Shown piece after piece: positions 1 to 57,295 of a stretch of 57,295 nucleotides of DNA. Position 1 is the first letter of the stretch. Each line of letters begins with the position of its first letter. Made by a program: the position numbers and the translations under genes. The notes under the pieces are model-generated. The model had not been told where the DNA came from. It made no database searches and saw only the letters and a program-made list of their open reading frames with translations. Where the stretch lies: the IMG/VR virus record IMGVR_UViG_3300022602_000110, positions 1 to 57,295 of that record, one strand, 5' to 3'. Source of the DNA: a virus. Its lineage: Duplodnaviria > Caudoviricetes.

Positions 1-561
1 AGCGGCCATGATTTCTGCTTCGATATCAATACCTTGTTGTGCTTGTGCGTCTTGAGCGGCCTCAAAAGTCCAACGTGCGCTTAGTTTACGAGACTTAGCT
101 TCAACTGGAGCTTTCAAGATTTGAATGCTCATTCTGTTACCTGGTTGACCTTCTAGCTGGCTTGTTGCGGCCGCTTTAGGTGTTGTAGGATTGTTGTTAC
201 CAGAATAAGCCTGTGCAATCTTGAATGGGCTTAATGCTTCTTCACCTGCTACAACTTCAGTGCTGGTATCAGCATAACGAACACGTAGAGTATGAATTTG
301 TCCAACTGGACCTGTCATAGGTTGAACGCCAATGATTTCGTTAGCAATAACGGTTGGCATAACACGACGGATTACTGGAAGAATAACGCGATTTAAAGTT
401 GCGATATTACCAGAACTTGTAGCACCTGCTGTTGCGGCTTCTGCTAGATACTTACGTGTATTTTCTAAGCAAACTTGCATAGAAGAACGACGGGTACCTT
501 GTAGGCCTTCAAGCAGAGCGTCTTTGGTCTCTGACCATCTTTCATTTAATAATTGTGACAT
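1..561 (-). CDS. gp23: Major capsid protein, T4 gp23-like (N-terminal 187 codons; runs off the window edge)
   Basis: Not in the ORF track. Manual translation from ATG 561: MSQLLNERWSETKDALLEGL...VILPVIRRVMPTVIANEIIGVQPMTGPVGQIHTLR. The GVQPMTGP motif is typical of gp23. AAGGAG RBS at about 570-575; follows the gp21 and gp22 genes. Confidence 0.95.
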   Translation of the reverse strand, partial: MSQLLNERWSETKDALLEGLQGTRRSSMQVCLENTRKYLAEAATAGATSSGNIATLNRVILPVIRRVMPTVIANEIIGVQPMTGPVGQIHTLRVRYADTSTEVVAGEEALSPFKIAQAYSGNNNPTTPKAAATSQLEGQPGNRMSIQILKAPVEAKSRKLSARWTFEAAQDAQAQQGIDIEAEIMAA

Positions 562-583
562 TTAATAGTCTCCTTGAATATAA

Positions 584-1693
584 TTATTTTAGGCCCGCTA
601 ACTTGCGGATGTCTAAGATGTTATCTAAGCCTACCGCGGGTTTAGCTTCGCGATCACCAGTAACTTCAGTGCTTTCATTTATCATCGCTTTAGCAGGTTT
701 TTGTTCTGCCTTAACAACTTTATGAGTTGCGCCTTCCATAACTGCGGGTAGGTATTTCTCAAAAGCAGTAGCAAGTTTAGGAGTTTGTACGCTCTCTAAA
801 AGGTCTTGCATAATTGCCTTTTTGTCAGCACTTAGTGGTGCTAACATCTCGCTCATTACAGCTTTACGCTCAGCTTGGTCTTTCTGAATACGGATTTCTC
901 TTTCTTTAGATTCGACCAGTTGTGCTTTTTCTGTAATTGCTGTCTGTGCTTCAGCTAACGCTTGTTCTTTCTGAGCAAGAACTTTTAAAAGTTTTGCTGT
1001 TTCAGATTTCTCATTTAGATAGCTTGTGCTGTACTCTTGTGCAAATGCTTCAAACATTTTACGTCCGAAGCTGTTCTGACGAGCTGAATCGATATCTTCT
1101 TTCAATTGCTTGATTTCTGATTTCAATTGTGAACCAACTGCTTCTTGAACAACTTTTGAACTTCTTTGAATGAAACGTGCTTTAATATCTTCAAACTTGC
1201 TTTTCGCTTCACGTACTAACTTAACTTTCGTTTCAGCTAGATCACGCTTGTCTACTGCAAATTCTTGGATTTCTTTTGCTAGTGCAGTTACAATGAACTG
1301 TTCTAGTTTACCAAAATTCTCAGCAACTTTTTGACGGTCACTTTGGAATTCGTGCATTTCTTTTGTTAGCTGTTTTAATACAAATGATTCCATTACTTTA
1401 GCATCTGTATCCATCTTGTTATGATAGGCAACTTTAGCTTCTGCTAGAGCTTTTCTATCTTCAACAAGTTCAGCCATCTCTGCGGCCAATCGCTCGCTTA
1501 CTAATTTGTCAAGTCCTTCAACAATCTGCGCCTTATCGTGCGCATACTTTTGTGCAAACTCTTCTCTTAGTTCAGCGGTGACTTGGTCGCGGTTTTCTTG
1601 AATCTTAGCGTTAAAAGCTTCTTGAATCTCAGAACCAACTTGTTCTGACATCACGCCACTTTCGACTAATTGTTTGAATGCGTCCAACATCAC
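584..1693 (-). CDS. gp22: Prohead core scaffolding protein, gp22-like
   Basis: Coiled-coil, E/K/A-rich protein lying between the protease and the major capsid gene, as in T4; C-terminus IRKLAGL. Confidence 0.8.
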   Translation of the reverse strand: MMLDAFKQLVESGVMSEQVGSEIQEAFNAKIQENRDQVTAELREEFAQKYAHDKAQIVEGLDKLVSERLAAEMAELVEDRKALAEAKVAYHNKMDTDAKVMESFVLKQLTKEMHEFQSDRQKVAENFGKLEQFIVTALAKEIQEFAVDKRDLAETKVKLVREAKSKFEDIKARFIQRSSKVVQEAVGSQLKSEIKQLKEDIDSARQNSFGRKMFEAFAQEYSTSYLNEKSETAKLLKVLAQKEQALAEAQTAITEKAQLVESKEREIRIQKDQAERKAVMSEMLAPLSADKKAIMQDLLESVQTPKLATAFEKYLPAVMEGATHKVVKAEQKPAKAMINESTEVTGDREAKPAVGLDNILDIRKLAGLK

Positions 1694-1702
1694 TGTTTCT
1701 CC

Positions 1703-2338
1703 TTATTTTAACCCTTGGATAATCTTGAGCATTGATTCTCTAAGATATTTCTGGGCTTTCGGATCTTCTTTTACCTCTTGCGCAACCCTCCAAGCATAAT
1801 AACCACCTTTATTATTCATAAGGTGTTCATATACCGGTGTAGGATAAGCTCCTGGCGCACTAGGTTGAGCAACTATGTCTACTGTAATAATTTCAAATTC
1901 AGCTACTTCGCCTGTAGATTCGTTAACGTTTCCGCTACCGCGACTACTAACGCCAAGTTTTACACCGCTTTCAAGCATAGTACGAACAAGTTGTCCCATC
2001 GGGGTAGGAAGAATTTTCATCTTCCCATAGCCATTAGGACCATCCATCCACATATCTGTAATCATGTGGCTTACACGGTCCAAATTTACTTTTAAATCAT
2101 CTGGATGGTCAACTTCACCTAAAACAGAATATCCGTTCTTGATTTGATCATTTAACGTCATTACAGCGTTTGTAATCTCTGTTACAGGATACACACGTTG
2201 ATTAGCGTTACGAATACCACCCTGGATAGCAATACCTTTTAAGTAAAGGTTTTTCTTACCCATTTCCTCAGCCTCGTGTAATTCAACACGAGCCTGATCG
2301 AAACTTAGGTGTTCTCTTAGATATGAAGTTGGTTTCAT
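1703..2338 (-). CDS. gp21: Prohead maturation protease, gp21-like
   Basis: Motifs NANQRVYP, LGEVDHP, GVSSRGSG and DIVAQPSAPGA. Confidence 0.95.
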   Translation of the reverse strand: MKPTSYLREHLSFDQARVELHEAEEMGKKNLYLKGIAIQGGIRNANQRVYPVTEITNAVMTLNDQIKNGYSVLGEVDHPDDLKVNLDRVSHMITDMWMDGPNGYGKMKILPTPMGQLVRTMLESGVKLGVSSRGSGNVNESTGEVAEFEIITVDIVAQPSAPGAYPTPVYEHLMNNKGGYYAWRVAQEVKEDPKAQKYLRESMLKIIQGLK

Positions 2339-2350
2339 CTATTTCTCTAA

Positions 2351-3385
2351 TTATTGCTTCTTGTCAACGATAGACTTGTTGCTACCAATGCTAGTTTGAC
2401 CAGCTTTGTCGCCTGTACCAGAACCTACTGGACCTGGAGTCTTATTGTTGTTTGGATAACCAGAACCTTGTTTTTCTAGTTTAGCGCCGTCTTGCATTCC
2501 AGACTTAGATGAGCTAGAAATGTTTTTAGTTACACCTTTAGTAAATTCGCCTTTTGTAGCGCCTACTAAACCACGTGAACCTTTATCAGCATTTGGGCTT
2601 GTACCAGTCATTTCACCAACGCCTAAGTCACCTTGAGCGATATTGTGTGGACGTGCATCTGATGTTGGTTTACCTTTACCAGAACTTGTTGGGCTACGGC
2701 CTTCAACAGGAGCAGGATAGTTTTCGCCTGTGCCAGCACCTAGGTTTTTACCTTGCTGTTTCATAGCGTTACCTTGCCAGTCGTTACCAACTTTTTCACG
2801 GTATTCACGAGTAAATTCACGACCTTCCATTGCTGGCATCATGTCTTCATCTTCCATGTCGCCGCCTTCTTCATCGCCGCCCATGTCGTCTTCTGCGTCA
2901 TCTTTACCTTCGATGTCGTCTAAAGCATGACCGTGGATATCAGGATCTTTTTCTTCTTCGTGTTCTTCGCCAGCTAATAGAGCTTCGAATTCAGCTTTCA
3001 ACTCTTCTAGAGCATCTTCTAAATCCATAACTTTATCTTCTAGGTCGCCTTCTCCACCTTCTTCGCCGCCGAATTCATCTTCGCCGTCATCTTCACCACC
3101 AAATGGATCTTCTTCACCATCAGCATCCATAGCATCATGGTCTTCGATTCCACTAACTAGATCATCAGAGGCATCGCCGCCGATTTCAAGTGTAGTATCT
3201 TCTTCAACAGACTCATCTTCCTGTTCTTCGGAATCTTCGTCCATCTCTTCTTCTGCTTCTTCAGCAATTAAATTTTCATAAATTTCTCTAGATTTCTCTA
3301 CAACTAGTTCATGGAAAAGCTCGTTGGCTTTCTCATGTTCTTCGTTAACAAGAAGATCTAATAGTTGTTCAAACTTGTTAGACAT
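2351..3385 (-). CDS. Acidic prohead core protein (gp67-like) with a G/K/S-rich C-terminal extension
   Basis: Extremely D/E-rich N-terminal half; lies between portal and protease. Confidence 0.55.
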   Translation of the reverse strand: MSNKFEQLLDLLVNEEHEKANELFHELVVEKSREIYENLIAEEAEEEMDEDSEEQEDESVEEDTTLEIGGDASDDLVSGIEDHDAMDADGEEDPFGGEDDGEDEFGGEEGGEGDLEDKVMDLEDALEELKAEFEALLAGEEHEEEKDPDIHGHALDDIEGKDDAEDDMGGDEEGGDMEDEDMMPAMEGREFTREYREKVGNDWQGNAMKQQGKNLGAGTGENYPAPVEGRSPTSSGKGKPTSDARPHNIAQGDLGVGEMTGTSPNADKGSRGLVGATKGEFTKGVTKNISSSSKSGMQDGAKLEKQGSGYPNNNKTPGPVGSGTGDKAGQTSIGSNKSIVDKKQ

Positions 3386-3432
3386 TGCGGGTTCTCCTTA
3401 ATTAGTTTGCGCGGCAAGGCTGTCATATGCTG

Positions 3433-3440
3433 TATTTACA
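3433..3440 (-). promoter_or_regulatory. Late promoter-like TGTAAATA
   Basis: TAAATA core about 48 nt upstream of the core/protease/scaffold/capsid operon. Confidence 0.55.
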
Positions 3441-3575
3441 GCGGTTATGTTATACTTATGTGAAATAGGCCAAAAACGAGCCGTTTTGACCTTAGATGTC
3501 GAATTTTTTGTTCGACTTTTGAATTTTTTGTTAAAAATATTTAAGTTTTCTAACAAAAAGTTATCTGAATAGTTA

Positions 3576-3824
3576 TTATTGTACAGGTTGCTGTTGCTCT
3601 TCAGGAATTTTGTACATAGCTTGAACTAATTCTAAATCCTCTTTTTGCTCTTGTTCACGTGCATCACCTGCTTTTCTTAAGTTATTTAACATCTTAAGAG
3701 TAAGTCTAGTTTTACGTAAATCCTTTGAAGTAATGACAGAACTATCGTGTTTAGGGTCGAACCTATCTACACTAGGCATTTCTTCCGAGTCTTTGTTAAA
3801 GTAAATGAATTCGTTTAATAGCAT
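3576..3824 (-). CDS. Small head-cluster protein of unknown function (likely start MLLNEF at 3824)
   Basis: The track ORF 3576..3914 overlaps the portal gene. ATG 3824 lies 5 nt after GGTAAATA (3830-3837). Confidence 0.7.
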   Translation of the reverse strand: MLLNEFIYFNKDSEEMPSVDRFDPKHDSSVITSKDLRKTRLTLKMLNNLRKAGDAREQEQKEDLELVQAMYKIPEEQQQPVQ

Positions 3825-3840
3825 GACTATATTTACCAAA

Positions 3841-5574
3841 TTAAACAGGACCTGCGCTGTTACCACCGCCCCCGGCGCCTGGACTAGATCCGGCGCCCGG
3901 AACAGGAGCCGCACCTGGTTCTGGCTCTAAACCGCCTTCCATCCCCTCTGGAGGAGGCATACTTTGTGATAGATCTTGTATATCACTTTCCATGCCGTTA
4001 GCAGTAACACCTGCAGAACGTAGTTCTGAAAGTGCTGGTAATTTGTTCTCAGAAAGACCATTTTCTTCTTTCCACATTTGTTCGTTTTCGCTAATTTCTT
4101 CAGCAGTCATACCTAAGAAACGTTTCATAGCAAAGCGTTTGCTCATGAAAGGTACAGCAACTAGTGTACTAAAAGTTCCAACACGAGCTGTATCCATTTC
4201 TGCTTGACGATATGACGCAAAGTTTTGCGGAGGATTAAATTTTAAATCAAAGATGTTAGGATCAAAGTTAATACCTTTATTGAACATGTACTGTTTGAAT
4301 TCGCTATCAAACGTCTCGTTCATTAAACTTTGTAGTCGTTCGCAGTATTTGTTGAATCGTAACTCTTGTATATAGGCTGTCCCAACTCGTCCATCATTGA
4401 AGGAGCTTCCTCCGTCATCCGGACCAGTTGGTAGATAAGAGCTAGGAATACGTAAAGCTCTAAACAATTTATTAGTAAAGTAGCGTAAGTCATCAATTTC
4501 ACCTAAGTTAGTACCGCCTGGCAAAATTTCAACTTTACTACCGCGACCTTCTGCCGTTTGTGGGAAGAAATAATCTTCGTTAATGCTTAAAGGATTATAG
4601 CTCGAATCAATAACGCTCGCTCCGCCTCCGGTAACAGATGGTATTCTGCGTTGGTTAACTTCATTTTTAACACGCTCAACAAAAGACATAGCCAAGTGGC
4701 TAGGCATGTTACCAACGTCAATATAGAATACACGTCGCTCTGGAGCACGTTGTACACGGTAGATAATGATAGCATCTTCTAATAACTCCTTCTGCTTGTA
4801 TACTTTAAAAATGTTTTCTAAAATACTATTACCAAAAGGGAAGTTGTTGTCTAATCCTTCACTCATACTAATATGAATGACATGTTTAGCATCGATTGCC
4901 CATTGATTCTGATTAATACCAAAACGGCCTCCTGCTGATTGAGGATAAGCACCAACCATACCTTGTTGATGTGATCCACCAGTTACATAGGCTGTACCGC
5001 CAGGGGTAGCGTTTTGATTACTAGGATTAATTTGTGTTACAGTTAGGTTCTGAAAATTGATATTTAGGTCACGAATTACGTATTGTTCGGGTTTTTTACC
5101 GTCACTTTCGTTAACAATAATCTTGTCTACTTTACTAGGATCTACGTACATCCATGCCTGTGTTTCGGGATCTCGAACAAAGAAAGCATCACCAAATTTA
5201 AAACAGTTACGAACAATTTTAAAGATACGATTAGTAAATTTGTTTAGTTTTGTCCACTGTTGTAGATACTTTTTAATGATTTTAATTTCAGAACTAGTTG
5301 CTTGTTCTTTGAAAAAGATTTCAAAAGGTGTAGCATTTTCTTCATTTGTTTGTGAACAGAACTCGGCTAAAATATCTAAAGCCGCATTAACTTCTGAATC
5401 GCTATCCATTGTATCGTATTGACTATATCGCTCAAGACGATTTGGATGTCCGCTATAAACATCTGGTAGATAACTAGAGTAATTAGATCTACTACCTGTA
5501 GGCATTGAAGAGCCCGAAATTGGACTCATTGAGCCTGTTACATTAACTGGTGTGAAGTATTTTTTCCAAGACAT
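3841..5574 (-). CDS. gp20: Portal vertex protein, gp20
   Basis: Motifs LLEDAIIIYRVQRAPERRVFYIDVGNMP, EDYFFP and LPGGTNLGEIDDLRYF. Confidence 0.97.
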   Translation of the reverse strand: MSWKKYFTPVNVTGSMSPISGSSMPTGSRSNYSSYLPDVYSGHPNRLERYSQYDTMDSDSEVNAALDILAEFCSQTNEENATPFEIFFKEQATSSEIKIIKKYLQQWTKLNKFTNRIFKIVRNCFKFGDAFFVRDPETQAWMYVDPSKVDKIIVNESDGKKPEQYVIRDLNINFQNLTVTQINPSNQNATPGGTAYVTGGSHQQGMVGAYPQSAGGRFGINQNQWAIDAKHVIHISMSEGLDNNFPFGNSILENIFKVYKQKELLEDAIIIYRVQRAPERRVFYIDVGNMPSHLAMSFVERVKNEVNQRRIPSVTGGGASVIDSSYNPLSINEDYFFPQTAEGRGSKVEILPGGTNLGEIDDLRYFTNKLFRALRIPSSYLPTGPDDGGSSFNDGRVGTAYIQELRFNKYCERLQSLMNETFDSEFKQYMFNKGINFDPNIFDLKFNPPQNFASYRQAEMDTARVGTFSTLVAVPFMSKRFAMKRFLGMTAEEISENEQMWKEENGLSENKLPALSELRSAGVTANGMESDIQDLSQSMPPPEGMEGGLEPEPGAAPVPGAGSSPGAGGGGNSAGPV

Positions 5575-5576
5575 AA

Positions 5577-8426
5577 TTATCTAGCGAATAGGTTCCCGTT
5601 TAGAGCTTTAGTTGCATCTACTGTGTTTTTGGCATGATCTGCGGTATCACGAATATATTTCAACATATCTGCTGTTTGTTTATTTAACGTTTGTAGCTCG
5701 GCAACTAAACTTTTCCCTTGCTCTGCTGTCATATGAGATGTGGTAAGATTTGTAGTTACATTAGTAACTTTTTCTTGAATCGATTTGCTAAAGTTATTAA
5801 CCATATCATCAAAAGATGGTGCTTTTGTATCTTTACCTTTATCAGATTCAGTGCCATTCCAAAGTTGACTTGCTTTGGAACTGATATTTTTGAATATATC
5901 GCTTGCTCCGCTCATTGGATTCATTGCATTTTGCATAGCAGACAAATCCATTGTTCCGGGCATCTGTAATTGATTATTTGGTATGATACTTCCTGCGGTG
6001 TCAGGTTTCATAATTTCCGGACCGTTTTCACCTACCCAATAAGGCTGTCCTGGTTTAACTGGACCACCTTCAGCGCGAGCTTCTAATGCTTTCTTCTTGG
6101 CTTTTGCTTCTTCACCTTGGAAATAGTCTGCTTCATTTTGAATTCTGTCTTCTTCTGCTTTCTTGCCTAGGTTTGATAAAATGCCACCGCCCAATATGTT
6201 GGGCAATACTGCACCTAGTCCCTTGGCCGCAAGTTCAACACCGCGAGCTACACCGTCTTCGATATGATCAACAACGCCCATCTTTTTAAAGTTTTCGTCG
6301 TCTTGTTTTTTGTAGTCTTTGATGTCGACATGAGGAACTGCTGTAGCTTTCTGCAAATCAGCATCTGATCTTTTTTGTTCAAGTTCTTTTTGTTTTGCTT
6401 CTGCGTCTGCTTTAGCTTTCGGATCGTCTTGTAGCGTAGCAACGTTGGCTTTTTTCTTTTCGAGTTCAGCTGTTTTAAGTTTTTCTTCGTCCATCTGACG
6501 TTGAATTGCTATTATCTTATCTTTATCTTTGCCAGCGGCTTCGGCTTGTTTTTGTAAATTTGCAAGATTATTTTTTGATTCTTGAATTTTCTTATCGTAA
6601 TACTCTTTGTCCTGTCCGGCCGCTAGATCTTCAAGTGCTTGTTTCTTCCCAGCATTGGCCATCTCTTCGCGTTTTACTTCAGCAACTGCATCGTAGGCTT
6701 TTTTCTCGGTATCTAATTTATCTTTATCTGCTTTAGCATCACTTTCTGTATACCAAGGAATAATTGCTTTCTTAACCTCGATCAGCATTAACTTTAGATA
6801 GTAGGTTAGGTCGTTAACAATCTTTGCTCTGCCTTCCTCACTGAACATGTTTTGTACAAATTCGCCCATCATTTTAGCCAATTTAGCTATAGCTTCTTTA
6901 ATCGCGGGCATGTTATTTGTTACAAAATCAGTAAAAGATTTTGCCATCTCTTGCATCATTGGAACAACTAAATTGATCACAGGTAGCAATGAAGAATATA
7001 ATAATTCGCCTAATTGTTTAAATGCTTTATCAGTTTCTGCGGCACGGGCGGCTGTACTTTTTTGTTGATCTTCTTGTTCTTTTTTAATGTCATTGATACT
7101 CTTTTGGTAAGCATCCATTGACGTGATACCGGCACGTTCCTTATCTGCCGCGAATCCAATTACACCTGATAAATTCTTTGTTGCATCAGATGCTATGCCA
7201 ATTACACCGGTGTATTGTTTAGATTCTTTTTGTGCATCGAGAATACTCTTACCTAAGTTATCTGTCGCTTCTTTTGAAGTAGCGCCATATTGCTTAACAA
7301 TCTTTGTATGGTTTGCAATGTCGCCTGCTAGTTTTGGCATCATTGCTTGCAGATCTCGACCAGCGTCGGTCATTGGACCAACTCCAAGTTGCGAGCTCTT
7401 GACCATGTCGGCACCTGCTTTACCGTACATGTTGGTCATTTGTGTCAAGCTAGACTCAACAGCTTCTCTATCTTCTTTAGACAGCGTGTTTAAATATGCT
7501 TTCCAGTTTGCTTCTTGTGCTTCTTCTTCAGCAACTTTCTCAGCTTCTTCTCGGCTCTTTCCAGTTATCTGTGTTATTAAATCTAATTCTTTACCGTAGT
7601 CAGCGATTTTCTTGGTAACCAAAGCAGTATTATTCATTTCTTCTTTAGTTAGGCCACCGCGCACTCTAATGTAGCTACCAGTTAAATCATTAATGTCTTT
7701 AAAACTAAATCCCAATGCCAGTAACTGATCACCTAATGGAGATTGTATCAGTGCTTTATTAATTTTAACAAATGCTTCTGCACCTTTATTCACGTTGCCC
7801 GATAGTTGTAAAAATACATCTCTGTTCTTTCCAGCAACTTCTTGAAATTCGTTTAATGTTAGACCTAGTCCTAATGCACTGGATCTAATGTCTGAAAGTG
7901 TCCCGCCAAAGTTTACACCTATCTTTGTTAAATCTTTATAGCTTTCGTATTCTTGTTCTTGTATCTGTACCAGTTTGGCAAACATGTCAAAGACACCGCC
8001 AATGATAGGAATAGCATCAAATGCTTTAACAAAGTCGCTTAGTTTACCTTGACCATCAATAAGTCCTTCACCGAAGTTGGTTAGATTAGAAGCAGTATCT
8101 AATGCACCTTTTACTAAACCACCTAGGACACCGCCAACCATGCCGGCCGCTTTTGTTAAAGGATTTAGCTCTTTAACAACATTCATTGCACCATCGGCAA
8201 CACTTTCAAGTCCTTTTTTAGCATCTTTAGAAGCGTTATTTCCAGCACCGTCCGGTTGTCCAGCTTTGCCCATATTCTTGGACATTGCATCTAACTGTTT
8301 GTTGGTTTGAACAATAAACTGGCCTTGCTTTTGTACAGCGGCCAACAGGGCTTTGAGCGTGGCTTCGGTTGCCGCGTTGTTTAATTCTACTGGTTCACTG
8401 CCAATTGTGCCGGTTACATCTGCCAT
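5577..8426 (-). CDS. Tape measure / gp29-like protein
   Basis: 949 aa, helical and A/K-rich. C-terminal RAEGGPV...VGENGPE motif is common in tape measure proteins. Divergent from the gp26/gp51-like pair. Confidence 0.7.
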   Translation of the reverse strand: MADVTGTIGSEPVELNNAATEATLKALLAAVQKQGQFIVQTNKQLDAMSKNMGKAGQPDGAGNNASKDAKKGLESVADGAMNVVKELNPLTKAAGMVGGVLGGLVKGALDTASNLTNFGEGLIDGQGKLSDFVKAFDAIPIIGGVFDMFAKLVQIQEQEYESYKDLTKIGVNFGGTLSDIRSSALGLGLTLNEFQEVAGKNRDVFLQLSGNVNKGAEAFVKINKALIQSPLGDQLLALGFSFKDINDLTGSYIRVRGGLTKEEMNNTALVTKKIADYGKELDLITQITGKSREEAEKVAEEEAQEANWKAYLNTLSKEDREAVESSLTQMTNMYGKAGADMVKSSQLGVGPMTDAGRDLQAMMPKLAGDIANHTKIVKQYGATSKEATDNLGKSILDAQKESKQYTGVIGIASDATKNLSGVIGFAADKERAGITSMDAYQKSINDIKKEQEDQQKSTAARAAETDKAFKQLGELLYSSLLPVINLVVPMMQEMAKSFTDFVTNNMPAIKEAIAKLAKMMGEFVQNMFSEEGRAKIVNDLTYYLKLMLIEVKKAIIPWYTESDAKADKDKLDTEKKAYDAVAEVKREEMANAGKKQALEDLAAGQDKEYYDKKIQESKNNLANLQKQAEAAGKDKDKIIAIQRQMDEEKLKTAELEKKKANVATLQDDPKAKADAEAKQKELEQKRSDADLQKATAVPHVDIKDYKKQDDENFKKMGVVDHIEDGVARGVELAAKGLGAVLPNILGGGILSNLGKKAEEDRIQNEADYFQGEEAKAKKKALEARAEGGPVKPGQPYWVGENGPEIMKPDTAGSIIPNNQLQMPGTMDLSAMQNAMNPMSGASDIFKNISSKASQLWNGTESDKGKDTKAPSFDDMVNNFSKSIQEKVTNVTTNLTTSHMTAEQGKSLVAELQTLNKQTADMLKYIRDTADHAKNTVDATKALNGNLFAR

Positions 8427-8451
8427 TGTTTTTCCTGGGGTTATATAGGTA

Positions 8452-8487
8452 CATAAATAATATGATACTTACTCAAAGTTATTTATC
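8452..8487. promoter_or_regulatory. Pair of oppositely oriented late promoter elements: CATAAATA (+, 8452-8459) and GATAAATA (-, 8480-8487)
   Basis: One TAAATA element points to each gene in the 73 bp gap between the divergent tape measure and gp26-like genes. Confidence 0.65.
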
Positions 8488-8499
8488 GGAGATAAAACC

Positions 8500-9372
8500 A
8501 TGGCTGTTCAAACAAATATAAGAGGTGTTAACCCACTAGCAGGATTAATGCGTCAACCTAAGATTTACATTAAATTACCTAGCGGAGGTCAATATTGGCC
8601 GCAAGGAAGTATTGTTATTCCGGAAAACGGTGACCTGCCTGTATATTCAATGACAGCTAAAGATGAGCTATTATTAAAAATCCCCGATGCATTAATGAAC
8701 GGGCAAGCTATAGTAGAGGTTATCCAAAATTGCATACCATCAATTAAAAACGGATGGGCTATTCCCAACATCGACTTAGATGTAATTCTAATTGCCATAC
8801 GTATTGCTACCTACGGTGAAAAGATGAAAGTACCTTTAGACAATAAAAACCTACTTGATGTAGATTACGAAGTTGACCTAAGAAACATCATGGCAGACCT
8901 AGTGGGACAAATCAATTGGGATCCAGTAGTTCCTGTTAATGCTGATTTAACTATTTTTGTAAAACCCATTACCTACAAGTTGATCACCGACGGTGCTATG
9001 CAAAGTTTTGAAACACAGAAGATTATTCAAATTGCCAATAACTCAGACCTTGAAGAAAAAGAAAAAGTTAAAATGTTTAAAGAGTCTTTTGACAAATTAA
9101 ACTTGTTAAGTATTGGCATCGTTAACAATTCTGTTTACGAAATTCAATCTAGTCAAGGTAGTACAAAAGATCCTGCGTACATTAAAGAGTTTATGGAAAA
9201 CGTAGATAAAGGTGTGTTTGATGCTGTTAAAGCTCATTTGGAAAAAATGAAAGATCAAAACACAATCAAACCGTTACAAATACAACCTACTGCCGCTATG
9301 TTGGCCGCAGGCTACGCAGACGAGATTATTGAAGTTCCACTGGTATTCGATGCATCAACTTTTTTCGTCTAA
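8500..9372 (+). CDS. gp26: Baseplate hub assembly protein, gp26-like (possible tail assembly chaperone)
   Basis: Motifs LPSGG, MTAKDELLL and DLDVILIAIRIATYGE; ends FF-x-stop. Confidence 0.8.
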   Translation: MAVQTNIRGVNPLAGLMRQPKIYIKLPSGGQYWPQGSIVIPENGDLPVYSMTAKDELLLKIPDALMNGQAIVEVIQNCIPSIKNGWAIPNIDLDVILIAIRIATYGEKMKVPLDNKNLLDVDYEVDLRNIMADLVGQINWDPVVPVNADLTIFVKPITYKLITDGAMQSFETQKIIQIANNSDLEEKEKVKMFKESFDKLNLLSIGIVNNSVYEIQSSQGSTKDPAYIKEFMENVDKGVFDAVKAHLEKMKDQNTIKPLQIQPTAAMLAAGYADEIIEVPLVFDASTFFV

Positions 9373-9377
9373 GGCTT

Positions 9378-9596
9378 TTGTCCCTCAACATGGACGAAAT
9401 TGATAAACTAGCAACGTCCATGGAATTAGAAACAAAGGCCGTTAAAAACGAGCTCTTTAGATTATGCTGGTACATGCGTGGTGGCATGACTATAACAGAA
9501 GCATATAACCTAGCGCCCGATGATCGAGAAATTATTGGAAAGATTATCGAAGATAATCTAGAGACAACTAAAAAATCCGGTATACCGTTCTTTTAA
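9378..9596 (+). CDS. gp51: gp51-like baseplate hub assembly catalyst; probably the -1 frameshift extension of gp26
   Basis: Sequence LCWYMRGGMTITEAYNL..DDREI. Lies in the -1 frame, open back to the T TTT TTC heptamer at 9360-9366; no clear SD. Confidence 0.65.
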   Translation: MSLNMDEIDKLATSMELETKAVKNELFRLCWYMRGGMTITEAYNLAPDDREIIGKIIEDNLETTKKSGIPFF

Positions 9597-10405
9597 AGAC
9601 TCATTCCTAAAAACTTACTGTGGAATCCTAAGCTCTCAGGAGTTGCCATTGCTTTGCTAGCCGCTCTGGCCGCACGTTTACGCATAGCATTAGGTGTTTG
9701 ACTTACCTGCCCAGCAACTTTACCGCCAGTACGTTTTGGAGCCGGGGCAGGTGCTTGATTGCTTGCGCTCACTGGACTATTTTGAGTAGCTGGAGCTTGC
9801 TGTCCGCTTAGATTTTGAGCCATTTGACCAAATGCACCGGCGCCAGCATCAGCAGGAGCTTGAGCTTGTTGTGCAGGAGCTTTTGGTGAAAGCATCTTTG
9901 TTAATCCATCTAATTCTTTTTGGATTGCTTTCATTTGTTTTTGTTTAGCTGATATCTGAGCTTTGATACTTTGAGGAGTAGGTTGAGCGCCGCCTTGTTG
10001 TGCTGGAGCAGATTGTGCAGGAGCACCTCCACTCATTGCATTACTGAATCCTTGTTTAAATGCACCACCTGCTGTTTGAGCCGGAGCAGATTGTGCAGGA
10101 GCACCACCACCTGATCCGCCTGAGCTTCCACCTTGTAGTCCTTGAGCAAAACTACCACCTGCTGTTTGAGCCGGAGCAGATTGTGCAGGAGCATTGCCAT
10201 CAGGACCTCCAGCAATAGTATCAGCGGCTCTGTTGTAGCCTTTTCCAATTGCTCGAACAAACCCTGCTGGAACACCTGCTACAGCACCTACTGCTTGTCC
10301 TACACCTCCGATTCCTTTACCTACAGCTGAACCAGCACTTTTAACTTTATCCCATATAGGACCTTCTTGCAATTCAGATTCTACGATAACTTCAGTAATT
10401 CTCAT
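9593..10405 (-). CDS. Low-complexity A/G/Q-rich late protein, possibly an internal head protein
   Basis: N-terminus MRITEVIVESELQEG; APAQSAPAQ repeats; perfect TATAAATA upstream. Confidence 0.6.
   Translation of the reverse strand: MRITEVIVESELQEGPIWDKVKSAGSAVGKGIGGVGQAVGAVAGVPAGFVRAIGKGYNRAADTIAGGPDGNAPAQSAPAQTAGGSFAQGLQGGSSGGSGGGAPAQSAPAQTAGGAFKQGFSNAMSGGAPAQSAPAQQGGAQPTPQSIKAQISAKQKQMKAIQKELDGLTKMLSPKAPAQQAQAPADAGAGAFGQMAQNLSGQQAPATQNSPVSASNQAPAPAPKRTGGKVAGQVSQTPNAMRKRAARAASKAMATPESLGFHSKFLGMSL
10064..10193. repeat. 40 bp perfect direct repeat (10064-10103 and 10154-10193) encoding APAQSAPAQTAGG; a partial third copy at about 10004-10025
   Basis: accacctgctgtttgagccggagcagattgtgcaggagca occurs twice, 90 bp apart. 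Confidence 0.9.
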
Positions 10406-10433
10406 TTTATATTCCTCAAAGAGTGTATGATTT

Positions 10434-10441
10434 TATTTATA
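10434..10441 (-). promoter_or_regulatory. T4 consensus late promoter TATAAATA
   Basis: Exact gp55 consensus, 28 nt upstream of ATG 10405. Confidence 0.8.
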
Positions 10442-10444
10442 CTG

Positions 10445-10885
10445 GTTAATGAGCTAAAGCTCATTTGTTTCTTCGATTACATCTTCGAAACAATATTATC
10501 ATCGTAGATGATTTAAGTATTATCCAGATTCTATGGTCACACTTCGCCCTGCCGGGCGAAAAAAAATGACATTATCCGAGTTCGACAAGTCACTTAGTGT
10601 TAGAGCAGTTACAGTGGCGGTTGACCGGTACCACGAGCTCCGTCTTCATTCAACGGCGGCTTACATATATACACTAACATATATGTAAACGTAGGGTTTT
10701 TCTCCCTTCCTTTTGCCTTTAATCCATCTTCAAACAACTAAATCGCAGGGCTTGATAAGCGATCTTCATCCTTTCGGGTAGTAGTTGAGTACTCTTGCGG
10801 CAAGAGATTTCCGTCCCTGCGATCCGAGATCCAGGTTTAGGGCGCCTGATGTTTGCTGGCGCTTGCTTGTTACCGCTTAAGGAGC
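10445..10885 (-). ncRNA. Candidate large structured ncRNA (family not recognised)
   Basis: No ORF of 60 aa or more in the track; locally richer in G+C. Many stems: TTCGCCC/GGGCGAA with a GGCA loop on the minus strand (10543-10560), a 10 bp stem (10661-10688), ATCGCAGGG/CCCTGCGAT (10742-10750 with 10815-10823), CTCTTG/CAAGAG (10792-10806). Strand is inferred. Confidence 0.55.
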
Positions 10886-11314
10886 CTAAATTTTAGATTT
10901 TATGTGAGAGCCATGGACACGGACTTGGATATGTCCGTTATAATAATTGTCTGATTCTAATACTTTGCGGTCGAATTGTTCGCGGGCCTCAATGTACGAT
11001 GTTTCTGCTTTACTTTTACAATAGTAGAGAATTTCTCGTGTGAATTTGTCTTTGCCTAGTGTGTCTATATCTGCTGTTAGATTTGGACTTGAGCCATAAT
11101 ATTCTTGCCAGTCGGAGTCAATCTTACTCCTAATCTTCTTTTTCTTCTTTGTGCCGTTCTTTAACTTTACAGTCTTGTAGGTCGTTTTACTAAATTTTGC
11201 TAATTTTTTGCCAATATACATCCTACCCGAGACTGTATTTGTAATTAGATATACAAATCCAACACAGTCTTCGGGGAGTTCTTCAACTAAATTGCCTTGA
11301 TAAGTCCAAGTCAT
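10886..11314 (-). CDS. GIY-YIG endonuclease (T4 endonuclease II/DenA-like or Seg-like), 142 aa
   Basis: Motifs GFVYLITNTVSGRMYIGKK, YYGSS, FTREIL and YYN. Confidence 0.85.
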   Translation of the reverse strand: MTWTYQGNLVEELPEDCVGFVYLITNTVSGRMYIGKKLAKFSKTTYKTVKLKNGTKKKKKIRSKIDSDWQEYYGSSPNLTADIDTLGKDKFTREILYYCKSKAETSYIEAREQFDRKVLESDNYYNGHIQVRVHGSHIKSKI

Positions 11315-11466
11315 CCAATGAACCAGGTATTTTTTATTTTTGAATACCTGAGCATAAAAGATTTTGTTCCTAATCTAAAAATAAAACCAAAACTACTTTT
11401 ATCAGATAACCTGTAAAAGTTAAATCCGTTATGTAACGCCTGGCCTTCTTCTCTTAGATAGAACAT
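11311..11466 (-). CDS. 51 aa hypothetical protein (below the ORF track cutoff)
   Basis: MFYLREEGQALHNGFNFYRLSDKSSFGFIFRLGTKSFMLRYSKIKNTWFIG*. Coupled to both neighbours by TAATG and ATGA overlaps. Confidence 0.75.
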   Translation of the reverse strand: MFYLREEGQALHNGFNFYRLSDKSSFGFIFRLGTKSFMLRYSKIKNTWFIG

Positions 11467-11660
11467 TACTTTGTAGCCTTTACCTCTTTGCGGGCATTTT
11501 TAGTTTCTGTAATTTCGTTACGGCGAGCTTTAACTGCCTTGCCCATTTCAGCTAATGCCTTACGAGCACGAGTTCCTGCCGCGCTGTTACCTTTTTCAAA
11601 CTTTTCGTTCTCTGCCATGTATGCTTGATATGCGGCTAATAGTTCTGCTTGTGATGTCAT
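11466..11660 (-). CDS. Histone H1-like Hc1-family small DNA-binding protein
   Basis: Motif EKFEKGNSAAGTRARKAL...RRNEI. Confidence 0.75.
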   Translation of the reverse strand: MTSQAELLAAYQAYMAENEKFEKGNSAAGTRARKALAEMGKAVKARRNEITETKNARKEVKATK

Positions 11661-11977
11661 TTCTTTTTTCCTTTTGGTGTATATTTGTTAACTCTACCTA
11701 GCCCTTTACTTACCCATTCGTGGAATTCGGGAGTTAATAAATTGGGATCATTCGGAACCAATGGATATACTCCGCGGGCTCTTTGCAATATTTCTTTATT
11801 AACGCTTGTAACTATTCCAGTAAATTCTTTTAGTTTAGGTGATATATTTTTAATCTTTTTTTTGAGATCTCTCGATTTTCGTAAGTTTGGACCTTCTAAG
11901 TAATCTAAGTGAGCATTATGTAGCTCAGTAAGGGCTACAATAAGCTCTCCATAGATCTGCTTATACTTGTTTATCAT
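11657..11977 (-). CDS. Basic hypothetical protein
   Basis: Coupled by ATGA overlaps to gp46 and to the Hc1-like gene. Confidence 0.65.
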   Translation of the reverse strand: MINKYKQIYGELIVALTELHNAHLDYLEGPNLRKSRDLKKKIKNISPKLKEFTGIVTSVNKEILQRARGVYPLVPNDPNLLTPEFHEWVSKGLGRVNKYTPKGKKK

Positions 11978-13755
11978 ACTGCTTCAACGAAGTCGATGTC
12001 GTTTGAATAACTGGTAAAACCGTTCTCTTTAATAACTTTAAGAACATTATTAACACGACCGATCAATTCGTCCTTGTGACTAATCAGATAAATGTTTTTG
12101 TTGCGTTCACGTCCCATCTTTTTAAGAACACCGATACCTGCTTCAACACCAGCCGCATCCATACCCGCATCGATTAGTTCGTCAATGAACAACAAGTTGA
12201 TGTGTTGATACAAGTTTTCCCAAACATCTCTAAACGCAAAGCTCAAACTTAAAATTAATCTGTTACGTTCTCCTCGACTTAGGTTATCAAAATCTAAATC
12301 TTGGCCTAGTTGAGTAATTTCAACAGTCAAATCATTTAAGAATGTAACAGTATGCGGCAATCCTAACTTACTAATGTAGTATCCTAGGCGTTTGTTCAAG
12401 TAAGTTAAGTTCTGATCAATGATCTTTTTACGAATAAAACTATCTTTACTGGTTAACAACTTGTATAAGAAGTCTTGATGGTCTCGCAACTTAGTCAATT
12501 CGTTGATACTATCCCAACTAATTTCTTGAATAGCAGTATGTCTTAATTCTTCTATCTGCTCGCTATAGGGATTATGCTCCATAGCCTTGTCTTCTAACTG
12601 TCTTTCTAGACTTGCAAGATTATTTTTATGACCTAACGCTTCGGATTCGTTTTCATAATATGTTTTAGGCGGCTTAGGAAGTTCGCCTATTGACAAAATT
12701 TCTTCTTGTATCTGTTTGCGCTGTGCTGTCATCTTTTGAAAATACTCATAAGCATCGTCATAATTCTTTTCAGCGGTAGCAGTCATCTCTTCATGTTTGT
12801 GATCGTGAAGGTCTTGAGAACATGCAGGACAAGTTTTATTTTGTAATTGTTCTGCTTCCTTAGTATATTTGTCTAATGTTTTCTCGGCCTGTGTGACAGC
12901 AGAATCTAATGTAGCTTTTTGTCTAGTAAGATCACGCAGTTTGTTATTGCTTTCGTTCCATTGCTTTAATTCTGTGTGTAAAACAAGTTCTTTATCAATA
13001 TCTACGCCCTGCAATTCCATAATTGCACGAGCTAGCTTTTCTAAATCATCGTCTTTTTTAACATTCCACGCTTTACTCTTAATAAGCAAGCTATCGATGC
13101 TCTTTTGTACATTGCTGTTAGCGGCTTTGATTGCTTCGATTTTAGCAGTTTCTTGTGTAATTGCGTCCTTGACCTCTTTAGTCTGGGTTTTTAGCAATTC
13201 TGCCTTTTCACTTAATAGTGTAATTCCTAATAATTGCTCAATAACTTCACGCTGTTCGTTTGCTTTTAGGCTTAAAAACGGCTCAGAATAGGTATTTAAA
13301 GCTACCAAATGTTTGAACATGGTATGGCTCATACCTAGCAATTGATCAATTGATTTTTGCGTTTCGCGACTATCTCCTTGGGAATCATCGTCTTTGTTTT
13401 CTTGTTCTTTATCGTCTATGTAGAACTTTAGCACGTTAGGTTTACGACCACGTTCTATTTTAAATTTGCGCCCATTCACTTCAAATTCAACGGTAACTAA
13501 CATATTTTTAGCATTAGTTTTGTTGATTAAGTTTTCTTTGCGAATGTTAGTTAACGCATTACCATACAAGGCATAGCTTAACGCATTGATAATAGTAGTC
13601 TTACCTGTGCCGTTACGACTTCCGCTGTCATCTCCTCCTAAGTCTAGGTTTTCGCCTAGCACCAAGGTGAGATGTTCTTTATCAAAATCTACTGCTTGCG
13701 TTTGATTACCTACTGAAAGGAAGTTTTTCACAGTGATGTTACGGATCTTAAACAT
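11974..13755 (-). CDS. gp46: Recombination endonuclease ATPase subunit gp46 (Rad50/SbcC)
   Basis: Walker A NGTGKTT, zinc hook CPAC, signature LSRGE, Walker B LLFIDE and the ISH motif. Confidence 0.95.
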   Translation of the reverse strand: MFKIRNITVKNFLSVGNQTQAVDFDKEHLTLVLGENLDLGGDDSGSRNGTGKTTIINALSYALYGNALTNIRKENLINKTNAKNMLVTVEFEVNGRKFKIERGRKPNVLKFYIDDKEQENKDDDSQGDSRETQKSIDQLLGMSHTMFKHLVALNTYSEPFLSLKANEQREVIEQLLGITLLSEKAELLKTQTKEVKDAITQETAKIEAIKAANSNVQKSIDSLLIKSKAWNVKKDDDLEKLARAIMELQGVDIDKELVLHTELKQWNESNNKLRDLTRQKATLDSAVTQAEKTLDKYTKEAEQLQNKTCPACSQDLHDHKHEEMTATAEKNYDDAYEYFQKMTAQRKQIQEEILSIGELPKPPKTYYENESEALGHKNNLASLERQLEDKAMEHNPYSEQIEELRHTAIQEISWDSINELTKLRDHQDFLYKLLTSKDSFIRKKIIDQNLTYLNKRLGYYISKLGLPHTVTFLNDLTVEITQLGQDLDFDNLSRGERNRLILSLSFAFRDVWENLYQHINLLFIDELIDAGMDAAGVEAGIGVLKKMGRERNKNIYLISHKDELIGRVNNVLKVIKENGFTSYSNDIDFVEAV

Positions 13756-13870
13756 TTTTATATTGTCTCATAAGATTATCTTTCCACGGAAGCATTCGGA
13801 GATTAGTAATTGCCGAAGCTTCTTCTATTGTCATTCCTTTTTCAAAACATTCCTTAATAGGAATAATTTT
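13748..13870 (-). pseudogene. C-terminal remnant of an HNH homing endonuclease
   Basis: Frame reads KIIPIKECFEKGMTIEEASAITNLRMLPWKDNLMRQYKNV*, resembling HNH (DH)IIP...NL...W.DN. The catalytic His and the N-terminus are missing. Confidence 0.6.
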
Positions 13871-13903
13871 ACCATATAACTGTTATATTTTTTATTTTGA
13901 ACA

Positions 13904-14917
13904 TTATAGGTTATTGTAAATTTCTAGTAAAATGCTTGGATCATACGAGTTAGATTCGATGTTAACAATCTGTTCTGTAACTATTTGATCAACACTTTCA
14001 AATTTTGCTTCAGCATTATCATCGATCGCCGTTTCTAAACTGTCTTTTTCTTGTATAAGACTAATTTCTCGTACATCATATTTGGAAGTAAATTCTTCCT
14101 TGATTAAATTTGCTTCTTCGTAACTAATAGGAAGATCTAAATGCACTTTAAGATGCATCTTGCTCTTCATTAATGTAGCTTCTTCGTCGAGTAATCGGCT
14201 TAATTTAAGAGTACGAAACTTAGGAGCATTATCCCAATCAATAAACTGAGGTTCTCCGTCCCATTCTAGTACCATCATACCTCTTGCATCATCCCATGTA
14301 TCTGAGAAGTTATGTGGAAATGCGTTACCTATGTACCAAATCTTATTTTGATTTTGTCTTTTGTGGAAGTGTCCGCTAAACACATAGTCTTGATGTTCGA
14401 AGTGACTGGCTTTTAATTCGCCATGATCTGGCATCTGAACCATTGCGTTCATATAGAACAGAGGTAGTTCAAAGTGACCAAACATATATTTGCTCTTGGT
14501 CTTAGAAATTTCTTTCCATTCTTCGCCAACAAGCCACGGAACGAGTGTAACGTTACCGCTAGTCCATACACTATCTACAACTGTTACACCAGGAATGTGT
14601 CGACCAAAAGCAGAACTATGAATAGTACGCTTATCCTTAAAGAATAAATCGTGATTTCCAGGGAACCAAAAGAACTGTTCAAATGCGGCTCCTAATTTTT
14701 CTAGGCACCGGATACTATAATCCATAGTGGTTAAGTTTATGCTATTTCGGTTATGGTGCCAATCTCCTAAGAAGATTGCTGTTTCGCAACCTTGTTCTTT
14801 GGCATTGGCAATAAACCAATCTACAAAATCTTCACAATCTTGGTTATGTGTTTGGCTATTTGATTTTAATCCAAAATGTATGTCAGTAAAACATGCTACT
14901 TTCTTAAACAAGTTCAT
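13904..14917 (-). CDS. gp47: Recombination endonuclease nuclease subunit gp47 (Mre11/SbcD)
   Basis: Phosphoesterase motifs TDIHFG, LGDWHH, PGNHD, GHFE and SGHFH. Start MNLFKK has an AGGAG SD. Confidence 0.95.
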   Translation of the reverse strand: MNLFKKVACFTDIHFGLKSNSQTHNQDCEDFVDWFIANAKEQGCETAIFLGDWHHNRNSINLTTMDYSIRCLEKLGAAFEQFFWFPGNHDLFFKDKRTIHSSAFGRHIPGVTVVDSVWTSGNVTLVPWLVGEEWKEISKTKSKYMFGHFELPLFYMNAMVQMPDHGELKASHFEHQDYVFSGHFHKRQNQNKIWYIGNAFPHNFSDTWDDARGMMVLEWDGEPQFIDWDNAPKFRTLKLSRLLDEEATLMKSKMHLKVHLDLPISYEEANLIKEEFTSKYDVREISLIQEKDSLETAIDDNAEAKFESVDQIVTEQIVNIESNSYDPSILLEIYNNL

Positions 14918-14934
14918 AGAATCTCCTAGTGATA

Positions 14935-14963
14935 AGTGTAACATGTATTAAATTGTAGATCAA
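14935..14963 (-). promoter_or_regulatory. Possible sigma70-type promoter for gp47 (TTGATC-17-TACACT)
   Basis: Near-consensus hexamers with a 17 nt spacer just upstream of the SD. Confidence 0.35.
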
Positions 14964-15877
14964 GCCCCGCCCTCGACTTCTTCTTCCGGATCAATTTCTT
15001 CGCTCTTAGGCATACGCATATTTTTATATAATTCGGCCTGCCTTGCAGTCTCTTCTGCATACTCTGCTTGATGCTGTCTGGTCATACTTGGAGTTAATCC
15101 GTGTTCTTGCAACATGTCATCTCGAATATTTTGATTTTTCTTTTCAATATTAAGAATACGAGTAAACGAATTGGTAACCGCGGCGGTATAATAGGCAAAT
15201 GGATTTTCGGATTTACTTTCATCAAACTGTAATCCGATTTGGCTTAGTTGTAAAATTGCCTGGCCTCTCATTTCTTCAATATAGGTATATCCGCGCCAGT
15301 TACTACGTTGAGCATATCGTTCGCTCAATTTAATAAACATTTTACCAAGATCTTCTGTAATGCGTCCGTGATCTTTATCAAACTTGCCGGTATCTAACGG
15401 GCCTTTCCAATGACTCTTGCCTACGCAGATTAAATTGTCATGATCGTCAAACTTCCAATGTTGGTATGGAGGAAAATTTACCTTTTCATGTCCGTCTGCT
15501 GTGCTTTTGACTGTTTTCTTACGTCCGGGTGCTAGCGGAATATGATCAAATGTCATGATTCGGATAACGATATCGGTTTTAGCAATAGTCTTGTAGTCTG
15601 GAATACACTCTGCTAATTTGATTTTTTTGTCACCTGCGGCTCTGGCCGCGTTAAATGCTTCTAGTCCTAAACGCTTTGCCCTGTTGCGTTTAGCTTCTGC
15701 AATAGTTCTGATATTAACTTTTTCTAAACTGGGCAGTATTATGTCGTGTTGCTTATATGCTTTATCTGTATAACTGGAAAATGATGCTTTACTTTTATGT
15801 ATTTCCGCTAGTAGATCTCTATTATTTAGGTAGCGTACTTTTCTACCAGGTGCGGATATTATCTGTGCTGTTGCCAT
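14960..15877 (-). CDS. gp55: Late transcription sigma factor, gp55-like (with a large insertion)
   Basis: YLNNRDLLAEI...RSNWRGYTYIEEM...FDESKSENPFAYYT...NSFTRILNIEKK. Adjacent to gp47, as in T4-like phages. Confidence 0.88.
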   Translation of the reverse strand: MATAQIISAPGRKVRYLNNRDLLAEIHKSKASFSSYTDKAYKQHDIILPSLEKVNIRTIAEAKRNRAKRLGLEAFNAARAAGDKKIKLAECIPDYKTIAKTDIVIRIMTFDHIPLAPGRKKTVKSTADGHEKVNFPPYQHWKFDDHDNLICVGKSHWKGPLDTGKFDKDHGRITEDLGKMFIKLSERYAQRSNWRGYTYIEEMRGQAILQLSQIGLQFDESKSENPFAYYTAAVTNSFTRILNIEKKNQNIRDDMLQEHGLTPSMTRQHQAEYAEETARQAELYKNMRMPKSEEIDPEEEVEGGA

Positions 15878-15928
15878 CTGTTGTGTGGCCTCCTTATAGT
15901 TATTGGCTTCTGCGAGCCTTTATGAGTA

Positions 15929-15958
15929 AGTATAACAGAACTGTTATACCAATGTCAA
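15929..15958 (-). promoter_or_regulatory. Sigma70-type promoter for gp55 (TTGACA-18-TATACT) overlapped by an inverted repeat with 9 bp arms
   Basis: tgtcaa at 15953-15958, agtata at 15929-15934; GTATAACAG-AA-CTGTTATAC at 15930-15949. Confidence 0.6.
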
Positions 15959-15976
15959 CCATTTAAGTGCATACAT

Positions 15977-15994
15977 TATTTACCTGGTTAAATA
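15977..15994. promoter_or_regulatory. Back-to-back late promoter elements: GGTAAATA (-, 15977-15984) and GTTAAATA (+, 15987-15994)
   Basis: TAAATA cores at the divergence point between gp55 and the baseplate block. Confidence 0.55.
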
Positions 15995-16015
15995 AGCTAT
16001 AAGGATAAAAACGAT

Positions 16016-17431
16016 ATGGCGTCTATTAATACTAGCATTAATGGTGTAACAGTTAGTGTTACCAAACAAGCTGACGGGACTATTACATGGTCTGCTGATT
16101 CTGTGCCGGGCGCAAGTTATGGCCCAAGTGGAAGTGGGTTAGTTCCTGGACATGCCGGCGGAGTTCTTGATGCCGCCACTATTAATGATTGGACAAACAC
16201 AACAATAAGCAGTCGGCAAGCCGCAATAAATTACGTAAATGACGCCCAGGCTCAAATTAATGATACTACTAGAAATCCACCATATGATCCTGCATATATA
16301 GCTAGTTTAAAAAGTCAAATTGCTAGCTCCGAAGCAAACATACAACAACTTACTGATTCTATATCACTAAGTCAGTCGCTATCTACACAAATTAACTCGT
16401 TAACACAACAAGTAAACAGTGCGGCAACCGAACCGCCAGCAGAAGCACAAACAAATGCAGAAAAAAATGCCGCAGATGCGCAAACTGCAAGCCCTGATTC
16501 TACCAGTACTACATCGACTCCTGTTCCAACAACCACAGGAACAGAAGATCCTACAAATCCTTCTACAACAGATCAGGATACCGCAGACAAATATGCTACA
16601 GCAAGTCCGGTAGTTGGGCCACCGCAAATACAAGTGTTTGATGACGGCAGTACATTAACTACTGATGCAAGCGGTAATGTAACCAGCACCGAATCAACAG
16701 ACAGTCCTCAGGCCAATAGATTGGCAGGTTTACCTCCAGGAGCAACAGCACCGGGAACACTTACCGCATTAAGTAGAAGTATCGGAGTTGAAAGCGGCGG
16801 GCAGTTAGGAGGTGCATCAGCAACTTGGTCTGGAGCGAAAGATATGCGAACAATAATCACTGTTCCTAAAACATATCTTGTTGGACCGGCCTCGGTTCTA
16901 GCTGGATTAGGGGGAATATTATTTCCATATACCCCTAATATCTCTTACGATAATCAAGCAAACTATTCTTCATTAAACCCGACACACTCAAATTTTCCTA
17001 TATATTTTTATCAAAAGAGTTCTATGGGTCCTATTACAATATCTGGAAAATTTTCAAATCAAAATGAAAAAGACGGAGCAATATATCTAGGAATTGTTCA
17101 CTTGTTAAGAGCGTTGACAAAAATGCGTTGGGGTACAGACAAAGATGCAGGTAGTCCTCCTCCTGTTTGCAGATTAAATGCATGGGGTGATTCTATGTTA
17201 AGTAATGTACCTGTGTCACTTGCAAGTTTTAAAATTGAATTACCAGAAGGAGTTGACTACGTTGCAGTTGGTACTTCTCCGCAATATCAAGGGTTGTTTG
17301 GAAATACAATGGTACCAACTATATCAACAATTAATCTTACGTTAAACATAATGTATAGCAGACAAGAAATGCAAAATTATGGTGTCGATGCTTGGCTCAA
17401 TAACACCTTAAGAGGAAAAGGATATCTATAA
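16016..17431 (+). CDS. Baseplate / tail-tube-initiator-like protein (gp48/gp54-type C-terminal domain) with a disordered N-terminal half
   Basis: C-terminal GILFPYTPNISY...GSPPPVCRLNAWG; lies just before the gp53-like gene. Confidence 0.55.
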   Translation: MASINTSINGVTVSVTKQADGTITWSADSVPGASYGPSGSGLVPGHAGGVLDAATINDWTNTTISSRQAAINYVNDAQAQINDTTRNPPYDPAYIASLKSQIASSEANIQQLTDSISLSQSLSTQINSLTQQVNSAATEPPAEAQTNAEKNAADAQTASPDSTSTTSTPVPTTTGTEDPTNPSTTDQDTADKYATASPVVGPPQIQVFDDGSTLTTDASGNVTSTESTDSPQANRLAGLPPGATAPGTLTALSRSIGVESGGQLGGASATWSGAKDMRTIITVPKTYLVGPASVLAGLGGILFPYTPNISYDNQANYSSLNPTHSNFPIYFYQKSSMGPITISGKFSNQNEKDGAIYLGIVHLLRALTKMRWGTDKDAGSPPPVCRLNAWGDSMLSNVPVSLASFKIELPEGVDYVAVGTSPQYQGLFGNTMVPTISTINLTLNIMYSRQEMQNYGVDAWLNNTLRGKGYL

Positions 17432-17733
17432 TGGCCGCAGTATATTCTAAATCAAGTCCGTATTATAATACTTCCGTTGCTGGGCAGTATCTCGATACAT
17501 GGAAAAGCATTACATTTCCGGCAAATACCTTTGACATACAATGGGCAATTACTCCTCAATATGCCAATAGACCAGATTTGTTAGCATACGATCTATATGG
17601 AGATTCTAATTTGTGGTGGGTGTTTGCTGTTAGAAATCCCGAAGTTATTAACGATTCGATATATGATTTTACAGCAGGGACATCTATATATCTTCCACAA
17701 CAAGCAACAATAAATCAAGTTTTAGGAATTTAA
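17431..17733 (+). CDS. gp53: Baseplate wedge protein, gp53-like (LysM-type)
   Basis: Motif RPDLLAYDLYGDSNLWWVF. Confidence 0.8.
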   Translation: MAAVYSKSSPYYNTSVAGQYLDTWKSITFPANTFDIQWAITPQYANRPDLLAYDLYGDSNLWWVFAVRNPEVINDSIYDFTAGTSIYLPQQATINQVLGI

Positions 17734-17734
17734 T

Positions 17735-20700
17735 ATGGGTGTTCAACAAGGTGTAACGCCATCATTGCAATCACAGACGCTGTCAGATGCACAATCGGTT
17801 TCTACGACTAGTGTTAGTCCGTCTGGCGCAAGCCCTAATGTGTTGTACAAATATAGATCCTTTACATATAATTTTACATTGGCCGCTCTAAAAGCAACTG
17901 CATTAAAATCTCCTGATGTATATAGAAACAGTAGCCTTGATTTTGTAGTATTAAAAAGCGGAGGAAAGACATCGGGTCTTAATGCATCTGCCGCAATTCC
18001 TATTCCATATGATAATGCAGGACAAACTTCAGACGAAGATAAAAATCCGATAGCTCCTCCTATTGATACCGCGGCTGTGGCAAGTAATTTTAATAAGTAT
18101 TCTCCGGGTCGATTTGATATGTTTATTGATAACGTAGAAATCGATACATTAATGGCTCCTACTCAAGAAAGTGGATCTGCAATAGCAACAAAAATAAAAT
18201 TTGATGTTATCGAACCATACAGTATGAATGGGTTTATTGAAGCATTACGTGTTTCTTCTCAAGCCGCAGGTCATCCTAATTATGTAGGTGCTCCATTTTT
18301 ATTAAAGGTTTCTTTTACTGGATATCCGGACGGACCTGGTACACCTGCTGTGGTTACTGAAATTGACCAGGCTACTAGATATTTTCCTATTAAGTTAACA
18401 GGTGTTCAAGTCTCAGTAACTGAAAGCGGTACAAAATATTCCGTTACAGCAGTTCCTTATGACCAACAAGGCTATTCAATGCCTAATACAATTATCGGGG
18501 ATATAAAAATTACAGGTACTACTGTCGGTGATATTTTAACTAACATGATATCATCATTGAATGAAAAAATTGAACAACGTACCAAAGATGAAAAGGATCC
18601 CGAGAAAGCAAAAATTAGAGACAAGTATGAAATATATTTCCCACAGTGGCCTGCAGATAAAGCTATAGACCCTGTATCAGTAAAATCTCTTCCTAATAAT
18701 AATTTGTTTAATGCAAAGATAAACGATCTATCAAGACAAAATAATATTTTTAAATTTCCTCCACCGGGCGAAGGTGGTACATATTCTAGTGCAGGCGCAG
18801 GGCGAGGCTCTGCCGCCGCGGCCGCCAGTGATCCTCGATTAACAGATTCTCAACAAAAAGAAGTTGCTCTTCAACAATCACAGAGCGCGGCCGCAACATC
18901 TAGTAGTCCAGATAAAGTTGCTATCATGTTTGCAGAAAATTCTCAGATACATGATATTATTGCATCTGTTATTCGTGATAGTGAATATCTAAGAACAATT
19001 TTAGCTGATGTACAAAAAGCTAAAGATGCACAAGGTATGATTGATTATTTTAAAATTCATATTAACGCAGTTCCTGAGGATATAATCGATTCTACTACTG
19101 GTTTAAGAATACACACTTGGCAATATCTTGTAATGCCGTGGAAAGTCCATTACACAAAATTACCAGGTCAAGAAACAAATCAACACGACCCTGCTGATTT
19201 ATTTCCATTAGTTAAACGTGCTTACAGTTATATATACTCTGGAAAAAACACAGATATACTAAGTTTTAAATTAGATTTTAATAATCTATATTTTCAAGAA
19301 GCAAACGCAGGGAACGGTAATAAAACAAATGACGGCACAAGTCAAACCGCTGGCGCTACAAATGATGTAAAAGATGTTAAACCAGCAGGTGCAGTAAATT
19401 CTGGTGTAGAAGCACCAGTTCCTAGTACTCCTATTGTAGCAACAGGTTATGCTAACGAATCAAAAATGAATAGCGGTCCGCAAAGAACAGATCCGTTTTG
19501 GTTACAACAAAAGGCCGCGCATGAAGCAATTTTAAATAGTGTTAGTCAGCTTAAAGCTGAGTTAGATATTTTAGGAGATCCTTACTTTGTCTGCGCCGGA
19601 GGCGCTGGTAATTATTTGCCTGCTATAAAAGATCCTGCGATTACAGATGATGGTCAAGCAAATATTAATCAATCAGAGTCGATGATTATTCTTAAGTTTG
19701 GAAATCCTTCTGATATAGATACGTCAACTGGCTTAATGAAGTTTGATACTGTGGCAGATTTCAGCGGAGTATATAGAGTATTAAAGGTAGTTAGCACATT
19801 TAGAGACGGTGTCTTCAAACAACATTTAAACACAATACGTATCCCTGGACAAGCACCGGGCGCTAAATCTGCGGCTTACGAAACGATTCAGACACCGAAG
19901 TTGGGTAGTCAATCAACTGACGATTCTGCAAATCCTAATACTGCAAATTCTGGAGCTCGCCCTAATGTTCCTAGTTTAACAAATATGGTCAATAGGGGAA
20001 CAGTTGGTCCAGGTCTTCCTGGTGTGCTTTCTAATTTTTCTAATGCAGTAGGAGCAGGTTCTGGATTATTAAATCAGGCATCTGGTGTGTTGCAACAAGG
20101 AATAGGAGCAATAACAAAATTGAATAATGCAACTAATTTTGGTCTTGTTAATCCTGCATTGTCGTCTGCGATTGGTACAGTTTCGTCTGTAGCACGTATG
20201 GCCACTAGCGGATTATCGACAGTCGCTGGCCTTGCAAAATTTGCCACAAGTAGTCTAACATCTCCTACAGCCGCGTTAACTGATCCAGCCGCGGCCGCGC
20301 AAGGTGCGTTAAACAACGTAACAGGTGCAATTAGCAATGTTCCGGGAGTGGCAAGTATAGTTAACGGCGGAGCATCCTCTATTGACATAGCAAATGTAAA
20401 ATCTCAAATCACATCGGCATTGTCTGGCAATGCATCGGAGATTTCTGCTAAGTTAGGAATTGATCCGTCTCAGCTGTCGGGATTAGGTGCTGGGCTTGAT
20501 AGTAATGTAGTAAATCAAATTGCGAATGTTGCTAAGTCAATGCCAGCCGGTGTTGATTTAACACAGGCAACCAATAACGGATTACTAGCATACAATTTAA
20601 CTGCGGCATCTATTAAGAATTTGCCAATCACTATACCTCCTACCACAGCACCTGGACCAGATGTATCATTAGCAGATGCATTAGGTCCCACTGCATACAT

Positions 20701-21493
20701 GCAAGCTCTGGCAAAACAAATTAATGTTGAGCAAGGCGGAAATATAACACCTAATGTGACATCTGCGGCCTCTGCATTACCTACATCATTATCAGCATCG
20801 TTATCGAATTTATCTAGTCTTGCTGGCAAAGCCGCAGGTAGTTTAAATTTATCTCCAAACGGTTTATTGAGTGGTGCGTTGACAGCTCCGATGGGATTAA
20901 GTTCAATTGCATCAGATGTTAAAGCAGTTGGAGTACAGTTTGGTTCGGTCTCAAATGCGGCAACAAATGCGGCAGGCGCATTAGCAGGACAAGTAGGACA
21001 ATTAACAGGATCAGCAAGTGCGGCCGCAAGTGCATTAACTGGTAATTTAGGAGGAGTAAGTCCTACTTCATTAAGCGGTCCTATGTCTGCGATTGCATCG
21101 GCGGCTGGCCAGGCAGGCACCTCTATTGCTGATCTAAATCTCAATTCAGGAGATTTAACAAGCCAACTTTCGGATTTACAAAATCTATCTGCATCAGATT
21201 TGCAAGATCAACTTAACAGTTATGCAAGTATATCAGGAATTGATACGACTAATTTCTTTAATTCTGACGGGACTATTAATGTTGCAAGCGTTGACTCTTC
21301 TGCGTTATCATTAAACCCTCCCTTGATAGTTTCGGCCGCAAATTTAAATTCCGCAGTCAGTCCTCTGACTTCGTTAATGAATAATCCTTTAAATAGTCTG
21401 CCTAGTCCAGGCTCTGCATTAAGTGGAGCATTATCTAGTGCAAAAACAGTGGCCGCCGGAGCCTTAAATTCCGTACAACAATTGATAACATAA
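17735..21493 (+). CDS. Baseplate hub protein (gp27-like) with a ~500 aa A/S/G/L-rich C-terminal tail
   Basis: Hub-type motifs ELDILGDP and FSGVYRVLKVVSTFRDGVFKQ; lies between the gp53- and gp5-like genes. Confidence 0.6.
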   Translation: MGVQQGVTPSLQSQTLSDAQSVSTTSVSPSGASPNVLYKYRSFTYNFTLAALKATALKSPDVYRNSSLDFVVLKSGGKTSGLNASAAIPIPYDNAGQTSDEDKNPIAPPIDTAAVASNFNKYSPGRFDMFIDNVEIDTLMAPTQESGSAIATKIKFDVIEPYSMNGFIEALRVSSQAAGHPNYVGAPFLLKVSFTGYPDGPGTPAVVTEIDQATRYFPIKLTGVQVSVTESGTKYSVTAVPYDQQGYSMPNTIIGDIKITGTTVGDILTNMISSLNEKIEQRTKDEKDPEKAKIRDKYEIYFPQWPADKAIDPVSVKSLPNNNLFNAKINDLSRQNNIFKFPPPGEGGTYSSAGAGRGSAAAAASDPRLTDSQQKEVALQQSQSAAATSSSPDKVAIMFAENSQIHDIIASVIRDSEYLRTILADVQKAKDAQGMIDYFKIHINAVPEDIIDSTTGLRIHTWQYLVMPWKVHYTKLPGQETNQHDPADLFPLVKRAYSYIYSGKNTDILSFKLDFNNLYFQEANAGNGNKTNDGTSQTAGATNDVKDVKPAGAVNSGVEAPVPSTPIVATGYANESKMNSGPQRTDPFWLQQKAAHEAILNSVSQLKAELDILGDPYFVCAGGAGNYLPAIKDPAITDDGQANINQSESMIILKFGNPSDIDTSTGLMKFDTVADFSGVYRVLKVVSTFRDGVFKQHLNTIRIPGQAPGAKSAAYETIQTPKLGSQSTDDSANPNTANSGARPNVPSLTNMVNRGTVGPGLPGVLSNFSNAVGAGSGLLNQASGVLQQGIGAITKLNNATNFGLVNPALSSAIGTVSSVARMATSGLSTVAGLAKFATSSLTSPTAALTDPAAAAQGALNNVTGAISNVPGVASIVNGGASSIDIANVKSQITSALSGNASEISAKLGIDPSQLSGLGAGLDSNVVNQIANVAKSMPAGVDLTQATNNGLLAYNLTAASIKNLPITIPPTTAPGPDVSLADALGPTAYMQALAKQINVEQGGNITPNVTSAASALPTSLSASLSNLSSLAGKAAGSLNLSPNGLLSGALTAPMGLSSIASDVKAVGVQFGSVSNAATNAAGALAGQVGQLTGSASAAASALTGNLGGVSPTSLSGPMSAIASAAGQAGTSIADLNLNSGDLTSQLSDLQNLSASDLQDQLNSYASISGIDTTNFFNSDGTINVASVDSSALSLNPPLIVSAANLNSAVSPLTSLMNNPLNSLPSPGSALSGALSSAKTVAAGALNSVQQLIT

Positions 21494-21494
21494 T

Positions 21495-23909
21495 ATGGGC
21501 GAATTTAAAAGAATAAGATCACCTTTGCCAAATGCAGGGCCGTGGATGGGTATTATTACCAACCACTTGGATCCTACCTACATGGGTGCAGTAGAAGTTT
21601 CTTTATTGAAGTCTACTACAAATTCGCAAGATATTAGCGGCGAAACTTATGTTGTTCAATATCTAAGTCCATTCTACGGAGTTAGCAATATTGATTGGGA
21701 AGGTAATGATTCATCTCGTCCGGGAGATGCACAAAAGGCATACGGCTGGTGGGCAGTACCTCCCGATATTGGTACAACTGTATTATGTATATTTGTCAAT
21801 GGGGATCCTAATCAGGGATTTTGGATAGGATGTATCCCTGATAGATATCAGAACTATGAAATTCCAGGCATTGCGGCTAGTCAAAATACTGAACTATCTC
21901 AAGATCAGCAAACAAAGTACGGTACAAAAAATCTTCCTGTAACTGAATTTAATAAGAAAACCCGTAAACTAGGCGATCAAACAACTCCTGCAGATATTAA
22001 CAAGTTTACGAAACCTGTGCATCCTTTTGCAGATAGATTATTAGCACAGGGATTATTACTTGATAATGTAAGAGGTGTGACCTCTAGCAGTGCTAGACGA
22101 GAAGTGCCTAGTATGGTATTTGGTATCAGTACTCCTGGACCTATTGATAAAGATTCGTCGGCAACAAATACAAACTATAAAGAAGGTACTATTGGTTATC
22201 CTGCTAATGTAAAAGTGCCTGTTAGTCGATTAGGTGGCACACAATTTGTTATGGATGATGGTGACAAAGATGGTCAGAACGAATTGGTTAGAATTCGTAC
22301 TAGAACCGGACATCAAATCCTAATGCATAACAGCCAGGATTTAATTTATATAGGCAATAGTAAAGGCACTGCATGGGTAGAACTTACTTCTAATGGCAAG
22401 ATAGATATCTATGCAAAAGATTCTATAAGTATCCATTCGGAAAACGATTTAAACATCCGTGCTGATCGTGATATTAATATTGAATCAGGCAGAAATTTTA
22501 ACATCAAATCTAATAAGGCAATGGATGTTAACGTATTTGATCATTTCTATATGATTGTTTACAATAATGTTAAGATCGATTTTGCACAAGATTTAGATTG
22601 GACGGTTAACAATAATTACAAACTAACTGTCGGTGCTGACATGCACATTGCAGTTGCAGACGTGATGTATCAAACATCTGCATCAGACATGCACATTTCG
22701 TCAGGCGGCAGTCTTTATGAATCTGCATCTCAAAATATACAAATAGATGCCAACGGTGCAATTTATGCATCAGCCGCAAAAACAATGAACCTATTGTCTG
22801 AGGGCGATATGTTGCAAAGTACAGGCGGAAACTTTAATGTTGGTGCGGCCGGTTTATACCTAGCATCTGCTAGTGCAATTCATCAAAACGGTCCAGCCGC
22901 GGCCGCCGCAGGTGCCGCTACTCCTGCTACTGCGGCCCAGACAGCAGATACTCCTAGTCCTATACCTACTTACAACGTTCCTACAAGAAATGCTGATTCG
23001 GGTTGGGGTAATGGAAACTTCTATAAAGGAAGTCCACTGACTACTATTATGCAACGTGTTCCTATGCATGAGCCATGGGACCAGCATGAAAATATTAATT
23101 TTAGTGCGTTTACACCTGCTAATACTGATACAGCGGCCGCATCGAGACCAGACGTTGTTTCATCCGGAAACACTGCACCGCCTGCAAACTTATCTAGTTT
23201 TATTCCCGGAACAGTTTCGCCAGCCGCGGCCAAAGCAATTACTAATCCTAAAGCTCAAGCAGGCATTGCGGCACTTAAAGCGGCCTGTGCCAAAGCAGGA
23301 TACACAAGCCCGTATGCAGTTGCTTCTATTCTTGGTATTGCCGGTGGCGAATCAGGATGGATTCCTCAGAACGAAGCATTTTATTATTCTCCTGAACGTT
23401 TGAAACAACTTTTCCGTAGTGCATCTGCCGATGTCATTAACAAGTATGCTCGTTGGACAGGTTCAAGGGAAGACTTCTTCTCGTTCTTCTACGGTCCATC
23501 ATTCCGAGGTGCAAACTTCTTAGGTAATCAGACTGACTCTGATGGAGGCAAGTATTATGGTAGAGGATATATTCAATTAACAGGCAAAGGAAATTATCAA
23601 CAGTATGCTACTTTAACTGGGCTAGATCTAGTTAATAATCCTGATCTAGTCAATGATATTACTCTAGGTGCACAGGTATGTGTAGCATATTTTAAGAAAC
23701 GTTGTCATTTAGATCAAAACGATCCTCAATATATTAATGCCGCTATTGCATCAGTTGGAGTAAATTCTCCGGACATCTACGCTAAAAAGATGGATTATTA
23801 TCATGCATTCTTATCACAACTTCAAGGGTATACTGTGAGTACAGGGGCAGGAGTTCCGTTGACAGATAGTCAAGGTAACGTAGTTCAGTCTGGTTCAGGA
23901 AGCCAATAA
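21495..23909 (+). CDS. gp5: Baseplate central spike, gp5-like: OB fold, beta-helix and a C-terminal GH19 lysozyme-like domain
   Basis: DPTYMGAVEV and PPDIGTTVLCIF...GFWIG (OB fold); RTRTGHQI and periodic repeats (beta-helix); GGESG and YYGRGYIQLTGKGNY (GH19). Confidence 0.85.
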   Translation: MGEFKRIRSPLPNAGPWMGIITNHLDPTYMGAVEVSLLKSTTNSQDISGETYVVQYLSPFYGVSNIDWEGNDSSRPGDAQKAYGWWAVPPDIGTTVLCIFVNGDPNQGFWIGCIPDRYQNYEIPGIAASQNTELSQDQQTKYGTKNLPVTEFNKKTRKLGDQTTPADINKFTKPVHPFADRLLAQGLLLDNVRGVTSSSARREVPSMVFGISTPGPIDKDSSATNTNYKEGTIGYPANVKVPVSRLGGTQFVMDDGDKDGQNELVRIRTRTGHQILMHNSQDLIYIGNSKGTAWVELTSNGKIDIYAKDSISIHSENDLNIRADRDINIESGRNFNIKSNKAMDVNVFDHFYMIVYNNVKIDFAQDLDWTVNNNYKLTVGADMHIAVADVMYQTSASDMHISSGGSLYESASQNIQIDANGAIYASAAKTMNLLSEGDMLQSTGGNFNVGAAGLYLASASAIHQNGPAAAAAGAATPATAAQTADTPSPIPTYNVPTRNADSGWGNGNFYKGSPLTTIMQRVPMHEPWDQHENINFSAFTPANTDTAAASRPDVVSSGNTAPPANLSSFIPGTVSPAAAKAITNPKAQAGIAALKAACAKAGYTSPYAVASILGIAGGESGWIPQNEAFYYSPERLKQLFRSASADVINKYARWTGSREDFFSFFYGPSFRGANFLGNQTDSDGGKYYGRGYIQLTGKGNYQQYATLTGLDLVNNPDLVNDITLGAQVCVAYFKKRCHLDQNDPQYINAAIASVGVNSPDIYAKKMDYYHAFLSQLQGYTVSTGAGVPLTDSQGNVVQSGSGSQ

Positions 23910-23919
23910 ATAACATATC

Positions 23920-24357
23920 ATGGCATACAAAAGTATAGTTCTTACACCCGCAAAATACAATAGTCAGCATACTAACAAGACTAGCCAATTCTACGTCGGG
24001 TTTAGTTCGCAAGACAATACAACACGAAGTGTTAAACTTTATGATTTTGATCTTGTTAAACAAGATTTATTAAATCAGTTTAACACTCGCAAAGGCGAAC
24101 GAGTAATGAAACCCGAGTTTGGAACAATTATTTGGGATTTAATATTTGAGCCATTGACACCGGTTGTTAAGCAACAAATTACAGACGATCTTAACAGAAT
24201 TTTAAATTCTGATCCTCGAGTAACACCTACTCAAATTAATATCACCGAAGCAGATCAGGGGTTTATTATTGAAGTAACTATGCTGTTAAACGGCACTAAT
24301 CAAAGTCAAAACCTAATGCTAAACTTCGATTCTGAAGTAGGTATTGCATCTGCTTAA
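23920..24357 (+). CDS. gp25: Baseplate wedge subunit gp25
   Basis: Motif TRKGERVMKPEFGTIIWDLIFEP...DPRV. Confidence 0.92.
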   Translation: MAYKSIVLTPAKYNSQHTNKTSQFYVGFSSQDNTTRSVKLYDFDLVKQDLLNQFNTRKGERVMKPEFGTIIWDLIFEPLTPVVKQQITDDLNRILNSDPRVTPTQINITEADQGFIIEVTMLLNGTNQSQNLMLNFDSEVGIASA

Positions 24358-24382
24358 TATTATATACCAGGTTTATTTTCGC

Positions 24383-24390
24383 CATAAATA
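24383..24390 (+). promoter_or_regulatory. Late promoter CATAAATA upstream of gp6
   Basis: TAAATA core in the intergenic gap. Confidence 0.6.
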
Positions 24391-24417
24391 CGTTACTACT
24401 TAGGTAAGATAGCGTAT

Positions 24418-27400
24418 ATGATACCAGCAACTAACTCGAAACTACTTGTCGCAGAAGATTGGACAAAGATATATCAAACGTTCGCAAATGCGGACTTCAC
24501 CAGCTACGATTTTGAAACAATTCGTAGAACAATGATTAATTACCTTAATCAGAAATATCCTGAAGACTTCAACGATTACATTGATTCTAGCGAGTACATT
24601 GCTTTAATTGAGCTAGTAGCCTTTGTAGCACAAAATTTAAGTTTTCGCATTGATTTAAACGCTCGCGAAAACTTTTTAGAAACTGCACAAAAACAAGACA
24701 GCGTTATTCAACTAGCACAGTTGATTAACTATAGTGCTACTAGAAATACTCCTGCAACTGGATTAATTAAAATAACAGGTGTTAAGACCACTGATAACGT
24801 AGTTGATGCTAGCGGTATCAACTTAGCAAACCAACAAGTTAACTGGAACGACCCTACTAATAGCAATTGGTATCAACAGTTTGTTAGTATTTTAAATTCA
24901 GCAATGCCAGGGCATTATGCGTTCGGTACTCCTAATGATAGAAGTACAATTAATGGCGTTCCTACTGAACAATATAGTGTTAATTCATCTAATTTAGATG
25001 TTCCGGTTTATTCTTTTACTAGAGCCATTAACGGTAATTCAATGGCCTTTGAAATTGTTCCTTCTACATTTTCTGGACAAAGTTACGTCTACGAATCCAC
25101 TCCATTACCTGGAAGCAATTTTACCTACATTTATCAAAATGATGGACAAGGAGCGGGCTCTAATAATTCTGGCTTCTTTGTAACATTTAAACAAGGTGCG
25201 TTAAGTGTATCTAGTTTTTCAGTGACTAATCCTGTTACAAATGAAATCGTTGGAGTAGATGCTCCCGACATTAATGATTCAGATGTATGGTTATGGCAAC
25301 TAGATGCAAATAACAGATATGCTAATTTGTGGACTAAAGTTGATTCTGTTACAGGAAACAACGTCATTTATAATAGTATCTCAAATAAACAACGCAACAT
25401 CTATTCAGTAACATCTAGAGTAAATGATCAAATTGATTTAAACTTTGCTGACGGTGCCTTTGGTAACTTACCTCAAGGTAATTTTAATTTGTTCTACAGA
25501 CAAAGTAACGGATTGACATATTCAATTACTCCTGATCAAATGAGAGGTTTGTTAGTACAGATTCCTTATTATAATAAGAATGGACAAAGTCAAACATTGT
25601 CTATTACTTTATCACTTCAATATACTGTTACAAATAGTTCGGGCGCAGAAACAATTAGCGATATCAAAACCAAAGCCCCTCAAGTATATTATACACAAAA
25701 CAGAATGATCACCGGAGAAGATTATAATATTGCTCCGTTAAACGCTGGCACAGACATCCTTAAAGTTAAAAGTATTAATCGTGTAAGTAGTGGTATTAGT
25801 AAATTCTACGATTTAGCTGATGTTAGTGGAAAATATTCTAGTACAAATATTTTTGCTTCAGATGGAGCATTATATAAAGAATATTCACAACAGAATTTTC
25901 AATTTTCATTTACTGGAAACAATGACATTTACTCCGTTGTTACAAACCGAGTAACTCCTATTATTGACTCAAATGAAGTTACTGCATTTTACTATGATAA
26001 TTGGCCACGACCAGATTTAAGTGATCCGGGTGTCGTTTGGATTCAGGTAACAGCAGGTTCTGGTCAGTCTACTGGTTATTTTGTAAACAAAACTCTTTAT
26101 CAAAATAGACCATCGCAGTCTGTTCCGCAAGAAGTTGGATATTTTTCGTCTAATAATTTACAGTATGCATACACCGGTGCGTTAGTAAAAGTGCTACCAG
26201 GAACTGATCCAGCGACTGGCGCACAGCGATATTTCTTGCCTAATGGAAACTTTACAACTACTCAAGATGACACCACCGTAGACTATCGTTGGATACAAAT
26301 TACAAACGTAATTGGCGATGGTGCAAATGCAGGACAGGGCGCATTATCAAATGGCACCGGTCCTATTATTGTTACAGGAAATGTTCCTACAGGATGTTTG
26401 TTTACACAAGTTATCCCTCAGTTTGAAAGTATACTACCTACAAGTGTACAAACTGAAATTGTTAATTTGTGTTCAGCGTATAGAAATTTTGGTTTAAGTT
26501 TTTCTGCAACTAGCAGATCTTGGTATATCATTACAGATACTAATTTAGATTTAATTAGTGATTTTAGTTTGTTATTTCAACAAGATGCAACTAATACTAA
26601 TAAGGATGCAAGTTGGATTGTCAGTTTCCAGTGGACTGGTGTCGAATATAAAGTATTCTACAGAAGTACAAAATATTTGTTTGAAAGTCTTGCTGAAACA
26701 TCTTTCTTCTTTGATCCAACAAATGTAAACTTTGATTATACAACAAATACCATTGTTAAAGATAGCGTTACTGTATTAGGAATTAATAATATTCCTAATT
26801 CTTCTTATCCACTTGGTCAAGATTTTGATTGGCAAATTGATAATACAGTAGTTGAGTCTGACGGATATATTGAACCTAAAAAAGTTCAAGTTTCTTTCTT
26901 CTCAGATTTATTAACTGGTCAAATACACGATCCTGATGCATTTACGATTATTGCCAACCCTACATATACATCACCTCAAACTGGATATCTAAGTAATTTT
27001 GTGTATTTCCAAACAAGCTCAGATGGATCTACTTATTCTATTGTAGATACTTCGACTACTCCTATTACTGCATATCCCAATGAGACATTTATAACAACTC
27101 CTAACACTGCAACTTTATATTATTTTTATGATACTGATGCAAATGTTATTACACAATATAACCCTGTAACAGCAACTTACGATATACAACCTAGTTATTT
27201 TGCCCAGCCAGGCCGTACAGGATTAAAGTTCCAATATCAACACAATAGCGGTGATGATCGCAGATTAGATCCAAGTAAAATGAATATTATGGAAGTTTAT
27301 ATTTTAAATGCTTCATACGATACAGCATATAGATCTTGGTTATCAAACGGTGCGACTAGTGCAGAGCCTATGCCGCCTACAAGTTCAGATCTTGAAAATA

Positions 27401-27855
27401 ACTATGCCGCTGTGCTAGAACCTATCAAAGCAATCAGTGATGAAATTATATATCAACCAGTAACATACATACCGCTATTTGGTTCTGCCGCAACACCTAA
27501 TTTACAAGCAACATTTAAGGCAGTTATAAATCCGGCGGTATCAATTAGCGAAAATGAAATTAAAAATTCTATCATGAGTGCAATCAACGATTTCTTTGCT
27601 CTTGAAAACTGGGACTTTGGTCAAAGTTTTTACTTCAGTGAATTATCAACCTATGTTATGAATTTGTTAACACCTAACATTACAAATTTTGTAATTGTTC
27701 CTACAGCAAATGTTTCATTTGGTAGTTTATATGAAATTGCTTGCCAGTCGGATCAGATTTTTATTAATGCGGCAACAGTAGATAATATTCAAATAGTAAA
27801 TTCTATTACTTCTACTGTGCTAAACACAACTTCAACTCTAGTAACCAGTGCGTAA
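24418..27855 (+). CDS. gp6: Baseplate wedge subunit gp6-like (enlarged, 1145 aa)
   Basis: Motifs DFTSYDFETIR, ARENFLETA, LNFADGAFGNLP and QNRMITGEDY. Confidence 0.88.
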   Translation: MIPATNSKLLVAEDWTKIYQTFANADFTSYDFETIRRTMINYLNQKYPEDFNDYIDSSEYIALIELVAFVAQNLSFRIDLNARENFLETAQKQDSVIQLAQLINYSATRNTPATGLIKITGVKTTDNVVDASGINLANQQVNWNDPTNSNWYQQFVSILNSAMPGHYAFGTPNDRSTINGVPTEQYSVNSSNLDVPVYSFTRAINGNSMAFEIVPSTFSGQSYVYESTPLPGSNFTYIYQNDGQGAGSNNSGFFVTFKQGALSVSSFSVTNPVTNEIVGVDAPDINDSDVWLWQLDANNRYANLWTKVDSVTGNNVIYNSISNKQRNIYSVTSRVNDQIDLNFADGAFGNLPQGNFNLFYRQSNGLTYSITPDQMRGLLVQIPYYNKNGQSQTLSITLSLQYTVTNSSGAETISDIKTKAPQVYYTQNRMITGEDYNIAPLNAGTDILKVKSINRVSSGISKFYDLADVSGKYSSTNIFASDGALYKEYSQQNFQFSFTGNNDIYSVVTNRVTPIIDSNEVTAFYYDNWPRPDLSDPGVVWIQVTAGSGQSTGYFVNKTLYQNRPSQSVPQEVGYFSSNNLQYAYTGALVKVLPGTDPATGAQRYFLPNGNFTTTQDDTTVDYRWIQITNVIGDGANAGQGALSNGTGPIIVTGNVPTGCLFTQVIPQFESILPTSVQTEIVNLCSAYRNFGLSFSATSRSWYIITDTNLDLISDFSLLFQQDATNTNKDASWIVSFQWTGVEYKVFYRSTKYLFESLAETSFFFDPTNVNFDYTTNTIVKDSVTVLGINNIPNSSYPLGQDFDWQIDNTVVESDGYIEPKKVQVSFFSDLLTGQIHDPDAFTIIANPTYTSPQTGYLSNFVYFQTSSDGSTYSIVDTSTTPITAYPNETFITTPNTATLYYFYDTDANVITQYNPVTATYDIQPSYFAQPGRTGLKFQYQHNSGDDRRLDPSKMNIMEVYILNASYDTAYRSWLSNGATSAEPMPPTSSDLENNYAAVLEPIKAISDEIIYQPVTYIPLFGSAATPNLQATFKAVINPAVSISENEIKNSIMSAINDFFALENWDFGQSFYFSELSTYVMNLLTPNITNFVIVPTANVSFGSLYEIACQSDQIFINAATVDNIQIVNSITSTVLNTTSTLVTSA

Positions 27856-27867
27856 GGATAGTAACGG

Positions 27868-30800
27868 ATGTCAAACTCTAACGATAAAAAATCAATAAAT
27901 TTACTTCCTTCGATCTTTAGAACAGATAAAAATACTAAATTTTTATCAGCAACTATTGATCAATTAATACAAACGCCTCAACTAGATCGTATAAATGCCT
28001 GGGCAGGTAGCACCGATACAAAAACATATAATCCCGCAACAGATCGGTACATCCCCGAAACAATGCCATTAAGAAAAGATTATCAATTAGCACCGGCGGT
28101 GGTTGTGAGAGATCAATATCAAAATATTAATGGCACATTTGGATATGATGATTTAATTAATCAAATTGCATTCGAGGGTGGGAATACTACCCGTTTAGAT
28201 CGATTGTTTAAACCTGAGTACTATTCATACAATCCTCATATTGATTGGGATAAGTTCGTTAACTTCGACCAATATTATTGGTTGCCTGTAGGTCCTGATT
28301 CAGTAACAGTTGAAGGTTTACAAAAAAATGCAATAAGCACTTATACAATAACTGATGCACAAAGCGGTGAAAATATTATTGTAACACCAGATGGATTAAC
28401 TCCGGATGTTACTTTAACACTATATCGAGGAATAACTTATAATTTTAATGTTAATTCAAAACATAAAATTTGGATTAAGACTCGTCGTGTTGGCGGAGCA
28501 AGCCAAGCGTTTAGAACAACAATTACTAATAATGGTATTTCATCAGGGACTATTACACTAGTTGTTGATGAAGATACACCTGCTGTTTTATATTATGTCG
28601 CCGACGATGATGTATTAGTAGGTGGCGAAATTATTGTTAAATCTATTCAAGCTGACTCAGTTATCGATATTACTAAAGAAATTTTAGGAAAACAAAATTA
28701 TACTTCTGGAAATGGCGTTGTTTTTACTAATGGCCTTAAAGTTAATTTTACGGGATCGGTTACTCCTGCTGAATATGCTGGGTATGATTTTATTGTTGAC
28801 GGTGTTGGTAGTGCGATTAGATTGATTCCGTTGAACTCTTTACAAGTTCCTGAATCTTATTCTTCTGCATACGATGAAAATTTTGACGGTACAAATTTCG
28901 ATGAGTTTCCATTCGATAATTTTTCAACCCTACCATTAACTCCTGAATATATCACAATTAATAGAGGTAGTTTAGATTTAAATCCGTGGACTAGATATAA
29001 TCGTTGGTTCCATAAAGATGTTATAACACAAACAGCCGCATACAACGGAACAACTGCTCAGTTTGATCAAACTGCTCGAGCTACTCGTCCTATTGTTGAA
29101 TTTAAACCAAACATTCAATTGTTTAATTTTGGTTCTGTTGCTAAGCCAAACATTCAACACATTGATACTACTACAACTGATGCGTTTTCTAAGGTAGAAG
29201 GACAAATAGGTTATTACGTTGACGGTGTTTTATTAGGTCAAGGTGATCGAGTTATTTTTACAGCAGATCCTGATCCGTTGGTTAACGGTATTACATTTGT
29301 TGTTAATTTTGTTAAATTAAACGGAAACTTTGTTATAAGTCTAGATCGAGCAACTGATGCTACCCCAAATATCGGCGATGGTGTAGTTGTCTTGTACGGA
29401 GAAACACATAAAGGAACTAGTTGGTGGTATAACGGAACTGCCTGGATTGAGGCTCAGGAAAAAACAACCATTAATCAATTTCCACGTTTTGATGTTATAG
29501 ATAAAAACGGTATTAGTTATGGAAACATCGATCATTATGTAAACAACACATTTGACGGTACGTATTTGTTTAACTATGCAGTAGGTAATGGATCAAATGA
29601 TAGTGTACTAGGGTTTCCATTATTATATAAAACTATTGCTGACCAAGGATACTATTTGTTTAACAACTATTTCATGACAGATGAAATGGTAATCGAAAAC
29701 CAATCAGTTACAACTACAATTCCTATTAGTTTAGGTTTTTTAAAAATTAATAATCAGTCAGGAACTCCTGCGTATGAAAATGTGTGGACGCCTGTTCAGA
29801 CATATTCCATTCCTATTATTCAAAGCCAAGTAGTAACAACTACAGCGACTACATCAATAGAAATCATCGCAGTTGATAATCCAGGATATCAAACTATCTC
29901 TGTTAGTGTATTTGTTAACGATGTTAGAAAATTTGAAGCGAGTGACTTTAATTTATTTGCTGATAGAAATAGATATTTTGTAAATTTTACAACTCCGTTA
30001 AATGTTAATGATAGAGTTTTGTTTAAATTATACACAGATGCTATTCCAAATGACAACGGATACTATGAAGTTGCTATAAACTATACAAACAATCCGTTCA
30101 ATGGTCCTATTGAACAATTTACATTGGCAGAATTATCAGACCATGCTGAAACTATGGCTGATACACATCCTCTATTCCGAGGCACATTCTTTGGTGATAA
30201 TAACATTAGAGATTTAGGTGATTTTAATAATTATGGAACTAGATTAATTTCTAACAATACTCCTGCATCTTTTGCTGGTTATTTTATCTCCAATCAAGAA
30301 AATAGCGTTGTATCAAGTCTTCGAAAAGCCGCATTACAATATTCACAATTTAAGTTAGGATTCTTCCATCGTATGCTAAGTATCGGCGGAACATATACTC
30401 CGGCTGAAGCACTGGATATTATTCTACACAACATGAACTTAAACAAGGATATTAATTTCCCTTACTCAAGTTCAGATATGGTAGCGTATGGTAAAGATTT
30501 TACAAGTAATACTTGGACCGTAACAGATTCTAGAAATACAACCTATGCGTTAAACAGTGTGTTTAGTTCAACAGAATTGTCGTTGAGATCTGTGTTAATC
30601 TATTATACAGATGTTAATACTGGCATAACTGAACAATTGATTAACGGTGTTGACTACACCTTTGATAGTGTAGATCCTGTATTTTATGTATTGCGTTCTT
30701 TAAATAAAGGCGATACTCTTTCTATTAGAGACTATGCTTCAACCGCAGGATGTTTCGTTCCTTACTCTCCTACAAAATTAGGATTGTATCCGTCATTTGT

Positions 30801-33800
30801 TCCACAAATTTATTTAGATAATACATACGCTAATGGCCCTCAGTTAGTAATTCAAGGACATGATGGCAGTATAATGGTTGCCTACGGTGATTATAGAGAT
30901 GGAATAATTTTAGAATTAGAACGAAGAATTTATAACAATATTAAAACTCAATACGATTCTGATTTATTCGATATCAACGAAGTAATGCCAGGAGCCTTTA
31001 GATCTAACGATTATTCTTACAGCGAAATATCAGACATACTTGCTCCGGAATTTTTTAAATGGGCAGGATTTTATGGTCTAGATTATTCTAGAAATACTAC
31101 ATCTTCTGATGATCCTAAATCGTGGAACTATCGTTCTTCAATAAACGCATTAAACAATGTACCGTTGCCAGGTGGTTGGAGAGGGATATTTAAATTCTTC
31201 TACGATACAGATCGCCCTCATACATGTCCTTGGGAGATGTTAGGATTTTCTACAATGCCTGCATGGTGGACAAGTGTATACGGTCCAGCACCTTACACTT
31301 CTGGTAACTTATTGCTATGGAGTGATTTAGAAGCAGGCACTATCAAAGATCCTGCAGGAGTTACAATTAATTCTCTTTATGCTCGTCCAGGACTAACTTC
31401 AATTATTCCAGTTGATGCGAGCGGTAATTTATTAGATCCGGCAAAGATTGGCCTAGCACAAAGATTAGATCCTAATCAAACAAATTTAGATTGGAAGTTT
31501 GGAGACATTGGGCCAGTTGAATCTGCTTGGAGAAGAAGCAGTCTATGGCCATTTGCAGTTCAAATTTTATTAGCGTTAGCTCGCCCTGCAAAGTATACTT
31601 CTACAATGTTTGATACAAGTAGAATGAATAAAAATCTTGCTGGTCAATATGTTTATTCTAACAAGGGATTTATTGATCTATCTAACTTATCAATATTTGG
31701 TTACATTTCTACAGGCACTGCTACGTTAAGTGCAGGGTATAGTCCTATTCTTGTCGAAATTGGTAGACAAAAGAAAAGTTCATTTATATCCGATCTATCT
31801 CAAGATTTAGAAAATCTAACAATGAATTTGATGTACAAGGTTGGCGGATTTGTTAATCAAGATAAAATAGATATTATTATTGACTCTGTTAACCCTGCTA
31901 CTAAAAATCCTGGTGTTGCTCTTCCTAATGAAGATTATGAAGTTTTCTTGAATAGAAGTAATCCTGTTAAATCAATAGGAGTGTCTGGTATTATTGTGGA
32001 AAGAACAGATACTGGATTTGTTCTTAGAGGATATGATAAGTTACATCCTTATTTCAATTGTTATTATCCTACTGCAAATAGCACAGACCCTGCATTTACT
32101 GTTGGTGGTAGAACCGAAGAGTATGTTGTATGGACTCCTAGTCCGACCACAGTTGATGTTGCTGTTGGTCCTACAGCAGTTGCAAGTACAAATGCAAATT
32201 TCTATCAAGCAGGTCAATTGGTAAGTTACAATAACTTATGGTATAGAGTAAAAATAAGTCACGAAGCAGGATCGACTTTTAATTCTTCTTATTTTGTGCA
32301 GTTACCTAGTGCTCCTATTATTGGAGGAATATCTGTTCTTAAGGCAATTACTTATTCTGACACAGTAACGACCATACCTTACGGTACAGAATTTACAAGT
32401 TTACAAGAATTGTATTACACAATCATGGGATATGGCCAATGGTTGTTACAACAAGGTCTTGTGCTTGATCAATTCAATACTGACCTTAGTGAAGTTATTG
32501 ATTGGAATTTTACAGCTAAAGAATTATTATTCTGGACCACTCAGGCATGGGCAAGTGGTAGTGTTATCACGCTATCTCCATTTGCTAACAACATGACATT
32601 TACATCTACTGATTCAGTAGCTGACAATTTATTAGATCCATTAACTGATTATAGCATATTGAAATCAGATGGAACACCGTTAGCAAATGATTATATTAAT
32701 ATTGTTAGACAGCCTGGATCTATTACCATTAATACTTTAAATCCAAAGGATGGTATTTACTTTGTGCGTTTGAATTTTATTCAAACAGAACATGCTATTG
32801 TACTGCGTAACCAGTCTATTTTTGGTGACATTATCTATGACATCGAAACAGGATATAAACAAGCTAGAATTAAATTAGTGGGCTTTATAACTGGCGGGTG
32901 GGACGGCGGCTTAAATGCTCCGGGATTCATTTATGATCAAGCAACTATTGGTTCATGGACTGAATACACTGATTATGGAATAGGCGATGTTGTACAATAC
33001 GTTGGCAATTATTATTCTGCATTAACAAAAATTTCAGGAACAAGCACATTTAAATTTAGTGAATGGCAAATACTTCCCGGTAAGCCTACACCAAAATTAC
33101 TGCCAAACTTTGATTATAAAATTAATCAATTCCAAGATTTTTACAATCTTAATATTGATAATTTTGACAGTGCTCAACAAAAAATGGCACAACATCTTAC
33201 TGGATATCAACCACGACCTTACATGGATAACATCTTTGTCGATCCTATCAGCCAGTATAAATTTTATCAAGGATTTATTCGTGAAAAAGGTACGCAGAAT
33301 GTCTTTACAAAATTAAGTAAGGCCAGTGAAGCAGTATTGCACGGTGAGATTGATTACAACGAAGAATGGGCGTTTAGAATTGGTGCGTATGGATCCTATA
33401 CCACTAAGAAAGATATTGAAATCAGTTTAAATGAAATTCAATTTCAAGAAAATCCTCAAATTATTCAGTTCACTGATATAGCACCTGTAAATCCTAATGA
33501 TTTATTGATTTATCAAACTCCTTCAGATGTACTTGTTAAACCTACTGACTATACTAACGATCCATGGCCTACAAGTCCTGCCTCTAGTTTAGACTACACA
33601 AGCATGTTGCCTGTTGCAGGTTATGTTCGTCTTGATGATGTAACATCTACTGCATTTAACAAATATAGTTTATTAGACATTGCTAACAATAGAAATATCA
33701 ACGAAGGCGACACAATATGGGTTGGCTTTAGAGAAGATGGCAGTTGGGATGTTTTACGTTATTCTAAAGTTCCTACTAATATTACAGCGGCCGCAATTAA

Positions 33801-36800
33801 TTTCCCAGGATCAAACATAATATTAACTACAAATCTTCCACACAAATTAAGTGTAAACGATTTAATATCTGTTAGTCAGTTAGATCCTAGTATTGATGGT
33901 GTATATCAGGTACAATCTGTTCCTAACGTAAATCAAATTATTGTTGCTTCTAATTTAACTTTAATTTCTCCTACCCTAACACCCGGCGTGGGGTTGCTAT
34001 TTAAATTTGCCAGTGTACGATTTAACACATTTGATGATTTAAATAATTTTGAATTCTTAAATGATTTAAAAGAAGGCGAAAACATTTGGGTAGATAATGA
34101 TGGAAATAATCGCTGGGGTGTATTTGAAAAAGTTAACGCCTATATTCCTAGTGCTGTTTCATCACCTACGTATTCATTCCCAGTAAGACCAAATGAACAA
34201 TATGGTGCTACTGTTGCAAGTTCTGTAGATGGAACAAAATTGGCAGTATCTTCTCCTTATTTTAATTCTATCTTTACAGGTTACGGTAAAGTTTATGTAT
34301 ATAGAAAAGATGGTCAAGGTAATAGTTTAGTGAATGTTGCCCAACTGACTTTAAATGAACATAGCGGAAACACTTATGTCAATTCAACTACAGATTCAAG
34401 TTTCGGTCAAAGTTTAATAGTTGATGGTTTGACAAATTATGTAACAATAGGTGCACCTAAAGCAAGTTTGGTTAGACATATTACAGGTAGTAATTTTGCA
34501 GGAACTACAGGTACGGCATCTTCTTATGTAAATCAAGGTGTTGTAAAAATTGTTAATGTTAATTTTACAACAACAAATGTAACTAATCCTTATGTGCTAG
34601 TAAGTCCAACTCCTGCATCAAATGCGCAGTTTGGATATAGTATTGTTCAAAATAATAATTCATTTGTGATTTCTAGTCCTGGACAGAATTCTATTCACAT
34701 ATTTGATTATTCTGTTAACAGTGACAGCACATTAACTTTTGAATCTCCTATTACAATTACTCACGGAAATCTTCCTACAGATGCTTTTGGTTCATCGATT
34801 GCAACTAGCAATGATGGTGCGATTATGGCTATTGCGGCTCCGGGTCCTGCGTTAAGCACTGGTACTGTTTATATCTATCATAATCAAATATTGACACAAT
34901 CTATTACTGTAGATACCCTAGCACCTTACGATACTGTGCTTAAAGGTTCTGGTTTTGCAAGTCAAGTGTTATTAAATCAAGATGGCACATATTTGTTTAT
35001 TACTGCACCTAGATCTATTTCTAATGGAACTAAGATAGGTAAAGTATTTGTAATGACATTGAATACTGCGACCTACCATTATGAATATAGTCAGACTGTT
35101 ACTAGCCCATATAATAATTTAGGTGTAGAATTTGGAACAGACATTGGTATTGATCCTACAGGAAATGTATTAACTGTTTCAGGCATTGGAGCATTAAAGC
35201 CGGTAACATTTGATGTATATTCAAAACGTTTAACCACTGTTTCAACTGACTATACAAACGACCCTGCTTCTACAACATCGACCAATGCAACAACATTCGA
35301 TTCTAAATCTACATTGTTCCACGGCGATCTAAAATCGTCAGGATCTACCTTTGTATTTGATAGATATCAAGATATGTTTGTATATGGTCAAGAAATTTCT
35401 AACCCGGCAGTGGAAGAATCAAGTGTATACGGTTCTTCTGTTGCAGTGACCGATAGCGTTATAATTGTAGGGGCACCAGGCTTGTCTAACGTGACTACAC
35501 AGTCGGGCGGTATTTACATATTTGATCTAAATTCAAACTATAATAATAGTTGGGATTTACTAAGACAAGAACCTGATCTTGTAGACCTTTCTAAGGTACA
35601 GAAAGCATACACTATTGATGATACAACCTCTCAAGTTCGGGATTATTTAGAAATTATTGATCCTGTTAAAGGCTATATTCCTGGGCCTGCCGCACAAGAA
35701 TTAAGTTACAAATCATTAAGCGATCCGGCAATTTATTCTATTGGTAATGCAGGAACAGTTAACAATACCAATGCCAACTGGATAGATGAGCATGTTGGTA
35801 AACTATGGTGGGATTTAAGCACTGTTAAATTCACATGGTATGAGCAGGGCGAATTAGAATTCCGTAAGAACAATTGGGGAGGAGTATTCCCAGGATGTAC
35901 TATTGATGTCTATGAATGGGTGCGTTCAACATATCTACCAAGTCAATGGGCCGGTCTAGCAGATACAACTGACGGCCTTGTTCTTGGAATGAGTGGCCAA
36001 CCTAAGTATCCTGATAATAGTGTATTGTCTGTTAAACAAATTTTTAATTCTACAACACAACAATTAACTAATGTTTACTACTATTGGGTTAAGAATACTG
36101 TCGTTGTTCCTAGCAATACTACAAGAAGAATTAGTGCTTATAATGTAGCAAGTTTAATTGCCAATCCTCTAACAAATGGAATTCAATATATTTCTTTCTT
36201 GTCAGATAATGCTGTATCATTGGCTAACTGCAAACCTTCTTTATCATCGTCTGATATTCATCTAGCAGTTGAAATGGATACTATAAACAATTCTATTCCT
36301 AAACATACAGAATGGTTGTTATTGCAAGAGGGCGATATTAATAGTTTGCCTGGCAATGCGTTAACACAGAAATTATTAGACAGTCTTTTAGGACATGATA
36401 CACAAGGTAATCAGGTTCCTGATCCTACATTGCCTAACAGATTAAAGTATGGTGTTGAAATTAGACCTCGTCAAAGTATGTTTGTTGATCGTCTAGGTGC
36501 TATTAAGATATTAGTTGAATATGTTAATAGTATTTTGTCTCAGAATTTGATCACAGACAATTATGATCTTACATTATTAAAATCTAAAGAAGAGATTCCT
36601 AATATTGCATTAGGTACATACGATATTTTAGTTGAAGACTTGACAGCCCGAGATTTATTATCTCCTAGATATGTTTCTCAAGCAACTTTAGCATGTACAT
36701 TAAAGTATGGAAAAATTTCAACAATATCAATTGTTAATCCTGGATTTGGTTATAAGACTGCTCCTACAGTAACTATATTAGGTACAGGTACTGGCGCAGA

Positions 36801-39800
36801 GATTGGACTAACGATTGATGCATCAGGTGCAGTGGTATCTGCAAAAATAATTAGTGCAGGATCTGGTTATACAACAGAACCTACATTTGTTGTAAGACCA
36901 TTTACTGTTATTGTACAAAGCGATTCTAGTGTAAACAATAAGTGGAGTATATATCAGTGGAACTATCAAACATTGACCTGGGGTTATCCGGTGCATGTTC
37001 AAAGTTTTGACACAACTAACTATTGGTCATATGCAGATTGGGTTAGTCCAAAGTTTAATCCAAATCAAGAATTCTTGATAACATTAGATGCGCCGTACGA
37101 GCTTGATGTATTAACTAATGTTCCTGCTGGAAATTATATTAAAATTAGAAATAACGGAAATGGGCAAGCAATCGTTCTTAAGAAGTTATCAACAGTTGAT
37201 CAACCCGGTTCTTATAATTTAGAATATGATTTAGTTTACCAACAAAATGGTACTATTCAATTATCAAATAGTTTATGGAACTATACTTCTGGTACATCTG
37301 GATTTGACAACATTGCGGCATATGATCAAACAGGCTTTGATTCAACTCCGGATCAAGAAGCTAGTAATATTTTTAATGCTATCAATAATAATATTTTTGT
37401 AGGCGATTTACAAATATATCTAAATCTCAGTTGGTTTAAACTTGTTCGTTATGCAATGACAGAACAAAAATTTATAGATTGGGCGTTTAAAACATCCTTT
37501 ATCAGTGTAACAAACAATGCAGGGCAGTTAAATCAGCCAGCTACTTATAAGTTAGATGATACTAGTTATTACGAAAGTTTTATAGCGGAAGCTAAACCTT
37601 ATAGAACAAAAGTTAGAGAATGGACAGATGCATATACTTCTACAGAAGTATCAATGTCTATGACTACTGACTTTGACGTTCCGTCTTATTATAATACATC
37701 AACTCATCAGTTTACTCCGGTATCATTTGGCTCATCATTGTTAACACAACAACCTTATAGATCTTGGTTTGACAATTATACATATTATATAAAAAGTATT
37801 GATGTGTTTAATGGCGGATCCGGATATCAATATCCGCCTCAAGTTATTATTGAACCGACAAATGGTGATATAGTAACGACTACCGCTACTGCTGTAGCCT
37901 ACATTGCGTTAGGGGCAGTGACACAAATTGTCGTTACTAATCCAGGTGCAGGATACACATCTAATCCTAGAATTATTTTAGCAGGTGGTGGCCCAACAAC
38001 ATTAACAACTGCGACAGCAGGTGCCAAGTTAGCAAATGATACTACACGAGCTACATTGACACATATTAAGTTTGATAGAGTTGCGGGATATAATGAAATT
38101 ACTACATCAACTGCCTATGACAGCTTTGTCGGTGACGGGTCTAAACATGTATTTCCATTAACATGGTATCCGTCTACTAATCCTGCTGATTTCACTGTAT
38201 TGATAGCAGGCATTTTGCAGTTACGTTCAGATTATACTATCAATTATAGTACTACCAAATTTAAAGGTTATACAAAAAATTATGCTACTATAACATTAAA
38301 TTCTGTTCCAACGTTTGGTCAATTAATTGAAATTGATTATGTTAAGAACGTTGAGTTATACCATGCAGTTGATAGAATTCAACACTTTTATCAACCGACT
38401 AGTGGAATGCCGGGTAATACTGCTACGCTATTAATGAATGGATTAGAATATCCAGGTGTAACAATCGACACATTGCCGTTCCAGGCTTCGTTGGGTTGGG
38501 ACACAGCACCGTTTGATCAAAGTAGTTGGGACGATTATGTTTCGGAAACAGGAGTTTATATTGCATCCAGCCCTGTAGTTAGAGCAAACCCTGCGTTTGC
38601 TAACGGAAATTATGTATTTTCAGTTTCCGCCACCCCGGGCATTAGAAATATACAAATTGGTGCAACTGCTACATTTACAAATACTACAACTATATATACT
38701 GTTAACAGTTCAACAGCTAACGCACTTTATAGAGGATATTGGGATATTGGAATTACAGGAACAAATATTCCCGTATTCTCTACAAGCGAATCTATAACAT
38801 TTACTAATCCTAATGCAGAAGTATTTGCGCTTCCTTTTGTTCCTGCGGTAGGTACAACTATTACTGTATATGTAAGTACAGGTTCTGTTGTTAATGCTAC
38901 AAGAATTGATGATCCTAACTATGGAACAACTGGTACAATAACTAACGCTAATGCTACTATGAAGAGCTTTAACGGTGTAGTTGGAATTAACACAATTAGT
39001 ATTGGTCAAATAGTTGGTCCTAACGACATAATTATATTCCGTCCTTGGACAAGCGATGGAACAACTATTCCCAACGATGTAGATTTAGATACATTAGTTT
39101 ACGGTGGAACTATTACCCCAGGTTATATTAGTGAATCAGATGAGTATACTGATATTAATTTAGATGGCGATGCATTCATTAGCTCATCTAATAGCCACGG
39201 TCCTGAAGAAAATCTTCCTGGCAATATTTTAGAAAGTATTGGAATTAGCATTTACGAACGTCCGCTAGCAGTCAATCCATTGATAGTTAATAAAAAGTAT
39301 TTCACAGACGGAACTGTTAGAACATTTGACCTTGGCATCACTCCGCCTAATGTAGATAGTGTATTTGTGTTGTGGAATGATACGCCGTTATATAATACTG
39401 TCGATTTTACGATTGACTATGTTAACAATACACTGTCAACAAACAACACATTGACCAATGGTTTCCTATCGTTGACTACCTTGGGAGTTGGCGGAACAGA
39501 ATTATTAGAAAACGACACAGTGGTTGTAACTAATACTGCGACAACTCAATATGCTTTTGCATCGGCTTTCTCAGAAGTTCAAAGTGCTTATGTAACACTT
39601 AATGGTGTATCAATTGCTCCGCCAAACTATACATTGGTAAGTAACACAGATACATATGGTGTTGGTAGAGCAACTATCAGTTTGAACACAACAACACATG
39701 TAAATGATGTTATTCAGGCTTGGTTGTTTGCGGCTCCATACAAAGCATTTAGTCAGGTAGTTGATCAAATCACTACTGCAAGTTCTGGAGTTAGTGTGTT

Positions 39801-41211
39801 TACATTAAAACAACCTCCGGGCAATCTTGGTCCATTCCATGGACAGGTAATTGTAGAATATAACGGTAAAAAATTATTACCGCCTGACACTTTATATTTT
39901 GTAGTTGAAAATAATCAATTGACCTACCCATTAAATATTCACTTCCCATATCCTGCAGGAGTTAACGCAAGTCAAGTTGAAGTATATATTAATGGTGTAC
40001 TAGCAACATTGGGATATGATTATGAATTAATCCAAACTGAAAACCTAGTAGTGTTTAGTCAGCGTTCAGTTAAAAATGGTGATGCTATTGCGATTGTTAA
40101 TCTAATCAATAACGATTATGCGATTGAGAATAATCAATTAGTTTTAACTTCTCAAGTTGATACATCATCTGGTACAAATTTACTTCGAGTAGTTACATTT
40201 ACTAACGGTGATACTTCGAGCATTAGAACGGAAAGATTCATTGGTAACTTGTCTAGACGTTACCCAATGAGTCGTCAGATGATTAATAGCAACTATGTTT
40301 GGGTAACTGTTAACGGAACTAGTTTAACACAAGATGTAGATTATCAAATTGATTCTGATCGTCAAACTATTGTATTAGGTACAAATTTTGTATTAGGACC
40401 TGCTGACAATGTGGTAATATTAAGCATTGCAGATGTTGCTGTACAAGAAACTACCGGTTATAGAATTTTCAACGACAGTTTAGGTAGAACAAGTTATAAA
40501 CGTTTAAGCGGAAGAAATACCACAGCCCTAGCCCAAACATTAAATTCTACAGATACTACTATTACGGTAGTAGATGCATCAGTATTAGGTACTCCAAATA
40601 TCAGTCGAAATGTGCCTGGAGTTATACTGATTTTCGGTGAAAGAATCGAGTATTACCAGGTAAATGGTAACGTTTTGTCACAAATTAAGCGTGGAACTTT
40701 TGCCACTGGTGTTAGAGCATCATATCCTGTAGGAACTACAGTTATTGATCAAAGCCCGGTTCAAAATATTCCTGTATTGGAGTATGCTCAAACTCAGCGG
40801 TTCTTAGTAACTGATACTAGCACAGTTGAATATCCGTTAACTGATATTACTTTTACTACATCAACTACTGCAACGACTCAGGTACAGGTATTTTATCAAG
40901 GAACTATGCTAACTAAGACAACAAGCACTGTTCATAATCCCGAAGTTGCATACGATTCTGGAGAAATCAATAGTGCAGGAATTTCTAGTGATACTATTGT
41001 ACCTGCAGAATACTATATTGATCCTACAACATATAACCTAGTACTAAATTTTGCTCCACAACTTGGCGCAGAAATTAGAGTAATACGCAATCTAGGAACA
41101 GTATGGGGTAATGAATTAGTGTCAGAAGTTACAAGCAATTCTGAACAAGTTAACTTTTTATTAGAAAGGCCGGCCATTCTGCCAGATAAATATTATTATG
41201 GACAACAATGA
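27868..41211 (+). CDS. Giant 4447 aa baseplate/structural protein (in the gp7 position)
   Basis: Uninterrupted 13.3 kb ORF after gp6. Contains FG-GAP-like propeller repeats, NGGSGY/NPGAGY repeats and many beta-rich modules. Confidence 0.75.
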   Translation: MSNSNDKKSINLLPSIFRTDKNTKFLSATIDQLIQTPQLDRINAWAGSTDTKTYNPATDRYIPETMPLRKDYQLAPAVVVRDQYQNINGTFGYDDLINQIAFEGGNTTRLDRLFKPEYYSYNPHIDWDKFVNFDQYYWLPVGPDSVTVEGLQKNAISTYTITDAQSGENIIVTPDGLTPDVTLTLYRGITYNFNVNSKHKIWIKTRRVGGASQAFRTTITNNGISSGTITLVVDEDTPAVLYYVADDDVLVGGEIIVKSIQADSVIDITKEILGKQNYTSGNGVVFTNGLKVNFTGSVTPAEYAGYDFIVDGVGSAIRLIPLNSLQVPESYSSAYDENFDGTNFDEFPFDNFSTLPLTPEYITINRGSLDLNPWTRYNRWFHKDVITQTAAYNGTTAQFDQTARATRPIVEFKPNIQLFNFGSVAKPNIQHIDTTTTDAFSKVEGQIGYYVDGVLLGQGDRVIFTADPDPLVNGITFVVNFVKLNGNFVISLDRATDATPNIGDGVVVLYGETHKGTSWWYNGTAWIEAQEKTTINQFPRFDVIDKNGISYGNIDHYVNNTFDGTYLFNYAVGNGSNDSVLGFPLLYKTIADQGYYLFNNYFMTDEMVIENQSVTTTIPISLGFLKINNQSGTPAYENVWTPVQTYSIPIIQSQVVTTTATTSIEIIAVDNPGYQTISVSVFVNDVRKFEASDFNLFADRNRYFVNFTTPLNVNDRVLFKLYTDAIPNDNGYYEVAINYTNNPFNGPIEQFTLAELSDHAETMADTHPLFRGTFFGDNNIRDLGDFNNYGTRLISNNTPASFAGYFISNQENSVVSSLRKAALQYSQFKLGFFHRMLSIGGTYTPAEALDIILHNMNLNKDINFPYSSSDMVAYGKDFTSNTWTVTDSRNTTYALNSVFSSTELSLRSVLIYYTDVNTGITEQLINGVDYTFDSVDPVFYVLRSLNKGDTLSIRDYASTAGCFVPYSPTKLGLYPSFVPQIYLDNTYANGPQLVIQGHDGSIMVAYGDYRDGIILELERRIYNNIKTQYDSDLFDINEVMPGAFRSNDYSYSEISDILAPEFFKWAGFYGLDYSRNTTSSDDPKSWNYRSSINALNNVPLPGGWRGIFKFFYDTDRPHTCPWEMLGFSTMPAWWTSVYGPAPYTSGNLLLWSDLEAGTIKDPAGVTINSLYARPGLTSIIPVDASGNLLDPAKIGLAQRLDPNQTNLDWKFGDIGPVESAWRRSSLWPFAVQILLALARPAKYTSTMFDTSRMNKNLAGQYVYSNKGFIDLSNLSIFGYISTGTATLSAGYSPILVEIGRQKKSSFISDLSQDLENLTMNLMYKVGGFVNQDKIDIIIDSVNPATKNPGVALPNEDYEVFLNRSNPVKSIGVSGIIVERTDTGFVLRGYDKLHPYFNCYYPTANSTDPAFTVGGRTEEYVVWTPSPTTVDVAVGPTAVASTNANFYQAGQLVSYNNLWYRVKISHEAGSTFNSSYFVQLPSAPIIGGISVLKAITYSDTVTTIPYGTEFTSLQELYYTIMGYGQWLLQQGLVLDQFNTDLSEVIDWNFTAKELLFWTTQAWASGSVITLSPFANNMTFTSTDSVADNLLDPLTDYSILKSDGTPLANDYINIVRQPGSITINTLNPKDGIYFVRLNFIQTEHAIVLRNQSIFGDIIYDIETGYKQARIKLVGFITGGWDGGLNAPGFIYDQATIGSWTEYTDYGIGDVVQYVGNYYSALTKISGTSTFKFSEWQILPGKPTPKLLPNFDYKINQFQDFYNLNIDNFDSAQQKMAQHLTGYQPRPYMDNIFVDPISQYKFYQGFIREKGTQNVFTKLSKASEAVLHGEIDYNEEWAFRIGAYGSYTTKKDIEISLNEIQFQENPQIIQFTDIAPVNPNDLLIYQTPSDVLVKPTDYTNDPWPTSPASSLDYTSMLPVAGYVRLDDVTSTAFNKYSLLDIANNRNINEGDTIWVGFREDGSWDVLRYSKVPTNITAAAINFPGSNIILTTNLPHKLSVNDLISVSQLDPSIDGVYQVQSVPNVNQIIVASNLTLISPTLTPGVGLLFKFASVRFNTFDDLNNFEFLNDLKEGENIWVDNDGNNRWGVFEKVNAYIPSAVSSPTYSFPVRPNEQYGATVASSVDGTKLAVSSPYFNSIFTGYGKVYVYRKDGQGNSLVNVAQLTLNEHSGNTYVNSTTDSSFGQSLIVDGLTNYVTIGAPKASLVRHITGSNFAGTTGTASSYVNQGVVKIVNVNFTTTNVTNPYVLVSPTPASNAQFGYSIVQNNNSFVISSPGQNSIHIFDYSVNSDSTLTFESPITITHGNLPTDAFGSSIATSNDGAIMAIAAPGPALSTGTVYIYHNQILTQSITVDTLAPYDTVLKGSGFASQVLLNQDGTYLFITAPRSISNGTKIGKVFVMTLNTATYHYEYSQTVTSPYNNLGVEFGTDIGIDPTGNVLTVSGIGALKPVTFDVYSKRLTTVSTDYTNDPASTTSTNATTFDSKSTLFHGDLKSSGSTFVFDRYQDMFVYGQEISNPAVEESSVYGSSVAVTDSVIIVGAPGLSNVTTQSGGIYIFDLNSNYNNSWDLLRQEPDLVDLSKVQKAYTIDDTTSQVRDYLEIIDPVKGYIPGPAAQELSYKSLSDPAIYSIGNAGTVNNTNANWIDEHVGKLWWDLSTVKFTWYEQGELEFRKNNWGGVFPGCTIDVYEWVRSTYLPSQWAGLADTTDGLVLGMSGQPKYPDNSVLSVKQIFNSTTQQLTNVYYYWVKNTVVVPSNTTRRISAYNVASLIANPLTNGIQYISFLSDNAVSLANCKPSLSSSDIHLAVEMDTINNSIPKHTEWLLLQEGDINSLPGNALTQKLLDSLLGHDTQGNQVPDPTLPNRLKYGVEIRPRQSMFVDRLGAIKILVEYVNSILSQNLITDNYDLTLLKSKEEIPNIALGTYDILVEDLTARDLLSPRYVSQATLACTLKYGKISTISIVNPGFGYKTAPTVTILGTGTGAEIGLTIDASGAVVSAKIISAGSGYTTEPTFVVRPFTVIVQSDSSVNNKWSIYQWNYQTLTWGYPVHVQSFDTTNYWSYADWVSPKFNPNQEFLITLDAPYELDVLTNVPAGNYIKIRNNGNGQAIVLKKLSTVDQPGSYNLEYDLVYQQNGTIQLSNSLWNYTSGTSGFDNIAAYDQTGFDSTPDQEASNIFNAINNNIFVGDLQIYLNLSWFKLVRYAMTEQKFIDWAFKTSFISVTNNAGQLNQPATYKLDDTSYYESFIAEAKPYRTKVREWTDAYTSTEVSMSMTTDFDVPSYYNTSTHQFTPVSFGSSLLTQQPYRSWFDNYTYYIKSIDVFNGGSGYQYPPQVIIEPTNGDIVTTTATAVAYIALGAVTQIVVTNPGAGYTSNPRIILAGGGPTTLTTATAGAKLANDTTRATLTHIKFDRVAGYNEITTSTAYDSFVGDGSKHVFPLTWYPSTNPADFTVLIAGILQLRSDYTINYSTTKFKGYTKNYATITLNSVPTFGQLIEIDYVKNVELYHAVDRIQHFYQPTSGMPGNTATLLMNGLEYPGVTIDTLPFQASLGWDTAPFDQSSWDDYVSETGVYIASSPVVRANPAFANGNYVFSVSATPGIRNIQIGATATFTNTTTIYTVNSSTANALYRGYWDIGITGTNIPVFSTSESITFTNPNAEVFALPFVPAVGTTITVYVSTGSVVNATRIDDPNYGTTGTITNANATMKSFNGVVGINTISIGQIVGPNDIIIFRPWTSDGTTIPNDVDLDTLVYGGTITPGYISESDEYTDINLDGDAFISSSNSHGPEENLPGNILESIGISIYERPLAVNPLIVNKKYFTDGTVRTFDLGITPPNVDSVFVLWNDTPLYNTVDFTIDYVNNTLSTNNTLTNGFLSLTTLGVGGTELLENDTVVVTNTATTQYAFASAFSEVQSAYVTLNGVSIAPPNYTLVSNTDTYGVGRATISLNTTTHVNDVIQAWLFAAPYKAFSQVVDQITTASSGVSVFTLKQPPGNLGPFHGQVIVEYNGKKLLPPDTLYFVVENNQLTYPLNIHFPYPAGVNASQVEVYINGVLATLGYDYELIQTENLVVFSQRSVKNGDAIAIVNLINNDYAIENNQLVLTSQVDTSSGTNLLRVVTFTNGDTSSIRTERFIGNLSRRYPMSRQMINSNYVWVTVNGTSLTQDVDYQIDSDRQTIVLGTNFVLGPADNVVILSIADVAVQETTGYRIFNDSLGRTSYKRLSGRNTTALAQTLNSTDTTITVVDASVLGTPNISRNVPGVILIFGERIEYYQVNGNVLSQIKRGTFATGVRASYPVGTTVIDQSPVQNIPVLEYAQTQRFLVTDTSTVEYPLTDITFTTSTTATTQVQVFYQGTMLTKTTSTVHNPEVAYDSGEINSAGISSDTIVPAEYYIDPTTYNLVLNFAPQLGAEIRVIRNLGTVWGNELVSEVTSNSEQVNFLLERPAILPDKYYYGQQ

Positions 41212-41869
41212 GAATAAGAAAATGCCAAATCAACAACCAGTAAATCAACCTACATCGCCTATTTTTGGTGATGCCGGCGGCGTTAAATTACAAGGTCATA
41301 TTAAAATATTTGATCCTGAAACTAACGAAGTTTATGTAAACAAGCGTAATGCCATCCATTATGAAAATTTTAGTCAAACACTAGTACAGAGTATTGGAAA
41401 TCAGGGATTTGGTTGGGTATTTGAGATGGATTTTGGTAATGGCGGTAGCCGTGTTGATCCTACAGGTATTATCACTTACCTAACACCTAATACAGTTGGT
41501 GCAAATGCATCTCTGTATAACCAGACATACTATAAAATTGTTGACCAACAAAGTGCAAGTAATCTAGATCCTACAAGAAACTTTATGGAATTTAGACACG
41601 TATCTGGTGCAACATATACAGATTTGTTAGTGAGTTGTTTATTAGACTTCGGTGAGCCTAGCGGACAACAAGCATTTGATACAGAAACAAACTTCAATGG
41701 TAATTATGTATTTGATGAATTAGGTCTAAGAGCATACAGCCCTAACGGTGTGGGCACTGGTAATTTATTAACACACGTTATTTTTCATCCTGTTCAGAAG
41801 AGCTTGAACAGATTAGTTCAAATTGATTACACAATTCGAGTACAAAGCCTTAGCGGATCTGGAGCTTAA
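41198..41869 (+). CDS. Baseplate/tail-associated protein
   Basis: Motifs KRNAIH, FDELGL and THVIFHPVQKSLNR.IQIDYTIR; lies within the structural block. Confidence 0.6.
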   Translation: MDNNENKKMPNQQPVNQPTSPIFGDAGGVKLQGHIKIFDPETNEVYVNKRNAIHYENFSQTLVQSIGNQGFGWVFEMDFGNGGSRVDPTGIITYLTPNTVGANASLYNQTYYKIVDQQSASNLDPTRNFMEFRHVSGATYTDLLVSCLLDFGEPSGQQAFDTETNFNGNYVFDELGLRAYSPNGVGTGNLLTHVIFHPVQKSLNRLVQIDYTIRVQSLSGSGA

Positions 41870-41871
41870 TT

Positions 41872-43905
41872 ATGGGTAGCTTTAATGTTTATTTTTCAGA
41901 TCCAAATAAGATCGCTACTCCTATCGTAGTTGAAGACGGCACAATTAATACAATTGATACCAGTGTTTCTTTGATAGGTAAAAATGTTTCAGGTTATTCT
42001 TCAGCATTAGCTACTGATTTTGTTCAGATGTTAGAAAATTTTGCTAGTGCAACTTCTCCTAACAATCCTATACAAGGTCAGTTATGGTATAACAATGCAG
42101 AAAATCGTCTAATGATTAATGATGGTACAGCAGGAACTGGAAATTGGTATCCTGCAGATGGTATCTGGAGGCAATCAAATCAGCCAACAGGATTACCAGG
42201 CGATTTATGGGTTAACGAAAGCAACGGACAGTTGTTCTTAACACTTGACGGTATTAACTGGACACTAGTTGGCCCTAACTACAGCAGTACTCTAAAGACT
42301 GGTATCTATCCAGAAACAGTTACAGACAAGTACGGAACTAATCATACTGTTATTAAACAATACATTAATGATAATGTTGTTGAGATTATTAGTTCAGACA
42401 ATTTTGTTCCACAACAAGTCATTAACGGATTCAGTAATATACAGGCGGGCATTAACCTAAACGCTAATTTTAGTTCTAAATTAAATGCAACTGCCTATGC
42501 GGCAGAGAATATTCTAGTTACAAGTCCTTATACACAATATGTTTTAGGAAATAACTTTGTCCGTAATGACATTGATAATACAGTAAATGCTAGCCTTAAT
42601 ATTAATGATAATTTAGGCATAGGTACTGTTCCTACATTCATATTAAAGAAAGTTGGAACGCTTCAAAACGTATTTTTAAATTCTAGTAATGCTGGTGAAT
42701 TTTCTTTCCAGGTTGCTGATCCGTCCGGTAACGGAGTAAACAACGAATTACTCACTGTTGACGGCGATGCTTTTAGAGTAACTGTTGGATCATCACATGC
42801 TACTGATTTAAAGGTTAATGGTAATGTTACTATTACAGGTAATTTTACATTAACAAACAACATTGCATCGGGTGGATTCTTTGAAATTCAAACTCCTGCT
42901 AAGATTGTTTCTACATTGAATGTGGGTGGTACTAGTACATTTACCGCTACTAGTTACTTTACAAAACCTATGTATTTAGGACAAACAGGACAACCAACAA
43001 GTACTTTGGGTGTTGATGGAATAATTCCACAATCATCTGGTACATATAATATTGGTCAGTTAAACAATCCATTTTCAAATGTATATTCAAAGAATTTTAC
43101 TGGAAACTTTAATGGTAATTTAACGGGCGGTGCTCAATTCCTTTCTAACACTAGCACGTTTGCCCTAGGTGGTCAGTTAACAGGCGGGTTATATTTTGGA
43201 ATTAATCAACAGCCTGTACTATCAGAGCCAACTGGATTTAATGGGCAGGCTGGTAATTATGTGTTCAACGCACAATTATCTGTTAATTCGATCACTAGTC
43301 AAACTTCTACATCTACAGTAGCGGTATCGGACAGTTTGTTAGTTGCAACTGCGGTAGGTGCTGGTGTAAATCTAGCACAAATTACTAAGGCAAATTTATT
43401 ACAAGACTTGTATGATAATCTAGTTCCTGCAGGGACGATTGTTCCTTGGGCAGGTGTAAGTCCTTTGAGCAGTTTACAAAGTGCCGGCGTTGGAAATAGA
43501 AAAGCAGATGGTACATATAATTGGCTAATTTGCGATGGTAGCTTCTTTTATGAAAAAGATTATCCATCATTATTTGCGGCTATTAGTTATACATACGGAG
43601 GCGATCCTAGCGTAGCGGCTTTCCAAGTACCGGACATGCGAGGTAGAATGATTATCGGATATGATAATATGTCTAATAATTTTATAGGAAGCCCGTCAAC
43701 TGCGGCAGGTAGAGTTCCTGGGGCAAATGTTCCAAATGCAGAATTAGCCAATCAAGGCCTTGCTCCAGCAGTAACTGGTGGTTCAAATACCGCAACTGTT
43801 TCTACAGGAGTTACTGGTCCCGATGGTGTGCTAACTACTACTTCAACACAAATTACTGGTGTAATGAATCCGTATTTTGCGTTTAACTACATTATAAAGA
43901 CCTAA
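41872..43905 (+). CDS. Short tail fibre with a phage tail collar domain
   Basis: Collar motif VPAGTIVPWAG...WLICDG...YPSLFAAISYTYGG...FQVPDMRGR; shares its N-terminal domain with the next three genes. Confidence 0.8.
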   Translation: MGSFNVYFSDPNKIATPIVVEDGTINTIDTSVSLIGKNVSGYSSALATDFVQMLENFASATSPNNPIQGQLWYNNAENRLMINDGTAGTGNWYPADGIWRQSNQPTGLPGDLWVNESNGQLFLTLDGINWTLVGPNYSSTLKTGIYPETVTDKYGTNHTVIKQYINDNVVEIISSDNFVPQQVINGFSNIQAGINLNANFSSKLNATAYAAENILVTSPYTQYVLGNNFVRNDIDNTVNASLNINDNLGIGTVPTFILKKVGTLQNVFLNSSNAGEFSFQVADPSGNGVNNELLTVDGDAFRVTVGSSHATDLKVNGNVTITGNFTLTNNIASGGFFEIQTPAKIVSTLNVGGTSTFTATSYFTKPMYLGQTGQPTSTLGVDGIIPQSSGTYNIGQLNNPFSNVYSKNFTGNFNGNLTGGAQFLSNTSTFALGGQLTGGLYFGINQQPVLSEPTGFNGQAGNYVFNAQLSVNSITSQTSTSTVAVSDSLLVATAVGAGVNLAQITKANLLQDLYDNLVPAGTIVPWAGVSPLSSLQSAGVGNRKADGTYNWLICDGSFFYEKDYPSLFAAISYTYGGDPSVAAFQVPDMRGRMIIGYDNMSNNFIGSPSTAAGRVPGANVPNAELANQGLAPAVTGGSNTATVSTGVTGPDGVLTTTSTQITGVMNPYFAFNYIIKT

Positions 43906-43909
43906 GAAC

Positions 43910-45745
43910 ATGTCATATACAATACTAAATGCCGACGGAACGACCCTGCTAACTCTAGCAGACCAATCCTATGATAACGTAACAACAAGTTTAACACTTA
44001 TAGGAAAGAATTCTAATGCGTACGGTCAATCGGTTAACGAAAACTTTGTTTTATTATTAGAAAATTTTGCTAATGTTAGCGAACCACGTAGCCCTGTAAC
44101 AGGTCAGCAATGGTATAATACACTTGAAGGTAGAATGTATGTTTACACCACAAGTACATTTAAGCCAGTTAGCGGATCATTGGTTTCATCGACTGCTCCA
44201 GGCAACCTAGTTGCGGGTGATCTTTGGTTAGATTCTGTTAACAATCAATTATGGGTTTGGAACGGCACTAAGTTAGTAAGCACATCTAAACAATATGCTG
44301 ACTCTGTAGGTAAAGCAGGTTGGTTGGTTGAGACAGTACAAGATATTGGTCTTAATGTTTATAATGTATCAAATTTATATAATGATGGTGTGTTGTTGGG
44401 CGTGTTATCAGAACAACCAATTACATTGAATTCTAATTATATAACAACGTATAATACATCAACTATTAGACGTGGTTTTACATTAAACCCTGCGTTCGGT
44501 GATATTCGTTTTTGGGGAACAGCTACTAGTGCAGATTCTGTAGCAGGATTTGATTCTAGTTCTTTCTTAACTAAAAACACTACTACAAATAGCGGAAACG
44601 TTATGACAGTTCCTCTATTTGTGCAAAATAATGTCGGTGCTACAATTGGTGCAAGTAATAATTTAACTTTTTATGTTAATGGTAATACATCTACAATCTA
44701 TAACGCTGTACCAAACACAATTTTAGATATTCAAGCAAATAATGGATCTAATGCGGTTAGTATGATTACCATTAATGGTGCAACCGAGCGTGTTGGTATT
44801 AATAATAACACACCTGCGTATCCTTTAGATGTTATTGGAGATGTTAGAGTAGTTGGTAATCTTACTGTTATAGGTACACAAACAAATATTGAAGTTGCCC
44901 GTTTACAGGTTCAAGATATTAATATCGAATTAGGTTCGTATCAAACAACATCTAGTGATGCGTTTGTTAATGGCGGCGGTATTGTATTACATGGCGCATC
45001 AGATCATACTATTTTATATGATAATTCTAGTACATCTTGGGACTTTAGTGAAAATATTCAACTAGCAGTTAACAAAGGTTATTACATTAATACACAACAA
45101 GTATTAGATGCTAATAATGTTTATTCTATCGGCGCTCCTAAATTATTAAATCTAGGTGTAACTACTCCGATGAACCAAATTCTGTTTGGTGGAATGAGTA
45201 TTACATCTTCAACCATTGCAAGTTATGCCGCAAATGATCTGACATTAAGAGGCGGAACAGGATTTATTAACGTAAGTTCATCGACTATTGTCAATCTTGC
45301 TCCTACTAATTTTTATTCTACAACATCAACTGCCGCAGTTACTAAAAAATATGTTGATGATGAAATTAGTCTAAATGCTGGTGGTCTACAAGGAAGAAAA
45401 CCTTATACTTTAAGTGTTGATGTAACTTATTTTGTAAACGTTAATCAAGATATTAAATCTTATCTAGATAAACTATTGCCTGTTAATGGCGGCCCTGCTG
45501 GATCTGCTTATGCACAACCAGACGGTTCCATTTGTACAGTATTGGCAATGACCTATGCCGCAAGTACAGCAACTAGTTTCCTTACTTTAAATAAATCATA
45601 CGTACAACTCAGCACAGGCACAAACGTTTTAGAAGACGTTGCAGGCGAAGTATTAATTGTTGTTCCGCCACCAATGCCTACCTATGTAACAAAACTATAT
45701 CAAGTATCCACAGGCACCTGGACTTATATACAAGATATCACGTAA
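43910..45745 (+). CDS. Tail fibre/baseplate protein (paralogue 2)
   Basis: Shared N-terminus LIGKN..YG...NF..LLENFA...GQ.WY; also RVGINNNTP..LDV.G and AVTKKYVD fibre motifs. Confidence 0.7.
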   Translation: MSYTILNADGTTLLTLADQSYDNVTTSLTLIGKNSNAYGQSVNENFVLLLENFANVSEPRSPVTGQQWYNTLEGRMYVYTTSTFKPVSGSLVSSTAPGNLVAGDLWLDSVNNQLWVWNGTKLVSTSKQYADSVGKAGWLVETVQDIGLNVYNVSNLYNDGVLLGVLSEQPITLNSNYITTYNTSTIRRGFTLNPAFGDIRFWGTATSADSVAGFDSSSFLTKNTTTNSGNVMTVPLFVQNNVGATIGASNNLTFYVNGNTSTIYNAVPNTILDIQANNGSNAVSMITINGATERVGINNNTPAYPLDVIGDVRVVGNLTVIGTQTNIEVARLQVQDINIELGSYQTTSSDAFVNGGGIVLHGASDHTILYDNSSTSWDFSENIQLAVNKGYYINTQQVLDANNVYSIGAPKLLNLGVTTPMNQILFGGMSITSSTIASYAANDLTLRGGTGFINVSSSTIVNLAPTNFYSTTSTAAVTKKYVDDEISLNAGGLQGRKPYTLSVDVTYFVNVNQDIKSYLDKLLPVNGGPAGSAYAQPDGSICTVLAMTYAASTATSFLTLNKSYVQLSTGTNVLEDVAGEVLIVVPPPMPTYVTKLYQVSTGTWTYIQDIT

Positions 45746-45759
45746 TTCGGAGAAATTGA

Positions 45760-48276
45760 ATGCCATACAACTTAGTAAAATTTGACGGGACTGCCTTAGT
45801 TGCTGTTGCTGACGGTGAAATAGATAATCAAATCACCACTAGCATTAACTTTATCGGTAAGAATGTTACAGACTATGGTACTGCTCAAAACGATAACTTC
45901 TTATGGCTATTAGAAAATTTTGCCGCAACTACTTCTCCAATTAATCCAATACAGGGTCAGATTTGGTTTGATTCTTCATTTGCTTCGCCATCAACTGGAA
46001 GTTTAAGACCTAAGATCTATGACGGCGGCAATTGGAGAACGCTTGGTATAACTGAAATTAATCCTACACAACCTACATATCTACAACCGGGAGATTTATG
46101 GTTTGACAGCAATTTAAAACAGTTATGGGTACAAACAAATACTGCTAGTAATTTTAGCTTAATTGGTCCAGAGTTGGTTGTTGGATTTAATAACACCAAA
46201 TGGACATCTAATTCAGTTTTAGATTCTCTTAATACATCTCATGCTGTAGTTTCTATAGCAGTAAACGGTAGTATAATTGCCGCGGCTTCTGCAGATGCAT
46301 TTACAATTTCTGCTTCTGATCCATTTTATACAGCAGGATTTACACAATTACACAAAGGATTAACGTTTGTAGATTCGTCTGTGGCATTATATGGCAATGT
46401 TGAAGATTCTAGATATACAAAATCCACATCTACTGAAATTATTACAGGCGAGTGGAGTTTTAACGAAGGCATTAACATTGGTACAGGTAGTATCAGTGTA
46501 GACGGATCCGGCAATTTAATGTTGTTCAGCGGAAACGGCACAGTAATGTTAAATGCCTCAAACATTTTACCACCTGGAATAAATTCTAGTTTAGGATCAA
46601 CAACCGCTACATTTAAAAATATTTACGGAACAAACATTAGCGCAGGCGCTAGTTCTGCATCTGGTTTGTTTATTGGTAATTGGGCATTATCGAATTCTAG
46701 TAGTTTCCATCCTGTATCGGACAGTTCTAATAATTTAGGTTTATCTAATCTTAGATGGGGTAATGTATATGCCTCTCAAGTGTCTGCAGGATCTACAGCA
46801 TCAAGTGCTACAATAGAAGGTCAGTGGTCATTCACAAATAATAGCAAATTAACAAGCCCTGTATTGCAAACTCCGACATTAACTGCTGGATCTCCTAGCA
46901 CATCTGGTACACTAATTGGTCAATGGAGTGCTGGACCAGGAAGTACCATACATGCTACTGCGGTTGTTGATTCATTAGGCGGCGTTCAGGCACCAGATGT
47001 AAATCCGACTCCTACTACTGTAGCATTACGTGATGGCATAGGTAACCTTAACGCAGTAACTTTTTATGGAAATTTAACAGGTAGTATTGTAACCGCTACT
47101 AATTTTTATGGAGGAACATTTAATGGTCCTGTAATAGGTGATGTTCAGGCTAAAACTATTACTTCTCAGATAGTCTATAGTGATGTAGATGGTAGCCTTC
47201 GTGGCGCTACGGTTACTGCAACTAATGTATATGCTACATTAAATGGCTCATTAAATTCTAATAGTATTAGTGCTGGTAGTAATTCAAGTCCAGGTACTAT
47301 TATCGGCAAATGGAATTTTACTCCAGATAGTCAGTTAGGTGTAAATTACATTTCAACAGGGTCTGGTGTAAACGGAACAATAGTTGGTCAATGGAGATTG
47401 GCGTCTGGAAGTACATTCCAAGCAACTAATTTAATCGATGCTACTGGTGCCAATGTCGGTACTGATGTTAATCCTACAAATTCAACAATAGCACAGCGTT
47501 CAGGCCAAGGTGATTTGTACGCTAATAATTTTTATGGAAATGTACATGGTGATGTACATGGTAATTTAATTGGTGACGCTGTTACAGCAACTAATTTTTA
47601 TGGAACATTACACGGAAGTATAGCAGGTGGTGGTAGTGTTGCGTTTGCGACAGATGCAGATAATTTAGCCTTTAACGGTAGCTATGTTAAATCTACTTCT
47701 AGTAATGTTATTAATACAGTTGTAGCTCGAGATGCAAATGGTAATTTTGCCACCAACGCAATTACCGCAGTAGGAGCAATAAGCACTCCTAACTTGTTAT
47801 CAGGTGTAGCAAATGATTCTTCTGCTCCTGGTTATATCACCGGAAAGTGGACTTTAACATCTGGTTCAACTTTACAAGCAACTTACGCTGACTTGGCAGA
47901 AAAATACTTGCCAGATAACGAATATGCTCCAGGAAGTTTATTGATGTTTGGCGGAAATGCAGAAGTTACTCTTTCTAATGGAGCAGGCAACACACAAATT
48001 GCAGGTATTGTTTCGACTAAACCTGCCTATATGCTGAATAGTGAATTAGAAAGCGGTGTATATATTGCTTTGGCAGGGCGAGTGCCTTGCATGGTCGTTG
48101 GACCAATCAGTCCAGGGGATTTATTAGTAGCAAGTTACATACCTGGCGTAGCAACTTCAATTCAAAATATTTTTGGACCTACTAGCTATACATTAGGATC
48201 AATTATTGGGCGAGCTATACAAGGGTACAGCGATCCGGTAATCGTTGGAACAATCGAAGTTAAAGTAGGAATGTAA
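45760..48276 (+). CDS. Tail fibre (paralogue 3) with a C-terminal chaperone-like domain
   Basis: Shared N-terminus; repeated G.W motifs; C-terminal YADLAEKY...GIVSTKPAY...ALAGRVPC. Confidence 0.7.
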   Translation: MPYNLVKFDGTALVAVADGEIDNQITTSINFIGKNVTDYGTAQNDNFLWLLENFAATTSPINPIQGQIWFDSSFASPSTGSLRPKIYDGGNWRTLGITEINPTQPTYLQPGDLWFDSNLKQLWVQTNTASNFSLIGPELVVGFNNTKWTSNSVLDSLNTSHAVVSIAVNGSIIAAASADAFTISASDPFYTAGFTQLHKGLTFVDSSVALYGNVEDSRYTKSTSTEIITGEWSFNEGINIGTGSISVDGSGNLMLFSGNGTVMLNASNILPPGINSSLGSTTATFKNIYGTNISAGASSASGLFIGNWALSNSSSFHPVSDSSNNLGLSNLRWGNVYASQVSAGSTASSATIEGQWSFTNNSKLTSPVLQTPTLTAGSPSTSGTLIGQWSAGPGSTIHATAVVDSLGGVQAPDVNPTPTTVALRDGIGNLNAVTFYGNLTGSIVTATNFYGGTFNGPVIGDVQAKTITSQIVYSDVDGSLRGATVTATNVYATLNGSLNSNSISAGSNSSPGTIIGKWNFTPDSQLGVNYISTGSGVNGTIVGQWRLASGSTFQATNLIDATGANVGTDVNPTNSTIAQRSGQGDLYANNFYGNVHGDVHGNLIGDAVTATNFYGTLHGSIAGGGSVAFATDADNLAFNGSYVKSTSSNVINTVVARDANGNFATNAITAVGAISTPNLLSGVANDSSAPGYITGKWTLTSGSTLQATYADLAEKYLPDNEYAPGSLLMFGGNAEVTLSNGAGNTQIAGIVSTKPAYMLNSELESGVYIALAGRVPCMVVGPISPGDLLVASYIPGVATSIQNIFGPTSYTLGSIIGRAIQGYSDPVIVGTIEVKVGM

Positions 48277-48277
48277 A

Positions 48278-49465
48278 ATGTCATATATATTATATAAAAC
48301 AAACGGTACGGTATTAACAACAATTTTAGATGGGTCAATCGATCAAACATCTACACCATTAACTTTAGTAGGCAAAAACTATTCCGGTTATGGACAAATT
48401 ATTAATCAAGATTTAATTAAATTAACAGAAAATTTTGCATACAATGTTCAACCTGCAAATGCAATGACAGGTCAACTTTGGTATGATTCTGCAAACAAAG
48501 CTCTTAAAGCATATAACGGAAGTAGATTTAGACAGCTAGCAGTAATTGATAGTAATTCTAATGGCCCAACTGATGCAGTCCAAGGTGATTTATGGTTTAA
48601 TGAAACAGATCAAAAACTGTATTATAATAACGGCACTACTTGGCTAGTTATCGGTCCTCAATTTACTGGACTAGGTTCTAACAATCTTATAACACCACAA
48701 TTAGTTTATGATACCGGTACTGCTCCTCATTTTATTTTAGAAGCACAGATGCAGTTAGGTAGCGTAACTACTTCAACTGAGGTGGCCGCAGTATTTTCAG
48801 TAGACGAATTTACACTAAATGGAAGTTCGTCTGTCAATGGTTTTAATATTATTAAATCTGGTATTACTTTATATGGTGCTGATCCTATCACTGGAGTATC
48901 TGCTTCTGGACCAACTGGGTCAACTATCATGTGGGGAACATCTGCAGATTCCTTAAGATTAGGTGGAGTATCTGCAAATCAATACGTTACAGTTAATGCT
49001 CCTCAATTCAACAGTCAACTAAGTGTTAATAGTAAATTAGGAGTCAATATTAACACCGGCGACTTAATTTTACAAAGCATATTAGTTGGCGGATATACTC
49101 AAGCAGTTATTTCGGCCAATAACTCAAACGGTAATAACGGAACTAAATTACAGGTAAATGTTAACCTTGGTAACACAACAACTAACATAGTTAGTTTTGG
49201 AGCAAGTGGTGGCGGTACTCCTGCAATATTGCCAACTACTGCGGTAGGAGTTACTACAGACATTGGTACAATTACAGCACCGTTTGGACAAGTGTATTCA
49301 AATAAAGTAAACGCAAACATGTTTACGATTACGAATCAATATAGTAGTAATGCGGCCCGTGACGCCGCAATACCAGCACCTTCAATCGGTACTATTGTGT
49401 TGGTTGGAACTACATTCCAGGGAAATGTGGACGGTACTATAACAGGATGGGTTAACTTAAATTAA
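48278..49465 (+). CDS. Tail fibre/baseplate protein (paralogue 4)
   Basis: Shared N-terminus LVGKNYSGYG...ENFA...GQLWYD. Confidence 0.7.
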   Translation: MSYILYKTNGTVLTTILDGSIDQTSTPLTLVGKNYSGYGQIINQDLIKLTENFAYNVQPANAMTGQLWYDSANKALKAYNGSRFRQLAVIDSNSNGPTDAVQGDLWFNETDQKLYYNNGTTWLVIGPQFTGLGSNNLITPQLVYDTGTAPHFILEAQMQLGSVTTSTEVAAVFSVDEFTLNGSSSVNGFNIIKSGITLYGADPITGVSASGPTGSTIMWGTSADSLRLGGVSANQYVTVNAPQFNSQLSVNSKLGVNINTGDLILQSILVGGYTQAVISANNSNGNNGTKLQVNVNLGNTTTNIVSFGASGGGTPAILPTTAVGVTTDIGTITAPFGQVYSNKVNANMFTITNQYSSNAARDAAIPAPSIGTIVLVGTTFQGNVDGTITGWVNLN

Positions 49466-49470
49466 TTCAT

Positions 49471-49496
49471 AAAAAAAGCACCTTGCGGTGCTTTTT
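49471..49496. terminator. Bidirectional rho-independent terminator
   Basis: A7-GCACC-TTGC-GGTGC-T5 between convergent gene blocks. Confidence 0.9.
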
Positions 49497-49499
49497 AAT

Positions 49500-50162
49500 T
49501 TAAGCTTCAGCTTTGGTTTTAGCTGGAGCTTTCTTTTTGGTCGGAACCAAATCTTCTGCTAGTTGACGCATCTTCGCGGCTTCTTTAGCTAGCTTATCTG
49601 CTTGACTGCGATAATACTTGGCTTGGTCTTCTGGAGTACCTGCCGGTGCAACAGTTCCTGCAACTGGTGCAGTTTCTGTAACAGATGCTGTTTCTTCGAT
49701 AACAATATCTGCGCTTTCATTTAGATATTCTTTGGCCGCTTCTGGCTTTTTATTAGCCATAGTTGGAATGGTTGAATTAGAACCATCTTTAATAGCCAAC
49801 TGCTCTAAAGTAATACCGCGTTGTTCTGCAATTAACTTGTTCAATTCATCTAATTGAATTGATGTTTTATTGTCTGGAGTGACCAGTACTAGGTTAGTAG
49901 GAACTCGTTTCAAATGACCGTTGACATGAAGATATTCAAGCATGTTGTTACCATCTGGGAACTTTCTAACTGCTAATACATCGGCGATTTCTTCTGCTTG
50001 TTGTCCACTTTCGTGTTCTAACACACTCATTAGATTATCGTGATAAATGTCACGTAGTCCTGCAGATGCACATACTAGCCCATAGTTTGGGTCACCTGGT
50101 AAAGTGCGGTAAATGATTACCACTCTTGTACCGTTGTTTTTCATTTTGCCAACGTGTTTCAT
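49500..50162 (-). CDS. Hypothetical protein (likely start MKHVGK)
   Basis: AAGGA SD upstream of ATG 50162; C-terminal coiled coil and basic tail. Confidence 0.75.
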   Translation of the reverse strand: MKHVGKMKNNGTRVVIIYRTLPGDPNYGLVCASAGLRDIYHDNLMSVLEHESGQQAEEIADVLAVRKFPDGNNMLEYLHVNGHLKRVPTNLVLVTPDNKTSIQLDELNKLIAEQRGITLEQLAIKDGSNSTIPTMANKKPEAAKEYLNESADIVIEETASVTETAPVAGTVAPAGTPEDQAKYYRSQADKLAKEAAKMRQLAEDLVPTKKKAPAKTKAEA

Positions 50163-50172
50163 ATTCTTTTCC

Positions 50173-50400
50173 TTATTGTGTTGCACCGTCTTGTGCTGGA
50201 GCCGCTGGGGCTACTGCTTTCAAGAAAGTGTCTAACTTAGTGAATACTGCACCAACGGCGGCCATTTCGGCGGCCTTAAAAGCACCACGTGTGCAAGCAA
50301 CATCAATAATTGCTCTTAGGTTTTGTAGATCTGTAACTGTTAGATCTGGACCTTGTGGTTGTGCTGGTTGTTGCGTATTTTGATCTACTGCGTCTGTCAT
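50173..50400 (-). CDS. Hypothetical protein
   Basis: AAGGAG SD; tight operon packing. Confidence 0.75.
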   Translation of the reverse strand: MTDAVDQNTQQPAQPQGPDLTVTDLQNLRAIIDVACTRGAFKAAEMAAVGAVFTKLDTFLKAVAPAAPAQDGATQ

Positions 50401-50410
50401 GTTATTCTCC

Positions 50411-50692
50411 TTATTTGTGCAGATATGGGCATGCTAATGATAACATAGAAAGTTCTTTTGGTTCTTCTACCCCAATCTCATATGCTGTTATTAATTTATT
50501 ACTGTGAGGATCCACAGCCTGTATCTTTCGAATACAATAACGGCTATCTAAATTGGTATAAATCCAATTGTCTATTTCTCGTATCTTATCAATTTCCTTA
50601 ATTTTCATCTTAGCAAAATTTGGGGGTATACGATCTAGTTTCCTCATATTGAGGACGTTCAATGCGTTTACCCTACCTTTTGATAAAGACAT
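50411..50692 (-). CDS. Hypothetical protein
   Basis: Tight operon packing. Confidence 0.7.
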   Translation of the reverse strand: MSLSKGRVNALNVLNMRKLDRIPPNFAKMKIKEIDKIREIDNWIYTNLDSRYCIRKIQAVDPHSNKLITAYEIGVEEPKELSMLSLACPYLHK

Positions 50693-50704
50693 AATATACC
50701 TACT

Positions 50705-51964
50705 TTATTTATAATAGGCAGTCTGGCCGAATGGAGCAATTATGGATTCATTGCCGTGAATAACAAACAAACTTTCGCAATAATTTTCATCTCCCCAGCT
50801 ACCGCAAGGATACCCGTCAGTGAACATGATAAAGCGTTTTGGCTCAATACCTTCTTCTTTCATAAATTCAAAGTTGGCATCAAAATCAGTACCACCACCA
50901 CCTTTACATTCATAAGTCAAAATCTCATCTGCATTGTCGCCTGTAAAACGAGCATAGTTATAAATGCCGGTATCAAAGCACCACAAGTCTAGTTTAAAGT
51001 CTACATATTCGTCCATAATGCCTTTAACTTCACTTAGGAAATCTTTGGCCATTTTGTCACTAATAGAACCTGACATATCAATTGCTACTGATACGTCAAT
51101 GGTTTCTTCATTTAACATTCCTGGTAGCACAGCGCCACACATTTGACTTTTGCGATTAGGACGAGTAAAACTAAAATTGCTCTTTAGAATACTTTGAATA
51201 TTCATACGCAACAGTTGACGCCAATCCATTTTAGGTTCAGTAAAGTCTTTAATCAAACGTGCAACACCTGCAGGCACTTTGCCTGCACCTGCGGCCTGAG
51301 CCGCACTAACCATTGCCTCTTTGATTTCGTCTCGGATCTTTTTCTTTTCTTCAGCAGTAAGTTTTGGACGACCTTTACCACTGCCGTCAACGTCACCACC
51401 TTCTCCGCCACCTTCGTTTTCGTCATCGCCGTCTAAGTGTTCGTCGAGCAATTCTCCTAGTGAATTGATATCGATCTTAATTGCTTTCTTTTCAATTTCT
51501 TCGTAAATTTCCTCGTAACTCCAACCTCTGTATTTGTTGTCTTGGAAAATTTTAATAGAACGTGGCACTTCGCCGATGCGTTCATCTACAAGAATTTGAT
51601 TAACTGCGTAGTCAGCCGCAATGTTACTAAGTTGAGGATCACGGAAATCTCTACGACCCATGTGATCAAATACGTTATGCAAAACTTCGTGTGCAAAACC
51701 AAATTCACATTCTTTTGGATTTAGTCCATCGACGAATTCTAAATTGTAGTAAAAACGGCGACCGTCTGTTGCTAACGTACCACACCAGTCACTGGCTTCG
51801 ATCAGTTGAAGCCGAGTAGCCATGTTACCAAAAAACGGATGACGCAACAGCAGGCCTACACGAGCTGTAATTAATTTGTCAAGGACAAGGTCTTTCTCTC
51901 GTTGAGTAAACTCACGTTGGGTTTTTACTTTTTTAGTCTTTTCTTGTTTCATTACTGCTGACAT
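50705..51964 (-). CDS. Metallopeptidase-like (HExxH) plus vWA domain protein (DUF2201-type), the partner of the MoxR ATPase
   Basis: ATDGR, AHEVLH, NIAADYAVN; MIDAS motif IDMSGS; GGGTDF and MFTDG. Confidence 0.88.
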   Translation of the reverse strand: MSAVMKQEKTKKVKTQREFTQREKDLVLDKLITARVGLLLRHPFFGNMATRLQLIEASDWCGTLATDGRRFYYNLEFVDGLNPKECEFGFAHEVLHNVFDHMGRRDFRDPQLSNIAADYAVNQILVDERIGEVPRSIKIFQDNKYRGWSYEEIYEEIEKKAIKIDINSLGELLDEHLDGDDENEGGGEGGDVDGSGKGRPKLTAEEKKKIRDEIKEAMVSAAQAAGAGKVPAGVARLIKDFTEPKMDWRQLLRMNIQSILKSNFSFTRPNRKSQMCGAVLPGMLNEETIDVSVAIDMSGSISDKMAKDFLSEVKGIMDEYVDFKLDLWCFDTGIYNYARFTGDNADEILTYECKGGGGTDFDANFEFMKEEGIEPKRFIMFTDGYPCGSWGDENYCESLFVIHGNESIIAPFGQTAYYK

Positions 51965-51993
51965 GGCAATTCCTTATTAGTGACTGTATATAT

Positions 51994-52022
51994 ATTATAT
52001 ATGTTTTTTACCAAATTGTCAA
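51994..52022 (-). promoter_or_regulatory. Perfect sigma70 consensus promoter TTGACA-17-TATAAT
   Basis: tgtcaa at 52017-52022 and attata at 51994-51999, 30 nt upstream of the vWA gene. Confidence 0.85.
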
Positions 52023-52186
52023 TAATTTTCTTTGACAATATAGTATTGTGGCTTAGGATACTTTTCTAGAATTTGTTGTTCTTTAATGTATTCATTCATT
52101 TTTGGTGCAGTGAAAAACATCTGATGTAACACGGGTTTGTGTGTACTAGAATCAACTACTGACAAGTACCAAGATTTAACAGCCAT
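52019..52186 (-). CDS. 55 aa hypothetical protein (below the ORF track cutoff)
   Basis: MAVKSWYLSVVDSSTHKPVLHQMFFTAPKMNEYIKEQQILEKYPKPQYYIVKENY*, with an AAAGGA SD. Confidence 0.7.
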   Translation of the reverse strand: MAVKSWYLSVVDSSTHKPVLHQMFFTAPKMNEYIKEQQILEKYPKPQYYIVKENY

Positions 52187-52204
52187 ACTATCCTTTCGTT
52201 AATT

Positions 52205-52226
52205 AAAAAAAGGCCCCGAAGGGCCT
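52205..52226 (-). terminator. Rho-independent terminator with a cUUCGg loop
   Basis: Minus strand AGGCCC-TTCG-GGGCCT followed by a T run, immediately after the MoxR stop. Confidence 0.9.
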
Positions 52227-52229
52227 GTA

Positions 52230-53315
52230 TTATCCTTCCATTGCTGAGATAATGTACTTACCGTACTTATCATGGAATTTATCAAAGTTCTTCAGCTTGC
52301 TGGAATCAAATGGCAAGTTATAGTTAGTAAGTGCAACCTTAGCACCCATAACAACTAGCTCAGTTGGGAAATTATCCATCATAAAACCAAAGAAGTTATC
52401 TGCCATAGAGTCCCAGTCTTTGACTCGTTTTTGGTCCGCTGTCTGAAGCTCGTAGCACAAACTAATACTCAAAGAATACATAGCGGAGATTTCCTTGATT
52501 GCAATCTTATCAATCTTACCGCTTAGAATATCTTCTGGCTTAGGCATTTGTTTTGCAACTTTGCGGTGAGCCATAAACTTAACAGCAAGCCCCTCGCCGA
52601 CTGCACCTGAAACGAGGTCAGTGAGCGTATTCTCAGGAAGGTCTTCGTCGGCAAGGAGCTCTGACACAAATGACCAAGAGCGAGGAGTAGCAAAGCTACG
52701 GCTTGGGCTCTTTGGATCAAAATCGTACAAGTCTTGTTTTGCAAAACCAAGATAACCAACAACTTGTTCGTGAATCTTATTGTTAACTGCCCATTCCAAC
52801 CAGTCTTCAAAATCGTAAGTAAGTTCAATGTGAACAAAACGATTTGCCAACGGAGCAGGCATACGATAAGTAACACCCTTGTCAGTTTCGCGGTTACCAG
52901 CCGCAACAATTGAAACACCATCTGGCAATTTATATGTACCAACACGGCGATTCAAAATAAGTTGATAAGCCGCGGCCTGTGTAGCAGGAGCCGCTGAATT
53001 AAGTTCGTCCAAGAATAGAATAGCAGTACTATTTGGATCACTAGGAAGTTCACCAGGAGGTGCCCATGTCATTGTTCCTAGATTGGAATTGTAATAAGGG
53101 ATACCTTTAATGTCTGTAGGTTCCCATAGGCTCAAACGAACGTCAATAACTTCACGCTCTTGTTCTTCACCAATTTGTTTAACAATATCGGACTTACCGA
53201 TACCTGGAGGGCCCCACATGAACACAGGGCGTTTAATTTTGATACATTTACGTAGCGCAACTTTAGCCTGATTTGGCGTTTGTGTACGATTACCTACTGA
53301 CTCACCTTTTGCCAT
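52230..53315 (-). CDS. MoxR-family AAA+ ATPase
   Basis: Walker A WGPPGIGKS, Walker B LFLDELN, AAGN, and arginine finger LANRF. Confidence 0.9.
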   Translation of the reverse strand: MAKGESVGNRTQTPNQAKVALRKCIKIKRPVFMWGPPGIGKSDIVKQIGEEQEREVIDVRLSLWEPTDIKGIPYYNSNLGTMTWAPPGELPSDPNSTAILFLDELNSAAPATQAAAYQLILNRRVGTYKLPDGVSIVAAGNRETDKGVTYRMPAPLANRFVHIELTYDFEDWLEWAVNNKIHEQVVGYLGFAKQDLYDFDPKSPSRSFATPRSWSFVSELLADEDLPENTLTDLVSGAVGEGLAVKFMAHRKVAKQMPKPEDILSGKIDKIAIKEISAMYSLSISLCYELQTADQKRVKDWDSMADNFFGFMMDNFPTELVVMGAKVALTNYNLPFDSSKLKNFDKFHDKYGKYIISAMEG

Positions 53316-53364
53316 TTTATTCCTCGTTTAGTTTAATAAAAACAGTATTGCTCACTGTTTTAAT

Positions 53365-53393
53365 AGTATAACACTCTTAGAGGGGTTTGTCAA
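53365..53393 (-). promoter_or_regulatory. Sigma70-type promoter TTGACA-17-TATACT for MoxR
   Basis: tgtcaa at 53388-53393 and agtata at 53365-53370. Confidence 0.75.
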
Positions 53394-53787
53394 TTGCTTC
53401 TTGTGTCTTTTTTGCGTTAGAGCGAGCTTTTGCTAGTCCAAATTTAGCAATGTCGCCGGAAAACAACACCAATTGTATTGCTACTTTTTCTGAGAATACA
53501 TGGATAATTTGTTTATCTATGTAATAGGGACAGTCAATGTATTTGTTTAAACGAAGCTCTAATTGGCTTGTCCATTCTGTTTCTTTTGGAACTCGTATTG
53601 AATGTGTTTTTACATCCATCTTTTGAGTTAATGTCTTGAAACCTGCTTCTGTTAGTTTAAGTGCAGAATTGCCCTTACGTCTAGGGTTGTACCAAAATAC
53701 AGGCAAATATTTTCTAATGGTTTTGTCGTCTGTAGCTAATTCCAAACTTTCTAACAACTTTTTGGTTAGCTCGATTTTGTAGTCCAT
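53377..53787 (-). CDS. Hypothetical protein
   Basis: Abuts the upstream gene (TAA directly followed by ATG). Confidence 0.7.
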   Translation of the reverse strand: MDYKIELTKKLLESLELATDDKTIRKYLPVFWYNPRRKGNSALKLTEAGFKTLTQKMDVKTHSIRVPKETEWTSQLELRLNKYIDCPYYIDKQIIHVFSEKVAIQLVLFSGDIAKFGLAKARSNAKKTQEAIDKPL

Positions 53788-54072
53788 TTATACTAGCTTT
53801 TCTCCAGTAGTAAGTTTGTACACGGAGAAGTCCTTACAGTTGAATAGTTTGTTTAATTTTTCTGCTAAATTGATAGCATGACCGGAATTTGAAAAACTAA
53901 CCTTTTTATATTTGGGCCCAATTTCTTGAGCCAACATGCTAGACGTTTTCAGATTAACGGGCTTATCTTTATAAAAAACTGCCCAGATGGCATCTGCTTC
54001 TAAAACTTGTTCAGTTTTATAATTTTTCTTGTTTGTTATTTCTAACAACACGGTTGGTTTAGGTCTAGACAC
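53788..54072 (-). CDS. Hypothetical protein (GTG start, MSRPKP)
   Basis: GGAG upstream, TATAAATA at 54100-54107. Confidence 0.75.
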   Translation of the reverse strand: MSRPKPTVLLEITNKKNYKTEQVLEADAIWAVFYKDKPVNLKTSSMLAQEIGPKYKKVSFSNSGHAINLAEKLNKLFNCKDFSVYKLTTGEKLV

Positions 54073-54073
54073 G

Positions 54074-54107
54074 ATATGCGTACTCCAAATATACGCATAT
54101 ATTTATA
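54074..54107 (-). promoter_or_regulatory. Late promoter TATAAATA plus a 9 bp hairpin covering the ribosome-binding region
   Basis: ATATGCGTA at 54074-54082 pairs with TACGCATAT at 54092-54100; TATAAATA at 54100-54107. Confidence 0.7.
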
Positions 54108-54117
54108 ACAGATAGTG

Positions 54118-54342
54118 TTAAAAAGTACCACCATCCATGCTTACTTGAATCGTATCTTCGGTAGCAGGTTTAGATAATTGTGCATCTAAATTGCCTGCTA
54201 AACGTGTCATTGCAAGTGCTAGGCTATCTGTAAGAGCAATGGCGTCTTTTATGTCTAAAACAACCGTTTTCTGACCGGATTTGTTTGCAATTCGAACCTT
54301 ATCTATAAGGTTTTCGATAGGTAATGTGTTTAATTGTTTCAT
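54118..54342 (-). CDS. Hypothetical protein
   Basis: ATGA overlap with the upstream gene; C-terminus MDGGTF. Confidence 0.7.
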   Translation of the reverse strand: MKQLNTLPIENLIDKVRIANKSGQKTVVLDIKDAIALTDSLALAMTRLAGNLDAQLSKPATEDTIQVSMDGGTF

Positions 54343-54824
54343 GGTTGTTTACTTACTGTATTAAGTACTGACCTCATTTCTGCTTCTGTTTTAAAAGGAC
54401 CTTTAAACGGATATCGTTCTAAAGTAATTAGTTTGGGACAAAATGATTTAACCCATCCTTTTCTAAACTGAATAACATAATATCCTGCACAGTACTGACT
54501 TTTACTTTTGGTACTTTTAGCATAAATGGGTAATCTTTGTTGCACGTTGTACAATGGATTATATGGTTTACTAGAGCAAGGAAAATCATACACAGTATGA
54601 TTGTTTTTCTTTACTACCTTAGTAGGACCAGGTGTGTCGGAAAATTCTACACCTAATTTTTCCTTAACATCTTTTATAGATCCGATTTCGATTCTGCGAC
54701 CTTGACGTATAAACGAAAATACTTTTTTCTCTTTATTAAGTGTACCTAACTTTGTACCCTCTTGTTCCAATAACCAACTTTTATTTGGTATCAACACCTT
54801 AGCTGTAGTCATTATTTCCTCCAT
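54339..54824 (-). CDS. Hypothetical protein (real start probably the second Met, MTTAK)
   Basis: A GGAGG SD precedes the second Met. Confidence 0.7.
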   Translation of the reverse strand: MEEIMTTAKVLIPNKSWLLEQEGTKLGTLNKEKKVFSFIRQGRRIEIGSIKDVKEKLGVEFSDTPGPTKVVKKNNHTVYDFPCSSKPYNPLYNVQQRLPIYAKSTKSKSQYCAGYYVIQFRKGWVKSFCPKLITLERYPFKGPFKTEAEMRSVLNTVSKQP

Positions 54825-54830
54825 CCTGTA

Positions 54831-55817
54831 TTATGCCTCATATCTTGCGTTTAACGGATCAGAATAACTTTGAACCTGTTCTACTACTTTAACAAGATCG
54901 TAGGAGTTAGCAAACTTCATTAACCTAATTCCAACTTGCGCTATGTTTTTATTCTTACCTAGTTCGTTTGCAATAGTTTCGGCAATTAATACTTTAATTT
55001 CGTCGGGCTGTGCTGTAAGATCGCACAACAGTTTATTACGATTATAATCGTCTAATACACGATGTTCAACCCCTTCGTGATCAGTCCAACGCTGTAACAT
55101 CATGTTGTTCCAATTGTACCCCTTGGAGTTTCGATCTGCGAACGCTTCTCTAAGTCCCACTTTTTTCTTAGTGCCTTTCTCTCTGACTCCGGGATAAGCA
55201 GAAAAGATGTTGTCTGACGTGTCTCCACGCATACACTTTTCGAAGAGGAGCCATTCTGGGTCTGGAGCAGGCTTGGCAACTTTGGTTTTTTTGTCAATAA
55301 CATGTTTTCCCTTTTCATCAAAATAACCTTCGTGTGTAATAGTAACACCACTGACACCATTGTACTGTCGTACATTAGGTGCAATTAATTGTGCAAAGTC
55401 TCCATCTGTACTAATGATAACATGATCATCATTAGGATGTGCTTGAATAAAACCTGCTATCAAATCGTCAGCTTCTAACTGAGGATGTTGTAGAACTGTA
55501 CAGTTTGTACGCTCATTTATAAAATCTTTGAATTGATCAAATGTTTCCCAGAAGATACGATCTTCCTCTTGCTCACGTGGACTTTGAGCCGCACGAGCAT
55601 CAGATCGTTGACGCTTGTAAGGAGCATAGTGATCCTTACGCCAGCTACGACCTTCGAGTGCAAATACAACATGAGTACCTTTAAAATCTTTCCATGCCTT
55701 CCTAACTGAATTAAGAATAACATGCAGGCTCATGCCTACCTTTTCATCAGCCTCGCCTCTTATAACGTGTCTAGCACGAAAGAATGTATTTGCTGTATCT
55801 ACTATAATATATGTCAT
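54831..55817 (-). CDS. rnh: T4-type RNase H / 5'-3' exonuclease (FEN family)
   Basis: Motifs IVDTAN, SWRK...YK..R, LEADDLI, ISTDGDF and GDTSDNI. Confidence 0.93.
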   Translation of the reverse strand: MTYIIVDTANTFFRARHVIRGEADEKVGMSLHVILNSVRKAWKDFKGTHVVFALEGRSWRKDHYAPYKRQRSDARAAQSPREQEEDRIFWETFDQFKDFINERTNCTVLQHPQLEADDLIAGFIQAHPNDDHVIISTDGDFAQLIAPNVRQYNGVSGVTITHEGYFDEKGKHVIDKKTKVAKPAPDPEWLLFEKCMRGDTSDNIFSAYPGVREKGTKKKVGLREAFADRNSKGYNWNNMMLQRWTDHEGVEHRVLDDYNRNKLLCDLTAQPDEIKVLIAETIANELGKNKNIAQVGIRLMKFANSYDLVKVVEQVQSYSDPLNARYEA

Positions 55818-56275
55818 TAACTAATCTCTGTTTTGCCATCATCACGCAAAGCACGATTAACATAACCTGTACCTCTACGACTCATGTCAATACCTTGCTC
55901 TGCACCTACGTTACGACACAATTCACTAAACCAAGCATCAACAATCGCTTCGTCTGTAGGACCGTTGTATCCTGCGCTTTTTAATTGTAACACAAAATAC
56001 TCGTTCCAATCAAGCTCAAAGAAACCGTTTCTGAGATTATCTTTGTTTACGTGAGTATCTAATACAGCTACCCACGGTTCTTTGTTTTCGGTGGCAATTT
56101 CTTTAGGAGTACGTGCATCTTGCTGTGCTTGTTCTTCTTGTATTTTTTCTAAACGATCGATTTCATCTTGTCTAATTTTGGCTTCTTGTTGCAGTTGTGC
56201 TAAATTTGCTTCCAACTGATCGATGCCCATTATTTTTTTAATAAAGTTTTTCATACTCTTCCTTTTAAATTCCAA
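55817..56275 (-). CDS. Hypothetical protein (start may be MKNFIKK at 56254)
   Basis: Sequence EPWV..., GFFELDWNEYF; TAATG coupling to rnh. Confidence 0.7.
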   Translation of the reverse strand: MEFKRKSMKNFIKKIMGIDQLEANLAQLQQEAKIRQDEIDRLEKIQEEQAQQDARTPKEIATENKEPWVAVLDTHVNKDNLRNGFFELDWNEYFVLQLKSAGYNGPTDEAIVDAWFSELCRNVGAEQGIDMSRRGTGYVNRALRDDGKTEIS

Positions 56276-56547
56276 ATTAGGAATTTATTTTTTTCAATCC
56301 AGTAGTGTTGAACAACAGGATCGCCAGGACCGGTAATCCAGTTTTCGCCGTGGTAAGCAAGTTTCCCCCAAAGAGGTTTATTTGTTAGAAAGCACTTTTT
56401 TGGAAACCAACATAGTTTAAGTTTCCAATACTTTGCCCTGCGTAATCCCCAGTCTTCACTTGGCGGCGACTGAGACACATCGTCTTCAAACTTGTTTTGA
56501 GACATTGCCTTTTTTCCGTAATAGCCGACGCCCATCATGTGCCCCAC
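56251..56547 (-). CDS. Hypothetical Trp-rich protein (start uncertain)
   Basis: Fills the gap between QueE and the next gene, overlapping both. Confidence 0.55.
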   Translation of the reverse strand: MGHMMGVGYYGKKAMSQNKFEDDVSQSPPSEDWGLRRAKYWKLKLCWFPKKCFLTNKPLWGKLAYHGENWITGPGDPVVQHYWIEKNKFLIWNLKGRV

Positions 56548-57295
56548 TCATTTTTAAAGAGTGGCACTTGTAAACGATCACTATATCGCCAACCACGTTT
56601 CATTGCGGCAAGGGCAACAGATTTAGCATTGAGAGTGTACACAGACTCAACACCACCAACAGGCATAATGTATATGTGACCTGTAAAGCCGTCTTTTCTA
56701 TATTCGTCAACTGCTTGTTCTGCATCTTGTATATCCTTTTCTGTTGCTACTACAAATTTTAAATATCCTCTACCAAACCATTCGTATTCGGTTACAATTT
56801 TAGGTAGGATTGCTTCTTCCCACTTCTCACCACTCACCGGAAGTTTGGCACTGATACTAAATGTAATCTGTCTGCCTTTGACCTGCTTCTTCCATTTAAA
56901 TAGATACTTTTTAAAATCGTCTGTTAAACGCTGAGTACCATTTGTTTCAAACGTAATTTCTTTAAGACCTTGCATCTTAGGATGATCTAGCAAGTCTGGA
57001 TAAGCACGTTGCCAACCCAACAACGGTTCACCACCTGTAATAACAAGATGTTCATCTCTCCATTCTCCGTGCGGAAGAATTTCCATAATACGTTCAGCAA
57101 TAGCATCGCTTGTGAGCATTGGACTTAGATTTTTGAAATCTGGATGCCAACTAGCATAACTATCACAGCCTGTACTAACCAATGGTAATTGTTCGTACTT
57201 GTCGTAATGGAATGCTACTTGTGCAATAGTGTCTGCCTCATCGCTTAGTTCGCCTTTTGGCATACCAAAGCCCTTACAAGTAAAATTGCAACCAA
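56535..57295 (-). CDS. queE: 7-carboxy-7-deazaguanine synthase QueE-like radical SAM enzyme (start lies beyond the window edge)
   Basis: Frame is open to the edge: GCNFTCKGFGMP...TGCDSY, then VITGGEPL, TFETNG, LKFVV and RYSDRLQ. Confidence 0.8.
   Translation of the reverse strand, partial: GCNFTCKGFGMPKGELSDEADTIAQVAFHYDKYEQLPLVSTGCDSYASWHPDFKNLSPMLTSDAIAERIMEILPHGEWRDEHLVITGGEPLLGWQRAYPDLLDHPKMQGLKEITFETNGTQRLTDDFKKYLFKWKKQVKGRQITFSISAKLPVSGEKWEEAILPKIVTEYEWFGRGYLKFVVATEKDIQDAEQAVDEYRKDGFTGHIYIMPVGGVESVYTLNAKSVALAAMKRGWRYSDRLQVPLFKNEWGT

Follow-up and report, generated by a model that had tools for sequence, protein, structure and literature searches.

The window, meaning the whole analysed DNA of 57,295 nt from a virus of the Caudoviricetes (IMG/VR record IMGVR_UViG_3300022602_000110), carries on its minus strand an open reading frame (ORF) for a 142-aa protein, followed by a stretch without long ORFs (Table 1). 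Profile searches matched the protein to phrog_447 (E 7.8e-37) and, over residues 3–129, to PF19835 (E 4.4e-33, 114.6 bits against a curated cut-off of 25); the PF19835 match confirms the identity and coordinates of the compact GIY-YIG nuclease named in an earlier, sequence-only reading of this DNA. Across 46 unique homologues, the motif residues G-x-V-Y, Y-x-G-x-K, F-x-R, and Y-N were invariant and the Glu nearly invariant, and we presume their catalytic identity by the precedent of I-TevI; a PDB sequence search with the protein gave no match under E 0.2. Homologues at related loci were syntenic and 69–87% identical. From its presence and synteny in 46 of 51 loci and its single-copy state in 493 GenBank phage records, the gene is distributed as a conserved phage gene would be, rather than as a selfish one of sporadic occurrence. 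The database label of this family, "NAD synthetase", is at odds with its domain.

The next minus-strand gene (9593–10405) is separated from the GIY-YIG stop codon by 480 nt, and the gap (10406–10885) contains short ORFs only, none exceeding 51 aa. In 51 non-redundant homologues, each of the six frames held at least 1–3 stops (median 5–8), and the longest ORFs lay at inconsistent places, revealing no conserved ORF; the large stretch without long ORFs seen earlier after the GIY-YIG stop therefore holds up. The downstream gene is not conserved, its 270-aa product finding a partial match in locus L033 only. Before this gene stands the octamer TATAAATA, which we take to be the consensus of T4-type late promoters and which also follows the terminal hairpin described below in L006, L023, L041, and L081; RNA-library contigs on the gene extend up to 10415.

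The sequence-only reading had proposed an unrecognised RNA class in this gap. For the 5' 136 nt this did not survive an Rfam search, which gave a full-length match to RF01718, Polynucleobacter-1 RNA (model positions 1–141 of 141, 115 bits against a cut-off of 37, E 2.7e-24), starting 18 nt after the GIY-YIG stop codon. No other Rfam family reached E = 0.1 within 10300–11500, where all the remaining models scored E 0.7 or worse, and RF01718 was the only gathering-level match across the whole window. The earlier judgement that this is no tRNA or tmRNA was borne out, as ARAGORN reported 0 such genes in the window and Rfam gave no tRNA or tmRNA match. In 51 sequences, helices P1, P3, P4, and P6 of the Rfam domain were 95–100% paired, with 4 pairs in each altered on both sides. 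Weinberg et al. 2010 (PMC2864571), the only literature on Polynucleobacter-1/RF01718 that our search found, describes a motif of 141 positions published from 16 sequences, with Burkholderiales and fresh water or estuary as its sources, and classes it as likely cis-regulatory with an open question on "switch".

Conservation continued past the Rfam model. We observed a new, conserved and co-varying extension of ~290 nt beyond it, down to ~10447, and the RF01718 model boundaries are thus too narrow. In 74 blastn alignments, covering most of the 80 look-alike loci, 225–360 nt 3' of the model could be aligned at 62–86% identity. The 36 base pairs assigned there were paired in 91.5% of alignment cells, versus 39–49% when the partners were slid, and showed 271 compensatory cells versus 51–68; none of 500 shuffles matched the observed value. 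The alignment of the RNA has 49 invariant columns. Covariation in homologues, which had been set beforehand as the test of an RNA, was therefore found both in the extension and in the RF01718 helices. In contrast, the fold of the window's own sequence was only modestly above chance (z = −2.69 for the minus and −1.96 for the plus strand, 100 shuffles per strand), so the case for structure rests on the comparative data. These results show that ~10872–10447, read on the minus strand, forms a single structured non-coding RNA of ~425 nt, whose ends were placed where conservation stops; its identity and extent are near certain.

Seven of the nine stems listed earlier were found to co-vary: 10448–10465 (terminal hairpin), 10465–10493 (G/A-loop hairpin), 10543–10560 (hairpin H), 10661–10688 (E2), 10735–10740/10782–10787 (P4), 10792–10806 (P3), and 10842–10862 (P1). 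An eighth, at 10498–10512, is present in the window, and many relatives have a short hairpin there. The stem at 10640–10656 was unsupported, its 5' arm being invariant and its 3' arm varying without compensation, whereas a pseudoknot pairing of the same bases co-varies. The GNRA loop noted in 10543–10560 is present in the window as GGCA, but is not conserved among relatives. In the pseudoknot domain, the three helices were paired in 97.6%, 92.4%, and 93.6% of cells, both partners having changed in 3, 4, and 2 of their pairs, respectively, and the domain contains an invariant GGUACCGG...ACCGCC. Toward the 3' end, the G/A-loop hairpin keeps in 25 of 31 loci an outer stem of 4–8 bp whose sequence is completely different between them, and the terminal hairpin (6–8 bp) follows it after 0–1 nt in 24 of these 25, again with differing sequences and with no U-run after it. 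Some copies of the G/A-loop hairpin resemble a hammerhead core; this candidate was rejected, as the motif is not conserved across loci and Rfam gave no match.

Table 1 Features of the locus (coordinates of the window; pseudoknot and P4 arms separated by a slash).
Feature	Position	Strand	Basis
GIY-YIG protein, SegE_GIY-YIG type, catalytic domain only	10886..11314	-	ORF, PF19835, phrog_447
Whole conserved structured RNA, ~425 nt	10447..10872	-	Conservation, covariation, absence of conserved ORF
5' domain, Rfam RF01718 Polynucleobacter-1 RNA, 136 nt	10732..10867	-	Covariance-model match
Helix P1	10842-10862	-	Compensatory changes
Helix P2	10817-10834	-	RF01718 domain
Helix P3	10792-10806	-	Compensatory changes
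Helix P4	10783-10787/10735-10739	-	Compensatory changes
Helix P5	10770-10777	-	RF01718 domain
Helix P6	10741-10764	-	Compensatory changes
Linker UUGUUUGAA, nearly invariant, single-stranded, from Rfam domain to extension	10729..10737	-	Alignment
Hairpin E1	10693..10707	-	3 pairs, all changed on both sides; 89.5% of cells paired
Long hairpin E2	10659..10690	-	11 pairs, all changed on both sides
H-type pseudoknot domain	10602..10654	-	Three co-varying helices (a, b, c)
Pseudoknot strands a/a', a' within the loop of stacked helices c and b	10650-10654/10620-10624	-	
Pseudoknot helix c, stacked on helix b	10637-10641/10602-10606	-	
Pseudoknot helix b, stacked on helix c	10631-10634/10614-10617	-	
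Twin unit A, GAACUC + N7 (7 variable bases), 13 nt	10571..10583	-	Alignment of loci
GC-rich hairpin H, between the twin units; 5' arm takes in the end of a U-run	10542..10561	-	Co-varying helices
Twin unit B, GAAUCU + N7 as in unit A, 13 nt	10519..10531	-	Alignment of loci
Short hairpin after unit B	10498..10512	-	Sequence; short hairpin at the same place in many relatives
Hairpin whose short capped inner stem is enclosed by a G/A-rich internal loop	10465..10493	-	Comparison of loci
Terminal hairpin, abutting the G/A-loop hairpin, presumed 3' end of the RNA	10448..10465	-	Comparison of loci
Octamer TATAAATA, before gene 9593-10405, outside the RNA	10434..10441	-	Sequence

The extension also contains two 13-nt units that we call twin units, each with a fixed 6-nt part followed by seven variable bases (N7). 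The N7 of unit A equalled that of unit B in 59 of 60 phage loci, in 10 variants; in bacterial copies of the RNA it was identical in 12 of 19 and differed by one mismatch in 6 of 19. Mutual information between the two N7 segments was 0.85–1.30 bits at the three well-varying positions, versus at most 0.64 for any other column, and no third column coupled to the twin units by this measure. The units always differ from each other at three central bases, and in phages and bacteria alike they are spaced 49–58 nt apart around one hairpin, not in helical phase. Hairpin H is the sole helix that RNAalifold returned in this sub-domain. A conserved unit-A hairpin or terminator was rejected on that result, the per-sequence folds conflicting with one another, and the predicted unpaired probability of the units was about average and inconsistent across homologues.

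Searches for a partner of the twin units returned nothing consistent. Complements of N7, exact or tolerating G-U, sought up to 2.5 kb from 71 loci, did not fall at a consistent place; the invariant UUGUUU linker was the only recurring one, and was rejected because four G-U pairs would be needed and covariation would be impossible. Pairing of N7 with its own flanks was no better than with the flanks of other sequences. Matches to the unit pattern were at chance level in the 57-kb window (12 against 11.1 expected) and no commoner than a reversed-pattern control in the complete genomes G003 and G008, and nothing consistent appeared in the 6-kb bacterial loci. Translational bypass was considered, as N7 positions 4–6 read UAA or UGA in the main phage clade and the units are spaced by ~50 nt; it was ruled out by an in-frame stop 5 codons upstream in the window, by the lack of an ORF, and by bacterial units without a stop.

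Transcription of the locus was examined in contigs of four lake-water RNA libraries (X1–X4), which at ≥99% identity together span 10559–11342 and which cannot show ends, strand, or level. Contigs of three of the four cross the GIY-YIG stop/RNA junction (X1 10584–10947, X2 10855–11064, X4 10576–11061), and a simple scan revealed no promoter-like site for the RNA itself; both agree with the earlier proposal of co-transcription with the nuclease gene. Depth over the RNA was 3–5, not above that of the GIY-YIG gene, so nothing points to a stable RNA of high abundance. At this depth none of the contigs lay on 10416–10558 or 11457–12040, and those on the RNA end at 10559–10593, which we do not take as a sign of a 3' end or of absence. 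We also considered that the twin units might be two equivalent cut sites, cleaved autocatalytically or by a single endonuclease, freeing or splicing out a ~50-nt hairpin-H module. Such self-processing would suit two near-identical sites that bracket one hairpin at a constrained spacing in phages and bacteria, and a complex, ribozyme-like body with many invariant positions. Nevertheless, no known self-cleaving ribozyme family was matched in Rfam, no joint or skipped form occurred in the four RNA libraries, and identical cut sites need no lineage-specific covariation unless the cutter changes too, leaving this reading a slim chance.

The strand of action could be judged from the helices. Read on the minus strand, helix cells contained 238 G-U versus 45 A-C combinations, an asymmetry that indicates selection on one transcribed strand and that supports the earlier view of a multi-domain RNA on the strand of the nuclease gene. 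Together with the compensatory changes, it disfavours the DNA-level role, such as an origin, that had been offered as the alternative. A wider version of that idea would make the locus an origin, a packaging site, or a set of recombination sites, with proteins binding or crossover occurring at the twin units. Tyrosine-recombinase crossover regions are ~6–8 bp long, the twin units form a direct repeat whose 7-bp core is identical, and the element is common to phages and to bacterial islands with a recombinase. However, compensatory changes in a pseudoknot cannot be read at the DNA level, the 49–58 bp between the units is out of helical phase, and crossover sites would not tolerate three central bases that always differ between A and B; we find a DNA element hardly credible.

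We investigated the distribution of the RNA in phages and bacteria. RF01718 scored above its cut-off in 46 of 46 IMG/VR look-alike records, versus 0 of 4 chosen non-look-alikes; a loose genome-wide pattern scan gave 0 true hits among 120 matches, and a stricter pattern succeeded. The RNA was single-copy per phage record, among them a genome of 354,680 bp at 100% completeness and another of 345,154 bp at 99%, and its carriers are a clade of uncultured T4-like phages of ~350 kb. In these it lies at the end of a gp47/gp46/Hc1/GIY-YIG gene string, with GIY-YIG as the immediate upstream neighbour in 46 of 51 loci and at a greater distance upstream in 3 more; an extra gene stands between the two in L042, L045, and L053. 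In L077 a PDDEXK_15 nuclease (PD-(D/E)XK, E 1.1e-27) replaces GIY-YIG beside the RNA, and in L040 the context is different, with no nuclease beside the RNA. Genome G008 has extra genes between gp46 and GIY-YIG and between the RNA and gp26/51-like genes, the GIY-RNA spacing there still being 8 nt. No match to 10406–10885 was found by blastn among 50,697 GenBank phage records.

The RNA was also found in 26 loci of Burkholderiales chromosomal islands, where all 20 loci tested for RF01718 were positive, GIY-YIG was present in 0 of 26, and a DUF6641 gene lies divergently upstream in 25 of 26. A DUF6641 homologue was not detected in the phage genomes G000, G003, and G008 by a search that was silent on controls too. 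The bacterial 3' part shows the same order of features as in phages, by motif, and is probably homologous on the strength of this shared order and not of a score: a covariance model of the phage extension matched L040 (E 2e-10) and L105 (E 2e-4), and no Burkholderiales copies. Among the 15 Burkholderiales loci with enough flank, a short tyrosine recombinase lies 0.8–1.5 kb downstream on the same strand in 9 and is absent in 6; the match of this 188-aa protein to Xer models is confined to their catalytic part.

This distribution bears on whether the RNA is part of an mRNA. One reading makes it a cis-acting 3' module, a structured 3' UTR that ends transcription where convergent gene blocks meet, shields the GIY-YIG/gp46/gp47 mRNA from 3' exonucleases, or tunes nuclease output. 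Its place as the last element of the gene string, with convergent genes opposite it in many loci, the two abutting hairpins at its end, and the lack of its own promoter-like site alongside contigs that bridge it with the GIY-YIG gene would all fit. On the other hand, a length of ~425 nt, a pseudoknot, 49 invariant columns, and lineage-specific twin units go far beyond the needs of a terminator or stabiliser, and no U-run comes after the terminal hairpin. Furthermore, the Burkholderiales RNA, divergent from DUF6641, lies at no gene's 3' end, and the same GIY-YIG family occurs without the RNA in the phages Melnitz-3, phiM7, and S-SSM4. We therefore judge a 3' UTR to be an unlikely account.

The opposite arrangement, a riboswitch-like or other cis-regulatory leader for downstream genes, would agree with the many invariant junction nucleotides and with the same-strand recombinase in 9 of 15 bacterial loci; the 5' domain is tabled as likely cis-regulatory in PMC2864571. 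Against this, at least seven phage loci have no co-directional gene after the RNA: in L018, L026, L031, L037, L054, L058, and L061 a convergent gene ends ~390 nt past the RNA core, which excludes a 5' leader at those loci. A late-promoter-like octamer of its own stands before the next gene of the window, past the terminal hairpin, and that gene is not conserved. A leader function is accordingly given little credence.

The earlier reading had also suggested a nuclease-RNA system. As an obligate one it fails, the RNA occurring without GIY-YIG in all 26 Burkholderiales loci and in L040 and L077; from the nuclease side, RF01718 was absent downstream of GIY-YIG in 3 of 3 cultured phages checked among the 493 records (Melnitz-3, phiM7, and S-SSM4). 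A looser form would have the RNA guide, or serve as scaffold for, whichever neighbouring enzyme lacks a DNA-binding domain. The GIY-YIG adjacency kept despite insertions, the other small nuclease at the same place in L077, the catalytic-only recombinase in bacteria, and twin units that are variable, lineage-specific, and mutually identical, like programmable segments, would be expected on this view. However, no enzyme family is common to all contexts (L040 has no nuclease and six bacterial loci have no recombinase), a gene separates GIY-YIG from the RNA in three loci, GIY-YIG phages lack the RNA in each case checked, and no twin-unit target was found. We rate an enzyme partner as quite improbable. 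A bolder extension, a programmable module in which the twin units pair with two DNA or RNA sites sharing a 7-nt core and aim the GIY-YIG or PD-(D/E)XK nuclease in jumbo phages and the catalytic-only tyrosine recombinase in Burkholderiales, is a long shot; if true, it would be an RNA-guided system on enzyme families without known guide use.

Our preferred reading is that of an RNA in its own right. Since it occurs without the GIY-YIG nuclease in mobile elements of freshwater bacteria, the RNA probably acts on its own, neither as a UTR nor as an obligate nuclease partner. In phages it would lack its own promoter and be made by read-through from the GIY-YIG gene, and this would explain why the GIY-YIG-RNA adjacency is kept despite insertions on either side. 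The adjacency in 46 of 51 loci is equally expected from a functional partnership. The conserved pseudoknotted body may form a scaffold, and the twin units, with no conserved internal pairing, lineage-specific and mutually identical, may be its specificity element, binding in trans either two copies of a partner or two sites on it; we think this partner is more likely a nucleic acid than a protein. As no twin-unit partner was found, action in trans is inferred from the pattern, and we give this mechanism about an even chance at best. The statement as a whole, comprising a ~425-nt RNA, its autonomy, and a trans-acting twin-unit scaffold, we consider slightly more probable than its negation.

Several known systems resemble parts of this locus. 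GOLLD and ROOL are large structured non-coding RNAs of phages and mobile elements represented in Rfam, and the present RNA is like them in spanning several hundred nt, in its many helices and pseudoknots, in its phage and mobile-element home, and in having no known function; it differs in that the window contains no covariance-model, sequence, or architectural match to either, and we know of no twin-unit feature in GOLLD or ROOL. HEARO and omega RNAs guide the IscB and TnpB nucleases, and the IS110 bridge RNA has two specificity loops. Like the former, our RNA adjoins a small DNA enzyme with which it probably shares a transcript, and it combines a scaffold with short lineage-specific segments, and its twin units recall the two loops of the latter. 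In contrast to these systems, the enzymes belong to other families (GIY-YIG, PD-(D/E)XK, tyrosine recombinase) and are found apart from the RNA, there are no transposon ends, no Rfam match, and no target found, and the variable segments match each other, not a donor and a target as in the bridge RNA.

The nuclease itself recalls the T4 seg genes, as the 142-aa protein matches the N-terminal GIY-YIG domain of SegE over its full length with invariant motif residues. Unlike seg homing endonucleases, it has no room for a C-terminal DNA-binding domain, and its presence is not sporadic (beside the RNA in 46 of 51 loci). A group I intron with a GIY-YIG ORF was rejected, there being no Intron_gpI match and a TIGR01453 match of only E 2e-4 (21.5 bits against a cut-off of 56); Hc1 ends 6 nt before the GIY-YIG start in relatives, so there is no 5' intron half.

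The closest relative is Polynucleobacter-1, of which the full model is matched, with helices kept by compensatory changes in relatives; the habitat also agrees, as the RNA libraries that hold the present stretch are from lake water. It differs from the published motif in that the motif is only the 5' third here, with at least 36 more co-varying pairs, a pseudoknot, and twin units, and in that here it is a single-copy gene of ~350-kb phages, for which a 5' leader is impossible in several loci. The covariation of the twin units, which are almost always mutually identical, are lineage-specific, and have no complement in the RNA, fits no RNA class known to us, and offers a concrete handle for finding the partner. 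Two annotations are corrected by these comparisons, namely the limits of the RF01718 model and the name "NAD synthetase" given to a GIY-YIG family that is widespread in phages. Polynucleobacter-1 has been a small motif in Rfam since 2010, known from a handful of freshwater sequences; if our reading is correct, it makes up the 5' domain of an RNA that ranks among the larger and more intricate ones of bacteria or phages without known function, common to a freshwater clade of ~350-kb phages and to mobile islands of their probable Burkholderiales hosts.

The only gathering-level Rfam match in the whole window was RF01718, the Polynucleobacter-1 RNA (Weinberg et al. 2010), located on the minus strand at 10732-10867 with a score of 115 bits (cut-off 37); the match spans model positions 1-141 of 141 and begins 18 nt past the GIY-YIG stop codon, on the same strand. 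A permissive Rfam scan of 10300-11500 gave nothing credible besides RF01718 (next-best E 0.74 and 3.7), and ARAGORN found 0 tRNA and 0 tmRNA in the window, bearing out the sequence-only reading that the element is neither. We consider its identity near certain. That reading had also put the element forward as a candidate unrecognised ncRNA and proposed an Rfam scan; with a known family matched, the label falls for the first third from the nuclease stop, which is RF01718, and stands for the rest, which lies outside the Rfam model.

We observed conservation well 3' of this model. Short-word blastn aligned 10737 down to about 10512 (as far as 10384 in closer relatives) at 62–86% identity, with 74 alignments across most of 80 loci among the matches listed. 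An alignment of 51 copies less than 95% identical pairwise (A1; first row, window 10511-10872, minus strand) contained 49 invariant columns, and RNAalifold predicted 50 pairs on it, 35 with compensatory changes, some of the helices being outside the Rfam model. The structure was drafted by hand and its pairs were then counted in A1, with the 3' partners slid by 1–3 columns as the control. In the window's register, the entire structure was paired in 86.8% of cells (36–44% when slid), with both-side changes in 445 cells (73–119 when slid). Taken in the majority register, the 36 pairs beyond the 3' end of the Rfam model were 91.5% paired (39–49% when slid), with 271 both-side-changed cells (51–68 when slid); 26 of the 36 changed on both sides, and their covariation score was matched by 0 of 500 shuffles. 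Covariation among homologues, proposed earlier as a check, is therefore found in the extension, and the pseudoknot carries compensatory changes in all three helices. Beyond the limit of A1, a G/A core flanked by a 4–8 bp stem of very different sequences was found in 25 of 31 non-redundant loci that extend far enough 3' (in the other 6, the pattern missed the core or took the wrong register), and a 6–8 bp hairpin followed 0–1 nt after the stem in 24 of these 25. Judged by sequence comparison, the conserved element would span some 425 nt between about 10872 and about 10447, with RF01718 as its 5' domain only; this is practically the extent that had been picked out from the sequence.

Features of the RNA and of the nuclease gene upstream of it
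Feature	Position	Strand	Description
GIY-YIG protein	10886-11314	-	142 aa; SegE_GIY-YIG PF19835, residues 3-129, E 4.4e-33
Hairpin E1	10693-10707	-	extension
Long hairpin E2	10659-10690	-	extension
H-type pseudoknot	10602-10654	-	two-part hairpin whose loop pairs with 5 bases 5' of the hairpin
Unit A	10571-10583	-	13 nt: GAACUC + seven bases
GC-rich hairpin H	10542-10561	-	extension
Unit B	10519-10531	-	13 nt: GAAUCU + unit A's seven bases
Short hairpin	10498-10512	-	precedes G/A-loop hairpin
Hairpin with G/A-rich internal loop	10465-10493	-	outside A1
Terminal hairpin	10448-10465	-	abuts G/A-loop hairpin; outside A1

The helices contained 238 G-U cells against 45 A-C cells, a ratio that is inverted on the opposite strand, and thus indicate selection on a minus-strand transcript. 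This asymmetry and the compensatory changes in the pseudoknot argue against a DNA element as a general explanation, the alternative that the sequence-only reading had allowed. A conserved ORF was sought in the 51 sequences; every frame has stops, and the longest ORFs lie at inconsistent positions. The window's own sequence beat shuffled versions in folding by only a modest margin (z = −2.69 for the minus strand, −1.96 for the plus strand); the case for an RNA rests on the comparative evidence.

Four lake-water RNA libraries (X1–X4; four study codes, all 2017, possibly one campaign) contained 49–69% of the sampled words of 10440-11320, and their contigs at ≥99% identity together covered 10559-11342. 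The junction of the GIY-YIG stop and the RNA was crossed by contigs in three of the four (X1, 10584-10947; X2, 10855-11064; X4, 10576-11061), which establishes no more than the presence of this junction in RNA libraries, an outcome that co-transcription would predict; contigs give neither strand, ends nor level, and DNA carry-over is possible. A simple promoter scan upstream of the RNA found no site. The next minus-strand gene (9593-10405) lies 480 nt from the GIY-YIG stop codon, with short ORFs only in between, and has a contig depth of 10–97 on the four libraries, the deepest within 9000-12500. Ahead of it, the octamer TATAAATA at 10434-10441 on the minus strand resembles a T4 late promoter. 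Its 270-aa protein is low-complexity, Ala/Gln/Gly-rich and without a family match, and is unconserved at the same place in relatives (partial match in a single locus, L033).

Copies in phages were sought in IMG/VR with a degenerate pattern from the motif's most conserved stretch; at least 120 stretches matched, at least 80 of which look genuine when judged by a second motif. Of the records picked as look-alikes, 46 of 46 exceeded the cut-off of the Rfam model, against 0 of 4 that had been picked as chance hits. Every record had a single copy, two practically complete genomes (354,680 and 345,154 bp) among them, and dividing contig size by the completeness estimate points to ~350 kb throughout for genomes carrying the RNA. 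The window's own record (57,295 bp, completeness estimate 16%) is a T4-like phage by gene content, with Rad50/gp46-like, Mre11/gp47-like, T4 baseplate and tape-measure-like proteins; one ORF at 27868-41211 on the plus strand encodes 4,447 aa. At blastn sensitivity the RNA was absent from the cultured phages among GenBank records, so a laboratory system has been lacking so far. Two short contigs (1.5–2 kb) in an 'uncultured Bacteroidetes' MAG carry a phage-type RNA (E 1e-25, phage-derived model) and are probably mis-binned phage contigs.

A stricter pattern scan of the genomes of 185,579 species returned 36 loci, 26 of them in Burkholderiales (Limnohabitans, Polynucleobacter, Comamonadaceae, Oxalobacteraceae and others), where RF01718 scored 69–104 bits in 20 of 20 loci tested. 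A DUF6641 gene lies divergently upstream in 25 of the 26, and a 188-aa tyrosine recombinase follows the RNA in 9 of the 15 loci whose downstream sequence reaches 1.5 kb or more; it matches FimB/E-type invertase models over their full length but Xer models in the catalytic half only. A 123-position covariance model built from the phage extension recovered the copies in loci L040 and L105 and matched none of the Burkholderiales copies, whose 3' parts would be homologous by motif order: a pseudoknot strand, then the twin units with a hairpin between them, then the hairpin with the G/A core. Three bacterial copies end mid-sequence (L248, 3968-4084, minus strand; L246; L270); in L248, about 870 nt past the break, there is a frameshift pseudoknot of the IS3 type (ALIL, 98.9 bits), and the RNA gene of this locus was probably split by an insertion sequence. 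Limnohabitans sp. Bal53 has one full and one truncated copy.

Within the phage clade, the link to the nuclease is strong. Among 51 phage loci with at least 500 nt upstream, a GIY-YIG gene (69–87% identical) ends 34–88 nt before the pattern in 46, which leaves between a few and about 60 nt to the start of the RNA; in 3 it lies 715–1057 nt upstream with one additional same-strand ORF between, and in 2 it is absent. In the complete genome G008, genes are inserted between gp46 and GIY-YIG and between the RNA and gp26/51-like genes; the distance from GIY-YIG to the RNA is still 8 nt. An obligate nuclease-RNA partnership is nevertheless contradicted, since the two occur unlinked, which the sequence-only reading had itself named as evidence against it: 0 of 26 Burkholderiales RNA loci have the GIY-YIG gene, a PD-(D/E)XK nuclease takes its slot in one divergent phage lineage (L077; PF24608, E 1.1e-27; 172 aa, 2593-3111, minus strand, immediately before the RNA), the slot in L040 is occupied by a wHTH gene and an ORF of the opposite strand, and RF01718 is absent after the GIY-YIG gene in Melnitz-3, phiM7 and S-SSM4. 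The RNA would lack its own promoter and be made by read-through from the nuclease gene; such dependence would tolerate only same-strand insertions between them, as seen in L042, L045 and L053, and would explain the tight adjacency in jumbo phages more economically.

The GIY-YIG family is single-copy in 493 GenBank phage records, mostly of T4-like cyanophages. In Synechococcus phage S-SSM4 (L279, 1971-2672), a tRNA-Arg gene follows the homologue after about 195 nt, a second case of this family just upstream of a stable-RNA gene. Members are often labelled 'NAD synthetase' (cyanophage, Sinorhizobium, Stenotrophomonas and Erwinia phage records; PHROGs phrog_447); in view of its Pfam match and its invariant GIY/YIG motifs, the label looks like an annotation error that has been propagated. 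In the window, an 8-bp inverted repeat (11324-11331/11343-11350), a hairpin on the minus strand, stops 9 nt ahead of the GIY-YIG start codon, within a 151-nt gap absent from relatives, where 6 nt separate the Hc1 end from GIY-YIG; it could be the Hc1 gene's terminator or a hairpin restricting nuclease translation.

The twin units flank hairpin H at a spacing of 49–58 nt. Their heptamers (ten in all) are identical in 59 of 60 phage loci with both units, and by eye the two or three bases ahead of the pyrimidine triplet tend to be shared as well. Copies in Burkholderiales are arranged in this way too, with very different heptamers; the two agree fully in 12 of 19 copies and at all but one base in 6 of 19. 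Mutual information between three well-varying heptamer positions and the matching unit B column was 0.85–1.30 bits, and no other A1 column exceeded 0.64 bits with them. As direct, non-inverted repeats, the units cannot pair with each other. A search for their complement, in cis and across the window, two complete phage genomes and the bacterial loci, was negative; there was no matched complementarity to their own flanks and no consistent partner in thermodynamic folds. The pattern is real and unexplained, and the simplest reading is that one lineage-specific partner meets both units.

A 5' leader or riboswitch fails as a general explanation, a convergent gene following the RNA in at least 7 phage loci, as does a 3' UTR, the bacterial copies not being at the 3' end of a gene. 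An autonomous RNA gene fits all contexts. The RNA's size, its pseudoknot and the many junction positions that never vary suggest a scaffold of defined shape, and the twin units, the sole part both variable and constrained, look like its specificity element. The structured RNA would act in trans, its two identical exposed segments holding two copies or two sites of the lineage-specific partner, more likely nucleic acid than protein; we give this mechanism, derived from the conserved fold, an even chance at best. The boldest reading, without direct support and in our estimate very improbable, is that the RNA aims DNA enzymes that have no DNA-binding domain; it stays alive because three different such enzymes adjoin the RNA in different lineages.
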